Shown here piece by piece: positions 1-64,000 of a DNA stretch of 64,000 nucleotides. Under the pieces are notes generated by a model. It was given only the letters and a program-made list of their open reading frames with translations, was not told the origin of the DNA and made no database searches. Each line of letters opens with the position of its first letter. Within the stretch, counting starts at the first letter, position 1. Source of the DNA: Candidatus Latescibacterota bacterium. GTDB taxonomy: Bacteria; Latescibacterota; UBA2968; GCA-2709665. Made by a program: the position numbers and the translations under genes. Location of the stretch: positions 448,001-512,000 of the forward strand of contig CAXXXF010000015.1 in assembly GCA_963667175.2 (NCBI GenBank), given 5' to 3'.

Positions 1-219
1 AGGCAGATTGAATCGAACCTCCAGGACCGCGAGGATGCTGTCCCGAAGCCCCTGCTCGATCCCCTGTTCAATCCCTTGCTCGATCCCCTGTTCAATCCCT
101 TGCTCGATCCCCTGCTCGATCCCCTGTTCGATCCCTCGCTCAATCCCCTGTTCGATCCCTCGCTCTTTGGCTTCACGCGTGAGATATCGGGCAAAGGACG
201 ATTCGCGGATGAGATCCAT
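1..219 (-). CDS. Stand-alone small C-terminal Rpn protein (RpnS-like putative antitoxin), 9 GIE[QR] repeats; runs off the window edge
   Basis: ATG at 219 preceded by AAGGAGG; encodes MDLIRESSFARYLTREAK..., matching the C-terminus of 362..1327; promoter/leader joined directly to the RBS. Confidence 0.75.
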   Translation of the reverse strand, partial: MDLIRESSFARYLTREAKERGIEQGIERGIEQGIEQGIEQGIEQGIEQGIEQGIEQGLRDSILAVLEVRFNLP

Positions 220-252
220 GATGCCCTCCTTGTGGTAAGGCGCCGTGTAGAC

Positions 253-280
253 AAGATACCGGATCAGTACCGAATGTCAA
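253..280 (-). promoter_or_regulatory. sigma70-type promoter of an Rpn repeat unit (TTGACA-16 nt-TATCTT); further copies at 1376-1403, 2523-2550 and 2944-2971
   Basis: Perfect -35 TTGACA and -10 TATCTT on the minus strand, conserved upstream of all four ORFs. Confidence 0.65.
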
Positions 281-361
281 TGAACAAGACGGGACAACGC
301 GCCTTATGAGTGCATTGTCCCGATATGTGTTATGCGGTAAAGGGTATTTCGGGGATGAGAG

Positions 362-1327
362 TCAGTCCTGCTCCTGATCCAACACCCGACCGAACGCCTC
401 GACGCCGGATACCCGCACCGCCGCGCGATGCAGTTCCTTCAGACGCTGGACGTCGTCGATTCCCGCAACGCGAACCGTCAGGGGATGCGACCCAGATAGA
501 TTGAATCGAACCTCCAGGACCGCGAGGATGCTGTCCCGAAGACCCTGCTCAATCCCCTGCTCAATCCCCTGTTCGATCCCTCGCTCGATCCCTTGCTCAA
601 TCCCTTGCTCGATCCCCTGCTCGATCCCCTGCTCTTTGGCTTCACGCGTGAGATATCGGGCAAAGGACGATTCGCGGATGAGATCCATGATGCCCTCCTT
701 CAAAATGACGTCAGAAATGACCTCCGGCGCGTACACCAGCCCGCTCAGCACTGACATCCCAGCCAGGTAATCGGCCTTTGCAGGCGCAGCGATCGACCGC
801 GCGTTCGCCAGGTGGATACAGCGGCGTAACCACGCGCCTGATCCCATGCCTTCAGGCGGCTTCATCAACGGCGTAAACGCCATCACTCCGACGTGTCCCG
901 CATTGAGCACGCCCTGACCATCCAGCTCGCTCAGCCGAATCACCCGGTACTGTACATGAACCCGGTGACCGGATTCCGATTGCAGATACTGTCCAGGATC
1001 CCGCTCTCCCGCGTCCGGGCGCAGGTAGATGACGCTGGAAAAAACCGGCACGCCGTGCCGCTCAATGGCGCGACCGATATAGCCTGCCATGCGGCGCGGC
1101 ATAGGCGGATCGATGCTGTCCGACGTCTGAAATTCGTTGTGGACCAATGCCTCCGCGCCGTCGATACGGACGCGAATGAGGCTGTCCGCGCGCCGTGCCG
1201 AGACCGTGGGCTGCTCGGTATCGATAACTTCGAGCACTTCAACGTCTTCTCGCCCGAGCGTGAAACCGGCGACGTCGCCGGGATAGGTTTGAATCAGGTA
1301 CTTGGAAATCGCATCGAATTCTGCCAT
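362..1327 (-). CDS. Rpn family recombination-promoting nuclease/putative transposase (PD-(D/E)XK), 321 aa, 7 GIE[QR] repeats; internal RpnS-like ORF 362..688
   Basis: Motifs D..SK.L, RADSL, HNEFQT, MPRRMAGY, SVIYL; C-terminal GIEQ repeats; internal AAGGAGG-N5-ATG. Confidence 0.85.
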   Translation of the reverse strand: MAEFDAISKYLIQTYPGDVAGFTLGREDVEVLEVIDTEQPTVSARRADSLIRVRIDGAEALVHNEFQTSDSIDPPMPRRMAGYIGRAIERHGVPVFSSVIYLRPDAGERDPGQYLQSESGHRVHVQYRVIRLSELDGQGVLNAGHVGVMAFTPLMKPPEGMGSGAWLRRCIHLANARSIAAPAKADYLAGMSVLSGLVYAPEVISDVILKEGIMDLIRESSFARYLTREAKEQGIEQGIEQGIEQGIERGIEQGIEQGIEQGLRDSILAVLEVRFNLSGSHPLTVRVAGIDDVQRLKELHRAAVRVSGVEAFGRVLDQEQD

Positions 1328-1484
1328 GCAGGATGCCCGGGGAACTCTGGGAGAATGGTAAGGCGCCGTGTAGACAAGATACCGGATCAGGACCGAATGT
1401 CAATGAACAAGACGGGACAACGCGCCTTATGAGTGCATTGTCCCGATATGTGTTATGCGGTAAAGGGTATTTCGGGGATGAGAG

Positions 1485-2474
1485 TCAGTCCTGCTCCTGA
1501 TCCAACACCCGGTCGAACGCCTCGACGCCGGATACCCGCACCGCCGCGCGATGCAACTGTTTCAGACGCTGTACGTCGTCGATTTCCGCAACGCGAACCG
1601 TCAGTGGATGCGACCCAGGCAGATTGAATCGAACCTCCAGGACCGCGAGGATGCTGTCCCGAAGACCCTGCTCGATCCCCTGTTCAATTCCCTGTTCGAT
1701 CCCTCGCTCAATCCCTTGCTCGATCCCCTGCTCAATCCCTTGCTCGATCCCTCGCTCGATCCCCTGCTCGATCCCTTGCTCTTTGGCTTCACGCGTGAGA
1801 TATCGGGCAAAGGACGATTCGCGGATGAGATCCATGATGCCCTCCTTCAAAATGACGTCAGAAATGACCTCCGGCGCGTACACCAGCCCGCTCAGCACTG
1901 ACATCCCAGCCAGGTAATCGGCCTTTGCAGGCGCAGCGATCGACCGCGCGTTCGCCAGGTGGATACAGCGGCGTAACCACGCGCCGGATCCCATGCCTTC
2001 AGGCGGCTTCATCAACGGCGTAAACGCGATCACTCCCACGTGTCCCGCATCGAGCACGCCCTGGCCATCCAGCTCGCTCAGCCGAATCACCCGGTACTGT
2101 ACATGAACCCGGTGACCGGATTCCGATTGCAGATACTCTCCAGGATCCCGCTCTCCCGCGTCCGGGCGCAGGTAGATGACGCTGGAAAAAACCGGCACGC
2201 CATGCCGCTCAATGGCGCGACCGATATAGCCTGCCATGCGACGCGGCATAGGCGGATCGATGCTGTCCGTCGTCTGAAATTCGTTGTGGACCAATGCCTC
2301 CGCGCCGTCGATACGGACGCGAATGAGGCTGTCCGCGCGCCGTGCCGAGACCGTGGGCTGCTCGGTATCGATAACTTCGAGCACTTCAACGTCTTCTCGC
2401 CCGAGCGTGAAACCGGCGACGTCGCCGGGATAGGTTTGAATCAGGTATTTGGAAATCGCATCGAATTCTGCCAT
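1485..2474 (-). CDS. Rpn family nuclease/putative transposase, 329 aa, 9 GIE[QR] repeats; internal RpnS-like ORF 1485..1835
   Basis: Near-identical paralog of 362..1327. Confidence 0.85.
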   Translation of the reverse strand: MAEFDAISKYLIQTYPGDVAGFTLGREDVEVLEVIDTEQPTVSARRADSLIRVRIDGAEALVHNEFQTTDSIDPPMPRRMAGYIGRAIERHGVPVFSSVIYLRPDAGERDPGEYLQSESGHRVHVQYRVIRLSELDGQGVLDAGHVGVIAFTPLMKPPEGMGSGAWLRRCIHLANARSIAAPAKADYLAGMSVLSGLVYAPEVISDVILKEGIMDLIRESSFARYLTREAKEQGIEQGIERGIEQGIEQGIEQGIERGIEQGIEQGIEQGLRDSILAVLEVRFNLPGSHPLTVRVAEIDDVQRLKQLHRAAVRVSGVEAFDRVLDQEQD

Positions 2475-2631
2475 GCAGGATGCCCGGGGAACTCTGGGAG
2501 AATGGTAAGGCGCCGTGTAGACAAGATACCGGATCAGGACCGAATGTCAATGAACAAGACGGGACAACGCGCCTTATGAGTGCATTGTCCCGATATGTCT
2601 TTTGCGGTAAAGGGTATTTCGGGGATGAGAG

Positions 2632-2910
2632 TCAGTCCTGCTCCTGATCCAACACCCGACCGAACGCCTCGACGCCGGATACCCGCACCGCCGCGCGGTG
2701 CAACTGTTTCAGACGCTGTACGTCGTCGATTCCCGCGCCGCGAGCCGTCAGTGGATGCGACCCAGGCAGATTGAATCGAACCTCCAGGACCGCGAGGATG
2801 CTGTCCCGAAGCCCTTGCTCAATCCCCTGTTCGGTCCCTCGCTCGATCCCCTGCTCTTTGGCTTCACGCGTGAGATATCGGGCAAAGGACGATTCGCGGA
2901 TGAGATCCAT
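2632..2910 (-). CDS. Stand-alone small C-terminal Rpn protein (RpnS-like), 92 aa, 3 repeats
   Basis: AAGGAGG RBS, own promoter copy, matches the C-terminus of the long copies. Confidence 0.75.
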   Translation of the reverse strand: MDLIRESSFARYLTREAKEQGIERGTEQGIEQGLRDSILAVLEVRFNLPGSHPLTARGAGIDDVQRLKQLHRAAVRVSGVEAFGRVLDQEQD

Positions 2911-3147
2911 GATGCCCTCCTTGTGGTAAGGCGCCGTGTAGACAAGATACCGGATCAGGACCGAATGTCAATTGCATCCGGGAGATTTCCGCTAAATTCA
3001 TTCCCGGACACCGGCGCGGATTCCAACCGCAGCCCCCGATATCCAGGTGGGTCCGGGATTTTCTTTCTGTGAATCCACGATCAGCGTCCCGCCTCCTCCG
3101 ATTCCCCCTGCTACTAGCCACACCACGTGCCAGATCGGCCGCCGTAT

Positions 3148-3203
3148 TATGTCATTATGTCATTATGTCATATTATAGCAGATGATATGCCATTTTGGCA
3201 TAT
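3148..3203. promoter_or_regulatory. Putative enhancer/operator upstream of hsp20: (TATGTCAT)x3 and palindrome ATATGCCA-TTT-TGGCATAT
   Basis: Direct repeats at 3148-3171 and perfect inverted repeat at 3185-3203, ~120-175 bp upstream of the sigma54 motif. Confidence 0.5.
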
Positions 3204-3321
3204 ATTGCCCGTCAAATTACGGCTGTTGCATCGTTCAGGTGATTTGACTCCGCCGGCCGAATTTTCATAACGATATATATTACATAAATTTATTTTTATT
3301 TTCGATCGGGTCGAGCAAATT

Positions 3322-3337
3322 TGGCACGGGGCTTGCG
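3322..3337 (+). promoter_or_regulatory. sigma54 (-24/-12) promoter of hsp20
   Basis: TGGCAC-GGGGC-TTGCG matches TGGCAC-N5-TTGC; AT-rich tract immediately upstream. Confidence 0.7.
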
Positions 3338-3437
3338 AATAGACGTTGGCACAGGCTAGAGGGCGAGCAGGCAGTTCTCGAGACCCGACGTAAAATCCGT
3401 TCGTCGGGAAAACCGTAATCAAAAAGGAGGATTTACC

Positions 3438-3872
3438 ATGACACTCACCAGGTGGCAACCCAGGCGGCGCTTCGGGCTCGTTCCCGAGATCGACCGGTTC
3501 TTCGACAGCTTCTGGAGAGGCCCGCAGCACGATTTCCCCGCGCTGTCCACGTGGCGTCCGGCGACCGACGTGCAGGAGACCGACACGGACCTGCTGGTCC
3601 ACGTTGAGCTTCCCGGTCTGTCCAAGAAGGACATCAAGGTCAACATGGACAACGGCGTGTTGTCGGTTCAGGGCGAGAAGCAGCACGCGTCCGAGGAGAA
3701 GGAGAACCGGTACCACGTGTCGGAGCGGACCTACGGCCGCTTTGCCCGGTCGTTCACGCTTCCGTCCGAAGTGGACGCGGACAAGATCAAGGCCGGATTC
3801 GAGAACGGCGTGCTCACGCTGACCCTTCCGAAGCTGAAGGCGGCCACGCCACAGGCGATCGAGATCGCGTGA
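3438..3872 (+). CDS. Hsp20/alpha-crystallin small heat shock protein
   Basis: P.TDVQET, ELPGL.K.DIKV, ERTYG.F.RSF.LP, NGVL.L.LPK; AAGGAGG RBS. Confidence 0.97.
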   Translation: MTLTRWQPRRRFGLVPEIDRFFDSFWRGPQHDFPALSTWRPATDVQETDTDLLVHVELPGLSKKDIKVNMDNGVLSVQGEKQHASEEKENRYHVSERTYGRFARSFTLPSEVDADKIKAGFENGVLTLTLPKLKAATPQAIEIA

Positions 3873-3888
3873 CATTGAGCGCCAACTA

Positions 3889-3924
3889 AAAAAGGACCGA
3901 CGGCAGAATCGTCGGTCCTTTTTT
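3889..3924. terminator. Bidirectional intrinsic terminator
   Basis: AAAAAAGGACCGACG-gcagaat-CGTCGGTCCTTTTTT hairpin right after hsp20. Confidence 0.9.
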
Positions 3925-4249
3925 AGTTGGCAGCAATCAGCAATAAGCGTTCAGTTTGAAGCAAAACCAACCCATTAACGTCAGCGCAGTGATGTGGCAG
4001 GACCGGAACGCGCGCAGACCTCTCCCCCCGGCCCCTCAAAAGCGGTGAGAGGGTAGACGTCAGACGGGAGATATTGTCTGCCCCGTGCGGGTTCATCTCT
4101 TGCCAGAGGCATAACGGACGAACCAATCGGGCGGGGACGTCATCTACCGTCTTGCGTCTCACGTCTCATCCGGAAGGGGGGAGAGGGGGAGTGACAGCAG
4201 GCGTCTATCGAGCGAAGACAGGTCGCCCGCTGTGCAGGAGGAGACAGAG

Positions 4250-4579
4250 TCAGGATTCGAGTTCCAGTGCGATGGCAAGCGCATTGTCGAGCGCCCGGAC
4301 CTTGTGGCGAGACAGAGTTCCGATAAAGTGGGTCAACGTGGACTTTGAAATACTGACCAACTGGTCGCAGAAAATGCTGCTCTCATGCTTGAGACCCTCG
4401 CCCACGCCGACAGGCACCTGCGTAGAAAGCCCATCGCGGGAGGAAAATACCGGAGCGCAGACAACGGTCGAGAACTTCGAATCAATGAGGGCCTGGCGGC
4501 TGACGACCACGAACACCCGGTAGTCTCGAGGGTCCTCGCGCGATCCCCTGTAAACACGATATAGTTCACCGCGTGTCAC
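4250..4579 (-). CDS. mazF: PemK/MazF family type II toxin (endoribonuclease)
   Basis: [42 protein letters not shown]. Confidence 0.9.
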
Positions 4580-4815
4580 GGGTCGATCTGCCAGGAAAGC
4601 ACGTCTTTCGCTTCATCGTTAAATGCTGAAGCTTTCCGGTCGAGAATTTCCGTATCCTGTGCGTCCCGGATCCGCCGTCTCAATACTGCGACATACTGCC
4701 TCAATGCCGTTTCCAGGAACGCGGATCGGTTCTTCGGCGTATCCGGCGCCTTCAAAAGGCTGTCCATCTCCCGGACCAGTCCTTCGGACAGGGTTATCGA
4801 GGTTTTAATTTTCAC
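4576..4815 (-). CDS. Ribbon-helix-helix antitoxin (likely GTG start at 4815)
   Basis: [10 protein letters not shown]...[14 protein letters not shown] pattern; overlaps the toxin start by 4 nt. Confidence 0.8.
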
Positions 4816-5132
4816 GGGCTCATCCTTCACTATTTGCAAAAGGTCGTATATTTATCTTACTAAAAGTAGTATATCTGGAGATATTTGTCAAGAAGATTGG
4901 CTGTCAGCTATCAGCCGTCAGCCAAAAGCGAGGAAAGGGTAGAGGAGAGTCACGGGAGACGTGAGATGATACCAGTGCCCGATGGTTTTTCCAGTCGTTA
5001 CGATAACGGTAAATTAGCAGGCACGGTATATGTAGAAACACTGCTGCAAATGTCTTCATCTACCGTCTCACGTCTCACCGCTTTCAGGTCTTCCTTCATC
5101 CTTCAACCTTTTTCCTTCTTCCCTTTCACGTC

Positions 5133-6395
5133 TCACCGCTTTTGCGCCGAAGCGGTCTCAGGCAGCGTGAACCTGATTCGATCGAATCGCCGCGCCAGGG
5201 CCGTCGCGCGGTCCCGGGCGCCGTCCGGATCCCGGTCGCTGAGCACGTCCAGAATACAGCCGGCGATTTCGGGGGCGTCCGCCTCCGTCATGCCGTATCG
5301 GGTCGCCTCCTGCACGCCGATGCGCAGGCCGTGCCTTCCCAGTCCCTCCGGAGCCCCGGCAGCATTGACGAGAATGTGGCACGCTTCCAGCTTTCTGACC
5401 AGCGGTCCGCTCTCGCCGAACGCATCCACAACGGGAATCACCGTGTGCGACTCCGTATAGCCCCGGTTGGCGCCCACCACCGGCACGCCCTGTTCGTGGA
5501 ACGCCCGGCCCAGCGCTTTGGCATTGTTGATGATCGCATCCGCGTGCGCCTCCCCGCACGCCATCCACTCCAGGAACGTCCCCGCGAGCGACGGCAGGCG
5601 GCTCAGGTGATGGTTTGCGATCATCAGCGGCGATATCGCCTTCGCGATCCGTTCCGCAACGCCCCGGTCGTTGGTCAGGATCATTCCACCCTGCGGCCCG
5701 GCGAGCGTTTTGTGCGTGCTCGTGACGATGACGTCCGCGCCTTCCGTCAGGGGAGACTGAAACCGCCCGCCAGCAATCAGGCCCATCACGTGGGCCGCGT
5801 CGTAAACGAGGAACGAACCGGGACGGTAACGATCCATCGCGGCCCTCAATTCCCGCACGGGCTGGGGAAAGAGGAACTGCGCCGATCCGATGCTCACCAG
5901 TCCGGGACAGCGTTCCCGGATCAGCGAAACCGTCCGGTCCAGGTCGATATCGGAATTCAACCCGTCCCATGGGATCGGAATCGACTTCAGGTCCACCTTC
6001 AATCCGGAATTCGCCAGCTTCGCGGCATACATGTGCCCGTTGTACACCTCGAGCACCGTATCTCCAGGACGGGCAAGCGCGAACATGGCGATCAGGCCGG
6101 CGATATTTCCGGACAGGGGTCGCAGGTCCACGTACGCAGCGTTGAATAGCCGCTTCGCCAGGTCCTGCGCCATCTCTTCGATCTCGGCGAGATACGTGTT
6201 CCCAGGATACCCCCGGTTTCGTGGATCGATACCGGTATACGATCCGTACCTGTGGTCCAGATCGTTCACGATCAGCCGTTCCACCAGCGGGCTCGGCCGG
6301 GTCTCCGACGCAATCAGATTCAGACAGTTTTCGCGAAACGTGGTGTGCTGCTCCACCAGGGTGTCGATTTCCCGGACCCTGCGGACGAAATCCAT
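5133..6395 (-). CDS. PLP-dependent serine hydroxymethyltransferase-like enzyme (archaeal-type/transaldolase-like)
   Basis: LNLIASET, YDAAHVMGLIAGG.FQ.PL.EGAD, STHKTLAGPQGG (PLP lysine), GLRIGVQE.TR.GM. Confidence 0.85.
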   Translation of the reverse strand: MDFVRRVREIDTLVEQHTTFRENCLNLIASETRPSPLVERLIVNDLDHRYGSYTGIDPRNRGYPGNTYLAEIEEMAQDLAKRLFNAAYVDLRPLSGNIAGLIAMFALARPGDTVLEVYNGHMYAAKLANSGLKVDLKSIPIPWDGLNSDIDLDRTVSLIRERCPGLVSIGSAQFLFPQPVRELRAAMDRYRPGSFLVYDAAHVMGLIAGGRFQSPLTEGADVIVTSTHKTLAGPQGGMILTNDRGVAERIAKAISPLMIANHHLSRLPSLAGTFLEWMACGEAHADAIINNAKALGRAFHEQGVPVVGANRGYTESHTVIPVVDAFGESGPLVRKLEACHILVNAAGAPEGLGRHGLRIGVQEATRYGMTEADAPEIAGCILDVLSDRDPDGARDRATALARRFDRIRFTLPETASAQKR

Positions 6396-6408
6396 GGGAG
6401 TTTCCCCT

Positions 6409-7464
6409 CTATTCACGGGCTGTTAAGGCATCGATCAGGTCGACCTCGTCATATAGCAGCGCCCGCGCAAACGCGCCCTGCCCCAGATAGTCGGGCGCAT
6501 TCCACGCTCCGGGCGCGCAGTAGTAAGCCGTTACCAGCCGCTCCCCGAGCCTCACGGTCGAGGGGTACCCCAGATCGCTGTCCCCCAGGTCGTCGCATAC
6601 GATCAGGGGGACGCCCCAGCTCCGCCCCCCGTCTTTGCTCACCCGGGCCTGCACGCCGAAAGGGTCGTGGCGCACGCCGTAGATCATCAGGATCCAGCCG
6701 TTGGACAGCAGCGTGAGGTCGGCGGGGTGTTCCCGTCCGCCTGTCACCTCCAGCGGCGCATCCCACGTGTCTCCTCCGTCCGTGGATCGGCACACCGAAA
6801 TCAGGCCCCCCTCGTGGACCGAACGCATTGCGGCAATCAGAACGCCGTCGCCGGTCGAAAGCAGCGCCGTTTCATTGTATCCATCGGCGATAAGCGTTGG
6901 GCGATCCCACGTCCTGCCGTTGTCGTCGGAACGCAGAATATACGCACAATCGTCCGTATCATCTCCGGAAGGGTTATCGGAGCCGTAAAGAGGCAGCAGC
7001 ATCGTACCACCCGGCAGGGTGACGATCCTCCCGAACGGGGAGTGCTTTTCCATTCCCTCGACGCCAAGGGGCCGATCGTCTTCCCAGCTTCGCCCCCCAT
7101 CGCGAGACCGGGTCACCCGCATCTGCACCCGGCGCAGTTCCGGCGCCCAGCTTCCGTCTTCGCCATAGGACCCCTGTGCATGGTACGCCAGCACGACCGT
7201 CCCGTCGGGCGCCACCCCCAACGCCGGATTCCGGTCGTCCGCGCCGGAGTCGACGATCACGACCGGCGCCTCCCACGTCCGCCCGCCGTCCGGCGAGCGA
7301 ATCGCTTCCAGGCGGCCGGTAACGCCCACGTGACCCGCGCCGGCGCGCACCACCGCCAGGACGTCGTTGCCGCCCACGCTGGCGAGTACCGGGAAATAGC
7401 CCCGGTCACGGCAGATGACCACCTCGGCAGCCGAAGGAAACCTACGAAAATCAATGGTGTCCAT
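6409..7464 (-). CDS. BNR/Asp-box repeat sialidase-like beta-propeller protein
   Basis: Five Asp-boxes (SPDGGRTW, SRDGGRSW, SDDNGRTW, STDGGDTW, SKDGGRSW); DLGYPS motif. Confidence 0.85.
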   Translation of the reverse strand: MDTIDFRRFPSAAEVVICRDRGYFPVLASVGGNDVLAVVRAGAGHVGVTGRLEAIRSPDGGRTWEAPVVIVDSGADDRNPALGVAPDGTVVLAYHAQGSYGEDGSWAPELRRVQMRVTRSRDGGRSWEDDRPLGVEGMEKHSPFGRIVTLPGGTMLLPLYGSDNPSGDDTDDCAYILRSDDNGRTWDRPTLIADGYNETALLSTGDGVLIAAMRSVHEGGLISVCRSTDGGDTWDAPLEVTGGREHPADLTLLSNGWILMIYGVRHDPFGVQARVSKDGGRSWGVPLIVCDDLGDSDLGYPSTVRLGERLVTAYYCAPGAWNAPDYLGQGAFARALLYDEVDLIDALTARE

Positions 7465-7662
7465 GGAGAAACCTCCCCCCAAAAAAAACGCGAAAACATC
7501 ACGAGTCGCACGTCTGCAGACTTCTGGCAGCATGTGGTTCCCCGGTTGCAGTCGCGATTACTTGCAAATTCGGTTTGATTCCAGGTGTTTTATTGGCCGA
7601 TCCGCGATCCGAATCAATCCTCACGTTAGGATGCCTGGTTGCGAACCAACAGGATCAGACCC

Positions 7663-9942
7663 TCAATTACGTCGAAGAGTTTCCCAGAATTCGACCAGAT
7701 TCCTGGGCAACGGCGCCTCCGGATTCTCGGACTTCAGGATTTGTTCGACGGGATAAGCCAACTCATAACGGTTCTGCTGCCCTCCGCCTCGGTATTGGGT
7801 TCTCCTTACCAAACCATGTTTGATCAGGACCGGCAATACGGCACTTCGAAACAACGGGGCTCTCTTACCTAGCTTTGTATTTATCACTCGATCCGTTGTC
7901 CCCGTCGTTCGGCTGAAGATTCTTAAGAACGCATCAAGGCTATTCCTTACATCGGCTTTAATCTGGCGAACTTTATCGTGTTGGAACGTCTGCTCGTGCA
8001 AAAAGCCTGCGCCAAGGGACTCAAGTATAGCCTGACATCGATCGAGGACATAGGTGCGAAACTCCTTTGAACCATGCTCATCCTTCAACATCCCCAGCAC
8101 CAGGGAACTCTCGTCGAATCGGGAACCATTCAGGCTCGTTTTCAGGTCATACGTCAGACCGTCAATCTGGCAGTTGGTAAAATGGCAGTGCTCCCAGACA
8201 CATCCATTCAAGACAATATCGATAAAGTTGCAACGCTTAAACGTAACATGAGAAAGATGCGATTCCTTCCATTCATCGCCCTCAAAGTACATTGCCTCCA
8301 GAGTAACCTCCGGCAATTGCGCACAGGCCGAAGCGACGTTCGCCGCAATGAGTCCTGCGTTCTGCTTGATATAAGTAGATCGAACCTCCCTGGCAGCGAG
8401 TGAGCTTACGAATCTGATAACCTCGCTCGACTCGTCTGCAGATCGGTTACCTATCACGCTGACCCACTTGCCTGTTATCTTGGGAAGTGAATGTCTTTCC
8501 AGGAATCCACGCAACTGGTTGTCTTGAGACCGATCTTCCATCAAAGCGTCAAGCCGTTCCGCCAGGAAATAGTTCAGGAAACCTTCGTGGTCGAAGGAAA
8601 GGTGACCGGGAGTCGTGCTAACCGGAAGCAGCGCATGAGCCTTGACGCGTTCGATCACCTGGACTCTGGCCGATTGGGTCAATTCCCAATCCTCCATTAA
8701 GGTTTCCGCGACAAGCTGAACGACGTCAAGGGGCAGGCTATCGGTTGATTGGTACCACATTTCCTCCGCTATCATACTCAATAGCGCAATGTGCTGATCC
8801 ATGGAGAGATACGGTTGTCCGTTCTGATCCCGCCATTTTTCGGCCACCTCTCTCTTCACGAACGACTTTATGACTCTCGGGACTACAGAAAATCCGGATG
8901 GGCCGATTTCCTCTTTGATTTCCTCCGGCGTCATCAGCTTTTCGGCGAGGATCATCGCCAAACGCAAAACAAGAAATGGGCTGTGGAGAACCACGTGCTC
9001 GGGGCCCAGCTCAGAGGCAAGGTCGTCGTAGACTTGAACCGGGTTTTCAATCTTTCCGCCCGATGGATGCCTGAAGTTTCTAAAAAACTGCTCGGATTCC
9101 TTGCGTTGCCACCGTTCCAGCTTCATCTGCTCGACTGAAACTTGCGTGTCTGGCAGAGACGACAGCAGGTGACTCTGGGCCGTGTAGTTTTCCGCCTCAA
9201 AGTAGGCGCTGCGTGCGGCCGCGATTACCGTGCCTCGTCCGTCCAGCTGCTTGAGAAACGCCCCCAATCCGCTGTAAGCCTCCCCCGACCCAATTTCGGC
9301 CAGCAACTCGTCGAATCCGTCAACGGCAATTTTCACGAGTCCGTGCCTCACCAGCCGGATGATCCCGGAATAAAACAGTCCGGATATTCGAAGCTGGCCC
9401 AAGTCTTTTGCGACCGCTTCTTCGAGGCGAACGAAACTGCGACCTTGCGTGTCGACGTGCAAGAGCAGCCAGGCGCTTTCTCCGGACGTATAACGATCGG
9501 CCATGCGACGGGTCAGACGGCGCAGCAACGCCGTCTTTCCTTCTCCTGCGTCGGCGGTTAGAAAAATGAGCCTGGTCTCGCCAAAGGCGGTCTCACCACA
9601 TCGTTCGCTCAGGAGTTCGAGTGCGGAAGTCGGTTCGTCTTTTGATCCACTGTCATCCACCAGAGTGGCTTGAGTGTCCACGTATGGCGATACGTCGGGA
9701 CGTTTCTGCTTTATGGCTTCCGCCAAAACAGATAATCTACCGAGTTCCTCGCCTATGAATCGAGAATACGGAATCGTACGGCCGTTCAGTTGCACATTGA
9801 CGTCTCCCCCAGGTGACTGAAGAAGCCTGCATTCGACGGTTTGACGATCACGTTCATACACGACCATCCCATTATCAAAAACGACGTCCTCCTCGCGGTC
9901 GGCAAACGCGGCAATGTCAGCACGGATTTCATCGACGTCCAT
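7663..9942 (-). CDS. NACHT/STAND-like P-loop NTPase with a C-terminal pentapeptide-repeat region, 759 aa
   Basis: Walker A FLTADAGEGKT, Walker B AVDGFDE, F.HE.FL.YF.A motif, pentapeptide-like F..C.F repeats. Confidence 0.8.
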   Translation of the reverse strand: MDVDEIRADIAAFADREEDVVFDNGMVVYERDRQTVECRLLQSPGGDVNVQLNGRTIPYSRFIGEELGRLSVLAEAIKQKRPDVSPYVDTQATLVDDSGSKDEPTSALELLSERCGETAFGETRLIFLTADAGEGKTALLRRLTRRMADRYTSGESAWLLLHVDTQGRSFVRLEEAVAKDLGQLRISGLFYSGIIRLVRHGLVKIAVDGFDELLAEIGSGEAYSGLGAFLKQLDGRGTVIAAARSAYFEAENYTAQSHLLSSLPDTQVSVEQMKLERWQRKESEQFFRNFRHPSGGKIENPVQVYDDLASELGPEHVVLHSPFLVLRLAMILAEKLMTPEEIKEEIGPSGFSVVPRVIKSFVKREVAEKWRDQNGQPYLSMDQHIALLSMIAEEMWYQSTDSLPLDVVQLVAETLMEDWELTQSARVQVIERVKAHALLPVSTTPGHLSFDHEGFLNYFLAERLDALMEDRSQDNQLRGFLERHSLPKITGKWVSVIGNRSADESSEVIRFVSSLAAREVRSTYIKQNAGLIAANVASACAQLPEVTLEAMYFEGDEWKESHLSHVTFKRCNFIDIVLNGCVWEHCHFTNCQIDGLTYDLKTSLNGSRFDESSLVLGMLKDEHGSKEFRTYVLDRCQAILESLGAGFLHEQTFQHDKVRQIKADVRNSLDAFLRIFSRTTGTTDRVINTKLGKRAPLFRSAVLPVLIKHGLVRRTQYRGGGQQNRYELAYPVEQILKSENPEAPLPRNLVEFWETLRRN

Positions 9943-9961
9943 CTGATCGTCTCCCTGGTTG

Positions 9962-10693
9962 CTACTGAATCGTAATCCTCCGAATGCCTGATTGGACCAT
10001 CATTTCATCATAAAGCCGACGTCGGCTGGGAGTTGTGCGTATGTGACACACGTTTCCGCCCAGATGCGTGGCCAATACCATCGCAGGAACAAGGTCATCG
10101 TCTTCCGACACGACGAGCGCCGGCGTCGTGGATGATTCCAAAGCGGCGCTGATCAGGTCACAGCACATCAGCGTGTCGACAAGCTTCTGTTCCCGGTACC
10201 GAAAGGCGTCTCGGGAGGACACGTTACACCGAGGTTCCGGACACCGGCCCTTTATCCAGCGGGTGACGAGAGGGATACTGCAACGATCGGGGTGCGCGCA
10301 CGGAATTGACTCTTGCGATTTGAGAGTGTGCTTGAAACCGCGCCGGTCCCTTAACGTCGCTGGAAAAATGCTATCACGTACCTTATACAGAGATGATGCC
10401 ATTTCGCAGTGAATCCTTTGCAGACCCGACGGCTGCCGAATCAGGAATGGGAAGCTGTTTCCTATATCACGAGCAAGTCGCTCACCGTCTCTTGAAAGGC
10501 CCTTGTCATCGTACCAGCCACCGTACAGGCGCAATGTCACGTCGCTTCCTTCATCCCCTACTTCCGTGAACACTGATGTTCGAAGCCTGTCCCAGAGGGG
10601 CACGATTCCGTGTCGAGTTAACCTGATAGGCAAATTGTAGTAGTCGATTAGTACGAGCGCAGACATCATTTCGCCATAATGAAATCTGGCCAT
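9962..10693 (-). CDS. NYN (LabA/DUF88, PIN-like) domain nuclease with a Cys-rich insert
   Basis: LIDYYN, EQKLVDT, VVSEDDDLVPA acidic motifs; CAHPDRC..CPEPRC. Confidence 0.7.
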   Translation of the reverse strand: MARFHYGEMMSALVLIDYYNLPIRLTRHGIVPLWDRLRTSVFTEVGDEGSDVTLRLYGGWYDDKGLSRDGERLARDIGNSFPFLIRQPSGLQRIHCEMASSLYKVRDSIFPATLRDRRGFKHTLKSQESIPCAHPDRCSIPLVTRWIKGRCPEPRCNVSSRDAFRYREQKLVDTLMCCDLISAALESSTTPALVVSEDDDLVPAMVLATHLGGNVCHIRTTPSRRRLYDEMMVQSGIRRITIQ

Positions 10694-10933
10694 TCTCCTG
10701 GAAGTTGTGACAATCGTACGGACGGCTCTTCAACCAGGTCCAGGTTACATCTCCCGCGGTACTGCCTGGAACCCACTTTGCGACCAATTCCTAACGATAG
10801 CCATCTGGCGCTCGTTTGTCAATCTTCAGCGCGCTTTTGGACCCGACGGCAACTGCCCGCCGAGTCCGGCTTCCACTATCGTATTAACTCCGAAACATGA
10901 AACTGCGTTGCGATGGGGCGCGCCATCCTGACT

Positions 10934-13900
10934 TCAAAGGTTCCAAATATCCGGGATCCGCCACGTATCCCCCGGCGCGACGTCGTAGATGTAGAACGGT
11001 TTTCCTGAAAAGGCCTCCGCCTTTCCGGCGTCGGCGAGGGTGAGTTTTCCCTTCTCCGCGGTTTTCAATCGAGTCCCGGTCTGTCCACGCGTATGCGAGA
11101 TCGTCTTCCCGTCGAACAGGTCGCGCACAACCTCGAGCTTCAACATGGGGGTATCCGTCAACAACGTTGCGCCCTCTGCAGCGGTGATCCGTCCCTCGCT
11201 CAACAGAAAGTCCATCCTGTCCACGGAGATGCGGTACCGTCCCTCGCCAGCGTGCGCTATGTCCGTGACCTCGTATGACGAATTGCAGACGTAGTGGGGA
11301 TGCGCGAGCAGGATTGTCTGACCTGTCAATGAACCGTCCACCGGAAGGGGGACGCGGGACGAGACGACGATTCGTCGGTCCTCGATTTCCACGGCATCCA
11401 CCTCCCCCGACCATTCTCCGGCGCCCTCCATCCCGACGTCTCCGAACCGGAACGCCTTTCCGTTCACCACCTGTGCCCGCCGGACCGTGTTGCCTTCGCG
11501 CTCCACAAACGCCCAGTCTCCCTCCAATCGAAACGGCAGGCCGTCCGCTTCGCCTTCCACCATGCCGTCAACACCGTACACGATATAATGGACCCGTTTG
11601 CCGATCTCGATTCTCAAACCCGTGCCCCGAGCGCCTTCGCAAAACGGCTCGACCGCGTCAATGTACGGCATTCCGGAAAACGGCTCGAGTACCCCCATGA
11701 ACCGGTTCTCCTTCCCCTCCCCGCCGGGCCGCCTTACGATCACGTGCCGGTCCCACGGACTGTGGCCCTGCAGTCCCGTCCCTTCTGCGAGCCCGGTAAT
11801 GACCGTCGAGCCCGCCTCGCCCGTCATGTGGAGGTTGATACCGACGCCCGTTTCTTCCGTTCGCCAGGTCGCCCTGAACCCGCCATCCGTCCGGGACCTC
11901 GCCACGTCCTTCACGAACCCGTACCCGGGCGCCTCGCCGAACGGGACGTCCGCCCCTGCCAGCGTCCCGTCCGCCTGCGCGATCGGAGCCGCGCCGTCCT
12001 CCAGGGCGATCTCGAACCGTTCCGCGTTGTCTCCCGCCCAGCTGTGGAAGGTGTAATCGTGCTCCGCGCCACCCGCAATCCGGAACAGATCGACCATATA
12101 TGCCCGCTCTTCGTCCACCGGAATGAGCGCCACCGCCCTGCGGTACAGGTTCGCGAGACCGGGATAGGCCCGCTCGGCCGAGGCATCCGCCACGCGCACC
12201 CACGGTCCGTCCGCGAACAGATTCAGGCTGCCCGTTGCGAACACCTGGTTCCGGCCGTCGATCAGCGCGGTGCAGTGGCTGGCCGTATGGGTTTCCCATC
12301 CGTCCTTCTTCGGCGCCACCCAGCTTGGCGGATATCCCAGATCGGCGGACAGATCGTACCCGTACGCGATCAGATTCACCGCCAGTTTGTCCATATGCCC
12401 GTGACCCCGGTTTCCCTTCCCGTAGTTCAGGACCACGTGCCGGCGTCTGGCTTGTTCATCGCCCGCGCGCAAGATGCAGAATCCCGAGTCGTGCAGCACG
12501 TCGCTCCCGGGCGATAGATCCTCCGGCGCCCGGGCTTCGCTCCACGGTTCGCAATGGAACACCGTGTAGAGGTCGCCGCCCCTGCGCGCTACGTCCGGAT
12601 CTCCGCCGGCGCCCGCGAGAATACGTCGGGCATAATGGTCGCGCGCCTCGGGCAGACGCAGGTAGCCGATCTCGTCTTCCAGGGAATAGGGCGTCCGCAA
12701 CGTGCGGTTCCTGCCCCCGCCCGTATCCCCGATCATGGGCACGCGCCCGTCGCAGTCCACCGCGCGGGCGAAGTCCATCATCTCGCGCAGCCGGAACCCG
12801 GGATCGCGATACAGGTCTACCGGCGACGCAGAGTGCTCTCCGTCCTGAAATCCGAGGGTCCATTCGGCGGCATTCAGCGCCCCCCGTATGTTGCCCGCGC
12901 CGTAGCCGATCGAGTCGTACCAGAATTTCCCGTCCCGGAAAAAACTGTTGGACATCACGTTGTAGAGGCCCGTCGGCGCTTCCAGGGCCTGTCTGATCAT
13001 CGAGCCGTTCTGCAGGCAGGCCCCAACCTCGAGCAACGCGTAGAGCGACGACGTCAGGAAATCGCCGCCGGCGAGGGGCAGCGAGCGGTCCAGGAATTCA
13101 TAGGCGTACGCGAACAGGTTTCGATGGATATTGAATAAGATATCCCCCGTTGTCGCCGGTCCGTCCGCGTCGCCTCTCGACTGGAAGAACCTGACGAGGT
13201 CCTCGTCCTCGCGAATCGCGTCGAAGACCAGATCGTACGTCACCGCCACGTTATGCAGGAAAGACTGCTCGCGCCCCGACGCCTCGCCCACGTACCCGCG
13301 GATCGGGTCCTTGCTCCGGTCGTAGGCCTCGTATCCCTCCTTGATGCCCCGCAACCTCCCGTACACGTCGGCCAGACGGTTCAACAGAACTCCGGCCTTG
13401 TGCGAATACTTCCGTTCGCCCGTAAATGCGTATGCCAGGGCCAGCGCCTGCGAGGCCGGCCGCCCCTGGTGCCCGTCCCCGGTCTGCGGGGCATAGGGAC
13501 TGGAAAACAGGCGGTAGAGCAGATAGCACCGGTACGCCCCGGTGAAATAGTACGTGACGCCGGCGTTCGGGAACCCTTCGGGGGCCACCCACCCTGCCCC
13601 GTCGTCCACCATCCGGACCGTCTCGCCCGTGCCCGGATTGACAACCTCGATGCCCTGGTACCACCACTCGCCGCCCAGGTTGCACCGCCACTGGTATGGA
13701 TGCAGAAGATCGCCCTCGAACGTGGACCGGTTGCCGCCGTGAATCGGACACCCGTCGTACTGGGCCACGGTCAGCGCCATCGGATTCTGCGTGGGCACCA
13801 TCGCATAGAGCGTCTCGTCGGAAAATCCCGCCCAGAAGTCGGCGTCCTGTACGATTTCGTCCACCATATCCCGCGCCCACTCGAGCCGGTCCGCGTTGCC

Positions 13901-14128
13901 CCTCGCGCGCTCCAGGTCTTCCCGGTTGTAAATCCCCACCAGACCCCGCCGCTTTCCGGCGCCGATCACCTCCTCGTAGAACGCCGCCGCGCGCGTGTAT
14001 CGGTCCGGTTCGTGATCCGGCGCCGGATCCCGCAGGTGCAGACTTTCGTAAAGTGCTCGCAACTCGGCTTCGTCCTTGACGATCTCGCCCTTCACAGGCA
14101 TTCTGATCATGTCGTCACCCTCCGTCAA
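10934..14128 (-). CDS. Heparinase II/III family protein (polysaccharide lyase-like), ~1060 aa
   Basis: DSGFCILR, GHGHMDKL, DLGYP, HTASHCT.LIDG motifs; N-terminal CPIHG..C Cys motif. Confidence 0.8.
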   Translation of the reverse strand: MTEGDDMIRMPVKGEIVKDEAELRALYESLHLRDPAPDHEPDRYTRAAAFYEEVIGAGKRRGLVGIYNREDLERARGNADRLEWARDMVDEIVQDADFWAGFSDETLYAMVPTQNPMALTVAQYDGCPIHGGNRSTFEGDLLHPYQWRCNLGGEWWYQGIEVVNPGTGETVRMVDDGAGWVAPEGFPNAGVTYYFTGAYRCYLLYRLFSSPYAPQTGDGHQGRPASQALALAYAFTGERKYSHKAGVLLNRLADVYGRLRGIKEGYEAYDRSKDPIRGYVGEASGREQSFLHNVAVTYDLVFDAIREDEDLVRFFQSRGDADGPATTGDILFNIHRNLFAYAYEFLDRSLPLAGGDFLTSSLYALLEVGACLQNGSMIRQALEAPTGLYNVMSNSFFRDGKFWYDSIGYGAGNIRGALNAAEWTLGFQDGEHSASPVDLYRDPGFRLREMMDFARAVDCDGRVPMIGDTGGGRNRTLRTPYSLEDEIGYLRLPEARDHYARRILAGAGGDPDVARRGGDLYTVFHCEPWSEARAPEDLSPGSDVLHDSGFCILRAGDEQARRRHVVLNYGKGNRGHGHMDKLAVNLIAYGYDLSADLGYPPSWVAPKKDGWETHTASHCTALIDGRNQVFATGSLNLFADGPWVRVADASAERAYPGLANLYRRAVALIPVDEERAYMVDLFRIAGGAEHDYTFHSWAGDNAERFEIALEDGAAPIAQADGTLAGADVPFGEAPGYGFVKDVARSRTDGGFRATWRTEETGVGINLHMTGEAGSTVITGLAEGTGLQGHSPWDRHVIVRRPGGEGKENRFMGVLEPFSGMPYIDAVEPFCEGARGTGLRIEIGKRVHYIVYGVDGMVEGEADGLPFRLEGDWAFVEREGNTVRRAQVVNGKAFRFGDVGMEGAGEWSGEVDAVEIEDRRIVVSSRVPLPVDGSLTGQTILLAHPHYVCNSSYEVTDIAHAGEGRYRISVDRMDFLLSEGRITAAEGATLLTDTPMLKLEVVRDLFDGKTISHTRGQTGTRLKTAEKGKLTLADAGKAEAFSGKPFYIYDVAPGDTWRIPDIWNL

Positions 14129-14276
14129 CGGGTCCGTTAAGGCATCGATCCGGAACGTGTCCAGGCCTCCGGACTCTTATTTCAAGTCGAAACTACCTCG
14201 CTGACACAAAAAACGTCAGAACTGCGTTCCGGGCGATACAATGCTTCATCTCCCCTACCAACTTCTTTTCTTCTTT

Positions 14277-14460
14277 GCCCTTTTTCTTGCTGCGCCCAAG
14301 AAAAAGGGCGAAAAAGAAGGGCGCCGTTCGGCACGGGGCCGGTTTTTCCGTGAACCAACTCAGTGGCGTAAAGGGAATTTGGTTGCCCTTTCACCGGACG
14401 AGCCCGTCCCGAGCGATGTTGCGGGACGGATTAGCACGGAAAAACCCCCCACTCCACAAC
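14277..14460. repeat. Structured intergenic repeat element, copy A (copy B at 21746-21930)
   Basis: GCCCTTTTTCTTG-N7-CAAGAAAAAGGGC hairpin followed by AAAAAGAAGGGCGCC and a long second stem. Confidence 0.75.
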
Positions 14461-14888
14461 CGTGCGGACGAAAGGTATTCCGGGCAAGTCAACCTCAATG
14501 ATGACCGGTGGATCCGCCGATTGCCTTTTGCGATTTGTCTTTGCCCCTGGCTGACGGCTTTGTGATTTTCGCTTTTTGATTCAATCTGACGGCTGAACGT
14601 TGATTGCAGTTAGTTTCTCTTTGTGTCTTTGTGTGAGTTGATTGCGGTTTTCGCTCTTGCTTCAAGCTGACTGCTGAACGCTGAGAGCTGATCGCCGTGT
14701 TTCCCTTTGTGTCTTCGTGTGAGCTGATTTTCGAATCCGTGATGACTGGTGATTGCTTGCATCTCTCCAGGGAATTCTCGTTATTCTCTACAGCCCCGGC
14801 CGGGGCCGCCTGCACGCCCATGGCTTCTACCCGGATCCGCCCGCCTTATTCACCTTTTTCATCCGGAACATGATGGAGTCTTGAAACC

Positions 14889-15965
14889 ATGCATAAACCT
14901 TTGAAACTCGCGGTCGTGGGCGTGGGCCGGATCGGCGTATTCCACGCCAGGCACGTGCAGGAACTGGGCGAAGCCGACGGGACCTGCGAACTGTCCGCCG
15001 TGGTGGACCGCTACGGCAGCACCGCGGAGACGGTTGCCCGGGAACTCCAGGAAAGCCAGGCAGCTGAAATCCACGCCTTCAGGAACACGTCCGACCTGGC
15101 AGACGCGGGTCTGATCGACGCGGCCGTGGTGGCTTCCAGGACCGAGGACCACGAAGCGGACGCGCGGACGCTGATCGACGCCGGCTGTCGCGTGATGCTG
15201 GAGAAACCGCTCGCCCACTCTGTCGAGTCCGCTTCCGACTTCGTCAGGTATCTGTCGCACGATAATACGAAAAAGCAAGCGCTCATGCAGGCCTTTATGA
15301 GGCGCTTCGACGAACCGCTATGCCATGCGAAAGACCTTCTGGACGGGAATACGATCGGCGCGCCGTTCAAGATCGTATCCGTCCTCGAAGACCCGCACCC
15401 TCCGCCGGTGGGCTACAACAGCCCCGGCATCCTGCCGGACATGGCCGTGCACAACGTCGACGAAGCGATCTGGCTTCTGGGCGCGAATCCGGTGCGCGCC
15501 AGCGCCATGGGCGCCAACCTGCATAACTACAGAATCACGACCGTGAAGGAAGACTTCGACGACGCTTTTCTCCAGCTGGCCTTTCCTGACGACGTGATCG
15601 CGCAGATCCAGGTAAGCAGAAACCACGTGGCGGGGTATCGCAACGAAACGTGGATCTACGGGCGGAGCGGCCTGATCCACGTGGGCCATTTCCAGGAAGA
15701 TCCAATACGGGTATCGGTGGAAGCGTACAACCGGGAGGGCGCCATCGAAAAGAAGGGCTTCCGGATGAGAGATTACGGCGGGGAAGTCCCCGTATTCATC
15801 GAACGCTTCGGACCGGCCTACAAGCGGGAACTCGCGTATTTCGTCGACCGGTGCCTGAGAGACGAGCCCTTCAGCGTGACCCAGGAGGCCGGCCTCCAGG
15901 CGATGCGTGTGGCCGACGCGGGAGTCCGGTCGCTGCGGGCCCCCACGACGGCGGTAACCATTTAA
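14889..15965 (+). CDS. Gfo/Idh/MocA family oxidoreductase (inositol 2-dehydrogenase-like)
   Basis: GVGRIG Rossmann motif, EKPL, FMRRFD, DMAVHNVD. Confidence 0.9.
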   Translation: MHKPLKLAVVGVGRIGVFHARHVQELGEADGTCELSAVVDRYGSTAETVARELQESQAAEIHAFRNTSDLADAGLIDAAVVASRTEDHEADARTLIDAGCRVMLEKPLAHSVESASDFVRYLSHDNTKKQALMQAFMRRFDEPLCHAKDLLDGNTIGAPFKIVSVLEDPHPPPVGYNSPGILPDMAVHNVDEAIWLLGANPVRASAMGANLHNYRITTVKEDFDDAFLQLAFPDDVIAQIQVSRNHVAGYRNETWIYGRSGLIHVGHFQEDPIRVSVEAYNREGAIEKKGFRMRDYGGEVPVFIERFGPAYKRELAYFVDRCLRDEPFSVTQEAGLQAMRVADAGVRSLRAPTTAVTI

Positions 15966-15989
15966 GCGAAACGCGAATCCGGCCATCCC

Positions 15990-17048
15990 TCACAACAGGG
16001 GGAAATCGACCCGGCAATTCCCGCCGTGATGCGACTTCAGGATCCCCATCATGATCTCAACCGTCTTGCGCGCCTCCCGCGCAGGCGAGACCAGATCGCC
16101 GCCTCCCTCCAGTACCCGGATCAGTTCCGCCACCGCGGCGGTCTGGTTTTCCATCGCGTATTTCCCGGACAGGATGGGCGACGCGGACGACTCGAAGTGC
16201 GACCTGCCCCGGATCAGGGTTGCGCCCTGGTCTGAAATCTCGATGCGTCCGTCCTCGCACGTCAGCGCGAATTTCGAACCGGGGAAATCCACCTTGTACG
16301 CGTTATAGAACGCCCTCACGCCGTTGTCGAACCGGATGTACGCCGACGCGTACGGATCGACCGCGGGATCTTTACCGCCGTCCCCCTTGTATTCGGTGAA
16401 ATGTTCGAACCCCTCTTCGAGTTCAGCCGCCAGCCACAGAGGATTGGCCTCGGCAAAGAAGCAGATCATGTCCAGCAGGTGGGTGCCGTTCCGGAACATC
16501 ATCGCCCTCCGGCTGAATTGCTCGCACACAACCGTGCGCAGCGGTCCGATCACTCCGCTGCGAATGATCTCACGCGCCCTGAGATAACTGGAGTTCCAGC
16601 GTCGGGTGTGTTCGATTGAAAGCAGTACGCCGTTGGCTTCGGCGGCGGCGATCATCCGGTCCGCGTCTTCCAGAGAGGTCGCGATCGGCTTCTCGCACAA
16701 TATGGCGCGCGCACCGCTCCGGGCGGCCGCCACGGTCATATCGGCGTGTACGTGGTCCGAGGTGGCCACGCTCACCAGGTCCGGATTCTCCGTCTCGAGC
16801 ATTTCCCGGTAGTCCGTATAGAGCCGCACGTCCGGCCACACGTCTCCCCACTGTGCCGTGAAGTCCGCCAGCGCCTCCTCCCGCAGGTCGCACACACCCA
16901 CCACTTCCGTTTGCGGATGCCGGTCGTAGGCCCCCGCGTGGGAGCCGGGCATGGCGCCGTACACCGGAAGCTGACCGTCTTCCTCGGGCCGCCTGGCGCC
17001 GATGCCGGTCAGGCCGATAATCACCGCACGGTACTCGGGTTTTGACAT
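15990..17048 (-). CDS. Gfo/Idh/MocA family oxidoreductase
   Basis: IIGLTGIG, CEKPIA, HTRRW, GTHLLD; GGAGGG-like RBS before MSKPEY. Confidence 0.9.
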   Translation of the reverse strand: MSKPEYRAVIIGLTGIGARRPEEDGQLPVYGAMPGSHAGAYDRHPQTEVVGVCDLREEALADFTAQWGDVWPDVRLYTDYREMLETENPDLVSVATSDHVHADMTVAAARSGARAILCEKPIATSLEDADRMIAAAEANGVLLSIEHTRRWNSSYLRAREIIRSGVIGPLRTVVCEQFSRRAMMFRNGTHLLDMICFFAEANPLWLAAELEEGFEHFTEYKGDGGKDPAVDPYASAYIRFDNGVRAFYNAYKVDFPGSKFALTCEDGRIEISDQGATLIRGRSHFESSASPILSGKYAMENQTAAVAELIRVLEGGGDLVSPAREARKTVEIMMGILKSHHGGNCRVDFPLL

Positions 17049-17146
17049 GGTCGTTCCCTCCCTGGCGCGGCTTCGCGATGCCGGCGACGTCTCCGCGCCA
17101 ATGTGTTTACCGCGTTGTTGTGTAATGGACGACTGAGAAGACGGGC

Positions 17147-17172
17147 GATTCTTCGCTCCGCTCAGAATGACA
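17147..17172. repeat. REP-like element half (TGTCATTCTGAGCGGAGCGAAGAATC on the minus strand)
   Basis: Recognisable common bacterial intergenic repeat motif. Confidence 0.5.
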
Positions 17173-17198
17173 TGTGTGCCGATCGTCTTCTTCAATAC

Positions 17199-17927
17199 CT
17201 ACTCCAGTTTCTCCAGCGCCTTTCTGGCCCCCTTGTGCTTTTCGTTCAATTTCAGAACCTGCCTGTACGCATCGCGGGCCAGATCCCGTTCTCCCTGGCG
17301 CGCGTATATACGGCCGAGCCTGTAGAGTCCGTTTATGCGTGCAATCTTCCATCGCGCCGGCTGTTGACGAAGATAGTTCGTCAGCGATTCCAGGCCCAGG
17401 TCCAGTTCCGTCCCGGTCAGGGCGGAGAACCTGCCGATCGCATAGAGCGCCTGGAGCCGATCTCCCGCGGCAGTGAGCGCATTCTCGAAGGTTTCTGCGC
17501 TCGGGTCTGAATCGGACGCCAGCGTTGCAAGAGAATCCATCGCCGCCTCCAGGCTGCGACGTGCGGCCTCGAACGCCTTTTCGTTTTCCTTCTCCAGTCG
17601 GTACAGGTTGCTCAATCGCCGCAGGACCGAACTATTGTCAGGAGAGGTTTGCAGAAAGGCCTCGTAGACCCGAATTGCGTCCTGGCGACGTTCATTGCGC
17701 AGGTAGAGAGACGCCAGGGAAATGACGGGGCGCACGTCGCCATTCGCCAATGCAACCGCCGCAAGATAGGCTTTCTCCCGTTTGTCCCGGGCCTTTTCTT
17801 TGGCGTGGATGAGACCCCACGCCAGATGACCTTCCATGGGATTCCGGGACGAGATCTCCTGCGCCTGTGCGCGAGCCTTTTCTCTGTCGCCTCCGAGAAT
17901 CCCCGGCGCGAAGAGGTGGTACTCCAT
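17199..17927 (-). CDS. Tetratricopeptide repeat protein, probably 5'-truncated
   Basis: TPR-like helices (YRLGRIYARQGERDLARDAYRQVLKL); in-frame stop 13 codons upstream; no RBS or signal peptide. Confidence 0.65.
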   Translation of the reverse strand: MEYHLFAPGILGGDREKARAQAQEISSRNPMEGHLAWGLIHAKEKARDKREKAYLAAVALANGDVRPVISLASLYLRNERRQDAIRVYEAFLQTSPDNSSVLRRLSNLYRLEKENEKAFEAARRSLEAAMDSLATLASDSDPSAETFENALTAAGDRLQALYAIGRFSALTGTELDLGLESLTNYLRQQPARWKIARINGLYRLGRIYARQGERDLARDAYRQVLKLNEKHKGARKALEKLE

Positions 17928-17990
17928 CAGCTTGGTCCGCGCGGCAATGTGAAATGAAGATTAACACGTGCCTTGCCAATTCACCGTCCC

Positions 17991-18050
17991 TCGTCTTCTC
18001 GTTCTTTCGTCTTCTCGTTCTTTCGTCCCCTCGTTCTTTCGTCTTCTCGC
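17991..18050. repeat. Octamer tandem repeat (TCGTCTTC/TCGTTCTT)n
   Basis: About 7 imperfect 8-bp units between the TPR and ABC genes. Confidence 0.8.
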
Positions 18051-18052
18051 CT

Positions 18053-19750
18053 TCACGCCTGCTGCCACAGTCCGTGAAAGTCCGCGTACAGCGCGTGCCG
18101 GTCCAGCAGTTCGTCGTGATTGCCCACGTCGATGCCCGAACCGTCCATGACCAGCACCCTTTGCGCCCGCCGGGTGGCCGCCATGCGGTGCGCGACGACA
18201 ATCAGCGTGCAACCCAGCGCCATGAATGCCCGCTCCGCTCGTTCCTCGGCGGCGGGATCCAGGTGACAGGTGGCCTCGTCCAGCACGACAATAGGCGCCG
18301 CCGCCAGGTGCGACCGCACCAGGGTCACCAGTTGGCGTTCGCCCTCGGAAAGACCCGACTTCGCCAGGTTGACATCGGCGTCCAGGCCGCCAAGCCGGTC
18401 CAGTACACGATCCAGCCCCACGGCCGCGGCGGACACGGCGATCTCCTCGTCGGTTGCGGAGGGCCGCAGGTAAATCAGATTCTCTCGTAGAGAACCCGCG
18501 AAGACGTACGCCTCCTGCGGGACCATCGTGACCAGCCGCGGTCGATCCGGTCGCAGAAAGCAGGGCTGCGCGTCTACCGTGATCTTGCCGCTGTCGGGGC
18601 GCAGCACCCCGGCCATCAGAGCGGCCAGCGTGGACTTGCCGATCCCGCTCGGGCCGACAATGGCCAGGTGGTCGCCGTGAGCGACGTCCAGAGAAAATCC
18701 CCGGACGATCGGCTCGCCGGCGCCATACGCGAATGTCAGGTCGCGTATGGCCAATTCAGGCCGTCTATTCGCCTGGGACGGTTCGGAAGGAGCGTCAAAG
18801 GGCCGGTCGGCTGCCTCCCCGCCGGTTTCAAGCAGGCGCGCGTGGTAAACGCGAAGCGTCACCAGTCTGGCCAGCCCGTACGTGACGAAAGCCGTCGCGG
18901 CGGGCAGACCGGCAAGAAGGTAGGTGAATGAACCGACGACCTCTCCCGCGGTCAGTAGCTCGCCGCGGACCATGTACGGGACGAAGCCGAGACCCGTCAG
19001 CGCCGGAAACGTGGTCGCGATCGCGTTCACCAATCCGAATCCGACCGACTGATGGTCGCGATCCCTGAGCGACGCCCGGATGGTACGCTCAATCCGTTTT
19101 TCGACACGGTCCATGGCGAAACCCTTCGCGCCCGCCGCCACCAGGTCGCGCACCGACTGAAGCGCCCGGGTCGTTTCGCCATGGGTATCCTCTTCGGCGA
19201 GCATGGACGCCGTCTCGTTGCGGACTTTGCGGCGGACGACCACGATCTGCAGCACGGCGCCGATAACCAGCCACGGGAGAACGAGGGCCAGAAGCGTCCA
19301 CGACAGCGTCGCGAGTCCGACTGCCGAACCGATGGCGAAAAGACCGCTCGGGCCCAGGCGCAGGAAGTGCGCCAGCACGTCGACGAGCGCCGGCACGTGC
19401 TGGGTGAGTTCCGCTCCGGAACGCAGAACCCGGTCTGAGTAAACCGCGTCTCCAAGTGTGTGCCGAACGACGTCGCGGGTGAGGTCGAACCGCACCCGTG
19501 AAGTGAGGTTCGCCGTCCAGTGATAGAGACGCAGCAGCGACCAGACGCCCGCCCCACCCACGGCCAGAAGCCCGCCGATCCACGCCAGGGACGCTGTCAG
19601 GTCGCCCGCCCGCGCCGCATCCACGGCGCTGGCGATCAGACGTCCGGAGAGCGCCGGCGCGAGTGTCACCCCCACGCTGCACACGGCGATGCGAAACAGG
19701 CATCCGCGATGCCTCGATACGTAGCCGTATAACGGCCGGACGGGTGTCAT
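18053..19750 (-). CDS. ABC exporter, permease + ATPase (RamA/AmfA-like); true start MTPVRP at 19750
   Basis: TM domain, GPSGIGKST, LSEGERQ, LDEATCHLDPAAEERAERAF. Confidence 0.85.
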   Translation of the reverse strand: MTPVRPLYGYVSRHRGCLFRIAVCSVGVTLAPALSGRLIASAVDAARAGDLTASLAWIGGLLAVGGAGVWSLLRLYHWTANLTSRVRFDLTRDVVRHTLGDAVYSDRVLRSGAELTQHVPALVDVLAHFLRLGPSGLFAIGSAVGLATLSWTLLALVLPWLVIGAVLQIVVVRRKVRNETASMLAEEDTHGETTRALQSVRDLVAAGAKGFAMDRVEKRIERTIRASLRDRDHQSVGFGLVNAIATTFPALTGLGFVPYMVRGELLTAGEVVGSFTYLLAGLPAATAFVTYGLARLVTLRVYHARLLETGGEAADRPFDAPSEPSQANRRPELAIRDLTFAYGAGEPIVRGFSLDVAHGDHLAIVGPSGIGKSTLAALMAGVLRPDSGKITVDAQPCFLRPDRPRLVTMVPQEAYVFAGSLRENLIYLRPSATDEEIAVSAAAVGLDRVLDRLGGLDADVNLAKSGLSEGERQLVTLVRSHLAAAPIVVLDEATCHLDPAAEERAERAFMALGCTLIVVAHRMAATRRAQRVLVMDGSGIDVGNHDELLDRHALYADFHGLWQQA

Positions 19751-21516
19751 GAAACCGCCTCCTGGGCCGGGTCGCCCTGAAACGCGGCGCGGTAGGCAGG
19801 GTCTCGCCACAGTTCGATATGCGGCGCCACACGCCGGACCTCGCCTCTGTAGAGCCAGGCGACGAGATCTGCCGCGGCAGCCGTACTCGCCCGGTGGGCG
19901 ATGACGACGGTCGTGCGTGAGGCGCCGAGCTTTCGCAGTGCGGCAAGGACGCGCGCCTCGGTAGCCACGTCCAGACTGCTGAGCGCGTCGTCCAGAATCA
20001 GAATGGGCGTATCCCTGAGCGCGGCCCTTGCGAGGCCCAGCCGCTGATGTTCGCCGCCGGACGTCGGCGCATCGCCAAGAGGTGTATCGTAGCCCTTCGG
20101 CAGACGTTCGATGAACGCATCCGCTTCGACGTACCCTGCGGCGGCCCGCACCTCCTCGCGCGTGGTTTCTGCGCCCAGCACGATCACGTCGCGGATCGTG
20201 TCGCCGAAGAGCGCGGGCCGCTCGAATGCGTAGCCCACCCGGCGCGAGAGCTCGTCGCGCGACATTTCGGCAACCGGCGTACCGTCGATGCGAATGAACC
20301 CGCTGTCCGGGTCCTGAAGCCGACCGATCAGCCCGGCAAGCGTGGTCTTGCCAACCCCTGATCTGCCGACCAGCGCAACCGTCTTTCCGGCGGGTACGCG
20401 GAGATCCACGTGCCGGAGAACCTCCCTTTCCGGCGCACCCAGAGATACGTCTTCGATCCTGACCTCGCCGGGCCCCTCGGCGCCGGACGCGGCCGACCGG
20501 GGTTCCGGAACCGCGGGCGGAGATCGGAGAACGGCCAGCGTCCGGGCCGCGTGGGCGCGAAAAAAGGCGATCTGGAACCAGCCGTTGTCCAACACGCCGG
20601 CGACGCTTGAATAGGTCATCTGGGCGTAACGGATCGCGGCCATCAGCGCGCCCACGGTCAGGTCGCCCGCCGCCAGGAGGCAAACGCCGGTGACCGCGCT
20701 AACCGTCAGAACGACGTGGTTGGCGCTTGTCACCGTCACCGCGCCGCGGCCGAAGCTCTCCAGGATCTCGCGCGTTTTGTCCGCCAGATCCGGAAGGGGC
20801 CGCGTGATCCGTTCGACTTCACGTTCCAGGGTCCCGGCCGCGCGTATCGTGCGCCTTCCCGCGAGGGCGCCGGTGTACGCGTTTGCCATTCGGCTGTTCA
20901 ATTCGTCGTGTGCGGTCTGTCCGGCGGTCAACGTACCCATCAGTCGACGCATGAGCAGGGTGACGGTCCCCACGCCGCCAAGCGCAACCGCGACAAACAC
21001 CCAGTGTACGTACAACAGCGCGACGAGGCTGCCCGCCGCCGTGAGGACTCCCGTGCCGATTCTCAACAGGGTCTCCGGGTACCGCGGCAGGTGCGTCGCC
21101 TCCTGCCGAATCCGGTTCTGCAGGTCTCCGTCGTCGAACGGCCGGCGGCCGGGCAGGCCGAGATCCAGCGCATGGTCGACCATTTCGCGCGTGAGCCGCC
21201 GTTCCGTGACGGCGCGGAATCTGGCCCGCGCGGGTTCGGCGACGATATCGACGATTACGGACAGGACCATCACCACCGACAGGCCCTTGAACCCCCAGCC
21301 GATGCGGCCGTCCACCGCCTCGTCGATAGCCAGTGCGGCCAGGGCCGGCGCGGCCAGACCCGCGCCGATGGCGAGCAGGCTGAGCAGGGCGTCCAGCGCG
21401 AACCAGTGCCACGCCCCCCGGGCATAGGGGCGCAGGAACGCCATCATTTCGATGATCCCCGGTACCGCCGGATCGGCATTCTTCCCGCGGTCCGTCTGAC
21501 GATTCCTTTCAGGCAT
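19747..21516 (-). CDS. ABC exporter, permease + ATPase (RamB/AmfB-like)
   Basis: TM domain, GRSGVGKTT, VGYAFERP.LFG.TI.D, SGGEHQRLGLARA, LDDALSSLD. Confidence 0.88.
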   Translation of the reverse strand: MPERNRQTDRGKNADPAVPGIIEMMAFLRPYARGAWHWFALDALLSLLAIGAGLAAPALAALAIDEAVDGRIGWGFKGLSVVMVLSVIVDIVAEPARARFRAVTERRLTREMVDHALDLGLPGRRPFDDGDLQNRIRQEATHLPRYPETLLRIGTGVLTAAGSLVALLYVHWVFVAVALGGVGTVTLLMRRLMGTLTAGQTAHDELNSRMANAYTGALAGRRTIRAAGTLEREVERITRPLPDLADKTREILESFGRGAVTVTSANHVVLTVSAVTGVCLLAAGDLTVGALMAAIRYAQMTYSSVAGVLDNGWFQIAFFRAHAARTLAVLRSPPAVPEPRSAASGAEGPGEVRIEDVSLGAPEREVLRHVDLRVPAGKTVALVGRSGVGKTTLAGLIGRLQDPDSGFIRIDGTPVAEMSRDELSRRVGYAFERPALFGDTIRDVIVLGAETTREEVRAAAGYVEADAFIERLPKGYDTPLGDAPTSGGEHQRLGLARAALRDTPILILDDALSSLDVATEARVLAALRKLGASRTTVVIAHRASTAAAADLVAWLYRGEVRRVAPHIELWRDPAYRAAFQGDPAQEAVS

Positions 21517-21745
21517 TTCCGTATCACCATCCGTGAGTTAAAACCTCTCCCAACCCCTTTTCAAGAAACGGGAAGAACGAAGAACGAAAAAGGAAGAAGG
21601 GGAACGGGTTGGTCCTCGTGCGGTTTATACATAGCATCCCGAAAAAATGCCCGTCGGCGGACAAAGGTGGGGAACAGGCAAATGACGGATTATGCTGTGT
21701 GCACGCTGATATATTCAAATAAATCTTTTATTTTCATCTTTTTAC

Positions 21746-21930
21746 GCCCTTTTTCTTGCTTCGCCCAAGAAAAAGGGCCAAAAAGAAGGGCGCCGCTCAA
21801 ACGCCGCGGGGCTGCTTTTCCGCGAACCGCCTTCGTGGAGAGAACGGGCGCCGCTGCCCTGAAACCCTTGCGGGCGTTCCCAGATAGCGTTGCTGGACGG
21901 ACTCGCGCGGAAAAGCCCCCACGCCACCAC
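21746..21930. repeat. Structured intergenic repeat element, copy B
   Basis: Homologous to 14277-14460 with a compensatory stem change. Confidence 0.75.
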
Positions 21931-22383
21931 CGTTCGCCTATAGGGACCACATGATGTTTGGAACGAAAATATCGCTAGCGATTGTGCGTTTACAAACCCC
22001 CCGCACCACCGCCAACCTACCCCCTTCACGAGTGAAGGGGAGAACTGTGATCCCGTCGCGGTATCCTGGTTGTCTCCCCCTTTCCTTTAGGAGAGGGGGC
22101 CGGGGGGAGAGGTCTGCGACCGTTATTTTCATGTCACTTCACGGCGTTAACGTTAACGGTTTTGCCTTTCGCTGTTTGCCGTTGCTTCTAGCTGAGTGCT
22201 GAGTGCTGCATTTCGCCGGCAGGGTATTTGGGGAGATGTGGATGTTGAATTTGATTTACGGCTTGTTGGTTTTCGATTTTGGTTCAAGCTGACTGCTGAA
22301 CGCTGACTGCTAATAGCTGTTTTTTCCCTTTGTGTTTTTGTGTGAGTTGATTCTTGCGTGGCAGTGGGGAGAGGTTCCTTAAT

Positions 22384-23547
22384 TCAATACATATGTATAG
22401 CCCCATCCGGTCCCTCGTAGCGGCGCGGGGGCAGGGCCTGGAACGGCCTCGACTTCACCAGATCCATATCCAGTTCCACCCCAAGCCCCGGGCGCCGCTC
22501 CAGTTCGCCGACGTCCACGTATCCGCCCGAAACGGGCACCCGCAGCGTCTGCGCGTCGTCGAACCACGGGCGCAGCCTGCAATGCTCGAGGATCTCGAAA
22601 TTCTGCATCGCGGCCGCCACGTGGGCCGCGGCCGCCAGCGCCACCGGCCCATACGGATTGTGCGGCGCGATCCCGATTCCGTACACCTCGGCGAAATGCG
22701 CCACCTTCATCAGTTCGCTGATGCCCCCCACGTGGCAGATATCCACCTGGCAAACGTCCACCGCCTGCCTTTCGAACCACTCCCGGCACTCCCACCGGGT
22801 GATCCAGCGCTCGCCCGCGGCAACCCGCATTCCCGGGAAGTCCCGTTTCAACCTGACGTACGGCTCAACCGTGCTCTGCTCGATGGGCTCTTCCACGAAG
22901 AGCATGTCCAGCGCCTGCAATTCCCGCATCAGGCGGTGCGCCGCCGCGGGCGAGAACACACCGCCGCAGTCGATCATCAGCGCCGCGTCCGGCCCCAGCG
23001 CCTCCCGCAGCCGGGTCATCTCTCTCACGGCCACGTCCACCTGCGCGTCCATATCGAACGGCGCGACCGCCGGACCGTGTCCGTGCTTGAACGCATCGAA
23101 GCCCTCCTCCAGGGCCTGCGCGGCGTGCGCCTCCAGCGAATCCAGCCCCAGGTCCGCCCGCGCGTAGCAGCGAACCCTGTTTCGAACCCTGCCGCCCAGC
23201 AGCCGGAACACGGGCTGTCCCGTCGCCTTTCCCGCGATGTCCCAGAGCGCCATGTCGATACCGCTGACCGCGCTGGTATGTACCACACCCCGTTTCCACC
23301 AGTAGTCGCGGTATCCCAGTTGCCAGACCTGCTCCACGTCCATTGGATTCATTCCCAGCAGCCTGGGTTTCAGCGCCGTTTCCACCTGCGCAGCGACGGC
23401 CATTTCGTGATGCTCCGTCGTGGCCTCGCCGACCCCCGTGATGCCCGCGTCCGTCTCCACCTCCACGAAGATCCAGTTCCGCCTGGGTGTATGGCCGTCC
23501 GCCGCCGGGATGTTCATGACGTGCGCCCTGATGTCCGCGATCCTCAT
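22384..23547 (-). CDS. Mandelate racemase/muconate lactonizing enzyme family (galactonate dehydratase-like)
   Basis: RNWIFVEVETDAGITGVGE, AVSGIDMALWDI.GK, FVEEP, GER, APHNPYGP. Confidence 0.9.
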   Translation of the reverse strand: MRIADIRAHVMNIPAADGHTPRRNWIFVEVETDAGITGVGEATTEHHEMAVAAQVETALKPRLLGMNPMDVEQVWQLGYRDYWWKRGVVHTSAVSGIDMALWDIAGKATGQPVFRLLGGRVRNRVRCYARADLGLDSLEAHAAQALEEGFDAFKHGHGPAVAPFDMDAQVDVAVREMTRLREALGPDAALMIDCGGVFSPAAAHRLMRELQALDMLFVEEPIEQSTVEPYVRLKRDFPGMRVAAGERWITRWECREWFERQAVDVCQVDICHVGGISELMKVAHFAEVYGIGIAPHNPYGPVALAAAAHVAAAMQNFEILEHCRLRPWFDDAQTLRVPVSGGYVDVGELERRPGLGVELDMDLVKSRPFQALPPRRYEGPDGAIHMY

Positions 23548-23550
23548 CCT

Positions 23551-24780
23551 TCAGCTCTCTTTCTCCATGAACGCCCCCTCCCTTCGGACCCGTTCGCACA
23601 CCCGGGCGAACGCTTCGGTCCCGTCGTCCTCCCAGACCTCGGAGTTCACGCCGCGGATGGACCCCTCCTCGAATCCGGTAAGCCGGCGCACGTCCGGAAT
23701 GCTCGGGGTGTACATCCTGTTTCCGCCGGGCAGGTAGAGCACGCCCACGTGTTTCGGCATCTCCGTGGGTCCCCCCGCCGCCAGGCGCGCGAGCTTCTCT
23801 TCGTCCACGTCGAACCCCAATCCCGGTCCCTCCGGCACCGGCGAACACCCCTCCTCGATATCGATGCGCTCCGTCGTAATGTCCTCCTCGTACTGATCGT
23901 CCAGATTGATCGAATGCCCCGCCGTTGGCAGCACGGCCCCCAGGTGCATGGCCAGCGCCTTCGTCAGGGTGCCCCCGGTGAGTTGCACCACCGCCTGCAC
24001 GTTTGCCTTTCCGTACGCGAAGCCGCGGAACAGCGCGTCTCCGAACCCGCCGCAATACTCGCCGATAATATAGGCGTCCGCCATGCCCATGATCATCTCC
24101 TGCAGCCCGCCCAGCGGGGGCAGGTGCATCACCAGGGGCACGTTGCACTGCGCCCGCAGCCGCCGCCAGCCGTCCACGTCGGTCAGCAGCAGCGGGTCTT
24201 CGATGAACCCCGTGATCCGCGACCGCTCAAGGGCTTTCACGATGGGCAGCACCGTCGCCATGGCCCGGTTGTGGTTCATATCCCACTGCATCAGGAATCC
24301 ATCCGGCGCCACGTCCTCCACCGCGCGTTGCTGTTCGAGCACGTCGAAGTGCTGGCAGGTATGCATCTTGAACAACGTATAGCCCTGGTCCACCGCGCGC
24401 AGGATCTCGTTGCTCAGGTCCTCGGGCGAGGCCGGCCGTGTCCAGGCCATCACCGGCACCCGGTCCCTGACCTTCTGTCCCATCAGCTTGTAGGCGGGGA
24501 TGCCCAGGTGCTTGCCCATCACGTCGTACAGCGCGCCTCCCAGGGCCAGGTGCAACGTCTCATGGTTGAGGAAGTCGAACGGATTCCGGTCGATCAGCTG
24601 CGCCACGCTCTCCTTCGGCGGCGCGGCCGACCGGTAGTCGCCGTAGCCCACGATCCCGTTGTCCGTGACCACTTTGAAAATGGTCCGCTGATCGATAGTG
24701 CGAAACCGCACCTTGTGATCCGCGTTGCGGGCCGCGAGTCCCGGGTTGATCGGGATGATTTCGATATCGACGATTTTCAT
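23551..24780 (-). CDS. Enolase superfamily (MR/MLE) protein
   Basis: VTDNGIVGYG, ALYDVMGK.LG.P.Y.L.G, KMH, D.N, IEDP, PEGPGLGF. Confidence 0.85.
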   Translation of the reverse strand: MKIVDIEIIPINPGLAARNADHKVRFRTIDQRTIFKVVTDNGIVGYGDYRSAAPPKESVAQLIDRNPFDFLNHETLHLALGGALYDVMGKHLGIPAYKLMGQKVRDRVPVMAWTRPASPEDLSNEILRAVDQGYTLFKMHTCQHFDVLEQQRAVEDVAPDGFLMQWDMNHNRAMATVLPIVKALERSRITGFIEDPLLLTDVDGWRRLRAQCNVPLVMHLPPLGGLQEMIMGMADAYIIGEYCGGFGDALFRGFAYGKANVQAVVQLTGGTLTKALAMHLGAVLPTAGHSINLDDQYEEDITTERIDIEEGCSPVPEGPGLGFDVDEEKLARLAAGGPTEMPKHVGVLYLPGGNRMYTPSIPDVRRLTGFEEGSIRGVNSEVWEDDGTEAFARVCERVRREGAFMEKES

Positions 24781-24781
24781 C

Positions 24782-25702
24782 TCAGCGCTCCTCTATGGTT
24801 CCCGTCGACCTGAAGAATTCCCTCAACCCTTCCATCTCCTCGTCGCCCAGCGAATAGTACGGCTTCCGGCGCCAGCGCCCGGCCACGCCGAAGATCTCCA
24901 TCGCTCCGTGGAAACCGGCGTTCCACCCGCCGGTCAGCGTGCCGATGTAGTCGAAGAACGGCATGTCGTAGTCCCGGATGATCCGGCGCGCCGTCTCCAG
25001 GTCATTTTTCTCGATCGCGCGCCAGTACCGTCGCGCGATTTCGGGCTTGAACGTGATATACGACGACATATAGCCGTCGCAACCGTACGGCCACATATTC
25101 ATGTGGTTCACCTTCTGTCCTCCGGCAAACACGGCCACCCGCTCGTGGGCGACCAGGCACAATCGCCGCGCGAAGTCCCCGCATACGTCGTCCTTGACGG
25201 CCACCACGTTCTCGAAACGGTCCAGCGTTTTGTCGATCACCTCCAGCCCGAACGCCGGCCCTCGGGCCGAGAACGCCCCCGTTACGATCATCACGGGCAT
25301 CGTGCGCGACACCTCGCCGTAGTGTTCCACCAGCGTCTCGACGGTACTGGAAGCTCCCCAGGCCGGAGGAAGCGCCATCAGCACGTCGGCGCCCAGTCCT
25401 TCCGCGAACGATGCGAACCCAACCGAACGCCGCGTATCGTAATATCGGTCCGCCGCCACCACCATTCCCCGGCCGGCGGTATGCTCGCACGCCACCCTCG
25501 TCACCTCGGCGATTTCCGCTTCGGACATACAGATATAGTGGCTGTCCCCGGCCGTCAGCAGTACGGTGCGGCTGCCTCCCGCCAGCACGAAATCGATCTG
25601 ATGGCGCAGCCCGTCGTAGTCCACGCCGCCATCTTCGTTGAACGGCGTCGCGATCGACGAAATGATGCCCGTCAGGTGCGCTCGAACCTCGTCGCGATCC
25701 AT
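24782..25702 (-). CDS. Dihydrodipicolinate synthase family aldolase/dehydratase
   Basis: TPFNEDGGVDY.GLR, LGAD.LM.LPP, NVVAVKDD. Confidence 0.85.
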   Translation of the reverse strand: MDRDEVRAHLTGIISSIATPFNEDGGVDYDGLRHQIDFVLAGGSRTVLLTAGDSHYICMSEAEIAEVTRVACEHTAGRGMVVAADRYYDTRRSVGFASFAEGLGADVLMALPPAWGASSTVETLVEHYGEVSRTMPVMIVTGAFSARGPAFGLEVIDKTLDRFENVVAVKDDVCGDFARRLCLVAHERVAVFAGGQKVNHMNMWPYGCDGYMSSYITFKPEIARRYWRAIEKNDLETARRIIRDYDMPFFDYIGTLTGGWNAGFHGAMEIFGVAGRWRRKPYYSLGDEEMEGLREFFRSTGTIEER

Positions 25703-25810
25703 AGAAAAACCCCTGGGTGAGAAGGAAGACGCAAAGAAGAACGAAATTCAGATCACACGGAGACACAAAGGCACAATGAAAACCAAGGGGTAAGATTCGG
25801 AACACCGTTC

Positions 25811-25841
25811 AGGCGGGCAACCACAAGGGTTGCCCCTACGA
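25811..25841. repeat. GTAG-type REP palindrome (GTAGGGGCAACCCTTGTGGTTGCCC on the minus strand)
   Basis: GTAG head plus GGGCAACC/GGTTGCCC stem, typical of RAYT-associated REPs. Confidence 0.7.
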
Positions 25842-25990
25842 ATCAGCGGTCAGCATTCGGCCGTCAGCTTGAGTCAAAACCAACCAATTGACGTCAACGC
25901 CATGATTTAGCAGGACCGGAAGAGGCGTTTCGCGGGAAAGATTCGCTCGCTCCGGAAACCTTTCCCCTGGCGCGGTCTCCCCCGGCCGAT

Positions 25991-26398
25991 CTATGGCCTG
26001 ACGTCAAACCCCATCTGCCGGAAGTGATGGTCCAACGTCAACACACGGCTTATTTGCAGTTCCCGCATGAGGACGAAGCTGCAGCAGTCAGTGAAGGAGA
26101 ATTCCTTGTCCCGGTATCCGAAGAAGAGTGCGCGGGCACGTTCTCTTCTCGACGCATCGATCGACTCGATCCTCAGGCGGGATGACCCTTCGATCTGCAC
26201 CCACCAGGCCTCAGCGGCATCGAGACCAAGTCGGGACCGGATGGTTGTCAGCGTCTCGTCGATGACGTAGTCGGACGTCGTCAGCAGACCCCCCGACGAC
26301 AGCCAGTGGTCGCGGGTTTCCCTGACTGCCGACCCCTTCGCATCGCGGCTGTCGGCGGCCGCGACCCATCCCGCGGTATCCACGAACATCTCTTTCAC
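25991..26398 (-). CDS. vapC: VapC PIN-domain toxin
   Basis: FVDT.GW, YVIDET.T, SFTDCCSF..M, TLDHHF. Confidence 0.92.
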   Translation of the reverse strand: MKEMFVDTAGWVAAADSRDAKGSAVRETRDHWLSSGGLLTTSDYVIDETLTTIRSRLGLDAAEAWWVQIEGSSRLRIESIDASRRERARALFFGYRDKEFSFTDCCSFVLMRELQISRVLTLDHHFRQMGFDVRP

Positions 26399-26640
26399 TG
26401 GTACAACACCTCGTCATGCCGCTCGGCGACGTCGCCCGATTCCGACGCACCGACGGGAGGCGCCTGGTAAAGGGGATCCGCCTCGAGTGGTGTGCTTCCC
26501 CGTGGCGGACTGCCGACGGGGACGATGTCGAAAGCAGGCCGACTGCGATAGAGAACGGTAAATCGTTCTCCGTGCCGCACCTTCGCGACAACCTCTTTTA
26601 GCCGCGCGCGGAGCTGTTTGGCATTGATTATCTCTGGCAT
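26395..26640 (-). CDS. Phd/YefM-type antitoxin
   Basis: INAKQLRARL..V..GE.FTV..RSRP; overlaps vapC. Confidence 0.85.
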   Translation of the reverse strand: MPEIINAKQLRARLKEVVAKVRHGERFTVLYRSRPAFDIVPVGSPPRGSTPLEADPLYQAPPVGASESGDVAERHDEVLYQ

Positions 26641-26784
26641 CACGGATCCTTCCTGAAGTTAAACTTAAGATAAACTCTTTTGGCGATGAAAGCAAGACGG
26701 CAGCGCGCAGGCAACGACGATCAGTCGTCAGTTTTCAGCCGTCAGCAAAGATCATTGGGGAAGAAAATCACGCGGCCGCTCCTC

Positions 26785-27342
26785 CTAATGATGCCCTTCC
26801 CCCGACTCGCCGTCCACGTCCTTGCCATGCTTTTTCTTCCCTTCGCCGCGTTCGTCCACGTTCTCCCCGTGCCCGCCCTTGCTCGGTCCTCCGATGCGTA
26901 ATACGTGCCCATCGACGTCGGCGACCAGCATCTCCCGTGCCCCCCACGGCCGGTCCACGGGTTTCTGCCTGATATCCGCCCCCGCCCGAGCGTACTTCTC
27001 GTGCAGTTCGTCGACGTCGTTGACGCTGTAATAGATCCACACCGGCCGGGCGCCCTGCCCGTTTTCGCTCAGAAAGACGTTGACTTCGCCGTTGGAAATC
27101 GAGGCAAATGTCTTGTCCTCGTCTTCGGCGGGCCAGTCCCAGTCCTTCTTGAAGCCGAGAACGGAGGTGTAGTGCCCGATGCTCGCTTCGATACTCTCGA
27201 CGTTCAGAATCGGGGTGATCGCGGTGAACGCCGTGGATTTGGAAACGGAGTCCGGGCCGTGGCTCTCGTGGGCGAACACGTTGAGACTGACGTTGATGGC
27301 GATTCCTGCAACCAATGCTGCCGCGATTCCGGAACCCTTCAT
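26785..27342 (-). CDS. VOC/glyoxalase-bleomycin resistance family protein with signal-like N-terminus
   Basis: PILNV.SIE.SI..Y..VLGF, PWGAREM.V.D.DG..LRIG; AAAGGAG RBS. Confidence 0.85.
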   Translation of the reverse strand: MKGSGIAAALVAGIAINVSLNVFAHESHGPDSVSKSTAFTAITPILNVESIEASIGHYTSVLGFKKDWDWPAEDEDKTFASISNGEVNVFLSENGQGARPVWIYYSVNDVDELHEKYARAGADIRQKPVDRPWGAREMLVADVDGHVLRIGGPSKGGHGENVDERGEGKKKHGKDVDGESGEGHH

Positions 27343-27368
27343 GGGTATTCTCCTTTCGAACGAACCTG

Positions 27369-27397
27369 TTGACAACGCATAGGAAACCATGTATATA
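27369..27397 (+). promoter_or_regulatory. sigma70 promoter of kinase 1 (TTGACA-17-TATATA)
   Basis: Consensus -35 and near-consensus -10; duplicated at 30019-30047. Confidence 0.75.
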
Positions 27398-27510
27398 TCG
27401 CACGCCGGTCGCTGCGGCGCAAGCCAATAAGGTGCGGATGACGCGTCGGCCGGGAATGAGGACGCATGCGCTGACGGACGTGAACGCGGGACAGCAGGCA
27501 AGGAGACGGC

Positions 27511-29901
27511 ATGCAACAAGGCGGCGAAACCGTCCGCGAAGACGGGAGGACCGTCCGTGAAGATGGAGCTACCGTTCGCGAAGACGGGAGGACCGTTCGC
27601 GAATCGTCCGCGTCTCCGTCCGCCGCCCCCGCGCAGGACACGCAGGCGCCCGGATGGCTGCCCGGCGACCTGGCGGCCGACTACCGCGTGATCGAGTCCC
27701 TGCCCGCGCTAGGCGGCGAAGCCGACCTCTACGTCGTCGAGCCACTCGACGCCGAGGATGACACCCGGCGCGTGGCCAAGGTGTACCGCGAGGGCATGGT
27801 TCCCAAGGAGGACGTGCTCAGGCTCGTCAAGCAGGCCGAGCCGGCCCACGTCGTCCGGCTCGAAGCCTACGGGCAGGACGACGGCGCCGGCCGGTGGTGG
27901 GAACTGATGGAGTACGTCGAGCGGGACAGCTTGCGCCAGTTCCTCGATCGAGAAGGACCGAAGCTCTCCGAAGACCTGATACGCGACATTCTCCGGGAAC
28001 TCAACGACGCGCTGACGGACTTGCACCGGCTGCAGCTGGAACATCGTGACCTGAAGCCAGACAACGTCCTGGTGCGCAGCCTCACGCCGCTCGATCTGGT
28101 GATGAGCGACTTTGGCATCGCCTCGATCGTGGAAGGGCCGATGCACTTTACCGGAAGGATGCAGACGGCGATGTATGCGCCGCCCGAAGCCCTCGGCAGC
28201 CAGGCGGTGGTTGAGCACACCAAGTGGGACTACTGGTCGCTGGGGATGATGCTCGTCGAGATGCTGGAGAAGCATCCCTTCAAGGACGTGGAAGACCAGG
28301 CGATCGGCTACCGACTCGTCGTTGAGGACGTTGATGATCTGACCCGGGAAATCTCCGATCCGGCATGGCGGATGCTGTGCCGGGGGTTGCTGCGGCGCAC
28401 GCCGGAGGCTCGTTGGAACGCCGAGGAGGTCTCGAAGTGGCTTGCCGATCCGAACGATCCGGGCCTACGCGTGGCCGAAGAGGCGCCCGGGTCTCCGCCC
28501 GTTGCCGAGCCGTTGCCGGCCACGATCGACTTCGACGGGGCGCGCTACGCCACGCCGGCGGAACTGGGCGCCGCCCTTGCCGAGGACTGGGGCAAGGCCA
28601 AGTCGTACTGGAAGCGACGGTACCCGGACGTGCGCAACTGGGTGACCGACGAGCTCGGGCTGACGCCCCTCGGCGACGCCCTGGCGGACATCGACGACAG
28701 CGGCATGCCCCTCGATACCCAGGTATTCAACTTCATCTATCACCTGGCGCCCGAAGCGCCGTTGCGCTTCCGCGACGAGCGCCTGACCATGGAGGGCCTC
28801 GCCGCGCTTTGCCGGCGGGCGGCGGTTCAGAAAGACGCAGACGCCCGCGATACGTTGCTGAGGCTGTATCGGCAGGGCATTCTGGTACTGGCCGGTTCGC
28901 TGCCGGACGGGGAACCGCTTGCGGAGGCGCAGCGCCGGTGGGAAGACGCCGTCAACGACTACGAACGCCGGCGCAACGAGGCCGGCGCGCGCGTCGAGGC
29001 GATCCCGGCGCCCAACGAAGGCACCCTCGTGGATCTGCTGGCGGGAAGCCTGCCCGTGCCCGAGGTCGTGGACGCCCTCAGGACGCGGGCGCGCCGCGCC
29101 CGCACGGCGAACGCGCGAAGGTGCCCCTGGTTCGCAAGGCTGGGGAAGCCCGAGAACATGCCGGTCAGCGCTCTGGTCCTGCTTCCCCGCCTTCGGTCGC
29201 AGGCGGAGCGAGTGGGCAGACCCCTCAGGATGCGGCCACTTTACGGTTGCATCGGGGGCGTTATCGCCGGCGGCCTGCTCGGACTGCAGGTCATGTGGGC
29301 GCACGTCATGTTCGTCTTCGATCCCCAACACTACCTCTTCCACCCCGTTGCGACCGTGCTGATATCGGTAGCCGTCACCTTCACGTTCTACGGGGCCTTT
29401 GTCTGGGACATTCGCGGCGTCGCCGCGCGGAGGCGCCGGCAAAGCAATACGGCCGACGCGACGCCGCGCAGCGGGCCCATCGGACGAATGATTGACCGTG
29501 GCGGCGCCGGAATCGGCTGCCTGCTGCTCATTGCGATACCGCTCGCCGCCATATTCGCTCTGGCGTTTTTCGTCTTGCTGTTGGTCGTCACCTCGATTCC
29601 ATCCCTCGTCGCCATGGACGCGATCGGGCTGATCGACTTCGGGCTGGAACACTTTCGCGCTCGACGCTCCATGCCGCTGAGTCTCACCGCCGTATCGACG
29701 CCCGATGGCGGCATGCAAACTGTCTTCAACCCGCTCTTCAACGCAACGTTGTACGTCGCGCCGCATGCGATCCTGGGCGCCCTTGTCGGGAGCTTTGCCC
29801 GCCGGCGGTGGGTCATCGCAGCGTCGATCCTGGTATTCCTCGGGCTGGCCGCGGTCGTCATTATCTCGGATCCCAGGTACGTCGGCGCGATGATAGGGTA
29901 G
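27511..29901 (+). CDS. Membrane-anchored Hanks-type Ser/Thr protein kinase 1 (N-terminal TVRE repeats, multi-TM C-terminus), 796 aa
   Basis: GGEADLY, VAKVY, HRDLKPDN, SDFG, YAPPE, DYWSLG; hydrophobic C-terminus; AAGGAG RBS. Confidence 0.92.
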   Translation: MQQGGETVREDGRTVREDGATVREDGRTVRESSASPSAAPAQDTQAPGWLPGDLAADYRVIESLPALGGEADLYVVEPLDAEDDTRRVAKVYREGMVPKEDVLRLVKQAEPAHVVRLEAYGQDDGAGRWWELMEYVERDSLRQFLDREGPKLSEDLIRDILRELNDALTDLHRLQLEHRDLKPDNVLVRSLTPLDLVMSDFGIASIVEGPMHFTGRMQTAMYAPPEALGSQAVVEHTKWDYWSLGMMLVEMLEKHPFKDVEDQAIGYRLVVEDVDDLTREISDPAWRMLCRGLLRRTPEARWNAEEVSKWLADPNDPGLRVAEEAPGSPPVAEPLPATIDFDGARYATPAELGAALAEDWGKAKSYWKRRYPDVRNWVTDELGLTPLGDALADIDDSGMPLDTQVFNFIYHLAPEAPLRFRDERLTMEGLAALCRRAAVQKDADARDTLLRLYRQGILVLAGSLPDGEPLAEAQRRWEDAVNDYERRRNEAGARVEAIPAPNEGTLVDLLAGSLPVPEVVDALRTRARRARTANARRCPWFARLGKPENMPVSALVLLPRLRSQAERVGRPLRMRPLYGCIGGVIAGGLLGLQVMWAHVMFVFDPQHYLFHPVATVLISVAVTFTFYGAFVWDIRGVAARRRRQSNTADATPRSGPIGRMIDRGGAGIGCLLLIAIPLAAIFALAFFVLLLVVTSIPSLVAMDAIGLIDFGLEHFRARRSMPLSLTAVSTPDGGMQTVFNPLFNATLYVAPHAILGALVGSFARRRWVIAASILVFLGLAAVVIISDPRYVGAMIG
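27529..27603 (+). repeat. 21-bp coding tandem repeat (TVREDG[RA])x3.5; paralogous repeat at ~35824-35907
   Basis: ACCGTYCGYGAAGAYGG units. Confidence 0.9.
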
Positions 29902-30018
29902 CGATACCGTTCGCATCCCCTCCCGGAAACACACCCCCAACTGCCCGATTCACGATTCGTCCGGCTCGACCTTCCGCGGAGGCGCAGGGGCTTGCGGCGG
30001 ACCATGTGACCGATCCTG

Positions 30019-30047
30019 TTGACAACGCTGGAAAAACCATGTATATA
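30019..30047 (+). promoter_or_regulatory. sigma70 promoter of the AAA operon (duplicate of 27369-27397)
   Basis: TTGACA-17-TATATA with shared downstream leader. Confidence 0.75.
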
Positions 30048-30162
30048 TCGCAATCCGGTCGCGGTTGCGCAAGCCGAAGCGTGAACGCGAACCCCGGAGC
30101 AGACGCTGTCGGACCGACCTGCTGAAATCGCGGGGCGGTCCTTAACTTCCTCGAGGGTCAAC

Positions 30163-32061
30163 GTGTCGCAGACAACGGAGTCGAACCAAAACAGTACGCC
30201 GGAACAGACCGGCGATGCGCCCGCCGCAATAGACGCGGACGCGTTTCCCCGGTGGCTGCGCCAGCTGGCGCAGTACCTGCCCATCTGCTCGCATTTCGTG
30301 GTTGAGGGAAACATCCGGGACGTGCACCTGGTCCGCAGCGAGGACGGGCTGCTTCTCCAACCGATCGTCAACTGCCTTTGGGAACTGCTTCGCGAGCAGG
30401 GCTGCGAGGGTATCCTCGTCTACGACCGCGTTTCCGGCTTTCGGGTCTTCCCGAACGACCGGCAGCAAGCGATCGAGCAGAAACTCGGGTCCCCCCTGGA
30501 CCGGCCGCTAAGGAACGAGGAGGATATGCTTGACATGCTTCAGGAGCGGCTCTTCGAAGTCTCGGCCGCTCCCGAACTCTTGTGCGCCGTCGTCGTCGAC
30601 TACGCCTCCAGGATCGCCAGGAGAGCGAGCGACCCGCACGAAGCCGAGTACGACTTCTTCGCCGCGTGCCAGAAACTTGCCGACACCACCCACGAACTGC
30701 GCCGGCCCGACGACGGACAGCTGGTGTTCAATCCCGTCGTGTGGCTGGTTGAACGGTCGAACGATCTGCCCGAGTGGTTCGTCGTCGGAAACGACAGAAT
30801 CCGGACGTTGGTCGCCGATATGCCCGACCAGCAGGCCAGGCTCGCGGTCGCGGAGCGACTGGCCCGCGATCTGCCGGGCGTCGACGCGATGAGCGAGCAG
30901 GACCGTTCGAGCGCAACGGACGTGTTCGCGAACCTCACCGACGGATTGACGGTGCGCGCAATGATGCAGATACGCTCGATCACGCGAAGTCAGAACCTGC
31001 CGTTTGCGCAGATATCAGACGCGATTCGCGCCTACCGGGTGGGCATCACCGACAACCCGTGGCGCCAGACCTATCTGTACGATCGCATCCGGTCCGGCGA
31101 CCGCGAAATCACGGCGTCGGTAAAAGGACAGTCTCAGGCGGTGCAGCAGACGCTCGATATTCTCAAGCGGTCGGTTACGGGCCTGACCGCCGCGCAGGCG
31201 TCGAGCTCGGGCAACAAACCCAGGGGCATCCTGTTTTTCGCGGGACCGACCGGGGTCGGCAAGACGGAACTCGCCAAGGCCGTCACGCGCCTGCTCTTCG
31301 GCGACGAGCAGGCCTATATCCGTTTCGACATGAGCGAGTTTTCCGCGGAGCACTCCGAGGCGCGGCTCATCGGCGCGCCACCGGGATACGTGGGATTCGA
31401 CGCCGGGGGGGAACTGGTCAACGCGGTGCGCCAGCGCCCTTTCTCGGTGGTGCTGTTCGATGAAATCGAAAAGGCCCATCCCCAGATACTGGACAAGTTT
31501 CTGCAGATTCTGGACGACGGACGCCTTACGGACGGACGCGGCGACACCGTGTACTTCTCCGAGACGGTCATCATCTTCACGTCGAACCTGGGGATCTACG
31601 TGCGCAATGAGTCGGGAGAACGCGTTCTGAACGTGTCTCAGGACGACGATTACGCGGAGGTCTCCAGGAGGATACACGAGGCCATACAGGACCACTTCAG
31701 GTTCGAGCTTCAGCGTCCGGAACTGCTGAACCGGATCGGAGACAACATCGTGGTCTTCGACTTCATCCGCCCCGAACTCGCGCACCTGATCATGGACAAG
31801 ATGCTCGGCAACGTGGTCGAGCGGGTGCAGGACGAGCACGACGTGACACTGGAGATTAGCGAGCGGGCGCATGCGACCCTCGTGGAGCAATGCCTGGGCG
31901 ACCTGACCCACGGCGGACGGGGAATCGGGAACCGGTTGGAGACGGTGCTCATCAACCCGCTGGCGCGGGCCCTGTTCGACGTTGAATTGACGGCGGGACA
32001 GACCATTACAGTGGAACAACTCGCCGAGGAAGACGGGATCTTCAAGGTGACGCTCGCATGA
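30163..32061 (+). CDS. ClpA/ClpB-like AAA+ ATPase (D2 module only, with a divergent N-terminal domain)
   Basis: FAGPTGVGKTELAK, RFDMSEF, LIGAPPGYVGF, LFDEIEKAH, RPELLNRI. Confidence 0.9.
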   Translation: MSQTTESNQNSTPEQTGDAPAAIDADAFPRWLRQLAQYLPICSHFVVEGNIRDVHLVRSEDGLLLQPIVNCLWELLREQGCEGILVYDRVSGFRVFPNDRQQAIEQKLGSPLDRPLRNEEDMLDMLQERLFEVSAAPELLCAVVVDYASRIARRASDPHEAEYDFFAACQKLADTTHELRRPDDGQLVFNPVVWLVERSNDLPEWFVVGNDRIRTLVADMPDQQARLAVAERLARDLPGVDAMSEQDRSSATDVFANLTDGLTVRAMMQIRSITRSQNLPFAQISDAIRAYRVGITDNPWRQTYLYDRIRSGDREITASVKGQSQAVQQTLDILKRSVTGLTAAQASSSGNKPRGILFFAGPTGVGKTELAKAVTRLLFGDEQAYIRFDMSEFSAEHSEARLIGAPPGYVGFDAGGELVNAVRQRPFSVVLFDEIEKAHPQILDKFLQILDDGRLTDGRGDTVYFSETVIIFTSNLGIYVRNESGERVLNVSQDDDYAEVSRRIHEAIQDHFRFELQRPELLNRIGDNIVVFDFIRPELAHLIMDKMLGNVVERVQDEHDVTLEISERAHATLVEQCLGDLTHGGRGIGNRLETVLINPLARALFDVELTAGQTITVEQLAEEDGIFKVTLA

Positions 32062-32708
32062 AAATCCGGCTCAACAAGGCGCACTTTCCGGTGACAACGC
32101 TGGGTTACGGGCGCCGGCTCGGGCTGTGGGTGCAGGGGTGCGGCATCGGATGCAAGGGCTGCGTGTCCCGCGACACGTGGGATCCCCGCGGCGGATGGGA
32201 AGTCGACGTGACGGAGGTCCTCGCGTGGTGTGATTCGCGGCGAACGCTCGGCATCGACGGGATGACCATCAGCGGCGGCGAACCGTTCGAGCAGCCCGGG
32301 GCGCTGAAACGGCTGCTTGAAGCGCTCGACGCGTGGCGGCAGGGGCTTGAACGACCGTTCGACGTACTTTGCTACAGCGGCCTGCCGCTTGCCAGAATCA
32401 GGCGCCGCCACGCCGGCGCGCTCGCCTTTGTCGACGCGCTCATCCCGGAGCCCTACGTCGCCGGCCGCCCGGCGTCCGGTCCGTTGAAGGGTTCGAGCAA
32501 CCAGCCTCTGGTTCCACTGACGGCGCTCGGCCGGACGCGCTACGGGGACGAGGCGCAACACGCAGGGGACGCGCCACGCATCCAGGTCAGCGTCGAGCGC
32601 GGCGCCGCCTGGTTCATTGGCATCCCCGGGCCCGGCGATATGGAAAAACTGGAGGAATTTGCCCGGGCAAGGGGCGTGGTGATGGAGGACGTATCGTGGC
32701 GCGCGTGA
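32058..32708 (+). CDS. Radical SAM / 4Fe-4S protein (NrdG activase-like)
   Basis: WVQGCGIGCKGC (CxxxCxxC), GMTISGGEPFEQ, LKGSSNQ; ATGA overlap with the AAA gene. Confidence 0.88.
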   Translation: MKIRLNKAHFPVTTLGYGRRLGLWVQGCGIGCKGCVSRDTWDPRGGWEVDVTEVLAWCDSRRTLGIDGMTISGGEPFEQPGALKRLLEALDAWRQGLERPFDVLCYSGLPLARIRRRHAGALAFVDALIPEPYVAGRPASGPLKGSSNQPLVPLTALGRTRYGDEAQHAGDAPRIQVSVERGAAWFIGIPGPGDMEKLEEFARARGVVMEDVSWRA

Positions 32709-33316
32709 AAGTCTGCAGGTTGTGCGGGCAACACAGCGGCCCCGACGAATTGTTCTGCACGGCGGCCGACTGCGGCACGTCGCTGGCCGACGTGAGCGCC
32801 GTCGACAGCAGCGAGATTGAGCGCATGGCCGCTGAAGCCGAGGCCGAGTCAGCCGACGGCGGCGGTGACGAAGGCCGCGACGTCCAAAGCGGCGCGGCCG
32901 GAAACGGCGCGGCCGAGACCAGCGGCGCGGAAGGCCCCCAACCGGCCCCCGGCACGGCCGGACAAACGGTGCGAGACGTCCAGGCGGCGCCCTGCGCGCT
33001 GGTTTTCCCCTGGGGCCGCGTATCCATTGCCGGTCGATTGGGCGTGGGCCGCGACACGGGATTTTCTCAAATCAGCAGGCAATTGGACGCCTATCCGACG
33101 GTCTCCAGGCAACACGCCGTGGTCAGCGCGGCGCAGGGCCGATGGACGGTTCGGGACGAGGGCTCCACCAATGGGACCTACGTAAACGGCGCGCGGCTCG
33201 CGCAGGGCGAGACCAGGGCGATTCAAAACGGCGACCAGGTCGGTTTCTCGCGGGGATTGCAGGTTGGCGTCGAGATCGCGACAACGGGAGACGCGAGTGG
33301 CGCATCCGGACAATGA
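32696..33316 (+). CDS. Zinc-ribbon + FHA domain protein (GTG start at 32696)
   Basis: CRLC..CTAADC; FHA motifs VGR, VSRQHA, D.GSTNGTYVNG; GGAGGA RBS. Confidence 0.88.
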   Translation: MARVKVCRLCGQHSGPDELFCTAADCGTSLADVSAVDSSEIERMAAEAEAESADGGGDEGRDVQSGAAGNGAAETSGAEGPQPAPGTAGQTVRDVQAAPCALVFPWGRVSIAGRLGVGRDTGFSQISRQLDAYPTVSRQHAVVSAAQGRWTVRDEGSTNGTYVNGARLAQGETRAIQNGDQVGFSRGLQVGVEIATTGDASGASGQ

Positions 33317-34079
33317 CGCTCGGGAAGACGGCAGGGCGACGCTGGAGGTCACGGCAATCACCCACCGGGGGCGCGTCCGCGCCCACAACGAAGACACGAT
33401 CGTCGTCGGCAACTGGATTTGCGGCGATTCCATGGACGAGCCGCGCCAGTTCGAACACGACGCCTCGCTGACGACGCTGTTGCTTGTCGCCGACGGCATG
33501 GGCGGTCACGTCGCCGGGCGGGAGGCGAGCCGGCGCGCGGCGCGAGCGATGGTCCGACTGCTTCCGGGCGATACCGGCGCGGGTGAGCCTGAAATTGCGG
33601 ACGCATTGCGGGCGGCCAACCGGGAGGTGTTTGACGCCGCCGCCGAGGATCCGGCGCTCAAGGGCATGGGCACGACCGTGGCCGGGCTGGTCGTGACGTC
33701 CGACCGGACGATCTGGTTCAACGTCGGCGACAGCCGGGTCTACAGCGTCAGGCAGGAGTTCCTGCGCCAGCTCAGCGTGGATGACGTCCCGGCCTGGCAG
33801 GGCGCCGGCGGTCACGTGATCACGCAGGCACTGGGCGGCGCGCACGCGTACGTCGAGGTCAATCCGCACGTCGGCGCCCTGACGACCGCACCCGGGCGAC
33901 GTTACCTGCTTTGCAGCGACGGCCTGACCGACGTCGTGCCGATGGATGCGATGGAGCGCGCCCTGGCGGACGACGACCTCAGCTTTGTCGGCGAACTCCT
34001 CGACGGCGCATTGGCCGCGGGGGGGCCGGACAACGTCTCGATCGTCGCGGCCCGAATTCGACGCGACGGCCAGGAATAG
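33297..34079 (+). CDS. PP2C/PPM family Ser/Thr phosphatase
   Basis: GRVRAHNED, VADGMGGH..G..AS, GMGTT, NVGDSRVY, LLCSDGL, GGPDNVS. Confidence 0.95.
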   Translation: MAHPDNDAREDGRATLEVTAITHRGRVRAHNEDTIVVGNWICGDSMDEPRQFEHDASLTTLLLVADGMGGHVAGREASRRAARAMVRLLPGDTGAGEPEIADALRAANREVFDAAAEDPALKGMGTTVAGLVVTSDRTIWFNVGDSRVYSVRQEFLRQLSVDDVPAWQGAGGHVITQALGGAHAYVEVNPHVGALTTAPGRRYLLCSDGLTDVVPMDAMERALADDDLSFVGELLDGALAAGGPDNVSIVAARIRRDGQE

Positions 34080-34183
34080 CGTCGCAGGCGCCCGGAAGCC
34101 TGCGCGTGCCCGAAGTCGTGAACGCCCCAGGGTCGGGGACGTCCCGCGCGATCGAGTCGAACGGAGTCAGGAGTTGAACAGGT

Positions 34184-35788
34184 ATGAGCGCTCCTTACGT
34201 AAGTTACGAGGTCTGGATCAACGGTCTGCTGGCGGCCAGCCGGTTTGAGGCCCTCGCAAAACGCGCCCACGCGCTGTGTGCGGAGTTGAGCGAAATCGCG
34301 GAGCGTTGGCAGAAGGCCAGGGACCATTACGGCGAAGATTGCCCGGCCTGGTCCTATGGAGACACTGAGTTGCCGGCCTCCGTCCGCAATCTTCTTGCCG
34401 GCGGTGAACTCGCCGGGCGCGCGGCGAAAGTGGAAGAGACGCGATTTCGGGAGTATTCCAGTGAAGAGGCCGGATCGCGGGCTCTCTGGAACCAGATGGA
34501 AGTGGATTTGGGCGACCTGGAGAATGTCCTGAAAGAGGAGGGGGCTTCCCCCAAGCTGGCCGGGCGCGTGACGAAATTGATGAATGGTCCGAAGGTTTCC
34601 AGTGATTTTGCCGACCGTGTGGCCAAAGACCTGAAGGCGCAGGGGGTTTCCGGTGATCTTCCCGAGTATATAGCCGAAGTGCTGAAAGCGGGGGGTGGGC
34701 GGCGTTTGGCGAAAAAACTGGAATCAACGCGAATGGGGGACACGTTCGGGGCTACCGGCGGCGAGTTGGAAGCCGTCGCCCGTGACGTCAGTGAGTTGGA
34801 AGCCTTCGTCCGAGATCTTGCCGGACGCGTGGGGAAAGCCAAACGGGAGCACGCGCAATTCAACGTACGAAAATCGTTGCAGGCGACCGCACAGGAGGCG
34901 GCTACCCGTGCCGCGAGCCTGGAGGAGCGGAGAGAGAGAGAGGAAGCGGACAAGGCCGGGAGAGAGGAGCGCGAAAGGCGTCGTATTTCCGAACAGGTCT
35001 TCGGTCTGGTCGAGAGCCTGACGGCAGAGGTCTCGCCCCTGGACAGGACCGCCATCGCGCAACGGGCGCGGGAGGCGGTCGAATCGACGCAGGTTTCCCG
35101 TCGCCGGGCCCTGCTGACCCAGCTGCATCTCGACGTTCGGCGAGCCAACGAGGCGGGACGAGCGCGGCAACGCCGCGTCGATCAGGTGGAGCAATGGCGC
35201 CAGCGACTCATGGGGCTTGAAGGGCCGGAGGTCGAAGAACTGGACGAAACGCTTCGGCGAGTTGTCGACGAGGAGGGGCCGCTGCCGCAAGACGCGGCGC
35301 AAAGGGTCGAGAGCGTCGTCGCCCGGGCGACCGAGGCCGCCAATCGCGCTTATGCGTTGGGCGTCATATCGGAGGAACTGGAGAACCTGGGATACGTCGT
35401 GGAAGCCGACTTTGAAACGGCCTCGGAACAGGCGCCGGAAATGCTGCTTCGCAAGCCGGACATGGAAGACGATTACCTCGTGTCGTTGCGAGCCGAGGCG
35501 GCCGGGCTGCGCAACCGCGTGGTTCGCGAGGCCGACGATCCCGGCGAACGAAGCGCGGGTCGCGAGCGGACGGATCAGGAAACGGAACGCGCCTGGTGCG
35601 AGGACCTCGCCGCGGCCCTGGCCGCGGCGGAGCATAAAGGGGTTCGCGGGCGAGCCGTAGAACGCATGGAACCCGGCGCGGCGCCCGTCCCGACCATTGC
35701 CCCATTGAAGGGCAAACCCAGGTCCACGCGCAGGAGCAGGCGCAGGCGTGAGCGGACCGGTCGACAGGAGTCGCGGGTCCGTCGTTGA
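34184..35788 (+). CDS. Uncharacterised coiled-coil protein, 534 aa
   Basis: Long ORF with AGGAG RBS; E/R/A-rich helical core; LEnLGY.V and E..WC motifs near the C-terminus. Confidence 0.75.
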   Translation: MSAPYVSYEVWINGLLAASRFEALAKRAHALCAELSEIAERWQKARDHYGEDCPAWSYGDTELPASVRNLLAGGELAGRAAKVEETRFREYSSEEAGSRALWNQMEVDLGDLENVLKEEGASPKLAGRVTKLMNGPKVSSDFADRVAKDLKAQGVSGDLPEYIAEVLKAGGGRRLAKKLESTRMGDTFGATGGELEAVARDVSELEAFVRDLAGRVGKAKREHAQFNVRKSLQATAQEAATRAASLEERREREEADKAGREERERRRISEQVFGLVESLTAEVSPLDRTAIAQRAREAVESTQVSRRRALLTQLHLDVRRANEAGRARQRRVDQVEQWRQRLMGLEGPEVEELDETLRRVVDEEGPLPQDAAQRVESVVARATEAANRAYALGVISEELENLGYVVEADFETASEQAPEMLLRKPDMEDDYLVSLRAEAAGLRNRVVREADDPGERSAGRERTDQETERAWCEDLAAALAAAEHKGVRGRAVERMEPGAAPVPTIAPLKGKPRSTRRSRRRRERTGRQESRVRR

Positions 35789-35814
35789 ACTCCTTACATG
35801 GCAAGGAGACGCCA

Positions 35815-37830
35815 TTGCAACAAGGCGGGACCACCGTCCGCGAAGGCGGGACCACCGTCCGTGAAAGCGGGACCACCGTCCGCGAAGGCGGGACCACCGT
35901 CCGCGAAGCGCCCGCGTCTCCGTCCGCCGCCCCCGCGCAGGACACGCAGGCGCCCGGATGGCTGCCCGGCGACCTGGCGGCCGACTACCGCGTGATCGAG
36001 TCCCTGCCCGCGCGAGGCGCCGAAGCCGACCTCTACGTCGTCGAGCCGCTCGACGCCGAGGATGACACCCGGCGCGTGGCCAAGATTTACCGCGAGGGCA
36101 TGGCGCCCAAGGAGGACGTGCTCAGCCTCGTGAAACAGGCCGAGCCGGCCCACGTCGTCCGGCTCGAAGCCTACGGGCAGGACGCCGGCGCCGGCCGGTG
36201 GTGGGAACTGATGGAGTACGTCGAGCGGGACAGCTTGCGCCAGCTCCTCGATCGAGAAGGACCGAAGCTCTCCGAAGACCTGATACGCGACATTCTCCGG
36301 GAACTCAACGACGCGCTGACGGACTTGCACCGGCTGCAGCTGGAACATCGTGACCTGAAGCCAGACAACGTCCTGGTGCGCAGCCTCACGCCGCTCGATC
36401 TGGTGATGAGCGACTTTGGCATCGCCTCGGTCGTGGAAGGGCCGAGGCACTATACCGAAAGGATGCAGACGGTGATGTATGCGCCGCCCGAGGCCTTCGC
36501 CAGCAAGGCGGTGGTTGAGCACACCAAGTGGGACTACTGGTCGCTGGGGATGATGCTCGTCGAAATGCTGGAGAAGCATCCCTTCAAGGACGTGGAAGAC
36601 CAGGCGACCAGCTTCCGAATCATCAGTGATGACGTTAATGATCTGACCCGGGAAATCTCCGATCCGGCCTGGCGGATGCTGTGCCGGGGGTTGCTGCGGC
36701 GCACGCCGGAGGCTCGTTGGAACGCCGAGGAGGTGTCGAAGTGGCTTGCCGATCCGAACGATCCGGGCCTACGCGTGGCCGAAGAGGCGTCCGGGTCTCC
36801 GCCCGTTGCCGAGCCGTTGCCGGCCACGATCGACTTCGACGGCGCCAGCTACGCCACAACGGCGGAACTGGGCGCCGCCCTGGCCGAGGACTGGGGCAAG
36901 GCCGAGTCGTACTGGATGCGCCGGTACCGGGACGTGCGCGACTGGGTGACCGACGGGCTTGGGCTGACGCCCCTCGGCGACGCCCTGGCGGACATCGACG
37001 ACAGCGGCATGCCCCTCGATTTCCAGGTATTCAACTTCATCTATCACCTGGCGCCCGAAGCGCCGTTGCGCTTCCGCGACGAGCGCCTGACCATGGAGGG
37101 CCTCGCCGCGCTTTGCCGGCGGGCGGCGGTTCAGGAAGACGCCGACGCCCGCGAAACGTTGCTGAGGCTGTATCGGCATGGCATTCTGCTACTGGCCGGT
37201 TCGCTGCCGGACGGGGAAGCCCTGGCCGACGTGGCGCAGCGGTGGGTAGACGCCGTCGACGACTATGAACGCCGGCGATCCCGGTTCTTGGAGCAAGGCA
37301 TCGACGTGCCCGACGCGGACGACGACGTGATCGTCCTTCTGCTGGCGGGAAGCCTGCCCGTGCCCGAGGTCGTGGACGCCCTCAGGGCCCAGGCCCGCCG
37401 CGCCCGCACCGCGGACGCGCGCAGGTGCCTCTGGTTCAAAGAGCTGGGCGCCCCCGAGGAGATGGCGGTCCCCGTGCTGGCCGTGCTTCCCCATCTTCAG
37501 GCCCCGGCCGGGCGAGAGGGCAGAATCATTCGATGGCGGCCCCTCCGCGGTTGCATCGGGGGCCTCATCGTCGGCGGCCTGTGGGGGTGGCAGGTGCAAT
37601 GGGCGATGGAGCGACGCGGAGATTTCGGGATCCACAGTTTCGGAGGCTTCTTTGACCTCTGGGAGGGCGTGATATTGCTGGCATTGGTGGTCAAAGCCTT
37701 TCGCGTGGCCCTTGCCTGGTACCTCGAAGGTTGGAAAGGCGCGCGGCAGGCCTGGCGCAGGAGAGGCGTGGTGAGGAGGGGAGCAGCGCGGATCCATGAA
37801 CTGTTGACGTATCAAAGTGGCGGTGAGTAA
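35815..37830 (+). CDS. Ser/Thr protein kinase 2, paralog of 27511..29901 (TTG start at 35815)
   Basis: Same catalytic motifs; AAGGAG RBS homologous to kinase 1; shorter TM C-terminus. Confidence 0.92.
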   Translation: MQQGGTTVREGGTTVRESGTTVREGGTTVREAPASPSAAPAQDTQAPGWLPGDLAADYRVIESLPARGAEADLYVVEPLDAEDDTRRVAKIYREGMAPKEDVLSLVKQAEPAHVVRLEAYGQDAGAGRWWELMEYVERDSLRQLLDREGPKLSEDLIRDILRELNDALTDLHRLQLEHRDLKPDNVLVRSLTPLDLVMSDFGIASVVEGPRHYTERMQTVMYAPPEAFASKAVVEHTKWDYWSLGMMLVEMLEKHPFKDVEDQATSFRIISDDVNDLTREISDPAWRMLCRGLLRRTPEARWNAEEVSKWLADPNDPGLRVAEEASGSPPVAEPLPATIDFDGASYATTAELGAALAEDWGKAESYWMRRYRDVRDWVTDGLGLTPLGDALADIDDSGMPLDFQVFNFIYHLAPEAPLRFRDERLTMEGLAALCRRAAVQEDADARETLLRLYRHGILLLAGSLPDGEALADVAQRWVDAVDDYERRRSRFLEQGIDVPDADDDVIVLLLAGSLPVPEVVDALRAQARRARTADARRCLWFKELGAPEEMAVPVLAVLPHLQAPAGREGRIIRWRPLRGCIGGLIVGGLWGWQVQWAMERRGDFGIHSFGGFFDLWEGVILLALVVKAFRVALAWYLEGWKGARQAWRRRGVVRRGAARIHELLTYQSGGE

Positions 37831-38216
37831 TGCATTACCTGATCATTGCCGTATTGGTGCTGGCGCTGCTGGCCGTGATATTGGTCCTCACGAGCGTGTT
37901 GGGATTCGTGGCAGCCGGAGTCACCGTTCCATCCGTTTTCGCAATGATCCTGCTTGGCCTTGTGGGGCTGACCGATCCCACGTGGCCGCATGCTCTCCTG
38001 GGCGCCGCCGTCGGCGCCTGTGCTCACCTCGCGCACCCGTACTTCCGAAAGGCCCGCCGATGGCCGTTCACAGAGGCGGTGGTCCGGCTCCGGACGCGCC
38101 TGACTGGCCGGTGGTGGGGCTATGCGATCCTGATTCTATTGTTGCTCATCATGGCGAGGCTGGCGATGGCGCTGTTGGTCGTTGCGATGTCTCTTCAGGA
38201 GCTTCTGCTCACGTAG
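37830..38216 (+). CDS. Small integral membrane protein, homologous to the C-terminal TM part of kinase 1
   Basis: TAATG coupling to kinase 2; PHALLGAAVG vs PHAILGALVG in kinase 1. Confidence 0.7.
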   Translation: MHYLIIAVLVLALLAVILVLTSVLGFVAAGVTVPSVFAMILLGLVGLTDPTWPHALLGAAVGACAHLAHPYFRKARRWPFTEAVVRLRTRLTGRWWGYAILILLLLIMARLAMALLVVAMSLQELLLT

Positions 38217-38436
38217 TGGAGATTTGCCGGGCTTTCCCGCGTTCCATCCTGATCTCCAGCCATTGCCCTCCCCTGCTGTTCCGTCCCAAAAATACCTTTC
38301 CATTCTACCGCCTGCCTGCGCGGGGCCCTGCGCTGCAGGCAGGCCGATTCATCCCGTCTCGCAACGTTGCGCGCCACCTCGAAGGCCGCCGGGTTGCGGA
38401 CCTCCTGCTGATCTCCACGGCGGCGGCCATCCTTTA

Positions 38437-38491
38437 GCAGCCCGTTGAAAAAGTCCATCCGGGCTGCGGAGCGACTTTTTCAACGGACTGT
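38437..38491. mobile_element. 55-bp MITE (internally deleted version of 56447-56655)
   Basis: Terminal IRs GCAGCCCGTTGAAAAAGTC / GACTTTTTCAACGGACTGT. Confidence 0.7.
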
Positions 38492-38894
38492 CAGGCGCGG
38501 GCTATGGTTGCAAAACGCGCCGTACGTTGCAACATGCAACCCATTTGAGGTGGCGCGCGCCAAACTTCCCCATCGGTCTCCCGATAAACGTCCACTTCTA
38601 TTGATTTCTCAACCGCGCAATCGATCGCCGATATCCCAAGCCCGACGTATTGCGCAACACGCCCTCTGCGTGCGAACCCATCGTAACCGTTCTAACCGTT
38701 CCATATTCGACAATTTACCCGTTTTCTCAAAGATCGGCACGGTTTTTGTATGTATTCGAGAGTCCTCGATCCGGCCGTATGGCGCGAGGTGACACGCTTC
38801 CGGACGGGCGCCGTGCGGTCAGCCCTCATGGAAACCCGTGCGTACGCCGCACGCTTTCCAATTGGCAGACGACGTCGTCCATGGGAGGGAAACC

Positions 38895-39599
38895 ATGCCG
38901 TCTTCCGAAAACGGACTCGCACGCCAGATCGCGAAGTTGTTCAAGGAGTTGGTGGAACGGGAATTGATAAGCATCGAACGGACTACGGACCGGCGAAAAC
39001 GGGAACTGCGCCGAAAAATCGAAGCGAGGGAAACGGAATTGGAAGACGATGGTGGACTGGAGGCCCTGTTCGAACGGTACAAAGCCGACCTGTCGGAGAC
39101 GGAGCGGCCGGAGAGTCGGGTGCAGGAACGCCGCCTGTATACCAATTGGGAAGGCAGGCTCAGGTGGGAACTGGGCCGGTGGAGAATGAAGCTGACTGAA
39201 CTGGAAGACCGTTCCAGCGACCCTCAGTCAACGTTGACGAGCGCGCGAAAAAGGGTCATGCGCGTGCTGCTGCGTGAGACCCTGGTCGCGGTCGATCCGG
39301 GAATCAACCATGGACCGGATTCGGGTGAAGATGCGTTTGACAGCCTCGAGGACTGTCTCATTCCGGTTATCCGTCACATGAAGGAAGGAAAAAGCCACTC
39401 CGAAGCACTCCGCCTGGTTGCCGAAAAACTGGGAATCCGAAAAACGACGGTTGCCTCTCGATGTACCGGAGGTCTGGACCTGACAACCGAACAGTTCGTA
39501 ACAAACGTTAGCAACGGGCGTATCGTCCAAATCGTGAAGAAAAAATACCCCCGACAGATCGAGCTGATCTGCCGCAAATTGGCGCCGCTATATCGGTAG
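38895..39599 (+). CDS. Hypothetical protein, N-terminal coiled coil and C-terminal HTH-like region
   Basis: GGGAGG RBS; ALRLVAEKLGIRKTTVASRC; possible sigma54 motif CGGCAC-N5-TTGT at 38735-38749. Confidence 0.6.
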   Translation: MPSSENGLARQIAKLFKELVERELISIERTTDRRKRELRRKIEARETELEDDGGLEALFERYKADLSETERPESRVQERRLYTNWEGRLRWELGRWRMKLTELEDRSSDPQSTLTSARKRVMRVLLRETLVAVDPGINHGPDSGEDAFDSLEDCLIPVIRHMKEGKSHSEALRLVAEKLGIRKTTVASRCTGGLDLTTEQFVTNVSNGRIVQIVKKKYPRQIELICRKLAPLYR

Positions 39600-39718
39600 T
39601 GCCCGCGGATACGTACCGGACTCGAATCGCGAGCGGACCCCTGCAATTCCGCGCGCATCCTCACCCATCCGTCAGTTATGGTCGCCCGGAGCGATTCAGA
39701 GGGATTGAGGCGCCGGCG

Positions 39719-41200
39719 CTACTTCTTCAAGACCTCCAATCCGAACCGTTCCGAAGTCTCGAGCGTCTCCCTCACGTAGTCCCAGGTGGTGTTGTGGTTG
39801 AGGATGCACATCCTCAGCGAAAACGTCCCGTGCAGAAGCGTCGACGAAAAGAACGCCCGATCTTCCCAGAACACGCGCGCAAGCACCTTCCTGTTGATCT
39901 CTTCCAGTGCCGCTTCATCCAGTTCCTCGTTGGGAGGATTCACGCGAAAACAAACCACGCCCAGCGACACGGGCGTCAGAAGTTCAAGGTTTGGACTCCT
40001 CTCCACGTACTCCCCGGCCTGCAGGGCCAGCTCCATCCCCTTCGACACCGCGCGCCGGAACGCCGCCAGCCCAAACGTCTGCACCGACATCCAGATCTTC
40101 AGAGCGCGCATCGACCGGCTCAGCTGCAGGCCCCGGTCGGAGACGTTCGGATGGTTCGCGCCCCACACCGTATCCTGCAGGATATCAGAATGCACTGCGA
40201 AAGCGCGCTCGAGCGTACCCGCGTCCTTGACCAGAAGGCCTCCTGCCTCGTACGGCTGGAAGAACCACTTGTGTGCGTCCAGACCCACCGAGTCGGCGCG
40301 TGAGATCCCGCGGAGCAGCTTTTTGCCGCGTTCCGTCACCGCCGCGAAGCCGCCATAGGCCGCATCCACGTGAAGCCAGATCCCTTCCGCCGCGCAGAAA
40401 TCCGCCATCGCCTCCAGCGGGTCAATCGCCCCGGTGCTGCTGGTCCCCGCGTTGGCGCAGACCGCGATGGGGTTGAACCCCGCCGCGCGATCCTCGGCCA
40501 CCGAGCGCGCCAGCGCGTCAACGTCCAACCGGAACCGCTCGTCGCTGGGAATCATGCGAATACATTCCGGGCGCACGCCCACGATCCTTGCCGCGCGGAC
40601 GTGGGCGCTGTGGCTCCGGTCGCTCATGTAGACGGTCGCGCGCTCGGGATGGCCCGCGGCTTCGCGCGCCGCGACGAACGCGTCTACGCTTGCGGCCGAA
40701 CCCCCGCTCGTGAGCAGTCCGCCCGCGCCGTCGGGATAGCCGATCCAGCGTCGCAGCCAGTCAACAACAACCAGTTCAAGCTGGCTGGGACCGCTGGCAA
40801 CCAGCCAGGTGCACGCGTTGATATTGTACCCCGCCGCCAGAAAATCGGCCACCACGCCCGGCCACGTGGGCGACGAGGGGATGAATCCGAAGGCTCTCGG
40901 ATGGTCGAGCCGAGCCGCGAATGGCAGGATCTCCTTCGCGGCCTGTTCCACTACCTCCCCGGCAGGCCTCCCCTCCTCCGGGGGCGCCTTCATCAACCGG
41001 TCGCTGAGTTCGCGCCGAAACTCGCCGTCCCATGCGCCTTCATCGAGCAGTTTCTCGGTCCGCGCAACCAGGAGTTCGGCAGCTCTACGCGCCAGTTCGA
41101 GCATCGCTTCCGGGGACATACTGAGGTCGCCACAGCCCTTCCCGGCTGGCTGACATTCCATTTGTTCTCTATCCCTCGCGGAATCAGACAAGAATGTCAC
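39719..41200 (-). CDS. Group II PLP-dependent (aromatic) amino acid decarboxylase; start uncertain
   Basis: HPRAFGFIP, TSGGS, AGT..TGAIDPL, WLHVDAAYGG, DAHKW, LSR..RALK.W. Confidence 0.92.
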   Translation of the reverse strand: MTFLSDSARDREQMECQPAGKGCGDLSMSPEAMLELARRAAELLVARTEKLLDEGAWDGEFRRELSDRLMKAPPEEGRPAGEVVEQAAKEILPFAARLDHPRAFGFIPSSPTWPGVVADFLAAGYNINACTWLVASGPSQLELVVVDWLRRWIGYPDGAGGLLTSGGSAASVDAFVAAREAAGHPERATVYMSDRSHSAHVRAARIVGVRPECIRMIPSDERFRLDVDALARSVAEDRAAGFNPIAVCANAGTSSTGAIDPLEAMADFCAAEGIWLHVDAAYGGFAAVTERGKKLLRGISRADSVGLDAHKWFFQPYEAGGLLVKDAGTLERAFAVHSDILQDTVWGANHPNVSDRGLQLSRSMRALKIWMSVQTFGLAAFRRAVSKGMELALQAGEYVERSPNLELLTPVSLGVVCFRVNPPNEELDEAALEEINRKVLARVFWEDRAFFSSTLLHGTFSLRMCILNHNTTWDYVRETLETSERFGLEVLKK

Positions 41201-41385
41201 CTTTTCGTCCTGTGCCCCTGCAACGCCAGGACCGCAAACATTGCTGCCGAACGGTCGTTAACGAAAGCGTACAACTTGCCGGGACATTGGCCAAATACCG
41301 CACCACGATAAGTTCATTTATTTGCACGAAATGAATTGACATCGTGCCGAGTATTGGGCATATATATCCCACGGGAGACGTAGTC

Positions 41386-41574
41386 GTGCAAACCAGTTCG
41401 GTACAGATCCGGCGCCGGCTGCAAAGAGACGGATGGCGCCTTGCGCGCCACGGCTCCGGACACGACGTCTATAGACATCCGGTCATCAGGGGAATCATTA
41501 CCCTGCCGAGGCACAGAACGGTATCGCCGGGTGTTGCCCTCTCCATCGCGAGAAAAGCAGGCTGGCTGAAATGA
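41386..41574 (+). CDS. hicA: HicA family toxin
   Basis: L..DGW...R.GSGH..YRHP....TLPRH....PG...SI.RKAG. Confidence 0.88.
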   Translation: MQTSSVQIRRRLQRDGWRLARHGSGHDVYRHPVIRGIITLPRHRTVSPGVALSIARKAGWLK

Positions 41575-41596
41575 AAGACACCAGGGGGGCCCGTGC

Positions 41597-41983
41597 ATGG
41601 TTCGATATCCCGCGCTGATCGATGGCGAAAACGGCGCCTACGGCGTGACGTTTCCCGACCTTCCGGGAATCGTATCCATGGGCAAAACCGTCGACGAGGC
41701 GCTCGTGAACGCCGAAGAAGCGCTTCGCGATTACGTGATCGAGGCCGAGAAGGACGGCGAGACGATACCACTGCCGAGGGCTCTCGAACGGGTGGACGTC
41801 CCGAACGGGCATGCGCTTGTGTCCATCCCGTTGATTCGAATCTCCGGCCGGAACGTGCGCGCCCATATGACGCTGGACGAAGGTGTCGCCGCCTTTATCG
41901 ACCACGAGGCGCGAAGGCGCCGCATGACCCGAAAAGCCTACGTCGAATGGATGGTCCGACGTATCGCCGAGATGGGCGGATAG
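41597..41983 (+). CDS. hicB: HicB family antitoxin with C-terminal RHH
   Basis: YPALI....YGVTFPDLPG..S.G.T..EA..NA.EAL. Confidence 0.92.
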   Translation: MVRYPALIDGENGAYGVTFPDLPGIVSMGKTVDEALVNAEEALRDYVIEAEKDGETIPLPRALERVDVPNGHALVSIPLIRISGRNVRAHMTLDEGVAAFIDHEARRRRMTRKAYVEWMVRRIAEMGG

Positions 41984-42014
41984 ACGCCGCAAACGTACGC
42001 CCGGTTGCGGAAAC

Positions 42015-43544
42015 TCACTCGAAAACGACCAGTTCGCCGTTCCTTACGACCAGCACGACCGGATCGTAAACCGCGTCGCCACTCTGGTCGAAGGAGAACG
42101 AGCCCAGAACCGTATCCAGGGCCCTCGTACCCGCCATCGCGTCTCGAATCGCGCCCGCGTCGGTTGACCGGGCGCCGGCGATTGCCTCGGCGAGAATGTA
42201 CATGGCGGCGTACGATTGCGCGGCCCACGTGTCGGGTTCCGTTCCGTATTTCGCGAGGTAATTCTCTACAAAGGTCTCATTCCCCGGCGTGGCCGCCGCG
42301 CCGGACCAGCTGACAAATGAAATCGCGCCTTCCGCGTCATCACCCGCGGCCTCGACTTCAGCCCTCGAAAGGACGGGAACGAGAAAGGGTATATTCGAAG
42401 CGATGCCGACCTCGCGCGCCTGAATCAATATCTCTGATTGTTCGGTACCCAATGCCGAGACAAAGACGACATGAGGATTCAACGCCTTGATGCGGGTTAA
42501 CTGTTCCGTAAACGTGGTATCCCCGGTGCTGATTGTCTCTCGCGCCAGGATTTCGACGTCGATTTCGGCCAGTGTGTTTCTGATCGCCTCGTCGCTGCTG
42601 CTGGAGAAGACGTCGGTCTCGTCCACGATCATGGCGACTCGCCGATACCTCAACTTTTCCTGTGTCTCCCTGACGGGGCCGGGGACCAGCGCATTGACGT
42701 TCAGACCCGCGCGGAAGATATAGTCGCCTATCGCGCTCAGGCCGGCCGCAGTGGAAGTGGAACTGAATGCAATGACCTCGTTCCGTTGGGCGATGGGAAA
42801 CGCTTCCCTGGCCGCGGTGGAAATCACCGGGCCGAGAATGACGGAAACACGTTCCCTATCGATCAGTCTGTTGAACGCTTCAACGGCGCCGTCCGCGGCG
42901 CCTCGTGAATCCTCGACAATGAAGCTGATGCGGGCGCCGCCAAGTTTCGATGAGCCGTTGATTTCGTTCTGCGCGAGCGCAAAGCCGTCTCGCGCGGGAA
43001 ATCCGTATCGCGTCTGCGGGCCCGTCAGCGGAAGGACGACTCCGATCGCGATCTCTGCCGGAAGCCCGCCGGGCGACAGCCTGATCGAACCCGCCACCCG
43101 GGCTTTTTCGCCGATCGGCAGTTCGACCGTCGTTTCGTAGCCGCCGTTTACGGGAATGCTCGACCAGGACCCCGCCACGCTTCCGCCCCGTATCGCGCGC
43201 GCGCGGCAGTAACCGGTCGCCCGGTCGTCTTCGATATTAATCCTCGCCTGGCCGCGGGCGTTGGTTGTGCCCGACCACTCGTATTCCGCCGCTCTCCCCG
43301 ATACGGATCGTCCCAATTCAACCGTGACGCCACTTACGGGCGCCTGACTCTGCGTCACGCGGGCCACCACAACCGCCAACGCCTGATCCCCGCCCGAAGC
43401 CAGCTTGCCGAGCGGCGGCGGCGCCTGCTCGCCGGCCTCCGGAAATTGAGACGTCGTCATACGATCGCCGCCGCAACCCCATGCTGCGCATATGGCCAGA
43501 GGCGGCAGTAACGCACTGCGGATACGAAAAGACAGGGTACGCAT
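42015..43544 (-). CDS. LivK-like ABC substrate-binding lipoprotein with an extra N-terminal beta-rich domain
   Basis: Lipobox AWGC; IGVVLPLTG, AAQSYAA, G.FSFD..GD. Confidence 0.85.
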   Translation of the reverse strand: MRTLSFRIRSALLPPLAICAAWGCGGDRMTTSQFPEAGEQAPPPLGKLASGGDQALAVVVARVTQSQAPVSGVTVELGRSVSGRAAEYEWSGTTNARGQARINIEDDRATGYCRARAIRGGSVAGSWSSIPVNGGYETTVELPIGEKARVAGSIRLSPGGLPAEIAIGVVLPLTGPQTRYGFPARDGFALAQNEINGSSKLGGARISFIVEDSRGAADGAVEAFNRLIDRERVSVILGPVISTAAREAFPIAQRNEVIAFSSTSTAAGLSAIGDYIFRAGLNVNALVPGPVRETQEKLRYRRVAMIVDETDVFSSSSDEAIRNTLAEIDVEILARETISTGDTTFTEQLTRIKALNPHVVFVSALGTEQSEILIQAREVGIASNIPFLVPVLSRAEVEAAGDDAEGAISFVSWSGAAATPGNETFVENYLAKYGTEPDTWAAQSYAAMYILAEAIAGARSTDAGAIRDAMAGTRALDTVLGSFSFDQSGDAVYDPVVLVVRNGELVVFE

Positions 43545-43574
43545 TGGATCCCCACTCTTTTGGAATTCCGGACC

Positions 43575-45185
43575 TTACGGTACAAACCGATAGACCACCG
43601 GCAACTGCGCGGGATCGGTGATGCTCGGGTCCGTGTGGTGATAGATATTGATGCGTCCGGTTCCACAGTCGCCGAAAGCATCGCTGCTGAGCGTGCCGAC
43701 GAGACCCTGGAATCCGGACGTTGCGAAGAGTTCCCGGCGCAGTGCGTTGCGGTCAACGATCAACGATTCGCCGTCCCGAATCGCAATGGACGCGATGGCG
43801 CTGAGCAACAGCGTCGTGGCATCGTAGGAGTGCGCCCAGTACGGCGTGCCGGGAAATCCGCCGTACGCGGCTTCATACGCGGCCAGCGCGTCGTCTACGC
43901 TCTTTCCGGTCGCGGCGTTGACGTTTGTGCCCAGATCCGCCTCCGGACCCGCGGCGTAGATGCCTTCCGACTGCGGCGTGGCGAGGAATTCCGAATCGAG
44001 AAGGGCCGCGCCGGTGATGAGCGTCGCGCCTTCCAGGCCGTCGAATTCCTTCACCTGCTTCGCGAATGGTATTCCCTCCTCGTCGAAGAGCGGGAAGAAG
44101 ATGCCGTCCGGCCCGGCCTCCGCGAATTCAGCCAGGACGGACGTCATGTCCTGTTGCCCCTTGTCTATCCGCGCGCGGACCGGGACCTCGCCTCCCACGG
44201 CGGCGAACGCATTGCCGAAGGCGCCGACGAGGGCCGTCGTGTACGGGTCACCGTCGTCGACAGCCACCATGCGCCTCAGACCCAGTTTATTGTACGCGAA
44301 GTCAGCCACAGCCCGCGCCTGGAAGAGATCGTTGACCGCCACCCGAAAGTAGCCGGGGTGGTAGTCGGAACTCGCATTGCCCGCCAGGTCGGAGGTCAGC
44401 CTCGGCGACGTATTGGACGGCGAAATCATCACCAGACCTGCTTCACTGATCACCGGCGAGGCGGCCACGGCCGCTCCGGAGCAGGATGTGCCGATTACGC
44501 CCAGCACCCGCGAATCCGCAACAATCTGTTCCGCCCCCGCGCGACCGCCCTCCGGACCGCACGTACCGTCGATTGCCTCGCCGAGTTCGACGCCGTGACC
44601 GTGGATCATCCCAAAATCGGCAACGGCCAGTTCAACGGCATTCCGCGACGGATCTCCGAGCGACGCGGCGATCGTATGGGTAAGCAATGAACGAACGTGC
44701 ACGGCCTCGCCTCCGCCGATCGTCACAAGGGTCCGAACATACGCGCCCGTTACGCGAGCGTGTCCGCCAACGGGCAGATCGACCGTGACTTCGTAGCCCA
44801 TGTTCACCGGTATGCTCGACCATGAACCCACCTGGATGCCGGCATTCATGGCGCGGACCTTATGGTAGCCGCCGCCAGATGCGATTTCCACCCGCGCCAG
44901 GCCGTTCGCGTCGGTGATTCCCGACGCCTCGAAGCTGGCCGCCCGTCCTGAAATCGAACGCGAGATTTCCACCGTGACGCCGCCAAGCGGCGTTTGACCA
45001 TCCAGCACCCTGGCCGCGACCAGGGCCGCTGTCCTGTATCCGCCGGCGGCCAGTTTTCCCAGCGGCTGGCCGCCCCGTTCCCCGGTCTCCGGTATCTGCG
45101 ACGGGGTCACGCGTTCGACGCCGCATCCCCAGGCGACGAACGCGACAAGCGCCAACACCATCAAACTGCGAGTTCCGTATAACAT
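43575..45185 (-). CDS. Branched-chain amino acid-type substrate-binding lipoprotein with the same N-terminal domain (different SBP subfamily)
   Basis: Lipobox AWGC; GTSCSGAA, ISPSNTSP.LT, YWAHSYDAT. Confidence 0.85.
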   Translation of the reverse strand: MLYGTRSLMVLALVAFVAWGCGVERVTPSQIPETGERGGQPLGKLAAGGYRTAALVAARVLDGQTPLGGVTVEISRSISGRAASFEASGITDANGLARVEIASGGGYHKVRAMNAGIQVGSWSSIPVNMGYEVTVDLPVGGHARVTGAYVRTLVTIGGGEAVHVRSLLTHTIAASLGDPSRNAVELAVADFGMIHGHGVELGEAIDGTCGPEGGRAGAEQIVADSRVLGVIGTSCSGAAVAASPVISEAGLVMISPSNTSPRLTSDLAGNASSDYHPGYFRVAVNDLFQARAVADFAYNKLGLRRMVAVDDGDPYTTALVGAFGNAFAAVGGEVPVRARIDKGQQDMTSVLAEFAEAGPDGIFFPLFDEEGIPFAKQVKEFDGLEGATLITGAALLDSEFLATPQSEGIYAAGPEADLGTNVNAATGKSVDDALAAYEAAYGGFPGTPYWAHSYDATTLLLSAIASIAIRDGESLIVDRNALRRELFATSGFQGLVGTLSSDAFGDCGTGRINIYHHTDPSITDPAQLPVVYRFVP

Positions 45186-45439
45186 GGTACGTCCCTCCAC
45201 TCTCATAGCGACCCGCGAAACGGACGCTGTCCTTCGGTCAATCGCCCTGAAAGAAGGTTGAATCCGGCAAAAAATGCCCTTCGACGAACCTGCATGGGAA
45301 GACCGGTTGTGCCGTTGTGTACAGGCCCCAAAATGACGGGCAGCAACCACTGCCCGCCATTTTGGAAAAACATCCGTCAGGTCGAGGTCTTCGAAGCCGA
45401 GAAGAGCGGGCGTGCCAGGGAATCTGAGATTTCCGGTTC

Positions 45440-45560
45440 CTCACGATCACCGCGGGCGGATCGGTCGTATACCGCGTCTCCGTCAGCATTGAAAGAGAAA
45501 CGGAGTAGACGGCGGCTATCAGGGGCGTTGTGGCGTCATACGCGAACGCCATGAAGGGGT
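45440..45560 (-). pseudogene. Degraded remnant of an SBP gene 3' end
   Basis: PFMAFAYDATT followed by frameshifted RFSFNADGDAVYD, similar to the neighbouring SBP C-termini. Confidence 0.6.
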
Positions 45561-45641
45561 TGGCGCGGGTCCCGGGGTCTTCACGACTCCCGATGAAACA
45601 ACCTCCCGGTCAATGACGCCGGAATGATGAAAAGCGCAAGC

Positions 45642-47174
45642 TTACTCGAAGACCTCGAACGCGCCGTCGCGGACAATCATTACGATCGGCTCGTAAACGG
45701 CGTCGCCGTCCCCGTCGAACGAGAATCGCCCCAGAATCGTGTCGACGTCTCGCGTTTTGGCCATCGCTTCTCTGATCGCCCTCGCGTCCGTCGATCCGGC
45801 TGCCGCAATTGCGTCCGCGAGAAGGTGAAGGGAGGCATAAGAAAGCGCGGCCCACGGACTCGGCGCGGCGCCGTGCTTCGCGTTGAAGCCGTCCACGAAG
45901 GCACGGTTTCCGGGGGTGGCGGCGATGGAAGCCCAGGTCGCAACGGTGATCGCGCGTTCGGCGGCTTCGCCAACGGCGGCGACTTCATCCGGCGTCAGAT
46001 CGGGGACAATGATGGGAACGTTTCCGGGAATGCCGGCTTCACGGGCCTGGATCAGGAGGGGAACCATCTCCGCCGCCAGACACGACACAAAGACGGCGTG
46101 TGGATTCAATGCCTCTACGTTGGCCAACTGATCGCTAAACGTGGTATCCCCGGTCGCAAACGTCTCCCTGGTCAGAATCTCGACGTCGATTTCGGCCAGG
46201 GCGTTGCTCAACGCCTCGTCCAGACTCCGGGAATAGACGTCCGCGTCGTCCACGATCATGGCCACTCTCTGATAACGCAGTTTCTCCTGCGTTTCCCGCA
46301 CGGCGCCGGGAACGAGCGTCCCGACGCTCAGACTTGCGCGAAAAACATAGTTTCCGATTGCGCTCAGACCGGCCGCGGCCGAGATGGGGCTGAACGCCAC
46401 GACCTGATTTCGTTGCGCGATTGGAAAGACGGCTTTCGCCACGGTGGAAATGCCGGGCCCCAGGATGACGTCTACGCCGTCTTCGTTGATGAGTTTGTTG
46501 AACGCCGCAGTGGCGGCGTCTATGGCGCCCTCCGTATCCTCGACGATGAACTCGATCTTTGCGCCGCCAAGTTTCGACGAATTGTTGATCTCTTCGAGAG
46601 CGAATTCAAGGCCTTCCATCGCCGGCCCGCCGTACACGATCTGCGGTCCGGAGAGGGGCATGGCCACGCCAACCGCGACCTTTGCGGGCAGACCGCCGGG
46701 CGTCAGCGAGATCGAACCGGTCGCGCGCGCGCTTTCGCCAATCGGCAGTTCAACCGCCGACTGATACCCGCTGTTGACCGGTATGCTCAACCAGGAACCG
46801 ATTTCGCTTCCGCCACTCGTGGCCCGCGCCGCATAGTAACCCGTTACGCCGGCGCCCCCGATCTCCACGTACGCCTGGCCGCGCGCGTTGGTCGTTCCGG
46901 ACCATTCGAAATCGACGGACCGACCGGAAACCGAGCGGGAGAACTCAACGCTAACGCCGTCTAAGGGCGTCCCCCCGTCTCGCACGCTGGCCACCACCAC
47001 GGCCCGCGTCATGCCATCGAGGGCCAGCTTGCCCAGGGGCCGGGCCGCACTGTCCGCCGCTTCGGGAGTCTGCGACCTTGTCAGGCGCTCGCCGCCGCAG
47101 TTCCAGATCAGCCCGGCGAGAAGCGACAATACGAGTGCTATTCGTGTATTGTTGAACACATCGGATCTTCTCAA
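45642..47174 (-). CDS. LivK-like substrate-binding lipoprotein with N-terminal extra domain
   Basis: Lipobox IWNC; close paralog of 47302..48819. Confidence 0.85.
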   Translation of the reverse strand: MRRSDVFNNTRIALVLSLLAGLIWNCGGERLTRSQTPEAADSAARPLGKLALDGMTRAVVVASVRDGGTPLDGVSVEFSRSVSGRSVDFEWSGTTNARGQAYVEIGGAGVTGYYAARATSGGSEIGSWLSIPVNSGYQSAVELPIGESARATGSISLTPGGLPAKVAVGVAMPLSGPQIVYGGPAMEGLEFALEEINNSSKLGGAKIEFIVEDTEGAIDAATAAFNKLINEDGVDVILGPGISTVAKAVFPIAQRNQVVAFSPISAAAGLSAIGNYVFRASLSVGTLVPGAVRETQEKLRYQRVAMIVDDADVYSRSLDEALSNALAEIDVEILTRETFATGDTTFSDQLANVEALNPHAVFVSCLAAEMVPLLIQAREAGIPGNVPIIVPDLTPDEVAAVGEAAERAITVATWASIAATPGNRAFVDGFNAKHGAAPSPWAALSYASLHLLADAIAAAGSTDARAIREAMAKTRDVDTILGRFSFDGDGDAVYEPIVMIVRDGAFEVFE

Positions 47175-47210
47175 TCTTATGAAGCAGACTCTGAGAATCC
47201 CTTCGGAAAC

Positions 47211-47254
47211 AGCAAGAGAAGACAGGCAGCGGTCACTGCCTGTCTTCTCTTGCT
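47211..47254. terminator. Perfect 19-bp stem hairpin between SBP paralogs (terminator or mRNA-stabilising)
   Basis: AGCAAGAGAAGACAGGCAG-cggtca-CTGCCTGTCTTCTCTTGCT. Confidence 0.6.
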
Positions 47255-47301
47255 ATGCGGACCTTTTTGTAAACGGACACTTCAAACCGCGACACGAGAA
47301 C

Positions 47302-48819
47302 TCACTCGAACAATTCGAACGCGCCGTCCCGGACGATCAGCACGATGGGATCGTAGACCGCATCGCCGTCGGCATTGAATGAGAAACGGCCCAGAATCGT
47401 ATCGACGTCCCGGGTAGCAGCCATTGCGTCCTTGATTGCGCTCGCGTTCGTCAAACCGGCGTGCGCGATAGCATCCGCGAGAATGTTCAGCGAGGCGTAC
47501 GAAAGCGCGGCCCACGGACTCGGTTCACTGTCGTTTTCCGCCATATAACTCTCGATGAAGGCCTGATTCCCCGGCGTGGAAGCGTTGGTTGCCCAGCTCG
47601 TAATGCTGATCACCCGTTCCGCGGCCTCTCCTGCGGCGGCCACTTCATCCAGCGTCATTTCGGGAATAATTATGGGAATATTCGAGGGGATGCCAACTTC
47701 ACGGGCCTGGATCATAATCTGGATCATTTCCGCCGCCAGACACGAAACAAAGAGGGCGTGCGGATTCGATTCTTTGATGCTGTTCAACTGGTCCGCGAGC
47801 GATGTATCTCCCGTTGCAAAGGTCTGCCGGCTTAGAATCTCCACCTCGCCTTCCGCGAGCGAATTGCTCAGCGCCTCGTCCAGGCTTCTGGAATAGACGT
47901 CGGCGTCGTCGACCAGTGTGGCGACTCTGCTAAACCTCAGTTTCTCCTGCAGTTCCTTGACGGCGCCCGGGACCAGCGTACCCACGTTGAGACCGGATCG
48001 GAAAATATAGTCGCCGATCGCGCTCAGGCCGACGGCGGTCGAGGTCGAACTGAATGCCAGGACTTCGTTCTGTTGGGCGATCGGAAACACTTCCTTTCCC
48101 ACGGTCGAAATACCGGGGCCCAGGATGACGTTTACACCGTCTTCGTTGATGAGTTTGTTGAACGCCGCGGTTGCGGCGTCGATCGTACCCTCCGTATCCT
48201 CGACGATAAATTCGATACTTGCGCCGCCGAGTCTCGTGGAACTGTTGATTTCTGCCCGAGCCAACTCGAAGCCTGCCATCGCCGGCAGGCCGTACAGGGT
48301 TTGAGGACCCGTAAGCGGCACGGCGACACCGATGGCTATCGTTTCGGGCAGACCGCCGGGCGTCAGCGCGATCGAGCCGCCTGCGCGCGCTTTTTCGCCA
48401 ATCGCCAGTTCAACCTCCGACTGATACCCGCTGTTGACCGGTATGCTCAACCATGAGCCGATTTCGCTTCCGCCGCTCATGGCCCGCGCCCGATAGTAGC
48501 CCGTCACGCCGGCGCCACCGATGTCCACGTACGCCAGGCCGCGCACATTGGTCGTTCCGGACCACTTGAATTCCGCCGTTCGACCGGAAACCGAACGCGA
48601 GAACTCGACGGTAGCGCCGCCTACGGGCATCCCGCCTTGTTGCACGTTCGCTACCACCACGGCCCGCATCATGCCGTTCAGGGCCAGCTTGCCCAGGGGC
48701 TCGCCGTTGCCGCCCCCCGATTCCGGCGCCTGCGACCTTGTCAGGCGCTCGCCGCCGCAACCCCACGCCAGGACCCCGACAGCCGCCAACAGAAAGATGC
48801 TGCGAAAACCACGAAACAT
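47302..48819 (-). CDS. LivK-like substrate-binding lipoprotein with N-terminal extra domain
   Basis: Lipobox AWGC; GGGAGG RBS. Confidence 0.85.
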   Translation of the reverse strand: MFRGFRSIFLLAAVGVLAWGCGGERLTRSQAPESGGGNGEPLGKLALNGMMRAVVVANVQQGGMPVGGATVEFSRSVSGRTAEFKWSGTTNVRGLAYVDIGGAGVTGYYRARAMSGGSEIGSWLSIPVNSGYQSEVELAIGEKARAGGSIALTPGGLPETIAIGVAVPLTGPQTLYGLPAMAGFELARAEINSSTRLGGASIEFIVEDTEGTIDAATAAFNKLINEDGVNVILGPGISTVGKEVFPIAQQNEVLAFSSTSTAVGLSAIGDYIFRSGLNVGTLVPGAVKELQEKLRFSRVATLVDDADVYSRSLDEALSNSLAEGEVEILSRQTFATGDTSLADQLNSIKESNPHALFVSCLAAEMIQIMIQAREVGIPSNIPIIIPEMTLDEVAAAGEAAERVISITSWATNASTPGNQAFIESYMAENDSEPSPWAALSYASLNILADAIAHAGLTNASAIKDAMAATRDVDTILGRFSFNADGDAVYDPIVLIVRDGAFELFE

Positions 48820-49219
48820 AACGAACCCTCCCGAGCTATGAATTAGCAGCGAAAAAGAGCCAGAAAGCTACACGCGGCCCCCGCGAAACTGCGCGCGTGC
48901 CGATTCGCCCCTGACTCGTTTATTGATTCCCGTTGGAAATCACAAAACAACTGCGTATCTCCCGGCATCGACGTTGGAATGCGGCGTGCAACCTGCCCGT
49001 TATAATATAAGTGCATTTCGCTTGAGCACAAGGGCAATTTCGAAATTCTTTATTAAAAATGCGACGGTTTCCGGACGCGGAAGCAATCCCGGTCGCGATT
49101 GGAAGGGGCCGTACGGCGAGACCGGTAACGCGCACACCGGTCCACACCGCAAAATCACGCGACCCGTCCGCCGGAGTCCGGCCGTGGAAGTGCCGGGCGT
49201 CAATTCATGCATTTTTGTT

Positions 49220-50842
49220 CTAAATGCCGAGAACGCCTCTCGCCGCCTGGCGCGCCTCCTCCAGCGTTTCGACAATGCGGTGCCTGGGTAGACGTTTCAG
49301 GACGCCGAGGGTCTGCAGGGTCCTCGCCGCCAGGCCGGAAAGTCCCATCACGACGCATTCGGTCTGTTCGCTTTCCGCGAGATCCATGAGCTGTCCAATA
49401 ACCATGGCTGCGCTGTCGTCGAGATACGTGGCGCCTGAGAAGTCGAAGATGACCACTTCGTGGTCCTTGACGTCCGCGCCGATCACCCCGGCCAGCTTGT
49501 GGGAAGACGCGACGGTGAGGCTTCCCCGAAGCGCCACCAGGCCTACGCGCGCCGAGTACGGACTCAGCGCGTCGGCGTCCATGTCCTCCTCCTCGGCGAA
49601 GAACGCCCGGTCCAGCAGCGGCACGGAGACCACGCTGTCCAGCTCCAGTCGTTCCAGTTGCCGCGCATGCACCATTCCGGCGGCGATCAGGCCGATTGCC
49701 ACGGCCGTTACCAGATCGACAAATACCGTGAGTCCAAGCGTGATCATCATGACGATGAGATGCTCGCGCCGCAGCCGGTGTAGCCGGGCAAGAAGACGCC
49801 AGTCGACGACGTCCCATCCGACCTTCATCAGAATGCCGGCGAGAACGGCATGGGGAATCGGCTCCACGTACCGCCCGAGACCCAGCATCAAAACCAGCAG
49901 GAGGATCGCGTACAACCCGCCGGACACCGGCGTCGCCCCGCCTGCGCGAATGTTGGTTACCGTTCCGGTGGTGGATCCGGCGCCGGGCAGCCCGCCGAAC
50001 ATTCCCGATATCATATTGCCTATCCCCTGCCCCACCAGTTCCCGGCTCGCGTCGTGCCGGGTACCGGTCAGCGAATCGGCAACCAGAGAGGTGAGGAGGC
50101 TGTCCACCGAACCCAGAAGCGCGAGAATAAGCGCGGGTTCCAACGCCATCATCAGAAAGGAGACCGTGGGCGGCGTCAGTTGCAGATCCGGCAATCCTGT
50201 CGGTATCCTGCCGATGACCGGTACGTCCGTCAGCCAGAAGACGCCGAGCAACGTCCCGACAAGCAGCGCCAGGAGCGGGCCTGGCAGGTATCTTGCGAAG
50301 CGGCGCGGCCAGAGCGCTCCGACGACGAGCGCGACCGTCGCGATGGCCAGCGCGTTGGTATTGACATTGTCCACCGCGTCGGACAAGGCGCGAATCGTGC
50401 CCACGACGCCGCCCGGCGCCGCGGGGGATCCTAGAAACGGCAGGACGTGGATCACCATGATGATGATCCCGATCCCCGACATGAACCCGGATATGACCAC
50501 GTGCGGCGTGTAGGCGACGAAACGACCGATCCTCGACAAGCCGAGAAGCACCTGCAGCAGACCGGCCATCACGACCACTGTCAGGGCTTCTGAAAGATTG
50601 GACGTGTAGCCCGAAACAATGACCACCAGGGCAACGGTCATCGGCGCCGTGGGACCCGAAATCTGAGTCCGGGTACCGCCGAATACCGCCGCGAAGAAGC
50701 CGACCGCGATCGCGCCGTACATCCCCGCCGCCGCGCCCATTCCCGATGCGACGCCCAGGGCCAACGCCACGGGCAGCGCCACCACGGTTGCCGTGACGCC
50801 GCCGAATACGTCGCCCCGCAGCGCGTTTAAATCATAATTCAT
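49220..50842 (-). CDS. SulP family inorganic anion transporter with STAS domain
   Basis: GD.FGGVTA.VVALP.ALA.G, FGGT..QISGPT.PM, ELVGQG.GN; C-terminal STAS. Confidence 0.95.
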   Translation of the reverse strand: MNYDLNALRGDVFGGVTATVVALPVALALGVASGMGAAAGMYGAIAVGFFAAVFGGTRTQISGPTAPMTVALVVIVSGYTSNLSEALTVVVMAGLLQVLLGLSRIGRFVAYTPHVVISGFMSGIGIIIMVIHVLPFLGSPAAPGGVVGTIRALSDAVDNVNTNALAIATVALVVGALWPRRFARYLPGPLLALLVGTLLGVFWLTDVPVIGRIPTGLPDLQLTPPTVSFLMMALEPALILALLGSVDSLLTSLVADSLTGTRHDASRELVGQGIGNMISGMFGGLPGAGSTTGTVTNIRAGGATPVSGGLYAILLLVLMLGLGRYVEPIPHAVLAGILMKVGWDVVDWRLLARLHRLRREHLIVMMITLGLTVFVDLVTAVAIGLIAAGMVHARQLERLELDSVVSVPLLDRAFFAEEEDMDADALSPYSARVGLVALRGSLTVASSHKLAGVIGADVKDHEVVIFDFSGATYLDDSAAMVIGQLMDLAESEQTECVVMGLSGLAARTLQTLGVLKRLPRHRIVETLEEARQAARGVLGI

Positions 50843-50880
50843 CGCATTGTGTCCTTATTGTCCGGTCGGGTCGCCTAACG

Positions 50881-51322
50881 GCGGTGAGACGTAAGACGGG
50901 AGACGGTAGAAGATAACGTTAGCATCACACCTGTCCAAAATCGGTTTCAGTCTTGGACAGCATCTGGTTCACTCTCGAGAAGCAATGCCTTGACCAAGGT
51001 CGCCTGAGACTCACAAATTGCCTATTTCACTGGCTTATTGAGACGGAAACAGCACAATTATGGCCGTTGGAATAGTCACTTTGGTCTTGGACAGCATTGC
51101 GCAGACAATGGCAACCTGGTTTTCATTATCTGGGTCAAACCCGTCCAAAATCGCCATTTGAAGCCGTTTTTCGAACCTTATCTCTGGGAATTCGACGGTT
51201 CTTGGACAGCAGTGCGTTAGCATAGTGTTTTCGCATAAACCGTGCCTGTCTGTTTTTCGTTATCGTAACGACAAGAAAAACCATAGGGCACTCACAGTAT
51301 CTTACGTCTACCGTCTCACCGC
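50881..51322. repeat. Cassette bounded by inverted heptamer-repeat ends (GCGGTGAGACG...CGTCTCACCGC) enclosing AT-richer DNA
   Basis: 11-bp perfect IR plus GAGACG-type heptamers; related ends at 4042-4168 and 4936-5082. Confidence 0.6.
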
Positions 51323-51529
51323 TTCTGCGGGGCCAGCGGGAGAGGTCTGCGCGCCTATCGCCAGTATATTTCGCGATGCCGTATCGTCCTCCCGTGGCCG
51401 CGGGTTATCATCTCCCGTCTACCCCGGAGGGGCGGGGCACGGGGGGAGCGGTCACAGGCTTGACAATGCCCCGATGTACCGTATCATTAGTATCGAACGT
51501 AGACTATCAATTACTGAAAGGATGGGCCG

Positions 51530-52186
51530 ATGCTGAGATTCCCCGAGGAACTCATGCTCCTGATACTCGACGACGAGAACGGGAGGTTCGCCCGTGTGCC
51601 GGACCAGTCCCTGCGCTACGCGCTTGCCGGCGGCGTGCTGATGGATCTCGCGATGGAGAACCGTATCGATACCGATCCGAAGCAGCTTGTTCTTTTGGAT
51701 TCGACGCCCGTAAACGACAGCCTTCTCGATCCGACGCTCGCCGACGTTTCGCGGGCAGACGAAACCCATGACGCGCGCTATTGGGTGGAACGCACCGCCA
51801 TTCGCAGCGCCGCGGGCATTCGAGAGACGTCTCTGGACCGGCTGGTCGAGAAGGGCATCCTGGAACGCCGGGACGACCGGTTTCTGTGGGTCTTCCGGTC
51901 GCGGCGGTATCCCGTCGTGGACGATCACGCCGAGCGGGAGGTCAAACTCAGAATCATGGAGATTCTGTTCAGCGACCAGATCCCCGACCCTCGCGACGTC
52001 GTGATCGTCAGCCTTGCGCACGCCTGCAACCTCTTCAGCCAGATATTGTCAACCAGGGAACTGGCCCGTGTCGCCCCCCGCATCAACCAGGTGCGGAAGC
52101 TCGACCTGATCGGCCAGGCGACGTTCCGGGCGATCACGGAAATCGAACTGTCGCTCGCGCTCGCCGTGCAGATGCGCCCGTACTGA
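51530..52186 (+). CDS. GPP34/GOLPH3 family protein
   Basis: EELMLL.LDD..G, LAG.VLMDL....RI, L...GIL, F....RYP. Confidence 0.85.
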   Translation: MLRFPEELMLLILDDENGRFARVPDQSLRYALAGGVLMDLAMENRIDTDPKQLVLLDSTPVNDSLLDPTLADVSRADETHDARYWVERTAIRSAAGIRETSLDRLVEKGILERRDDRFLWVFRSRRYPVVDDHAEREVKLRIMEILFSDQIPDPRDVVIVSLAHACNLFSQILSTRELARVAPRINQVRKLDLIGQATFRAITEIELSLALAVQMRPY

Positions 52187-52208
52187 ATCTCCTTCTGCGC
52201 GGTCCGTC

Positions 52209-53969
52209 TTACCCCTCTCCGGCCGTTGACGTGGGACCCGCCACCTGAACGGTCACGATGTCCAGATCGTGATACTTCTGGTGGCGCACCGACGACGCGT
52301 AATGCCGCAACAGCCGGAACGAGATCTCGTGCTCGTCCATGATCTCGGGCTGTTCGGTCAGATACGCCAGCCTGTCTTCCAGATTCTCTCCCGAGGCAGC
52401 CGCCAGAAACTCCAGTTCCGCCGATCCGTCCAGAAGCCGCGCGGTGATAACGAGCAGCCGTTCCCGTTCCTGCCCGCTTTCCTCTGCCTGCTGTATCAGA
52501 ATCGACAGGGTCTCCTCCCCCGCGGCGCACAGCCGCCCGGTTGCCGGGTCCTGCCAGCCGTTTCTGTCTGCAAACCCCCGGAGAAATCCGTCGATCCTTC
52601 GGAGTGAGTCGGTTGACAGACCAACCTCAAGTCGCTTCCGGCGTCGGGCGGTCATTTCCATGAAAGCCGTCAGCAGGATTGCCGCAAGACCGCCTGCGGT
52701 CATCCCGTTGCCGAGCAACGTCCCCCATGACCCGCCAAGCAAGTCGGGAAAGATCACCTGACCCTGAAAACCCGCACCCAACCAGAACGCGATACCCACT
52801 ACGGTGGCTTTCCGGTGATCGAGGCCATCCTCGACGATCAGTTTCATACCCTGGACAAATAACAGTCCGATCAGAAGCGTAACGTAGGCCGCGCCGACGG
52901 GATTGGGAATGGCAATCACGAGAGCCGTCACCTTGGGAGACATCGCCAACAGGACAAACAGGACCCCGATATAGATACCGACTCGGCGAGCCGCGACTCC
53001 GGTCAGTTCGGCAAGCGATATGCTGGTGGAATAGGTCGTATTGGGCGGGGTTCCGATCAGACCCGAGAGCAGGTTGCCCATCCCGTCGGCGTTGAGGGCG
53101 CCTTGCACCAGCCGGAAGTCGGTTGCCCGGGGCCGGCGCCTCGAGACCCGCTGAATCGCAACACCGTCGCCGACGGTCTCGATCGCCCCTACGACCGTAA
53201 CCACCACGAAGGCCGGAAGCAGCGCCCAGAACTCCGCGCCCAGGGAAAGATCCAGCCCCGGCCAGGCGTATTTCGGAAACCCGATCCAGGGCGCATCGAG
53301 AACCGGACGGACGTCGTACAGGCCGAACATGGCGGCGACCACGCATCCCACGCCGATCCCGATCAGCGGCGCCCAAAGCCTCAGGGACGCGGGGGCCCGC
53401 AACGCCAGCACCACGAGGGTAACGAACGCCGCTCCGGCGGCTGCCGGAGGCGCGGCCGCGGGCGTCCCCTCCGGCACGTCCGTCAAGAGGCCGAAGATGA
53501 CCGGCATCACCGTGACAGCGATCAGCATGATCACCGTTCCGGCGACGACCGGCGTAATAACCCTGCGGAGCAGCGAAAGCTTGGCGGCCAGCGCGAACTG
53601 AAATAACGAGGATATTACGATGAGGCTCGCCATCAGGGCCGGACCGCCCTTCACCAGCGCGGTAATGCACACGGCGATGAAAGCGCCGGACGTGCCCATG
53701 ATGAGCACGTGTCCCGCCCCGATGCGTCCAACCCTGACCGCCTGCAGGACCGTGCTCACGCCGCTGACCACGAGCGCCGCGAAGGCGATCCAGTTCAGGT
53801 AACTTTCCGGTTGATTCGCCGCCCGGCCGATAATCACCGCGCTCAGCACCACCGGCGCCAGTACGACCACGGCGGCCTGAAAGCCAGCCGCGGCGGCGAC
53901 AGAGTGTGGCGGCCGTTCGTCCGGCTCATACCGGATGGTTTCGTCTGTGCGGACTTTTTCTTCAGGCAT
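52209..53969 (-). CDS. NCS2 xanthine/uracil-type permease fused to a C-terminal HATPase_c/anti-sigma-like domain
   Basis: SG..T.LQ, ETVGD, ADG.GN..SGL.G..PNTTYS, TGVAAR.VG; ~130-aa soluble tail. Confidence 0.85.
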   Translation of the reverse strand: MPEEKVRTDETIRYEPDERPPHSVAAAAGFQAAVVVLAPVVLSAVIIGRAANQPESYLNWIAFAALVVSGVSTVLQAVRVGRIGAGHVLIMGTSGAFIAVCITALVKGGPALMASLIVISSLFQFALAAKLSLLRRVITPVVAGTVIMLIAVTVMPVIFGLLTDVPEGTPAAAPPAAAGAAFVTLVVLALRAPASLRLWAPLIGIGVGCVVAAMFGLYDVRPVLDAPWIGFPKYAWPGLDLSLGAEFWALLPAFVVVTVVGAIETVGDGVAIQRVSRRRPRATDFRLVQGALNADGMGNLLSGLIGTPPNTTYSTSISLAELTGVAARRVGIYIGVLFVLLAMSPKVTALVIAIPNPVGAAYVTLLIGLLFVQGMKLIVEDGLDHRKATVVGIAFWLGAGFQGQVIFPDLLGGSWGTLLGNGMTAGGLAAILLTAFMEMTARRRKRLEVGLSTDSLRRIDGFLRGFADRNGWQDPATGRLCAAGEETLSILIQQAEESGQERERLLVITARLLDGSAELEFLAAASGENLEDRLAYLTEQPEIMDEHEISFRLLRHYASSVRHQKYHDLDIVTVQVAGPTSTAGEG

Positions 53970-54000
53970 TGATCTCTCCCAATGAAGCGTGAGAATCCGG

Positions 54001-54774
54001 CTACAACCGCCAGACCGCCAGCATCTGGGCGATAACTTCATCCTGGTCTGTTCCCAGCTTGTTTCGCCAGAATTGAAACTCCACGCCGATCATCAATTGA
54101 TTGGCTTCTCCCGCTATCGCCTTTCCCGCGTCCCAGACGACCTGCGGCTGCGCCAGTATCGATCCGTTAACGTCCTCCCCGAACTCGTTCGAACGGCCGC
54201 CAATGTACTCGGCATGTCCCACGAACAGGAACGACTGTGTTGCGACGTCGGCGGGAAGCAGCCAGCTGCCGTCGAACATAAAGCTGTTGCCGGTCTTCGG
54301 AGCGCCGCCTCCTTCCACGCCGGTGTTGTCGTCAATATAGGCTGTCAGGTCCGTATTCAGGAAGACGAATCCCGGTACGTTCCAGGACGCCCTCACTCCC
54401 GGCAGGTATTTCAGCACCCTGGCGTCGCCCCCCGCGTTAACGCCGGCAACCAGGGCGAAATCTCGAATGGGCCCCGCGCCAATTCCCTTCTTCGCCAGCT
54501 TGCCGAAACTCAGGGTCGGATACCATTCGGTATAAAAGTCTCTGTCGTTGAATCCGTCGCTGCCGCCGTCGTCGATGTAATCCAGAAAAAAGAAACTGTC
54601 GCCCAGTTTCCACGTCGAGGCGTTCTGCACGGTAAACACGAGCGTACCATGGTGGGACCCCGAGAACGGATTGAGATGCGCGCCGTATTGAAGGTGAAAC
54701 TCCGTCTGCGCGACCGCGGCGGTGGGGGCGGTCAGCAGCACAACAACCCAAATACCGGCGTACATGGTCTTCAT
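54001..54774 (-). CDS. Tsx-like nucleoside-specific outer membrane channel (DUF5020-like)
   Basis: Signal peptide, W.LGD.FFF.D, Y.EWYP.LS, QPQ..WD.G, G.E.Q.W.NK.G; terminal WRL. Confidence 0.75.
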   Translation of the reverse strand: MKTMYAGIWVVVLLTAPTAAVAQTEFHLQYGAHLNPFSGSHHGTLVFTVQNASTWKLGDSFFFLDYIDDGGSDGFNDRDFYTEWYPTLSFGKLAKKGIGAGPIRDFALVAGVNAGGDARVLKYLPGVRASWNVPGFVFLNTDLTAYIDDNTGVEGGGAPKTGNSFMFDGSWLLPADVATQSFLFVGHAEYIGGRSNEFGEDVNGSILAQPQVVWDAGKAIAGEANQLMIGVEFQFWRNKLGTDQDEVIAQMLAVWRL

Positions 54775-55124
54775 TGCCTGTTTCCTAATGAATGTATTTT
54801 GTCTCTGCATTTGGCGAGTTTTGCCGTGAGTTGTAACGGGCCGCGGCAAACACAGCGCTGCCTTCGGTCCCTTGCAGGCGCAGAACAGCCACGAGATTCT
54901 CGTGGATATCGGAGAGGAAGTTTACACGGTGGATCGGGAGGCTGAATGAATGGGGGCGGGATTTTCCGCAGGTCTGAATCTCGGTCCGCAGGTCCCGGTC
55001 TGCGCAGCTTCTGTCCAGGTAGGTTGGCAGTTCGGCCCTCTCCGTCCCGAGATCGTCTCCTGCAAGTCCAGGCGCAACAGGCTGCCTGCCGGAATTGACG
55101 TACGCCAATCCGTACGCGGCTCGC

Positions 55125-56429
55125 TCAGGATTTGCCGGGCGCCGGAATCCCATATCGCTGTAACGTGCTCGCCAGCGTGGGACGCCCGATCCGAATCCTG
55201 CCGTCATTCAGCAGATAAGAGAAAAGATATCCGACGCCGAGCATGAGGATCCCGATCAGAAAGCAATACATGACCGCTCTGTCCGGATATACATCCTTGA
55301 GATACCCGACGTACAGGGGACCCGTGATACCGGCGGCGGCCCAGGCCGTCAGGACGGCGCCGTAGATGGTGGACATCTTCTTTGTGCCGAAAACGTCGAG
55401 AACGAAAGGCGGCATGGTCGCGAATCCGCCGCCGAAGCAGAGCAGGACGTAACAGACCAGGGCCGAGAATATCCAGGGATTGGTCTCTGTCATGAGGATG
55501 CCGAAGACGACCATCTGACTTGCGAGGAGAACCCTGAAAACGGTAACACGGCCGAACCGGTCCGATAGCAGACCCCAGAACAGTCGCCCCAACCCATTGC
55601 AGATGGAACTGACGGCAATGAGCGTCGCGCCGTACTCAGCCAGCGTACTCGGCTCGATCGAACTGTCCGCCAGGCCCCAGATCTCCTGGAGGATTTCCGA
55701 CTGGAAGCTGATCACCGAGATTCCGGCGGCGATGTTGAAGAAGAAGACGATCCACATGATTACGAACTGGGTCGTCTTGAGGTACGTGACGGCGGAGTCC
55801 GGCTCCCCGTATTCCAGTGCGTCATCCGCTGCGGCGCCCGCGGGGCCCGCGGGCGCGGGAGGATCGCTGAGGGCCAGGCTGCAGGGAATCAGGATAGCGC
55901 CGAATATGGCCCCAAGCCAGATGAAGACAAGCGGAAGAGTACCCTCGGTTGTTACGATCAAGAATGGCGCCAGTCCCTTGCTCAGCAGGAAGGCGCCGAC
56001 GCCGAAGCCCATTACGACGATCCCTGTGGCCAGCCCTTTGCGGTCGGGGAACCATTTCGCGACCGTGGCGACCGGCGTAACGTATCCCAACCCGATTCCC
56101 GCGCCGCCGATCACCCCGTAACCAAGGTAGAAGAGCGGTATCGAATCTAGGTGAAGCGCGGCCCCGGAAATCAGGTATCCGCCTGAAAACAGGATGCTGC
56201 CGGTCACCGCCAGGAACCTCGGACCCAACCGGGAGAGCATATTGCCCGCCCAGGCCGCCGAGACGCCCAGCGTGAAAATCGCAATACTGAAGGCCCACGC
56301 GGTTTGGGTATGGGTCCAGCCCCCCTGACGGACCAGGATCGTCTGAAAGAAACTCCAGGCGTAGACCGTGCCGAAGCAGACCTGCAGAACCGTGCAGAAC
56401 AGCGCAATGGCGCTTCTTGGAATGCGCAA
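55125..56429 (-). CDS. OFA family MFS transporter (oxalate/formate antiporter-like); likely TTG start at 56429
   Basis: G.VYAWS.F, G.G.G.GY.TP....KWFPD.KG.A.G....GFG.G, NG.GR.FWG..SD; GGAGG RBS. Confidence 0.9.
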   Translation of the reverse strand: MRIPRSAIALFCTVLQVCFGTVYAWSFFQTILVRQGGWTHTQTAWAFSIAIFTLGVSAAWAGNMLSRLGPRFLAVTGSILFSGGYLISGAALHLDSIPLFYLGYGVIGGAGIGLGYVTPVATVAKWFPDRKGLATGIVVMGFGVGAFLLSKGLAPFLIVTTEGTLPLVFIWLGAIFGAILIPCSLALSDPPAPAGPAGAAADDALEYGEPDSAVTYLKTTQFVIMWIVFFFNIAAGISVISFQSEILQEIWGLADSSIEPSTLAEYGATLIAVSSICNGLGRLFWGLLSDRFGRVTVFRVLLASQMVVFGILMTETNPWIFSALVCYVLLCFGGGFATMPPFVLDVFGTKKMSTIYGAVLTAWAAAGITGPLYVGYLKDVYPDRAVMYCFLIGILMLGVGYLFSYLLNDGRIRIGRPTLASTLQRYGIPAPGKS

Positions 56430-56446
56430 TCCCAATCCTCCGTCTA

Positions 56447-56655
56447 ACAGCCCGTTGAAAAAGTCCATCCGGGCTGCCTGCCTGTGCGTTCGCACGCAGA
56501 CAGGCGTCCGGCCCTTATGACCGAACTACGGCGTTGCCTGCCTGCGGCAGGCAGGCGCTCCCTCCCCGAATCCAGGGATTCGCGTCGGTCACGCGCCTTG
56601 CCTTCGGCCATAATGACTCGGCCTCGCCTGCGGAGCGACTATTTCAACGGACTGC
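56447..56655. mobile_element. 209-bp MITE with terminal inverted repeats, flanked by TA, inserted at a stop codon
   Basis: TA|ACAGCCCGTTGAAAAAGTC...GACTATTTCAACGGACTGC|TA; internal CCTGCCTG hairpins. Confidence 0.75.
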
Positions 56656-57398
56656 TAACCTCGCTTTGCTGCCGCGTCTCCCGACCCTTCAGTGTCTCGC
56701 GACTTCCCCGATACGTACCGAAACAGGCGCGCGAGGTCGCCGACTTCATCATCGCGGGCAAGCAACCCGTCGTCCTCCGGCTTCTCCCGACTTCGATCCT
56801 CGGCCAGGTCGACCGCGTAGGAAAGAAGCCCTCCCAGCGGCTTTGCGGCCAGGTTGACGAGCCAGATCGACGCCAGGACGCCAACGACAAGAAAGATACT
56901 GATGAGAATGACCTGCTGGCCGATGGCGCGCTGAATTTTGAGCGCGACAATGTCCAGATCCATTCCCACGTGGACCGTGCCGGCCACTCCGGCCAGGATC
57001 GGGCTTCCCACCTCCAGGAAATCGCCCAGACCCGGTATGCTTCGTTCAACAGGTTCGGTGTTGGACGGATCGCTCTCCAGAATCTCCTCGGGGATGCCAG
57101 GCACGAACGTATGTGCCAGATACTCGCCCTTTTCGCTGGTAATATAGATGTAGCGGATGCCCTGAATCTCGACGAACTGATCGATCATCGACTGCAGCGT
57201 CGCAAGATTCCGGTTCAGGAGGATGTCCACGCTGGCGTTGGCGATGGTCTTCGCGATGTCTTTGCTGTTGGACGCGTACTCCGCCGACAATTGCGTGTCT
57301 ACCGTGTAGATGCACAGGAAAGACGTCGACAGTACGATCAATCCGAATAACGCAAAGATACCGAACCGGGTCTTCTGAAACAGCTTTTGAATTTTCAT
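56655..57398 (-). CDS. Two-TM periplasmic-sensor/HAMP membrane protein lacking an output domain
   Basis: TM-periplasmic-TM, then KPL..L...A..LA...DDEVGDLARLF; ends shortly after. Confidence 0.75.
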   Translation of the reverse strand: MKIQKLFQKTRFGIFALFGLIVLSTSFLCIYTVDTQLSAEYASNSKDIAKTIANASVDILLNRNLATLQSMIDQFVEIQGIRYIYITSEKGEYLAHTFVPGIPEEILESDPSNTEPVERSIPGLGDFLEVGSPILAGVAGTVHVGMDLDIVALKIQRAIGQQVILISIFLVVGVLASIWLVNLAAKPLGGLLSYAVDLAEDRSREKPEDDGLLARDDEVGDLARLFRYVSGKSRDTEGSGDAAAKRG

Positions 57399-57399
57399 A

Positions 57400-58767
57400 T
57401 TACGAAAGCCAGCTTTCCCAGTCGTCCAGCGTCACAAAGCGGCCGTCCTGAACGACAGTGTAGTAAACGGTTTGCAGCCCCTGTCGTCGATCGGGTCCGA
57501 AAGAGACTCTCTCCCCGATGCCGAGATCGAAATCCCGAACCGAGAAGACCGCGTCCTCCAGTCCCGCCCTGCCTGGAGTGTCTCCAAGACGCCGGAGAAT
57601 CTCGGTCATCAGCTTTGCGTCGAGGAAACCCTCCAGACTGACAAAGCTCTGTTCGAACGGACTGTAGGGCTCTTTGACGAGTTCCTTTGGAACGGCCGGG
57701 TTGTAGCGCGCCATCAACTCACGGTACTCTCTCACGGCCGGAATGGAAGTATCTTCATAGCTGGGCACGACCTGGGAATTGACGAGATACCGGGTGTACG
57801 TCTCGGCGTCGTCGCGGCCCTCGCTGAGCAGATGCAGCAGATTCTCACTGCCTACGAACGAGAGATTGGCGATCGGGACCTTCAGGCCCAGGTCGATCGC
57901 GTCGCGGGCGAAGGCGGCGCACGCGGCGTACGATCCGATGCAGATGACGGCGTCCGGAGAAGCGCCCTGCAGGATTTCCACCTGGCGCCTCATGCTTCCT
58001 GTGAACCGCTGCCCGCGACGGTAGGTCGCCTCCCCGGCAAGTCGTTCGCCGTGCGTCTTTAGCGCTGCCCTAACGCCCGCCCAACCACTTCGGCCGTAAG
58101 CGTCGGCCTGGTAGAATACGGCGATCCGCTTTCTGCCGGTCCGAACGAAATTGTCCACGAGGCCGGCGGTTTCCTGACGGTACGACGCCCTGAGATTGAA
58201 CGCGAAATCCCCGTACGGCGGCTCCCTTTGAGGCTGGGCGCCGGTAAACGGAAAGAAAAGATAGACCCGCTCGTCCTGGAATTTCTTCAACAGCGGCAGG
58301 GCGCGAGTCACCGTCGGCGTACCCACGTACCCGAACAAAAGGAACACGCGGTCTTCCACCATGAGCTTCATGGTGTTCTTCACGCACGGATCAGGCTGGT
58401 AGCCGTCGTCGTACAGCTTGAAGACAATCTGGCGGCCGCCAACACCGCCATTTTCGTTGACGTGATTGAAATAGGACCTGGCGCCCCGGTAGAGCTCGCT
58501 GCCCAGTCCCCTGGAGGGTCCGGAAAATGCAGCGGACATGCCCAGGACGATCTTGCCGTCATATACGCCTTCAGAGCCTTCGCCACTATCGGGGTTTTCC
58601 GTTGAAACCCCCTCTGATCCTCCTGTTTGGGCTCCGGCGTCGGTCCAACCGCCCCACGATAACGCCAGCAACCCGAAAAGACCCCGACGGAGCAGCGACC
58701 TTCGCGTAAGATCAAGCGCGTGACCGTTCCGTGCGTCGCGTCCGTCGGTCCAATTGGGAAAATCCAT
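57400..58767 (-). CDS. Periplasmic substrate-binding protein (LivK-like), Tat signal
   Basis: TRRSLLRRG; GMSAAFSGP, DDGYQP, GYVGTPT, FNLRASY.QE. Confidence 0.88.
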   Translation of the reverse strand: MDFPNWTDGRDARNGHALDLTRRSLLRRGLFGLLALSWGGWTDAGAQTGGSEGVSTENPDSGEGSEGVYDGKIVLGMSAAFSGPSRGLGSELYRGARSYFNHVNENGGVGGRQIVFKLYDDGYQPDPCVKNTMKLMVEDRVFLLFGYVGTPTVTRALPLLKKFQDERVYLFFPFTGAQPQREPPYGDFAFNLRASYRQETAGLVDNFVRTGRKRIAVFYQADAYGRSGWAGVRAALKTHGERLAGEATYRRGQRFTGSMRRQVEILQGASPDAVICIGSYAACAAFARDAIDLGLKVPIANLSFVGSENLLHLLSEGRDDAETYTRYLVNSQVVPSYEDTSIPAVREYRELMARYNPAVPKELVKEPYSPFEQSFVSLEGFLDAKLMTEILRRLGDTPGRAGLEDAVFSVRDFDLGIGERVSFGPDRRQGLQTVYYTVVQDGRFVTLDDWESWLS

Positions 58768-58842
58768 TCCGTTCCTCTTCAGCCGAAATACGGCGCTGCC
58801 TGAATCGCTTCCGCGCCAATTCGATCGCAGACCGACCGATCC

Positions 58843-59958
58843 TCAGAAATTGTACGTGAAATGGATATCGAGCCGGTTGGCGATTCCGTCGTTCGGTCCC
58901 TTGTAGGTGGTTTTCCAGTACAGATATTCGACCGCCACCTGTAATGGCTTCCAGGGCCGATATCTGCCGACAGCGTAGAAGGCGCCATTCCTGGTACGCC
59001 CGCCAGAGGGCACGGCATTCTCGTCCGGCTTCTCCATCGTCGCCCCGGCGTAGAGCTTCCACCGGGCATTGGGCATGATCACGACTTGGGCCCACCCGCC
59101 GGTGGAGGCGATCTCCTCGCCTGTCGACGTGTTGACCCCCTGGCCGATGCCGCCGCGAATATCCGTGAGATTGCTCCCTGTCCAGGCCTCGCCCTGCACC
59201 ATAAACTGATCTGTAAGGGAAATCGAAGCGTCAAGACCCACCACGGTCGAGGCGAAGCTTGTCTCGCCGCCCACGGGTTCGGCCGTCTCCTCAACGCCCC
59301 AATGGGCCCACGCGCCCGCCTTGAATCTGGGCTGCTCGAATCCCAGCCTCGCCTGCAGAAATGGCAATGCGGCGTCCCAGCCGTCCAGAATGCCATTCCT
59401 GTCCAGGTCTTTCTTGTCCACCGCCCCGGTCTGGCCCGCCGCCACCGCCAGCGAAAAACCGCCTTCCGGTTTGTACGTGAGCCTCGCCTGCGGATGCCGG
59501 TCTCCCAGGTTGCCCGCGTGCCACATCAGACCGTCGTTGTTGGCGATCGGAAAGATCGGCGAAATCACGTCCCAGCACTGGCCGGCGAGAAAATGCCAGT
59601 CCCCCCGCTGCAGATTGAAATAGGCCTGCCGGAGGCGCAGGATCTGGCGCGATTCGCTGCCCCCGTTCTGAAAATCGATCTCAACCAGGCCGCTAATGCT
59701 GGAGGTCTCGTCCAATTTCACGGGTTTGAATCTGGCGCCGAGGCGGGTGAGACGCGGGTACATGGTCAAATTGCCATCGGTTTCGGCGCCGGGGTCTTCC
59801 GGCTTGACCCAGAAGCCGAATTGGTGGCTTTGCATCTTCGAATCGTCGATTACGGCGTCGAAGCGGACAAAACCGTAAACCGAGAACTCTCCGGCATCAA
59901 TCGAATTCCCCCCGCTCAACAGGCAGGCCAACATGGCTGCGGCGATAGCCTTTTTCAA
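58843..59958 (-). CDS. Outer membrane porin (DcaP-like beta-barrel)
   Basis: Signal peptide, YGFVRFD, TRLG, EIDF, RLRQAY, AGQ.W; terminal YNF. Confidence 0.75.
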   Translation of the reverse strand: MKKAIAAAMLACLLSGGNSIDAGEFSVYGFVRFDAVIDDSKMQSHQFGFWVKPEDPGAETDGNLTMYPRLTRLGARFKPVKLDETSSISGLVEIDFQNGGSESRQILRLRQAYFNLQRGDWHFLAGQCWDVISPIFPIANNDGLMWHAGNLGDRHPQARLTYKPEGGFSLAVAAGQTGAVDKKDLDRNGILDGWDAALPFLQARLGFEQPRFKAGAWAHWGVEETAEPVGGETSFASTVVGLDASISLTDQFMVQGEAWTGSNLTDIRGGIGQGVNTSTGEEIASTGGWAQVVIMPNARWKLYAGATMEKPDENAVPSGGRTRNGAFYAVGRYRPWKPLQVAVEYLYWKTTYKGPNDGIANRLDIHFTYNF

Positions 59959-60057
59959 AAATCCGCTCCTTTGCAGAGGAGTACCCTGATCCGACGGAAC
60001 GTCTGCGACGAAACCCAGCGAACCGCCGGCATATCCAGCTTCTGGCGCCAGCGGGAT

Positions 60058-60321
60058 CTATTCTTCAGCCGTGTCTTCCGCTCTATCGCCGTTTTGTCCG
60101 CGGATGCGTTCCACGTAGGACCGGCCCCTGCTTACTGCTTTGTCCACGCTGCGTCGAACGGATTGGCGGGTTTCAATACCACTACGGGGCGCCAGCATTA
60201 CGCCGGCGATGATTCCAAGCGCCAATCCGATGATTGCGCCCAGGCCGAATATACTCAGGCATTGACTCACGTTGTTCGTCTCGCGATCCACCGAAGCCTC
60301 CTCGTCAGTTGGTTGTCCCAC
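60058..60321 (-). CDS. YtxH domain-containing protein
   Basis: F.LGA.IG...G...AP.SG.ETR. Confidence 0.75.
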   Translation of the reverse strand: MGQPTDEEASVDRETNNVSQCLSIFGLGAIIGLALGIIAGVMLAPRSGIETRQSVRRSVDKAVSRGRSYVERIRGQNGDRAEDTAEE

Positions 60322-60632
60322 ATTAGAACTCTCGCACGAATCCCTAATTTATAACGCAAATTATCAGAATAGTCAATGCATTTGGTGAAATCTGCGGGGA
60401 AACGGCGTGTATCTATCGCGGAGCAAATCATACGGATTCCGCAATCTCCGCTGAAACAGAAGCGCCGACATTCGGTTGATTTAGCGGGGACCCGCCGCTA
60501 TCAGCGACCGCAAAACCACGCCAGCGGATACACCTGTAGCACCAGGTCCCGAGGTCCCGCTACACTCACATTCGAATCATCACGGGCAGGACCTCGGCTA
60601 TGAAGGGCATTCGGCGGCGCAAGCACCAACCG

Positions 60633-62015
60633 CTACCGGAAGCGTATGGCGTAGAGGTCGGCCTCTTTCATTGCCACGCGAAGCCGTACCGGCCTCCCGG
60701 CCAGCGCCGACACGTCGGCGCCCCTGTCCCAGCCGACCACCCGCTCAATCTCGTCTCCGAAGATCTCGGCGCTTTCCGAGAGCGTGCGGCCCTCGATGGG
60801 GCTGCCCCGCTCGTCCTGCATCTCGAACCGGATTTCGCCGGCCACCGACGTCGAGTAGTTGACGACCAGTTCACTGCCGGCAAAGGTGAAGGGCCTGGTC
60901 AGGATCTCGCCGCCGCCGAAGGGCGCGTTGACGGAGACGAAACCGTCGGTCCGCAGGACGCCTCGACGAAGCCGGCACGTCGGGTTCCGGTAGTTCTCTA
61001 CGTAATAGATCGAAATCTCCCCGGGTCCGGTGGGCACGACGCCGACGCCGGCGGCCATATTCCGCTCATTCCAGTTCCTTGAGTCCAGACCGGGGCGGAT
61101 GAACGGACCCATAAACCGGCGGTCCCAGCGGATGCCGTCCCGGCTGGCCATGAAGACCCCCTCGGAAAGGCCGTCGAACGCCCATTCCTTGTGGAACTTC
61201 CGGCCAAGCCGCAGCCGCTTGGGGAACATCATGTAGTTGTGCGGAGCGCGAAAGTAGAGGGTCGCCGCGTTGGTGTACAGGTGCTCCTTCCGCCTTCCGC
61301 CCACGTCGATCAGCTCCGGCACGGTCCAGTCCAGAAAGTCGTCCGATTCGGCCCTCCGAATCGACCGGTATACGCCACCCTGAGCCGGGCCCGTACCACG
61401 ATCGCAATCGGTTGTGAACCCCCTCAAGTAGCCGACGTACTTGCGGATATTGACGTCCCAGAAGGCCACGTTGGGGGAGTCGAAGACGGGACGGTCGTCG
61501 GGTGGCGCATGCAGGATCGGCCCGTCCCGGATCAGCTCCCAATGGATGCCGTCGGGCGAACCGTAGCCGTAGATCGTGGAGCGCCCTTCCAGCTTTTCGC
61601 CCCTCAGGAATCCCTTGTACCGCTGCGAGTCCGGCGCGGCCGGATTGGGATCCTTGAAGACGCAGGCGTTCCAGTGCGCGGGGCCCATGACGATGTTGTT
61701 GTCTTTCGAGCCCTCGAACTCGTGGAGCCCGAGGGTTGGACGCTCGAAGTGGATGCCGTCCGGGCTTTCGGCGTAACAGGTCGTCCGGTGCGTTCCATCG
61801 GGGCCGGTGGCGCGGTACCAGAGGCGATAGCGCCCGTCGTCGAGGATAACGTTCGCGGCCCACGACGTCTCCCCTTCCCAGGGTTGGTCGAAGTCGAGGG
61901 CGACCTCAGCCGGCGCCGGAGGATGGAGCTTGAGGCTCGTGTCCGTCATCGTGTCGATCAGCCAGTCGTCGACGAACAGCTCAAGCCTGGTGCCAATGTC
62001 TCTCACGCCAGCCAT
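60633..62015 (-). CDS. Hypothetical glycoside hydrolase-like beta-propeller protein (GH32-like)
   Basis: LFVDD..I, PWEG, YRLWY, AES.DG..F.RP, FDS.N, LR.DGF. Confidence 0.65.
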   Translation of the reverse strand: MAGVRDIGTRLELFVDDWLIDTMTDTSLKLHPPAPAEVALDFDQPWEGETSWAANVILDDGRYRLWYRATGPDGTHRTTCYAESPDGIHFERPTLGLHEFEGSKDNNIVMGPAHWNACVFKDPNPAAPDSQRYKGFLRGEKLEGRSTIYGYGSPDGIHWELIRDGPILHAPPDDRPVFDSPNVAFWDVNIRKYVGYLRGFTTDCDRGTGPAQGGVYRSIRRAESDDFLDWTVPELIDVGGRRKEHLYTNAATLYFRAPHNYMMFPKRLRLGRKFHKEWAFDGLSEGVFMASRDGIRWDRRFMGPFIRPGLDSRNWNERNMAAGVGVVPTGPGEISIYYVENYRNPTCRLRRGVLRTDGFVSVNAPFGGGEILTRPFTFAGSELVVNYSTSVAGEIRFEMQDERGSPIEGRTLSESAEIFGDEIERVVGWDRGADVSALAGRPVRLRVAMKEADLYAIRFR

Positions 62016-62098
62016 GGATCATCCTCCTGACATGCCGCTGGTGACTCTCTATTATGATACGCGCCGATGCCGGAACCGACGGCTTGCAGGCTGGCATG

Positions 62099-63322
62099 CT
62101 AATTCCAATCCACCGGCGAATGCATCTCACCCAGCACGGCCCTTCTCACCCGGTCCAGGCCCTGAATCACCAGCCACCGCCGCATAAGGTCTGTGTCATC
62201 GAAGCGCCGCCCCGCCTCGTTCATGCTCAGCTCTCCCGGCCCTCGGACCGCAATTACCGTAGAGTTCCCGTTGAATGGGCCGATCATCGCCAACCCCACG
62301 CCGCCTTCCGGCGCAACGCGCTCCGCCAGCACGCCAGCCATCGTCCGGTCATCGGCGCTTCGAGGCAATCCGTTGCGCGCGTCCGCCGTCGCCTGCCCGG
62401 CATCGCTCCCGTGCAAGTCCGTGAACACGACGCTCTGGAATCCCGCCTCACCCAACTCCCGCGACAACTGTCCGCCGGTGAGTCCATCCACCACTCCCAG
62501 TTTCAGCTTACGCTGCGCCAGGAGCCTGCCCACGACTTCGGCCACCGTGTCTTTCTCCACACCGTAGACCGCCACGCCCAAGCGGTCCCGGAGTCTGGAT
62601 TCCATACCGGCAATCAGCGCGTCGGCATCCGCTTCCGTATCGGCCCTGGCTGTCACGCGAACGTCGGTCTGTCCGGCGTGCGCCGCCAGGCCGACCGATG
62701 GGTTCGAAGACGCCATCAGGTCGCCGATGCCACGATCGATATTGCTTTCGCCAACCGCGCACGTCCGGAGCACCCGCACCCGGATGACCTTCACCCCGCC
62801 CATCCTTTCCACGAGCAACGGAACGACGGTATGCTCCATCATGTGCGCCAGTTCCCGGGGCACTCCCGGCAGGCAGACGATGAACCCCCGCCCTTCCGTG
62901 TCTTCGCTCAGAAAACACGGCGCCGTCCCAACCGGGTTCTCCAGCGGCAGCGCGCCATCCGGCAGGTACGCCTGCCGCCTGTTGTTTGCGGCCATTTCCC
63001 GACCAAAGCCGCGGAAACGCGCCGCAATCTGTCGTTCCAGATCCTCGCTGTAAACCAGCTTCCGTCCGGTTGCGCGCGCGATCGCCTGCCGGGTCACGTC
63101 GTCAACCGTCGGCCCGATGCCGCCCGACGTAATCACCACGTCCGACCTGTCCAGCGCGAGGTTGAGGACTTCGGTGATGCGCTCTTCGTTATCTCCAACG
63201 GTGGTCTTGTAATAGAGGTCCATTCCGATGTTGCGGAGCGCCACGGCCAGCAGGTTCGCGTTCGTGTCGACGATTTCTCCCAGCAGGAGTTCGGTCCCGA
63301 CCATAACAATCTCAGCGCGCAC
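62099..63322 (-). CDS. cinA: CinA family competence/damage-inducible protein (degenerate C-terminal PncC domain)
   Basis: VGTELLLGEIVDTN, TVGDN, SGG.GPT.DD.T, N..GTAP, LPGVP.E. Confidence 0.9.
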   Translation of the reverse strand: MRAEIVMVGTELLLGEIVDTNANLLAVALRNIGMDLYYKTTVGDNEERITEVLNLALDRSDVVITSGGIGPTVDDVTRQAIARATGRKLVYSEDLERQIAARFRGFGREMAANNRRQAYLPDGALPLENPVGTAPCFLSEDTEGRGFIVCLPGVPRELAHMMEHTVVPLLVERMGGVKVIRVRVLRTCAVGESNIDRGIGDLMASSNPSVGLAAHAGQTDVRVTARADTEADADALIAGMESRLRDRLGVAVYGVEKDTVAEVVGRLLAQRKLKLGVVDGLTGGQLSRELGEAGFQSVVFTDLHGSDAGQATADARNGLPRSADDRTMAGVLAERVAPEGGVGLAMIGPFNGNSTVIAVRGPGELSMNEAGRRFDDTDLMRRWLVIQGLDRVRRAVLGEMHSPVDWN

Positions 63323-63337
63323 AATCCCCCCTCAGGT

Positions 63338-64000
63338 TCATCGAAACATCGGCGCGGCGGCCGGTTCGATCGCCACGTTCACGCACGCGGGAAGTCCCGA
63401 CGCCACCGCGTCGTTCAGCGCGGCCGGGAGATTCGCCGCCCTGTCCACAAACGCGCCGTACCCGCCCAGCGCCTCCGCCACCCGTTCGTACCTCGTCGCG
63501 AGCAGATCGCACCCCACGGCACGGTCCGGCCCGTAGGATTCCACTTGAAGCTGATACTCGGCGTTCCACCTCGCGTCGTTTCCGACGATGACGACAACCG
63601 GAAGCCCGTAGCGAAGCGCCGTATCCAGTTCCATCGCATGATAACCGAATGTCCCGTCGCCCAGCAACACGAATACCGTCCTGTCCGGATGCGCCAGCTT
63701 TGCCGCCAACCCCATCGGGAGCGCGCTGCCGATCGCGCCGGACGGGCCGTTGATCAATCTGATCTCGGCCGCCAGTCCCGCCTGCGCCCACTGCCCGAAC
63801 TCCCCGCCATCGCTCACAAAGACGGCCCCTGAGTCCATAAAAGGCTGTACCGCCTCGCACACGGCCAGCGGATGCAAGGGTCCTGCCGTCCCCCGCGACC
63901 GGCTGTCCCACTCCGACGGCGTGGCGCTCCGGGACCTTTCCACCACCGACCGCCACTTCCCGTAATTCCACGACCGCGCGGACGCCCCGGCCGAAAGCCG
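63338..64000 (-). CDS. Thiamine pyrophosphate-binding enzyme (acetolactate synthase-like), 3' part; start lies beyond the window
   Basis: DGGEFGQW, GAIG..LP, GDGTFG......DTA.R..LP....GND..W. Confidence 0.9.
   Translation of the reverse strand, partial: RLSAGASARSWNYGKWRSVVERSRSATPSEWDSRSRGTAGPLHPLAVCEAVQPFMDSGAVFVSDGGEFGQWAQAGLAAEIRLINGPSGAIGSALPMGLAAKLAHPDRTVFVLLGDGTFGYHAMELDTALRYGLPVVVIVGNDARWNAEYQLQVESYGPDRAVGCDLLATRYERVAEALGGYGAFVDRAANLPAALNDAVASGLPACVNVAIEPAAAPMFR

Follow-up and report, generated by a model that had tools for sequence, protein, structure and literature searches.

The window, that is, the whole stretch of 64,000 nucleotides that was analysed, opens within a tandem array of seven units that probably (at about 0.7) represents a divergent Rpn-type toxin/intragenic-antitoxin system, in which short units arose by one deletion and were then amplified, and in which the number of repeats acts as a ruler. 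The founding case of an antitoxin produced from inside its toxin gene is that of the Rpn systems. The anatomy of the locus, the fold and conserved residues of its long protein and the recurrence of such genes in relatives are established by the data presented here. As a sequence observation, an array of long and antitoxin-only Rpn-type genes is confirmed, and it is larger than first described.

Architecture and origin of the array

Seven units lie head to tail on the minus strand, in the order short (3 repeats), long (9), long (7), short (9), short (4), short (5) and short (11). The full array occupies G000:C15:446474-450971 and extends beyond the start of the window, where three further short units encode proteins of 96, 100 and 124 aa with 4, 5 and 11 repeats, respectively. 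The sequence-only reading had described four promoter-bearing units on the minus strand, which is correct within the window but accounts for only part of an array of seven; its coordinates for the array all hold, as do the long open reading frames, the internal ATGs at 1835 and 688, the products of 116, 108 and 92 aa, and the unit order with 3, 9, 7 and 9 repeats, counted as 12-nt units. The features are the following, in window coordinates:

1..219, minus strand: S116, short unit, 5' part in the window; 116 aa, 9 repeats, repeat tract 55-162; gene end at G000:C15:447869, outside the window
225..240, minus strand: S116 junction, CCTTACCA at 233-240, C at 232, AAGGAGG at 225-231
253..280, minus strand: promoter-like site of S116
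291..321, minus strand: hairpin GGGACAA..TTGTCCC after the L321 stop codon
362..1327, minus strand: L321, second Rpn-like nuclease gene; 321 aa, 7 repeats, repeat tract 548-631
686-688 and 694-700, minus strand: internal ATG and internal Shine-Dalgarno (SD) signal of L321, respectively; predicted 108-aa product
1376..1403, minus strand: promoter-like site of L321
1414-1444, minus strand: the same hairpin after L329
1485..2474, minus strand: L329, Rpn-like PD-(D/E)XK nuclease gene; 329 aa, 9 repeats, repeat tract 1671-1778; predicted active-site residues D5, D48, E65, Q67 and R79
1833-1835 and 1841-1847, minus strand: internal ATG and internal SD AAGGAGG of L329, respectively; predicted 116-aa RpnS-like product
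2523..2550, minus strand: promoter-like site of L329
2561-2591, minus strand: the same hairpin after S92
2632..2910, minus strand: S92, stand-alone RpnS-like gene; 92 aa, 3 repeats, repeat tract 2818-2853
2916..2931, minus strand: S92 junction, CCTTACCA at 2924-2931, C at 2923, SD AAGGAGG at 2916-2922, 5 nt before the ATG at 2910
2944..2971, minus strand: promoter-like site TTGACA-16-TATCTT of S92, at the 5' edge of the array

Each unit has a promoter-like site of the form TTGAC(A/T)-16-TATCTT and a hairpin at its 3' end; a T-run follows this hairpin only in the final unit, which lies beyond the window. The sequence upstream of the S92 promoter-like site is unique. A scan for the promoter-like site found 9 occurrences, against 2.5 +/- 1.8 in shuffled sequences, seven of them on the minus strand and one per unit, and the same scan found no internal promoter-like site in the long genes of the array. 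Both internal ATGs (1835 and 688) are preceded by AAGGAGG-GCATC. An SD of the (A/C)AGGGAGG type or AAGGAGG stands 5 nt before the internal ATG in 13/13 distinct long genes of the genus, and an SD-like purine run before the long ATG is absent from the same 13, which bears out the earlier observation of a long start lacking an SD combined with a strong internal SD-ATG. Canonical SDs are used by this organism, as for example the AAGGAGG before the Hsp20 gene at 3438. From the internal SD and ATG, the RpnS-like C-terminal part of the long genes is very probably also made separately, and, since the long open reading frame has no SD, translation would favour more inhibitor than nuclease. Stand-alone homologues begin at the same Met as the internal start, within an MD(L/I)xRES motif, in all 37 sequences chosen for alignment A2.

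In 5/5 short units the leader of the long unit is fused to the internal AAGGAGG-N5-ATG through one common type of junction, which has a single origin. The exact form CCTTACCA-C-AAGGAGG is found in four of the five, the 96-aa unit having CCTTTCCA instead. A single C takes the place of about 656 nt of the long unit, comprising the remaining leader and codons 1-209, so that the junction is identical between copies yet not seamless; the identical junction reported earlier is thus present in both short units of the window, but a seamless join is not. That the short units encode only the C-terminal protein with the internal start, behind the toxin's own promoter-like site, had also been stated and agrees with the open reading frames, the junctions and the promoter scan; leader and SD are common to both kinds of unit, and the short proteins are 93-98% identical to the C-terminal part of the long ones. 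One deletion of ~656 nt would have removed the nuclease domain and joined the toxin promoter and leader to the internal SD; the deleted unit would then have been amplified by tandem duplication to give five rpnSs-type antitoxin-only genes, and slippage or unequal exchange within the 12-nt repeats would have conferred on each short copy its own length (3, 9, 4, 5 and 11, compared with 9 and 7 in the toxins). A transposon was considered and rejected, as inverted repeats and target duplications are absent from the flanks of the units, and the segment that is duplicated extends from promoter to hairpin; this rejection agrees with an argument made by Zhong et al. 2023 (PMC10400941, here as elsewhere in its accessible sections).

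Past the repeat tract, 22 of the 258 positions shared by the units vary, and the repeat number varies too, which speaks against the collapse or expansion of a single copy. For this reason, and because the array sits on a contig of 905,912 bases, misassembly of a repeat-rich locus from a mixed population is a most improbable source of the array or of its copy number, even though the CheckM-type contamination is 4.75% and no compared public short-read contig spans the array. The comparison contigs are Logan contigs of short-read runs; they break in the repeats, the uncovered parts lie in repeat tracts, and 15/24 (X1) and 16/32 (X2) contig pieces fit two places. Contigs of run X1 nevertheless contain the short-type junction in identical form (L013 10893-10957), and with one other letter it adjoins the 3' end of an upstream unit in run X6, from another study (L013 6781-6990); similar long-short-short arrays are also found in chromosome-level assemblies of relatives. 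A joint in run X6 that goes back (9671 to 6781) was read as a contig crossing between repeat tracts or as a low-repeat variant.

The long and short proteins

Fold, active-site residues and transitive HMM links support the long protein as a divergent Rpn relative, probably an RpnL-like PD-(D/E)XK DNA nuclease; on the same grounds the earlier assignment of the long genes to the Rpn-type nucleases was upheld, with the qualification that they are divergent. In the AF2 model of the long protein (pLDDT 93.3), residues 1-135 match PD-(D/E)XK nucleases, the best being 2vld_B (Z 8.7, rmsd 3.0, 102 aligned), followed by 1xmx_A (Z 7.9), 8bao_B (Can2, Z 7.4) and then restriction enzymes and others (R.BspD6I, SdaI, FokI, McrC); Z values near 8 are not far above background, but nearly all matches of this domain are still PD-(D/E)XK nucleases. 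Foldseek agreed only weakly with this fold (XisH, E 0.013). The C-terminal part of the model consists of a long helix of G-I-E-Q-type four-residue repeats and a small helical bundle. When a profile of 33 family sequences was aligned to E. coli RpnA with hhalign, at a probability of only 3.3% and an E of 0.013 for one comparison, D5, D48, E65, Q67 and R79 fell on RpnA D11, D63, E82, Q84 and R94, residues whose mutation changed function (Kingston et al. 2017, PMC5350276, accessible sections). D48 and E65 are invariant in the 33 sequences (alignment A1), and D5, Q67 and R79 are at least 90% conserved.

The links to named families run through more distant homologues, the window proteins themselves staying under every threshold of TIGR01784, PF04754 (Transposase_31, YhgA-like) and PF14261 (DUF4351). 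TIGR01784 is matched by 19 of the 33 family members at E<=0.01 and its cut-off is reached by one of 32 homologues, P0367 (52.6 vs 52.1 bits), which matches the long protein of the window at E 2.5e-20; PF14261 (best E 7e-07) and PF04754 are each matched by 2/33, and some homologues are named 'Rpn family...' or 'YdaD' in public sources. The window proteins score only 7.6-13.4 bits against TIGR01784 (cut-off 52.1), in the repeat part only. At E<=10, no match to PF04754 was found for the long protein of the window or in the whole genome, nor any to PF14261 for the long and short proteins or in the whole genome. BLASTP of the window protein against E. coli RpnA was not significant, and searches of solved-structure sequences with the single protein and the profile gave nothing useful. 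Three other leads were set aside: a weak Pfam match to Yae1_N/DUF1805 (searches at E<=0.01 and E<=10) and NCBIfam FliH matches on the G-x-x-x repeat tract, well under cut-off, were treated as low-complexity cross-matches, and the PADLOC 'putative invertase' is a weak match on the repeats only.

The short protein is modelled as one long helix and three short helices. Modelling it together with the long protein gave an ipSAE of 0.71 (runs 0.71, 0.71 and 0.69) against 0.02 for the best control, a mark reached by 116/157 solved complexes and 2/215 mismatched pairs, with contact agreement of at least 97% and partner pLDDT of at least 86, in a model that may lean on solved helical dimers and that used input alignments made in this analysis. 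Long residues 233-267 face short residues 6-54 in register in this interface, and the model thus speaks for an association between the short protein and the long one through the repeat helix of the latter. The two would pair parallel and in register, and in-register pairing would make the repeat number act as a ruler. The RpnA-S structure 7TH0 is not among the listed Foldseek or VIA-align matches of the short model, which contain only generic helical bundles, an absence from lists that is not evidence for different folds; comparing the profile of the short proteins with RpnA by hhalign gave no match. We infer expression of the array products, toxicity of the long ones and antitoxin activity of the short ones, as well as a role in phage defence.

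Comparison with known Rpn systems and occurrence in relatives

As in E. coli RpnA-E and RpnP2 (accessible sections of PMC10400941 and PMC5350276), the array genes combine an N-terminal PD-(D/E)XK nuclease with D, D, E-x-Q and R, a small C-terminal domain for which an internal SD and ATG predict separate translation, variable four-residue repeats near the start of the small protein in its first long helix, and several copies per genome with tandem duplications. The RpnS repeats described in PMC10400941 are variable, 4 aa long, and set in 8-20 residues behind the initiating Met, within the first helix; here the repeats, likewise variable, start 19 residues after the internal Met, within a helix (221-283 in the long model, 3-46 and the first helix in the short one). 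The array differs from the E. coli systems in that its proteins are not significantly similar to RpnA in pairwise comparison and have no direct match above cut-off in Pfam or NCBIfam, in repeat tracts of up to 20 units in its relatives, and, as far as the promoter scan indicates, in long genes devoid of an internal promoter-like site, an internal promoter being marked in rpnA in the Fig. 1 legend of PMC10400941.

The sequence-only reading had proposed that an intragenic antitoxin has become independent genes with differing repeat numbers. The anatomy agrees, but the idea is not new: separate-gene RpnS (rpnSs, ypaA, DUF4351), the independent origin of such copies and rpn arrays formed by tandem duplication were described by Zhong et al. 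2023 (PMC10400941). All five short open reading frames of the array are separate RpnS-only genes beside a parent rpn gene. Like ypaA/rpnESs downstream of rpnE, rpnCSs and DUF4351-only proteins, they derive from a neighbouring rpn gene, with independent origins in different lineages; unlike the copies in the accessible sections of that paper, they number five in one array instead of one, each carries the toxin promoter in duplicate form, joined to the internal SD through a deletion, and every copy has a different repeat number. Among the 25 literature matches listed out of 422, the 2023 paper and its commentary alone were relevant, and none dealt with multi-copy rpnSs arrays; the supplement of PMC10400941 (Fig. 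S1B, S3 and Dataset S1), which lay outside the search, may show larger arrays. New here are the divergence of the clade, an antitoxin-only array of five copies, and short genes whose repeat numbers mostly depart from those of neighbouring toxins.

The clade occurs in bacteria that are uncultured and bear the label Gemmatimonadota or Latescibacterota, and amounts to a large group of Rpn relatives missed by current Pfam and NCBIfam models. The search for stand-alone RpnS-like open reading frames in other genomes, suggested earlier, returned many: at E<=0.001 there are 2056 matching proteins with lengths of 63-203 aa, and arrays recur, as long-short-short in loci L049 and L060 and as short-short-long in L080. 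Stand-alone copies in relatives arose through at least four other deletion or duplication junctions; within the clade the inhibitor has been detached many times, by different deletions and partial duplications.

Repeat number and the upkeep of the short copies

Repeat numbers range from 2 to 11 among the nine copies of this genome, from 2 to 18 in seven recounted loci. The four long genes of the genome have 9, 7, 5 and 2 repeats. In the array, a single short gene of five, that with 9 repeats, equals a long gene (9 and 7) in number; genome-wide, two of the five equal any of the four long genes, about chance over the 2-11 range, the second being the 5-repeat copy, which equals a lone long gene on contig C16, and the other three are devoid of an equal-length partner in this genome. 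In the test reported in PMC10400941, an RpnL was blocked only by an RpnS equal to it in repeat number. By that rule most short copies are not cognate antitoxins, and only the 9-repeat copy would neutralise an array toxin, the 9-repeat one. The mismatch argues against a simple dosage role, so that the dosage array proposed in the sequence-only reading fits poorly.

The same mismatch would be expected if the short units were functionless 5'-deleted by-products of an unstable tandem locus, now decaying, whose repeat differences reflect neutral slippage. Of 15 stand-alone copies in eight loci with both forms, 13 differ in number from every long gene of the same fetched locus, short/long matches in this genome are no commoner than chance, degenerate family fragments lie elsewhere in the genome, on contigs C18 and C4, and frameshifted or stop-containing copies occur in relatives. 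We nonetheless regard decay as unlikely, given that all five short copies are intact, keeping promoter-like site, SD, ATG and open frame at a synonymous divergence of about 4.6% (pS ~0.046), with pN/pS of ~0.30 among short-short pairs and 0.21 for all 21 pairs, values drawn from non-independent pairs and small counts. Moreover, the clade is rich in stand-alone copies, which originated repeatedly, and a copy of the same kind, E. coli YpaA/RpnESs, is made in cells (PMC10400941). Gene conversion from long copies could mimic purifying selection on short ones.

A further proposal is that the short copies form a length-graded set for specificity, either as donor cassettes for repeat tracts or as inhibitors of Rpn toxins that differ in length, whether encoded elsewhere in the genome or incoming. 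There are five copies of five lengths, the 5-repeat copy equals the C16 gene, long and short units have variable sites in common in a mosaic pattern suggestive of exchange among units, and RpnL itself has been suggested to drive repeat recombination (Zhong et al., PMC10400941). Neutral slippage predicts the mismatch equally well, however, and the number matches are at chance level, and this proposal is considered very doubtful. Its stronger form, in which five maintained rulers (3, 4, 5, 9 and 11) set specificity as recombination donors or by pre-arming the cell and length mismatch is selected and not accidental, is held to be rather improbable. Were the donor version true, the nuclease genes could switch repeat number, escaping from or re-pairing with inhibitors, in a manner that would resemble the silent cassettes of antigenic variation; were the copies inert, the locus would simply record the instability of such loci.

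The array bears on the evolution of repeat number and the role of detached rpnSs, questions raised by the 2023 paper (PMC10400941) and in commentary. It offers a natural series, with toxins of 9 and 7 repeats beside detached inhibitors of 3, 4, 5, 9 and 11 that are otherwise nearly identical, and hence a panel for the ruler rule outside E. coli.

Organisation of the array and its start signals

The seven head-to-tail units of the array extend over 4.5 kb of the assembly (C15:446474-450971, C15 being contig CAXXXF010000015.1 of the source genome). Four of them lie in the window, which covers C15:448001-512000.

Array genes in the window
2632-2910, minus strand: short ORF, 92 aa
1485-2474, minus strand: L329, long ORF of 329 aa; internal ATG at 1835, preceded by AAGGAGG-GCATC
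362-1327, minus strand: L321, long ORF of 321 aa; internal ATG at 688, preceded by AAGGAGG-GCATC
1-219, minus strand: short ORF, interrupted by the window edge

Three further short units, of 96, 100 and 124 aa and with 4, 5 and 11 repeats, are found beyond the window start. In each unit a TTGAC(A/T)-16-TATCTT site marks the 5' end and a GGGACAA..TTGTCCC hairpin the 3' end; a T-run follows the hairpin in the last array unit only. Of nine promoter-like sites found (shuffled sequence gave 2.5 +/- 1.8), seven are the unit promoters. The sequence-only reading of the window had described two long and two short minus-strand units with, in the order listed above, 3, 9, 7 and 9 repeats, and an identical junction in both short units. 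The ORFs agree with this arrangement, counting of the 12-nt units, which encode (Q/R)G(I/T)E, returns the same numbers for the four genes, and the junction proved common to all five short units of the array, the 96-aa unit carrying one substitution within it. Upstream of the window's short ORFs, the long gene's promoter-like site and leader are fused as CCTTACCA-C-AAGGAGG, a single C standing in place of about 656 nt of the long unit (the remaining leader and codons 1-209); the short ORFs and the internal starts of the long genes have the first residues MDLIRESS in common. A single deletion event probably made a short unit, which was then multiplied by amplification. Among contigs of public short-read runs placed on the array, none covers its full length, and many pieces can be placed at either of two positions. 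A contig of run X1 contains the short-type junction letter for letter; a contig of X6, a run of another study, has it with one letter different, beside the 3' end of an upstream unit.

The claim that long genes lack an SD at their start and carry a strong internal one holds throughout the genus: an AAGGAGG-type SD stands 5 nt upstream of the internal ATG in all 13 distinct long genes, its conservation being read with the caveat that it also encodes K-E-G, and an SD-like run precedes the long ATG in none of the 13. An Hsp20/alpha-crystallin gene at window 3438-3872 on the plus strand (PF00011, E 1.9e-25) carries AAGGAGG, a canonical SD, 7 nt upstream of its ATG, which shows standard Shine-Dalgarno sites to be in use in this organism. 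Since a promoter scan found no promoter-like site within the long genes, the predicted small product would come from the long gene's mRNA.

Identity of the long protein

Sequence models recognise the array proteins poorly. A Pfam search gave no PF04754 or PF14261 match even at E≤10, and the best TIGR01784 score was 13.4 bits, where the cut-off is 52.1. The long protein has a homologous family of 4597 representatives at E≤0.001, from which 33 diverse full-length members with 23-58% identity were aligned (A1). TIGR01784 matches 19 of these 33 at E≤0.01 and its cut-off is reached by one of 32; PF14261 and PF04754 match two of the 33 each, and a few close homologues bear the database names 'Rpn family recombination-promoting nuclease/putative transposase' or 'YdaD'. 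In the alignment D48, E65 and Y83 are invariant, and D5, Q67 and R79 are conserved in at least 90% of members. Although BLASTP finds no significant similarity between the long protein and E. coli RpnA, the active-site residues D, D, E, Q and R align: hhalign sets D5, D48, E65, Q67 and R79 of A1 opposite D11, D63, E82, Q84 and R94, with a probability of only 3.3% (E 0.013). Mutations of these RpnA residues altered recombination, toxicity and SOS induction (PMC5350276). In the AF2 model of the long protein (pLDDT 93.3) the N-terminal domain, residues 1-135, matches PD-(D/E)XK nucleases, the best being NucS (2vld_B, Z 8.7, rmsd 3.0, 102 aligned residues), followed by Can2, R.BspD6I, SdaI, FokI and McrC; Foldseek on the same model agrees weakly. 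The assignment of the long genes to the Rpn type is thus upheld for a divergent form, by fold, by the RpnA active-site residues and by the TIGR01784 matches of relatives, and the locus is a putative toxin/intragenic-antitoxin locus of Rpn type, from a divergent clade with poor coverage by current models.

Detached short genes in relatives

It has been reported that RpnS, the small C-terminal protein, is translated from a start site within the gene and inhibits the full-length nuclease RpnL, which is toxic, that the 4-aa repeats begin 8-20 residues past the Met and vary from strain to strain, and that, in a test of RpnC, RpnL was blocked only by RpnS of equal repeat number; separate rpnSs copies were given independent origins from neighbouring rpn genes, and rpn arrays an origin by tandem direct duplication (Zhong et al. 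2023, PMC10400941, and the commentary, PMC10400984). Because separate rpnSs genes and tandem arrays are described there, the central proposal of the sequence-only reading, antitoxin genes made independent of their toxin, is already in print and the kind of locus is known. The variant features here are the five detached copies with graded, mostly mismatched repeat numbers, although larger rpnSs arrays may stand in the supplement of PMC10400941, and the deletion up to the internal SD by which the short genes captured the toxin's own promoter.

Of 14 other genomes in the genus, 13 have homologues of the long protein; none of seven genomes from four other genera of the family does. A search for stand-alone RpnS-like ORFs, suggested earlier, shows them to be common: at E≤0.001 there are 2056 matching proteins 63-203 aa in length, and the same start motif occurs in 37/37 short sequences chosen for alignment. 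A scan of genome contigs confirmed 369 matching stretches, the best 80 of which make up 79 loci. Together with the array's own locus (L013), these 79 hold 79 long, 25 short and 13 intermediate modules; both forms occur in seven of the 79, eight with L013. Long-short-short or short-short-long arrays were seen at L049, L060 and L080, and the present array, with its five short copies, is the largest among the loci examined (those from the best 80 of 369 stretches, and L013).

The detached genes were made in different ways among relatives. At L028 (G008:C19, about 1690-1780 and 4690-4784) two short genes follow the first ~33 long-ORF codons, a TGA and then the SD, and the ~33-codon stretch would act as a small upstream ORF; the short gene of L029 retains ~47 long-ORF codons, that of L024 retains 14 extra codons, and that of L025 has a different leader. 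At L049 (4188-6363) the 3' third of the long gene is duplicated twice with 52 upstream codons retained, and such partial 3' duplication is a second way of detaching RpnS genes, independent of the first. The genome record that holds L049, L057, L060 and L072 has more than 15 loci of the family, several of which have, behind a long gene, one or two partial 3' duplicates with 52 upstream codons. Repeat-unit counts at these four loci are 18/10/12, 8/10, 8/3/15/10 and 14/7, and a further long gene of 7 units lies ~2.9 kb past the 8/10 modules.

Repeat numbers, modelled pairing and neighbouring genes

In the AF2 model the C-terminal part of the long protein is a 63-residue helix (221-283) bearing the repeats, followed by three short helices, and the short-protein model has the same fold. 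The RpnA-S crystal structure 7TH0 is not among the Foldseek or VIA-align matches listed for the short model, and hhalign of the short-protein profile against RpnA gave no match. The G-x-x-x repeat helix (e.g. window 1671-1778) is reminiscent of the glycine repeats of FliH, and four NCBIfam FliH models match 19-22 of the 33 family members below threshold; this was taken as a cross-hit on repeat composition. A complex of L329 with the 116-aa short protein, modelled on alignments made in this analysis, reached an ipSAE of 0.71 (runs 0.71, 0.71 and 0.69), a level that 116 of 157 solved complexes but also 2 of 215 mismatched pairs attained; the best control had 0.02. Agreement of the contacts is 97% or more, and the partner pLDDT is 86 or higher. 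The modelled contacts join long residues 233-267 with short residues 6-54, parallel and in register, and the C-terminal bundles of the two proteins also touch. The pairing, as modelled, would be compatible with a ruler, in which unequal repeat numbers could not satisfy both ends.

Across the eight loci with both forms, which are not independent since four come from one genome, 13 of 15 stand-alone copies have a repeat number unlike every long gene of the same locus. Two more full-length genes of the source genome lie outside the array, one on C16 with 5 repeats and one on C2 with 2, so that with long genes of 9, 7, 5 and 2 repeats two of the five short copies (9 and 5) equal some long gene, which is about chance level. 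Decayed or truncated family pieces also occur there (G000:C18:51299-51589, C18:52681-52953 and C4:158821-159073), one of them a 96-aa ORF with a single repeat unit. The mostly mismatched numbers argue against dosage, one of the two roles (dosage or specificity) that the sequence-only reading had proposed for the array. All five short genes keep an intact ORF. Synonymous-site differences in the non-repeat coding parts are at most 14.6% over all pairs and 1.6-8.1% between short genes, and pN/pS is ~0.21 over all 21 pairs and ~0.30 between short genes, figures that come from small counts and non-independent pairs with gene conversion possible. Variable sites form a mosaic across long and short units, which suggests exchange between them. 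The mismatch may reflect either neutral instability of the locus or a role in specificity. The array offers a natural series of variants on which the repeat-number rule could be tested.

At a distance of about 1.3 kb, beside the array, a PemK/MazF-like toxin gene (window 4250-4579, minus strand; PF02452, E 4.4e-13) has upstream of it, with a 4-nt overlap, an 87-aa ORF without Pfam match (4576-4839, minus strand), and the two are probably a type II toxin-antitoxin pair. The AT-rich spacer that separates the array from the Hsp20 gene has, at window ~3140-3180, three tandem GACATAAT copies beside TATAAT-like hexamers, and may be part of the Hsp20 promoter region.

Follow-up and report, generated by a model that had tools for sequence, protein, structure and literature searches.

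Kinase-FHA-PP2C trios encoded with the machinery that they presumably gate occur in the type VI secretion system (T6SS; PpkA, Fha1 and PppA) and in the TerY-P triad, said to have been described by Anantharaman, Iyer and Aravind. The locus reported here shares this trio, but the genes presumably gated are a different set (an AAA+ ATPase, a radical SAM protein (rSAM) and a coiled-coil (CC) protein); moreover, its FHA protein bears the Zn-ribbon that other members of the system fuse to the kinase, and its kinase has N-terminal Thr repeats of its own that resemble a docking site. Among described and candidate defence systems, Dodola (DolA and the ClpB-like DolB) and the PADLOC candidate PDC-M37 likewise contain a ClpB-like AAA+ component; the DolB and PDC-M37B models match residues 302-476 or 357-476 of the ATPase only, that is, the P-loop core, and neither DolA nor PDC-M37A models matched any of the eight proteins of the locus in PADLOC. 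Hhe, reportedly a single-gene helicase-nuclease defence protein (from Gao et al. 2020), and the PADLOC candidate PDC-S37 are both matched by a kinase-fused DUF4011-SF1 helicase-REase protein of a sister subtype (see below), as is Mokosh MkoA, some PADLOC models of which include a kinase domain. Hhe and PDC-S37 are, however, modelled as stand-alone genes without AAA, rSAM or CC partners, whereas the kinases studied here end in membrane segments, with helicase and nuclease absent from the window (the whole 64,000-nt stretch analysed). The locus was not assigned to Hhe or PDC-S37, its proteins having no DUF4011, SF1 helicase or REase domain. With PADLOC-DB v2.0.0, no family was matched by the rSAM, FHA, PP2C, CC or small transmembrane (TM) proteins, and the kinases and the ATPase matched just domain-level models (mad6, PD-T4-6 and MkoA; PDC-M37B and DolB, respectively). 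The statement in a sequence-only reading of this DNA that no characterised system of this composition is known thus held, with no system-level match in PADLOC or in the literature searched.

Coordinates are positions in the window (contig CAXXXF010000015.1, 448,001-512,000, forward strand). All eight co-oriented genes of the sequence-only reading were found on the plus strand with the domains it had named; the start it gave to the feature, 27369, was not retained, as it lies within a 68-nt promoter-like repeat (27358-27425, plus strand; TTGACA, 17-nt spacer, TATATA) upstream of the first kinase gene, and no gene begins there. A second 68-nt copy on the plus strand, 82% identical to the first, precedes the AAA gene (30008-30075). 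The first copy was not called by a promoter consensus scan because the scan demands T at position 6 of the -10 hexamer. The genes encode a Hanks Ser/Thr kinase (K1; 27511-29901, 796 aa), a tandem AAA+ ATPase (30163-32061, 632 aa), the rSAM (32058-32708, 216 aa), a Zn-ribbon-FHA protein (32696 or 32705 to 33316), a PP2C (PPM) Ser/Thr phosphatase (33264 or 33297 to 34079), the CC protein (34184-35788, 534 aa), a second Hanks kinase (K2; 35785 or 35815 to 37830) and a small TM protein (37830-38216, 128 aa). The AAA stop and the rSAM start share ATGA, the FHA and PP2C genes overlap, and the K2 end and the TM-protein start share TAATG, while gaps of 261, 104 and 26 nt separate K1 from AAA, PP2C from CC and CC from K2, respectively. 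Candidate FHA starts are GTG 32696, with a GGAGGA ribosome-binding site, and GTG 32705, overlapped by the rSAM stop; the PP2C frame is open from TTG 33264 and that of K2 from TTG 35785. At the alternative K2 start, TTG 35815, the ribosome-binding site is AAGGAG, as at K1.

Gene order was compared in the best 80 rSAM-related loci out of at least 573 relatives in species-representative genomes. An AAA gene lay upstream of rSAM in 65 of these 80 (58 of the 66 whose upstream sequence reached 2.5 kb or more) and was no more than 300 bp away in 55; a kinase gene lay downstream in 71 (67 of 72 among loci with room); both flanked rSAM in 57. In related loci the gene directly upstream of AAA encodes a CC protein beginning MSGP and mostly overlaps AAA by 4 bp; most loci show translational coupling of CC, AAA and rSAM. 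The gene-neighbourhood search proposed in the sequence-only reading therefore returned conserved co-occurrence, the CC-AAA-rSAM-kinase set being syntenic across phyla, and since this synteny is repeated in dozens of genomes from several phyla, the genes form a cluster and not a chance grouping. The constant core consists of the MSGP CC protein, the tandem AAA+ ATPase, an NrdG/PflA-type rSAM and a Hanks kinase, with a Zn-ribbon either fused to the kinase or carried on the FHA protein. With the AAA N-domain profile, 1552 cluster representatives were matched at E ≤ 1e-3, and 908 of them still at E ≤ 1e-10. As rSAM-kinase pairs also exist without AAA nearby (and also without CC), and the AAA family is found alone in Clostridia, the CC-AAA-rSAM 'machine' is not obligatory.

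K1 and K2 are members of the Hanks family (Pkinase 103.1 bits, E = 2.2e-29, and 106 bits, E = 2.9e-30, respectively, against a cut-off of 31.7), with VAK, HRDLKPDN and DFG present; we take VAxK, HRDxKxxN and DFG to be the catalytic motifs. In K1, four TVRE(D/S) repeats at the N-terminus (approximately 27526-27603) are followed by a helical middle domain, which is conserved, and by four hydrophobic TM segments (residues 577-595, 608-627, 663-710 and 765-792). K2 combines four TTVRE repeats (approximately 35827-35907) with the middle domain and with a TM hairpin at its C-terminus. The two are 79% identical over 645 aa (dN/dS 0.8, dS 0.12); K2 occupies the canonical position, and the kinases of the closest loci match it best (54-64% identity). 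C-terminal hydrophobic segments were present in 65 of 72 kinases of the system. The kinases are tail-anchored with almost no external loop, which makes the earlier designation as a membrane-sensing module doubtful. The FHA protein is arranged as Zn-ribbon (CxxC...CxxxxC), low-complexity linker and FHA domain (59.5 bits, E = 4.4e-16, cut-off 20.7), the last with GR, SRQH and NG, presumably the pThr-binding residues. The phosphatase scored 53.8 bits with PP2C_2 (cut-off 24) and 141 bits with the Stp1-type equivalog (cut-off 230), and is therefore a PPM member and not an Stp1 orthologue. Kinase, PP2C and FHA motifs are all intact at the locus.

In the best 80 loci, 57 of 71 kinases carry an N-terminal Zn-ribbon, and none of those 57 loci has an FHA gene; the remaining 14 kinases are without it, and all 14 have an FHA gene nearby. 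In 12 of these 14 ribbon-less kinases, a stretch of 45 aa holds three or more Txx[DE] motifs. A Zn-ribbon was seen in 14 of 16 homologous FHA ORFs, and FHA-type loci usually include a PP2C gene as well. This pattern, the Zn-ribbon being either fused to the kinase or placed on an FHA protein next to a kinase that usually has N-terminal Thr repeats, suggests that the separate form is tethered to the kinase in a phospho-dependent manner. The writer, reader and eraser logic put forward earlier for the two kinases, FHA protein and PP2C is strengthened by this perfect split.

The ATPase (AAA_2, 167 bits, with ClpB_D2-small) had been described as D2-only, which required correction: in an AF2 model of its N-terminal domain (pLDDT 85.2, pTM 0.80), residues 26-307 adopt a classical AAA+ fold that lacks Walker A. 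Of the 500 or more Foldseek matches, 468 had E ≤ 1e-3, and all those listed were AAA+ proteins (TM approximately 0.4-0.5), the top matches being Rubisco activase, Rpt subunits, p97 D1, Vps4 and Trip13; by this structural match, and not by sequence profiles, the N-terminal approximately 300 residues are predicted to belong to the AAA+ fold. A GK[ST] motif was found in one of 27 N-domains, there off the P-loop site, whereas D2 has Walker A and Walker B in 27 of 27. As in the two-ring Hsp100 unfoldases ClpB, Hsp104 and ClpV, D2 has Walker A and B, a GYVG pore loop and a D2-small domain, and follows a classical-clade AAA+ fold; unlike them, the ATPase is without N-domain and M-domain, its D1 is without Walker A, and it is encoded together with a radical SAM enzyme. 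It is not the ClpB chaperone (274.6 bits against a cut-off of 1232.1, matching just positions 560-845 of 853), and is predicted to combine a nucleotide-dead classical D1 with an active ClpB-D2-type threading ring.

The genes lie on an inserted island of approximately 11.4 kb (27357-38790), which is missing from all five complete same-genus genomes compared and represents a clean insertion relative to them: the flanks are syntenic with all five up to approximately 27356 and again from approximately 38790-38860, and in the island-less genomes the two flanks are just 275-760 bp apart. The island ends show neither direct nor inverted repeats of at least 11 nt, and no integrase or att-like repeats were seen. 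Short repeats at 38273-38370 and 38434-38494, downstream of the genes, are multi-copy in same-genus genomes. The VapBC pair noted earlier is real (PIN/Phd, 25991-26643), but as it is conserved in relatives without the island, it is not part of it. Among 61 genomes of relatives, the system was present in one, the genome from which the window comes. Across the phylum it was found in 5 of 168 genomes, from 2 of 49 genera; two of these five carriers have a TAG stop inside the rSAM gene. At the same time, the rSAM is 67-78% identical among MAGs labelled Latescibacterota, Acidobacteriota, Vicinamibacterales, Rhodospirillaceae and Gammaproteobacteria. Since culturable carriers exist (by name, Undibacterium pigrum DSM 19792, Ottowia thiooxydans DSM 14619, Rhizobium leguminosarum, Pseudomonas sp., Actinoplanes and Amycolatopsis), the questions raised here are testable at the bench.

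In a sister subtype, seen in 3 of 90 system loci and on a Rhizobium plasmid, AAA and rSAM are followed by a kinase-DUF4011-SF1 helicase-REase protein of approximately 2080 aa, which matches the PADLOC models PDC-S37 (462 bits) and Hhe (217 bits). In some Proteobacteria, then, the kinase is fused to an Hhe/PDC-S37-like helicase-nuclease in place of the membrane anchor. On an Aristaeella plasmid, genes for a kinase, FHA, rSAM, AAA, PP2C and a further kinase lie beside one for a PDC-S37/Hhe-like protein (838 and 370 bits). Plasmid matches were mostly to megaplasmids. Judged from these domain arrangements, the swap points to the C-terminal part of the kinase as an effector, rather than to the division of labour in the sequence-only reading, where the kinases would sense and the AAA, coiled-coil and rSAM proteins would act as effectors. 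Among 59 rSAM relatives on viral contigs, one AAA-rSAM pair lay beside terminase, portal and head-morphogenesis genes; no match was found among 50,697 phage records.

We consider it about an even chance that the locus, in a rearranged form and with its kinase duplicated, belongs to a so far undescribed system of several genes that passes from genome to genome, and that this system, most likely a new phospho-switched conflict system, serves defence or conflict of the abortive-infection type. For the conflict or anti-phage role proposed in the sequence-only reading, the evidence in favour is indirect (accessory status, near-identity across phyla, nuclease swap, phage contig), and the predicted enrichment in defence islands did not appear: when the two ORFs closest on either side were taken from 31 non-redundant loci, PADLOC gave 12 family rows for these 124 flanking ORFs, compared to 23 rows for 96 control ORFs around housekeeping clpB in 24 loci (E ≤ 1e-10), in a crude test with a rough ORF caller that let a few system genes slip into the flank set. 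A physiological, non-conflict module is possible, if on balance unlikely; it would carry out membrane-associated, phospho-regulated protein remodelling or repair, or stress signalling (for example, envelope or redox), with AAA and rSAM maturing or repairing a host protein. The lack of PADLOC enrichment over the control agrees with such a module, as do the metabolic genes that flank the window's island, the presence of the system in 16 of 61 Undibacterium-genus genomes sampled (about a quarter), the same downstream gene in the Undibacterium-labelled loci among the best 80, and the modelled D1 fold, nearest to remodelling AAA+ proteins such as Rubisco activase. Kinase/FHA/PP2C triads, furthermore, regulate ordinary physiology too. 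It is harder to reconcile with the sporadic distribution that crosses phyla at high identity, the clean insertion, the decaying copies with stops inside the rSAM gene, the one phage-borne copy, and the fusion or linkage of the core to a helicase-nuclease matching anti-phage Hhe/PDC-S37 models, and no conserved client gene was found outside the cluster.

The nature of the client is bound up with the rSAM (Fer4_12 71.5 bits, E = 1.1e-19), in whose family CxxxCxxC, DTW and GGEPF are invariant. It resembles the glycyl-radical-enzyme activases NrdG and PflA in its CxxxCxxC and GGE motifs, in covering nearly the whole NrdG model (positions 13-151 of 154) and in having PFL-activating enzyme as its best solved relative (profile match in the PDB at 3.5e-11, compared to 1.3e-5 for QueE). 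The best NCBIfam model was NrdG (64.8 bits), followed by PflA (46 bits) and QueE (15.8 bits). Unlike NrdG and PflA, it falls below both equivalog cut-offs, has a family-specific C-terminal extension of approximately 65 aa, and has an AAA+ ATPase and a kinase as constant neighbours. It is not the class III RNR activase NrdG (cut-off 126.1 bits): NrdD gave no matches in the window's own genome, which is 95% complete (control positive in 6 genomes). Nor is it a PflA-type activase with an ordinary glycyl-radical substrate, since no Gly_radical domain protein was found in that genome at the same completeness (control positive in 3 genomes). The absence of a glycyl-radical partner, seen earlier for the window, accordingly extends to the genome at this 95% completeness. 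Prokaryotic viperin was also rejected, the rSAM matching no PADLOC family and having NrdG and PflA as its best models.

The system's own CC protein could be the main client, the AAA+ ATPase threading it from its MSGP N-terminus or opening its C-domain and the rSAM installing a radical or modification, with the kinase only gating; this is improbable in our judgement, and can be combined with either the conflict or the physiological role. The protein-directed activase type of the rSAM (by its NrdG, PflA and QueE scores and its best PDB match), the lack of a glycyl-radical enzyme in the genome and the translational coupling of CC, AAA and rSAM are in line with it. The CC family, for which no Pfam family was found and whose related clusters are all labelled 'hypothetical protein', combines a conserved MSGP N-terminus with long helices and, C-terminally, an alpha/beta domain that is also conserved (LGY..E, Y.V, RWC, G..PV). 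M1, S2, G403, W471, C472, G486 and G498 are invariant in the alignment, and G3 and P4 are present in at least 90%, while the rest is 17-25% identical in most of 25 homologues and 48-60% in the two closest; conservation of the extreme N-terminus, and of the Trp-Cys pair and three Gly of the C-domain in an otherwise divergent protein would suit a client. Against this, the genome-wide Gly_radical search was empty and CC matches no Pfam family, the window's CC starts MSAP (Ala instead of Gly at position 3), rSAM-kinase pairs occur without CC or AAA nearby, and the AF2 model of CC (pLDDT 74.7) had no PDB fold match at E ≤ 1e-3, leaving the C-domain without a structural analogue. A T6SS (PpkA/PppA/Fha) or TerY-P regulatory triad lying by chance beside unrelated genes would have the same three signalling domains, but is highly improbable and already contradicted by the synteny of AAA, rSAM and CC with the kinase across phyla, by the absence of VipB/TssC sheath genes from the genome (0 VipB matches; control positive), by a ClpV model score of 219 bits against a cut-off of 885, and by the absence of vWA and Ter domains from all eight proteins, so that both known pathways were rejected and the earlier statement that T6SS and vWA genes are missing here was upheld.

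Returning to a phospho-switched conflict system, what is observed is the gene content, the folds and motifs, the synteny, the accessory status and the alternation of a fused Zn-ribbon with a separate FHA gene; from these we infer the following working. The tail-anchored kinase would be the switch, which, once active, would autophosphorylate its N-terminal Thr-x-x-Glu/Asp repeats; the Zn-ribbon-FHA protein would dock on these phospho-threonines, recreating the Zn-ribbon-kinase unit of simpler versions, and PP2C would reset the switch. The assembled unit may control the CC-AAA-rSAM machine, in which the ATPase would unfold or open a protein substrate from which the radical SAM enzyme would then abstract a hydrogen atom. 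The output would be damage to the cell or the invader, in the window's subtype probably via the membrane-embedded kinase C-terminus and the small TM protein (no Pfam family; homologues in the same position in loci L092-L094 by tblastn, and by eye also in L098 and L099), and in the sister subtype via the helicase-nuclease. Many hosts are aerobes, judged from their names, which counts against this explanation, radical SAM enzymes being oxygen-labile; so do the lack of a defence-island signal, the metabolic flanks, the absence of integrase and att-like repeats, the empty search of phage records, the mostly megaplasmid matches and the loci where rSAM-kinase pairs or the AAA family stand alone. Going further, we tentatively, and as a rather unlikely case, envisage a new class of prokaryotic system for immunity or conflict, built around a protein-directed rSAM of the glycyl-radical-activase type that, served by a dedicated AAA+ unfoldase, would place a radical or irreversible modification on its own CC, a phage or a host protein, armed by the phospho-Thr/FHA tether and having interchangeable outputs (membrane damage or helicase-nuclease).

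Each part of the system comes from a well-studied superfamily, and the conserved combination (a predicted dead-D1/ClpB-D2 ATPase, an activase-type rSAM with no glycyl-radical enzyme found in the genome, an MSGP CC protein and a Zn-ribbon kinase) is absent from the model libraries and literature searched, in a family that, with its at least 573 rSAM relatives, is not rare. The exchange of Zn-ribbon-kinase fusion for a separate FHA gene would be a clear natural example of a phospho-dependent tether replacing a covalent domain fusion. If this is a defence system, radical chemistry on proteins would be added to the known immune chemistries; if it is not, the family would point to a client, not yet known, on which radical SAM enzymes of the activase type act in aerobes.

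The gene cluster noted earlier was confirmed and extended. The interval 27511-38216 was filled by eight ORFs on the + strand with a high third-position G+C (0.72-0.85), and the domain calls made for them in the sequence-only reading were borne out by Pfam and NCBIfam. Two Hanks kinases, K1 and K2 (27511-29901 and 35815-37830; Pkinase 103 and 106 bits, respectively), were accompanied on the same strand by genes for a 632-aa ATPase (AAA; AAA_2 167 bits plus ClpB_D2-small), a 216-aa radical SAM protein (rSAM; Fer4_12/radical SAM, with NrdG as the top model and PflA second), an FHA protein downstream of rSAM (59.5 bits) followed by a PP2C protein (53.8 bits), a 534-aa coiled-coil protein (CC) and a 128-aa membrane protein (TM), the last two without a family match. 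By the usual motif definitions, catalytic motifs were complete in the kinases, PP2C and FHA, in the D2 domain of AAA (GPTGVGKT, VVLFDEIEKAH and GYVG) and in rSAM (CxxxCxxC and GGEPF). Assignment of rSAM and AAA to NrdG, PflA or ClpB proper was rejected because the curated cut-offs were not reached; of the 853 positions in the ClpB model, AAA aligned only to 560-845 (275 bits, cut-off 1232), and rSAM scored 64.8 bits against the NrdG model (cut-off 126). Translational coupling was seen at the junctions (ATGA for AAA/rSAM, a GTG over the rSAM stop and TAATG for K2/TM). The K2 start is likely the TTG at 35815, since it is preceded by an AAGGAG ribosome-binding site identical to that of K1.

The start of the locus had been placed at 27369, where no gene begins; the position falls inside a 68-nt element (27358-27425), a second copy of which (30008-30075, 82% identity) lies ahead of the AAA gene. 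The element is promoter-like (TTGACA, 17 nt, TATATA) and was not called by a consensus promoter scanner. A 42-nt stretch (29974-30015), directly upstream of and overlapping the second repeat, has 98% identity to one unrelated site in a same-genus genome.

Genome comparisons showed the locus to be an insertion. The AAA protein was present in one of 61 genomes in a set of relatives, the window's own, and absent from 14 same-genus, 7 same-family, 31 same-order and 8 same-class genomes. By DNA comparison, the flanks were syntenic on both sides in all five complete same-genus genomes, on the left up to ~27356 (MR_MLE and DHDPS genes, a PIN/Phd pair and a glyoxalase gene) and on the right from ~38790-38860, beginning with a decarboxylase gene; in these five genomes the two flanks are just 275-760 bp apart. 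No repeats of at least 11 nt were found at the island ends, and no integrase was seen. The VapBC pair reported upstream does exist, as the PIN/Phd pair, and is part of the backbone, not a member of the island, since same-genus genomes without the island have it at the corresponding position. Its overlapping genes (25991-26643, - strand) encode a PIN-domain toxin of 135 aa and a Phd/YefM-type antitoxin of 82 aa. Further left (22384-24780, - strand), an MR_MLE (enolase-superfamily) gene pair followed by a DHDPS-family gene looks like a trio for sugar-acid or amino-acid catabolism; each same-genus genome holds elsewhere a ~68% identical second copy of one gene of the trio. Short intergenic repeats at 25739-25959, 38273-38370 and 38434-38494, multi-copy at 75-100% identity and dispersed in same-genus genomes, look REP- or MITE-like, and that at 38434-38494 is a hairpin (GTTGAAAAAGTC ... 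GACTTTTTCAAC).

A survey of the phylum turned up the system's rSAM in 5 of 168 genomes, belonging to 2 of 49 genera; in two of the five copies (genomes G190 and G201) the rSAM gene has an internal TAG. A decaying copy was also seen in a gammaproteobacterial MAG (L099:10001-13168), with an in-frame stop in rSAM and a gap of ~2 kb to the FHA gene. Top matches of a flanking backbone gene (85-88%) came from MAGs labelled Latescibacterota or Gemmatimonadota; the island rSAM was 67-78% identical in MAGs labelled Latescibacterota, Acidobacteriota, Vicinamibacterales, Rhodospirillaceae and Gammaproteobacteria. This cross-phylum identity, together with an AAA protein that in the two closest genomes is more similar (85% identity) than the backbone decarboxylase (75-76%), indicates horizontal spread of the system. 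Its distribution in Undibacterium was patchy (16 of 61 genomes), and nine plasmid records carried it, seven of them from Rhizobium.

Conserved synteny, put forward earlier as a check, was found in the form of a recurring AAA-rSAM-kinase grouping. An rSAM alignment scan gave at least 573 relatives, the best 80 of which were analysed: AAA lay upstream of rSAM in 65 of these 80 loci (58 of the 66 with room for it), a kinase lay downstream in 71 (67 of the 72 with room), both were present in 57, and AAA was at most 300 bp from rSAM in 55. Among the best 80 genome-collection loci for AAA, whole-length relatives made up the top 10, five of which had an adjoining rSAM, and the other 70 were mostly ClpB D2-only matches. 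Immediately upstream of AAA in related loci was an ORF of 350-470 aa starting with MSGP, usually with a 4-bp overlap. When these ORFs were aligned with the CC of the window, M1-S2 was invariant, G3-P4 near-invariant and the helical middle variable, while the C-terminal domain of the family was conserved (LGY..E, Y.V, an invariant Trp-Cys and three invariant Gly). The AlphaFold model of CC (pLDDT 74.7) consisted of long helices, a small three-stranded sheet and a helix; it had no Foldseek match in the PDB at E<=1e-3, and a sequence search of the Atlas returned just 'hypothetical protein' clusters. Compared with the canonical order of the closest relatives (CC-AAA-rSAM-ZnFHA-PP2C-kinase-TM), CC in the window is relocated between PP2C and K2, and an additional kinase with its own promoter-like copy stands in front. 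A Ca. Aalborgicola MAG carries a CC-AAA pair without rSAM (L001:8819-14218), followed by two genes whose N-termini we take, by eye, to be RtcB- and PrfH-like; the same genome holds a separate rSAM-kinase pair (L163).

The ATPase had been described as D2-only, a view that did not hold: its N-terminal 310 residues were modelled as an AAA+ domain (AlphaFold from 27 sequences; pLDDT 85.2, pTM 0.80). In a Foldseek search this model matched AAA+ domains, with Rubisco activase, proteasomal Rpt subunits, p97 D1, Vps4, Trip13 and Msp1 at the top; of at least 500 matches, 468 reached E<=1e-3. The identity of the domain was decided by this fold search and not by profile comparisons, in which it matched its own D2 only at the cut junction, PDB sequences at E 0.1-0.7 and the ClpB alignment at E 0.036. 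GK[ST] occurred in just one of the 27 family N-domains, and there away from the P-loop position. The fold match and the family-wide lack of a P-loop GK[ST] thus point to a tandem AAA+ protein with a predicted nucleotide-dead D1. Out of 1.84 billion, the N-domain profile matched 1552, 908 and 368 cluster representatives at E<=1e-3, <=1e-10 and <=1e-30, respectively; source names were solely 'AAA family ATPase', 'chaperone' or 'ClpB'.

No Gly_radical or NrdD match was obtained in the window's genome (95% complete), and identical searches were positive in control genomes. The closest solved relatives by rSAM profile were PFL-activating enzyme (3.5e-11) and then QueE (1.3e-5). With an activating enzyme as best solved relative, rSAM is predicted to be of the protein-directed activase type, and its substrate is probably encoded within the cluster.

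Kinase N-termini fell into two forms (71 kinases from the best 80 of at least 573 rSAM loci). An N-terminal Zn-ribbon (C-x2-4-C ... C-x2-C) was present in 57, none of whose loci had an FHA gene; the remaining 14 were ribbonless, and all 14 had an FHA gene nearby. These counts are of related loci, not independent events, and span Proteobacteria, Actinobacteria, Acidobacteriota, Bacteroidia and others. Of the 14 ribbonless kinases, 12 had three or more T-x-x-[D/E] motifs in a stretch of 45 residues, for example TVRE (in the window and the loci nearest to it), TRLD, TRRDE and, in an Actinoplanes locus, six GTTRDAAP repeats; the Zn-ribbon was borne by 14 of 16 FHA ORFs. FHA domains prefer pT-x-x-D. 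The split between a ribbon fused to the kinase and one supplied on the FHA protein led us to propose that phosphorylated Thr repeats of the kinase would recruit the Zn-ribbon via FHA, a reversible tether that may replace the covalent fusion and could be erased by PP2C.

One or two hydrophobic segments and a short tail terminated 65 of 72 kinases, which are therefore predicted to be tail-anchored, not receptor-built. K1 and K2 (79% identity over 645 aa, dS 0.12) are recent paralogues; both retain open frames and catalytic motifs despite a dN/dS of ~0.8, which could reflect either relaxed or diversifying selection. The extra C-terminus of K1 shares 12 of 26 residues with TM (E 0.002), including a motif PHAxLGAxVG...RRW common to both, which hints at a possible kinase-TM gene fusion. 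Kinase residues 330-681 (middle domain and C-terminal TM region) gave no usable Atlas match, and the middle-domain alignment matched PDB profiles solely at E>=0.14.

In a sister subtype, the AAA-rSAM core is accompanied by a kinase fused to a helicase-nuclease. A Rhizobium leguminosarum plasmid encodes, after AAA and rSAM, a 2086-aa protein that combines Pkinase, DUF4011, AAA_11/12 and REase_MTES_1575 (PADLOC models PDC-S37, Hhe and MkoA at 462, 217 and 157 bits), and the next ORF matches the CC C-domain (hhalign probability 80, E 1.3e-5). Three of 90 system loci, from Bradyrhizobium, Pseudomonas and a proteobacterial MAG, likewise have this giant fusion after AAA-rSAM. On an Aristaeella (Clostridia) plasmid, co-directional genes encode a DUF4011 helicase-REase (PDC-S37, 838 bits), a kinase, a hypothetical protein, FHA, rSAM, AAA, PP2C, DUF6273 and a second kinase. 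Of 59 viral-contig rSAM relatives, one had a full-length AAA (37% identity) and rSAM beside terminase, portal and head-morphogenesis genes. The Aristaeella and phage-contig CC proteins (hhalign probability 5.8 and 4.3, respectively) are candidates by position and motif alone.

The T6SS and TerY-P triads were rejected, as VipB was not found in the genome and the locus contains no vWA, in line with the earlier remark that T6SS and vWA genes are missing. Under PADLOC v2 the locus fits no system. In the literature covered, including parts of PMC7159879, PMC10853773 and bioRxiv 10.64898/2026.10.19.760177, the supplements of which might list such neighbourhoods, the gene set was not found described. 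The earlier remark that no characterised system of this composition is known was thus supported, and we rated the system, with its conserved core of four parts, as of a kind not yet described.

The earlier interpretation was supported in part. Defence-island enrichment, which would have favoured the proposed anti-phage or conflict function, was not seen in a PADLOC test of flanking ORFs. With the two nearest ORFs per side, crudely called and with some system genes leaking into the system flanks, 12 PADLOC family rows (E<=1e-10) were obtained among 124 ORFs (31 non-redundant loci), against 23 among 96 ORFs (24 loci) flanking housekeeping clpB. Some system loci (L102:372-6447, L115:3713-8792 and L152:9502-9897) adjoin or contain what look, by eye from N-terminal sequences, like subunits of type I restriction-modification systems, a helicase accompanied by small Abi-like genes, and an endonuclease resembling DUF559. 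A search of 50,697 phage records gave no match. This result and the flank test argue against a conflict role, as do the existence of rSAM-kinase pairs without AAA and of AAA family members standing alone in Clostridia. A physiological remodelling module is the next reading, less likely yet still in play, and a CC-directed radical maturation machine, judged less probable again, is the third. In favour of conflict are the accessory and mobile nature of the system, its patchiness in Undibacterium, its plasmid copies, its one viral-contig copy and the exchange of the C-terminal part of the kinase for a helicase-nuclease in the sister subtype; defence systems typically exchange a membrane module for a nuclease while the core stays the same. 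On balance, a phospho-switched conflict module is the most likely reading, at about even chances.
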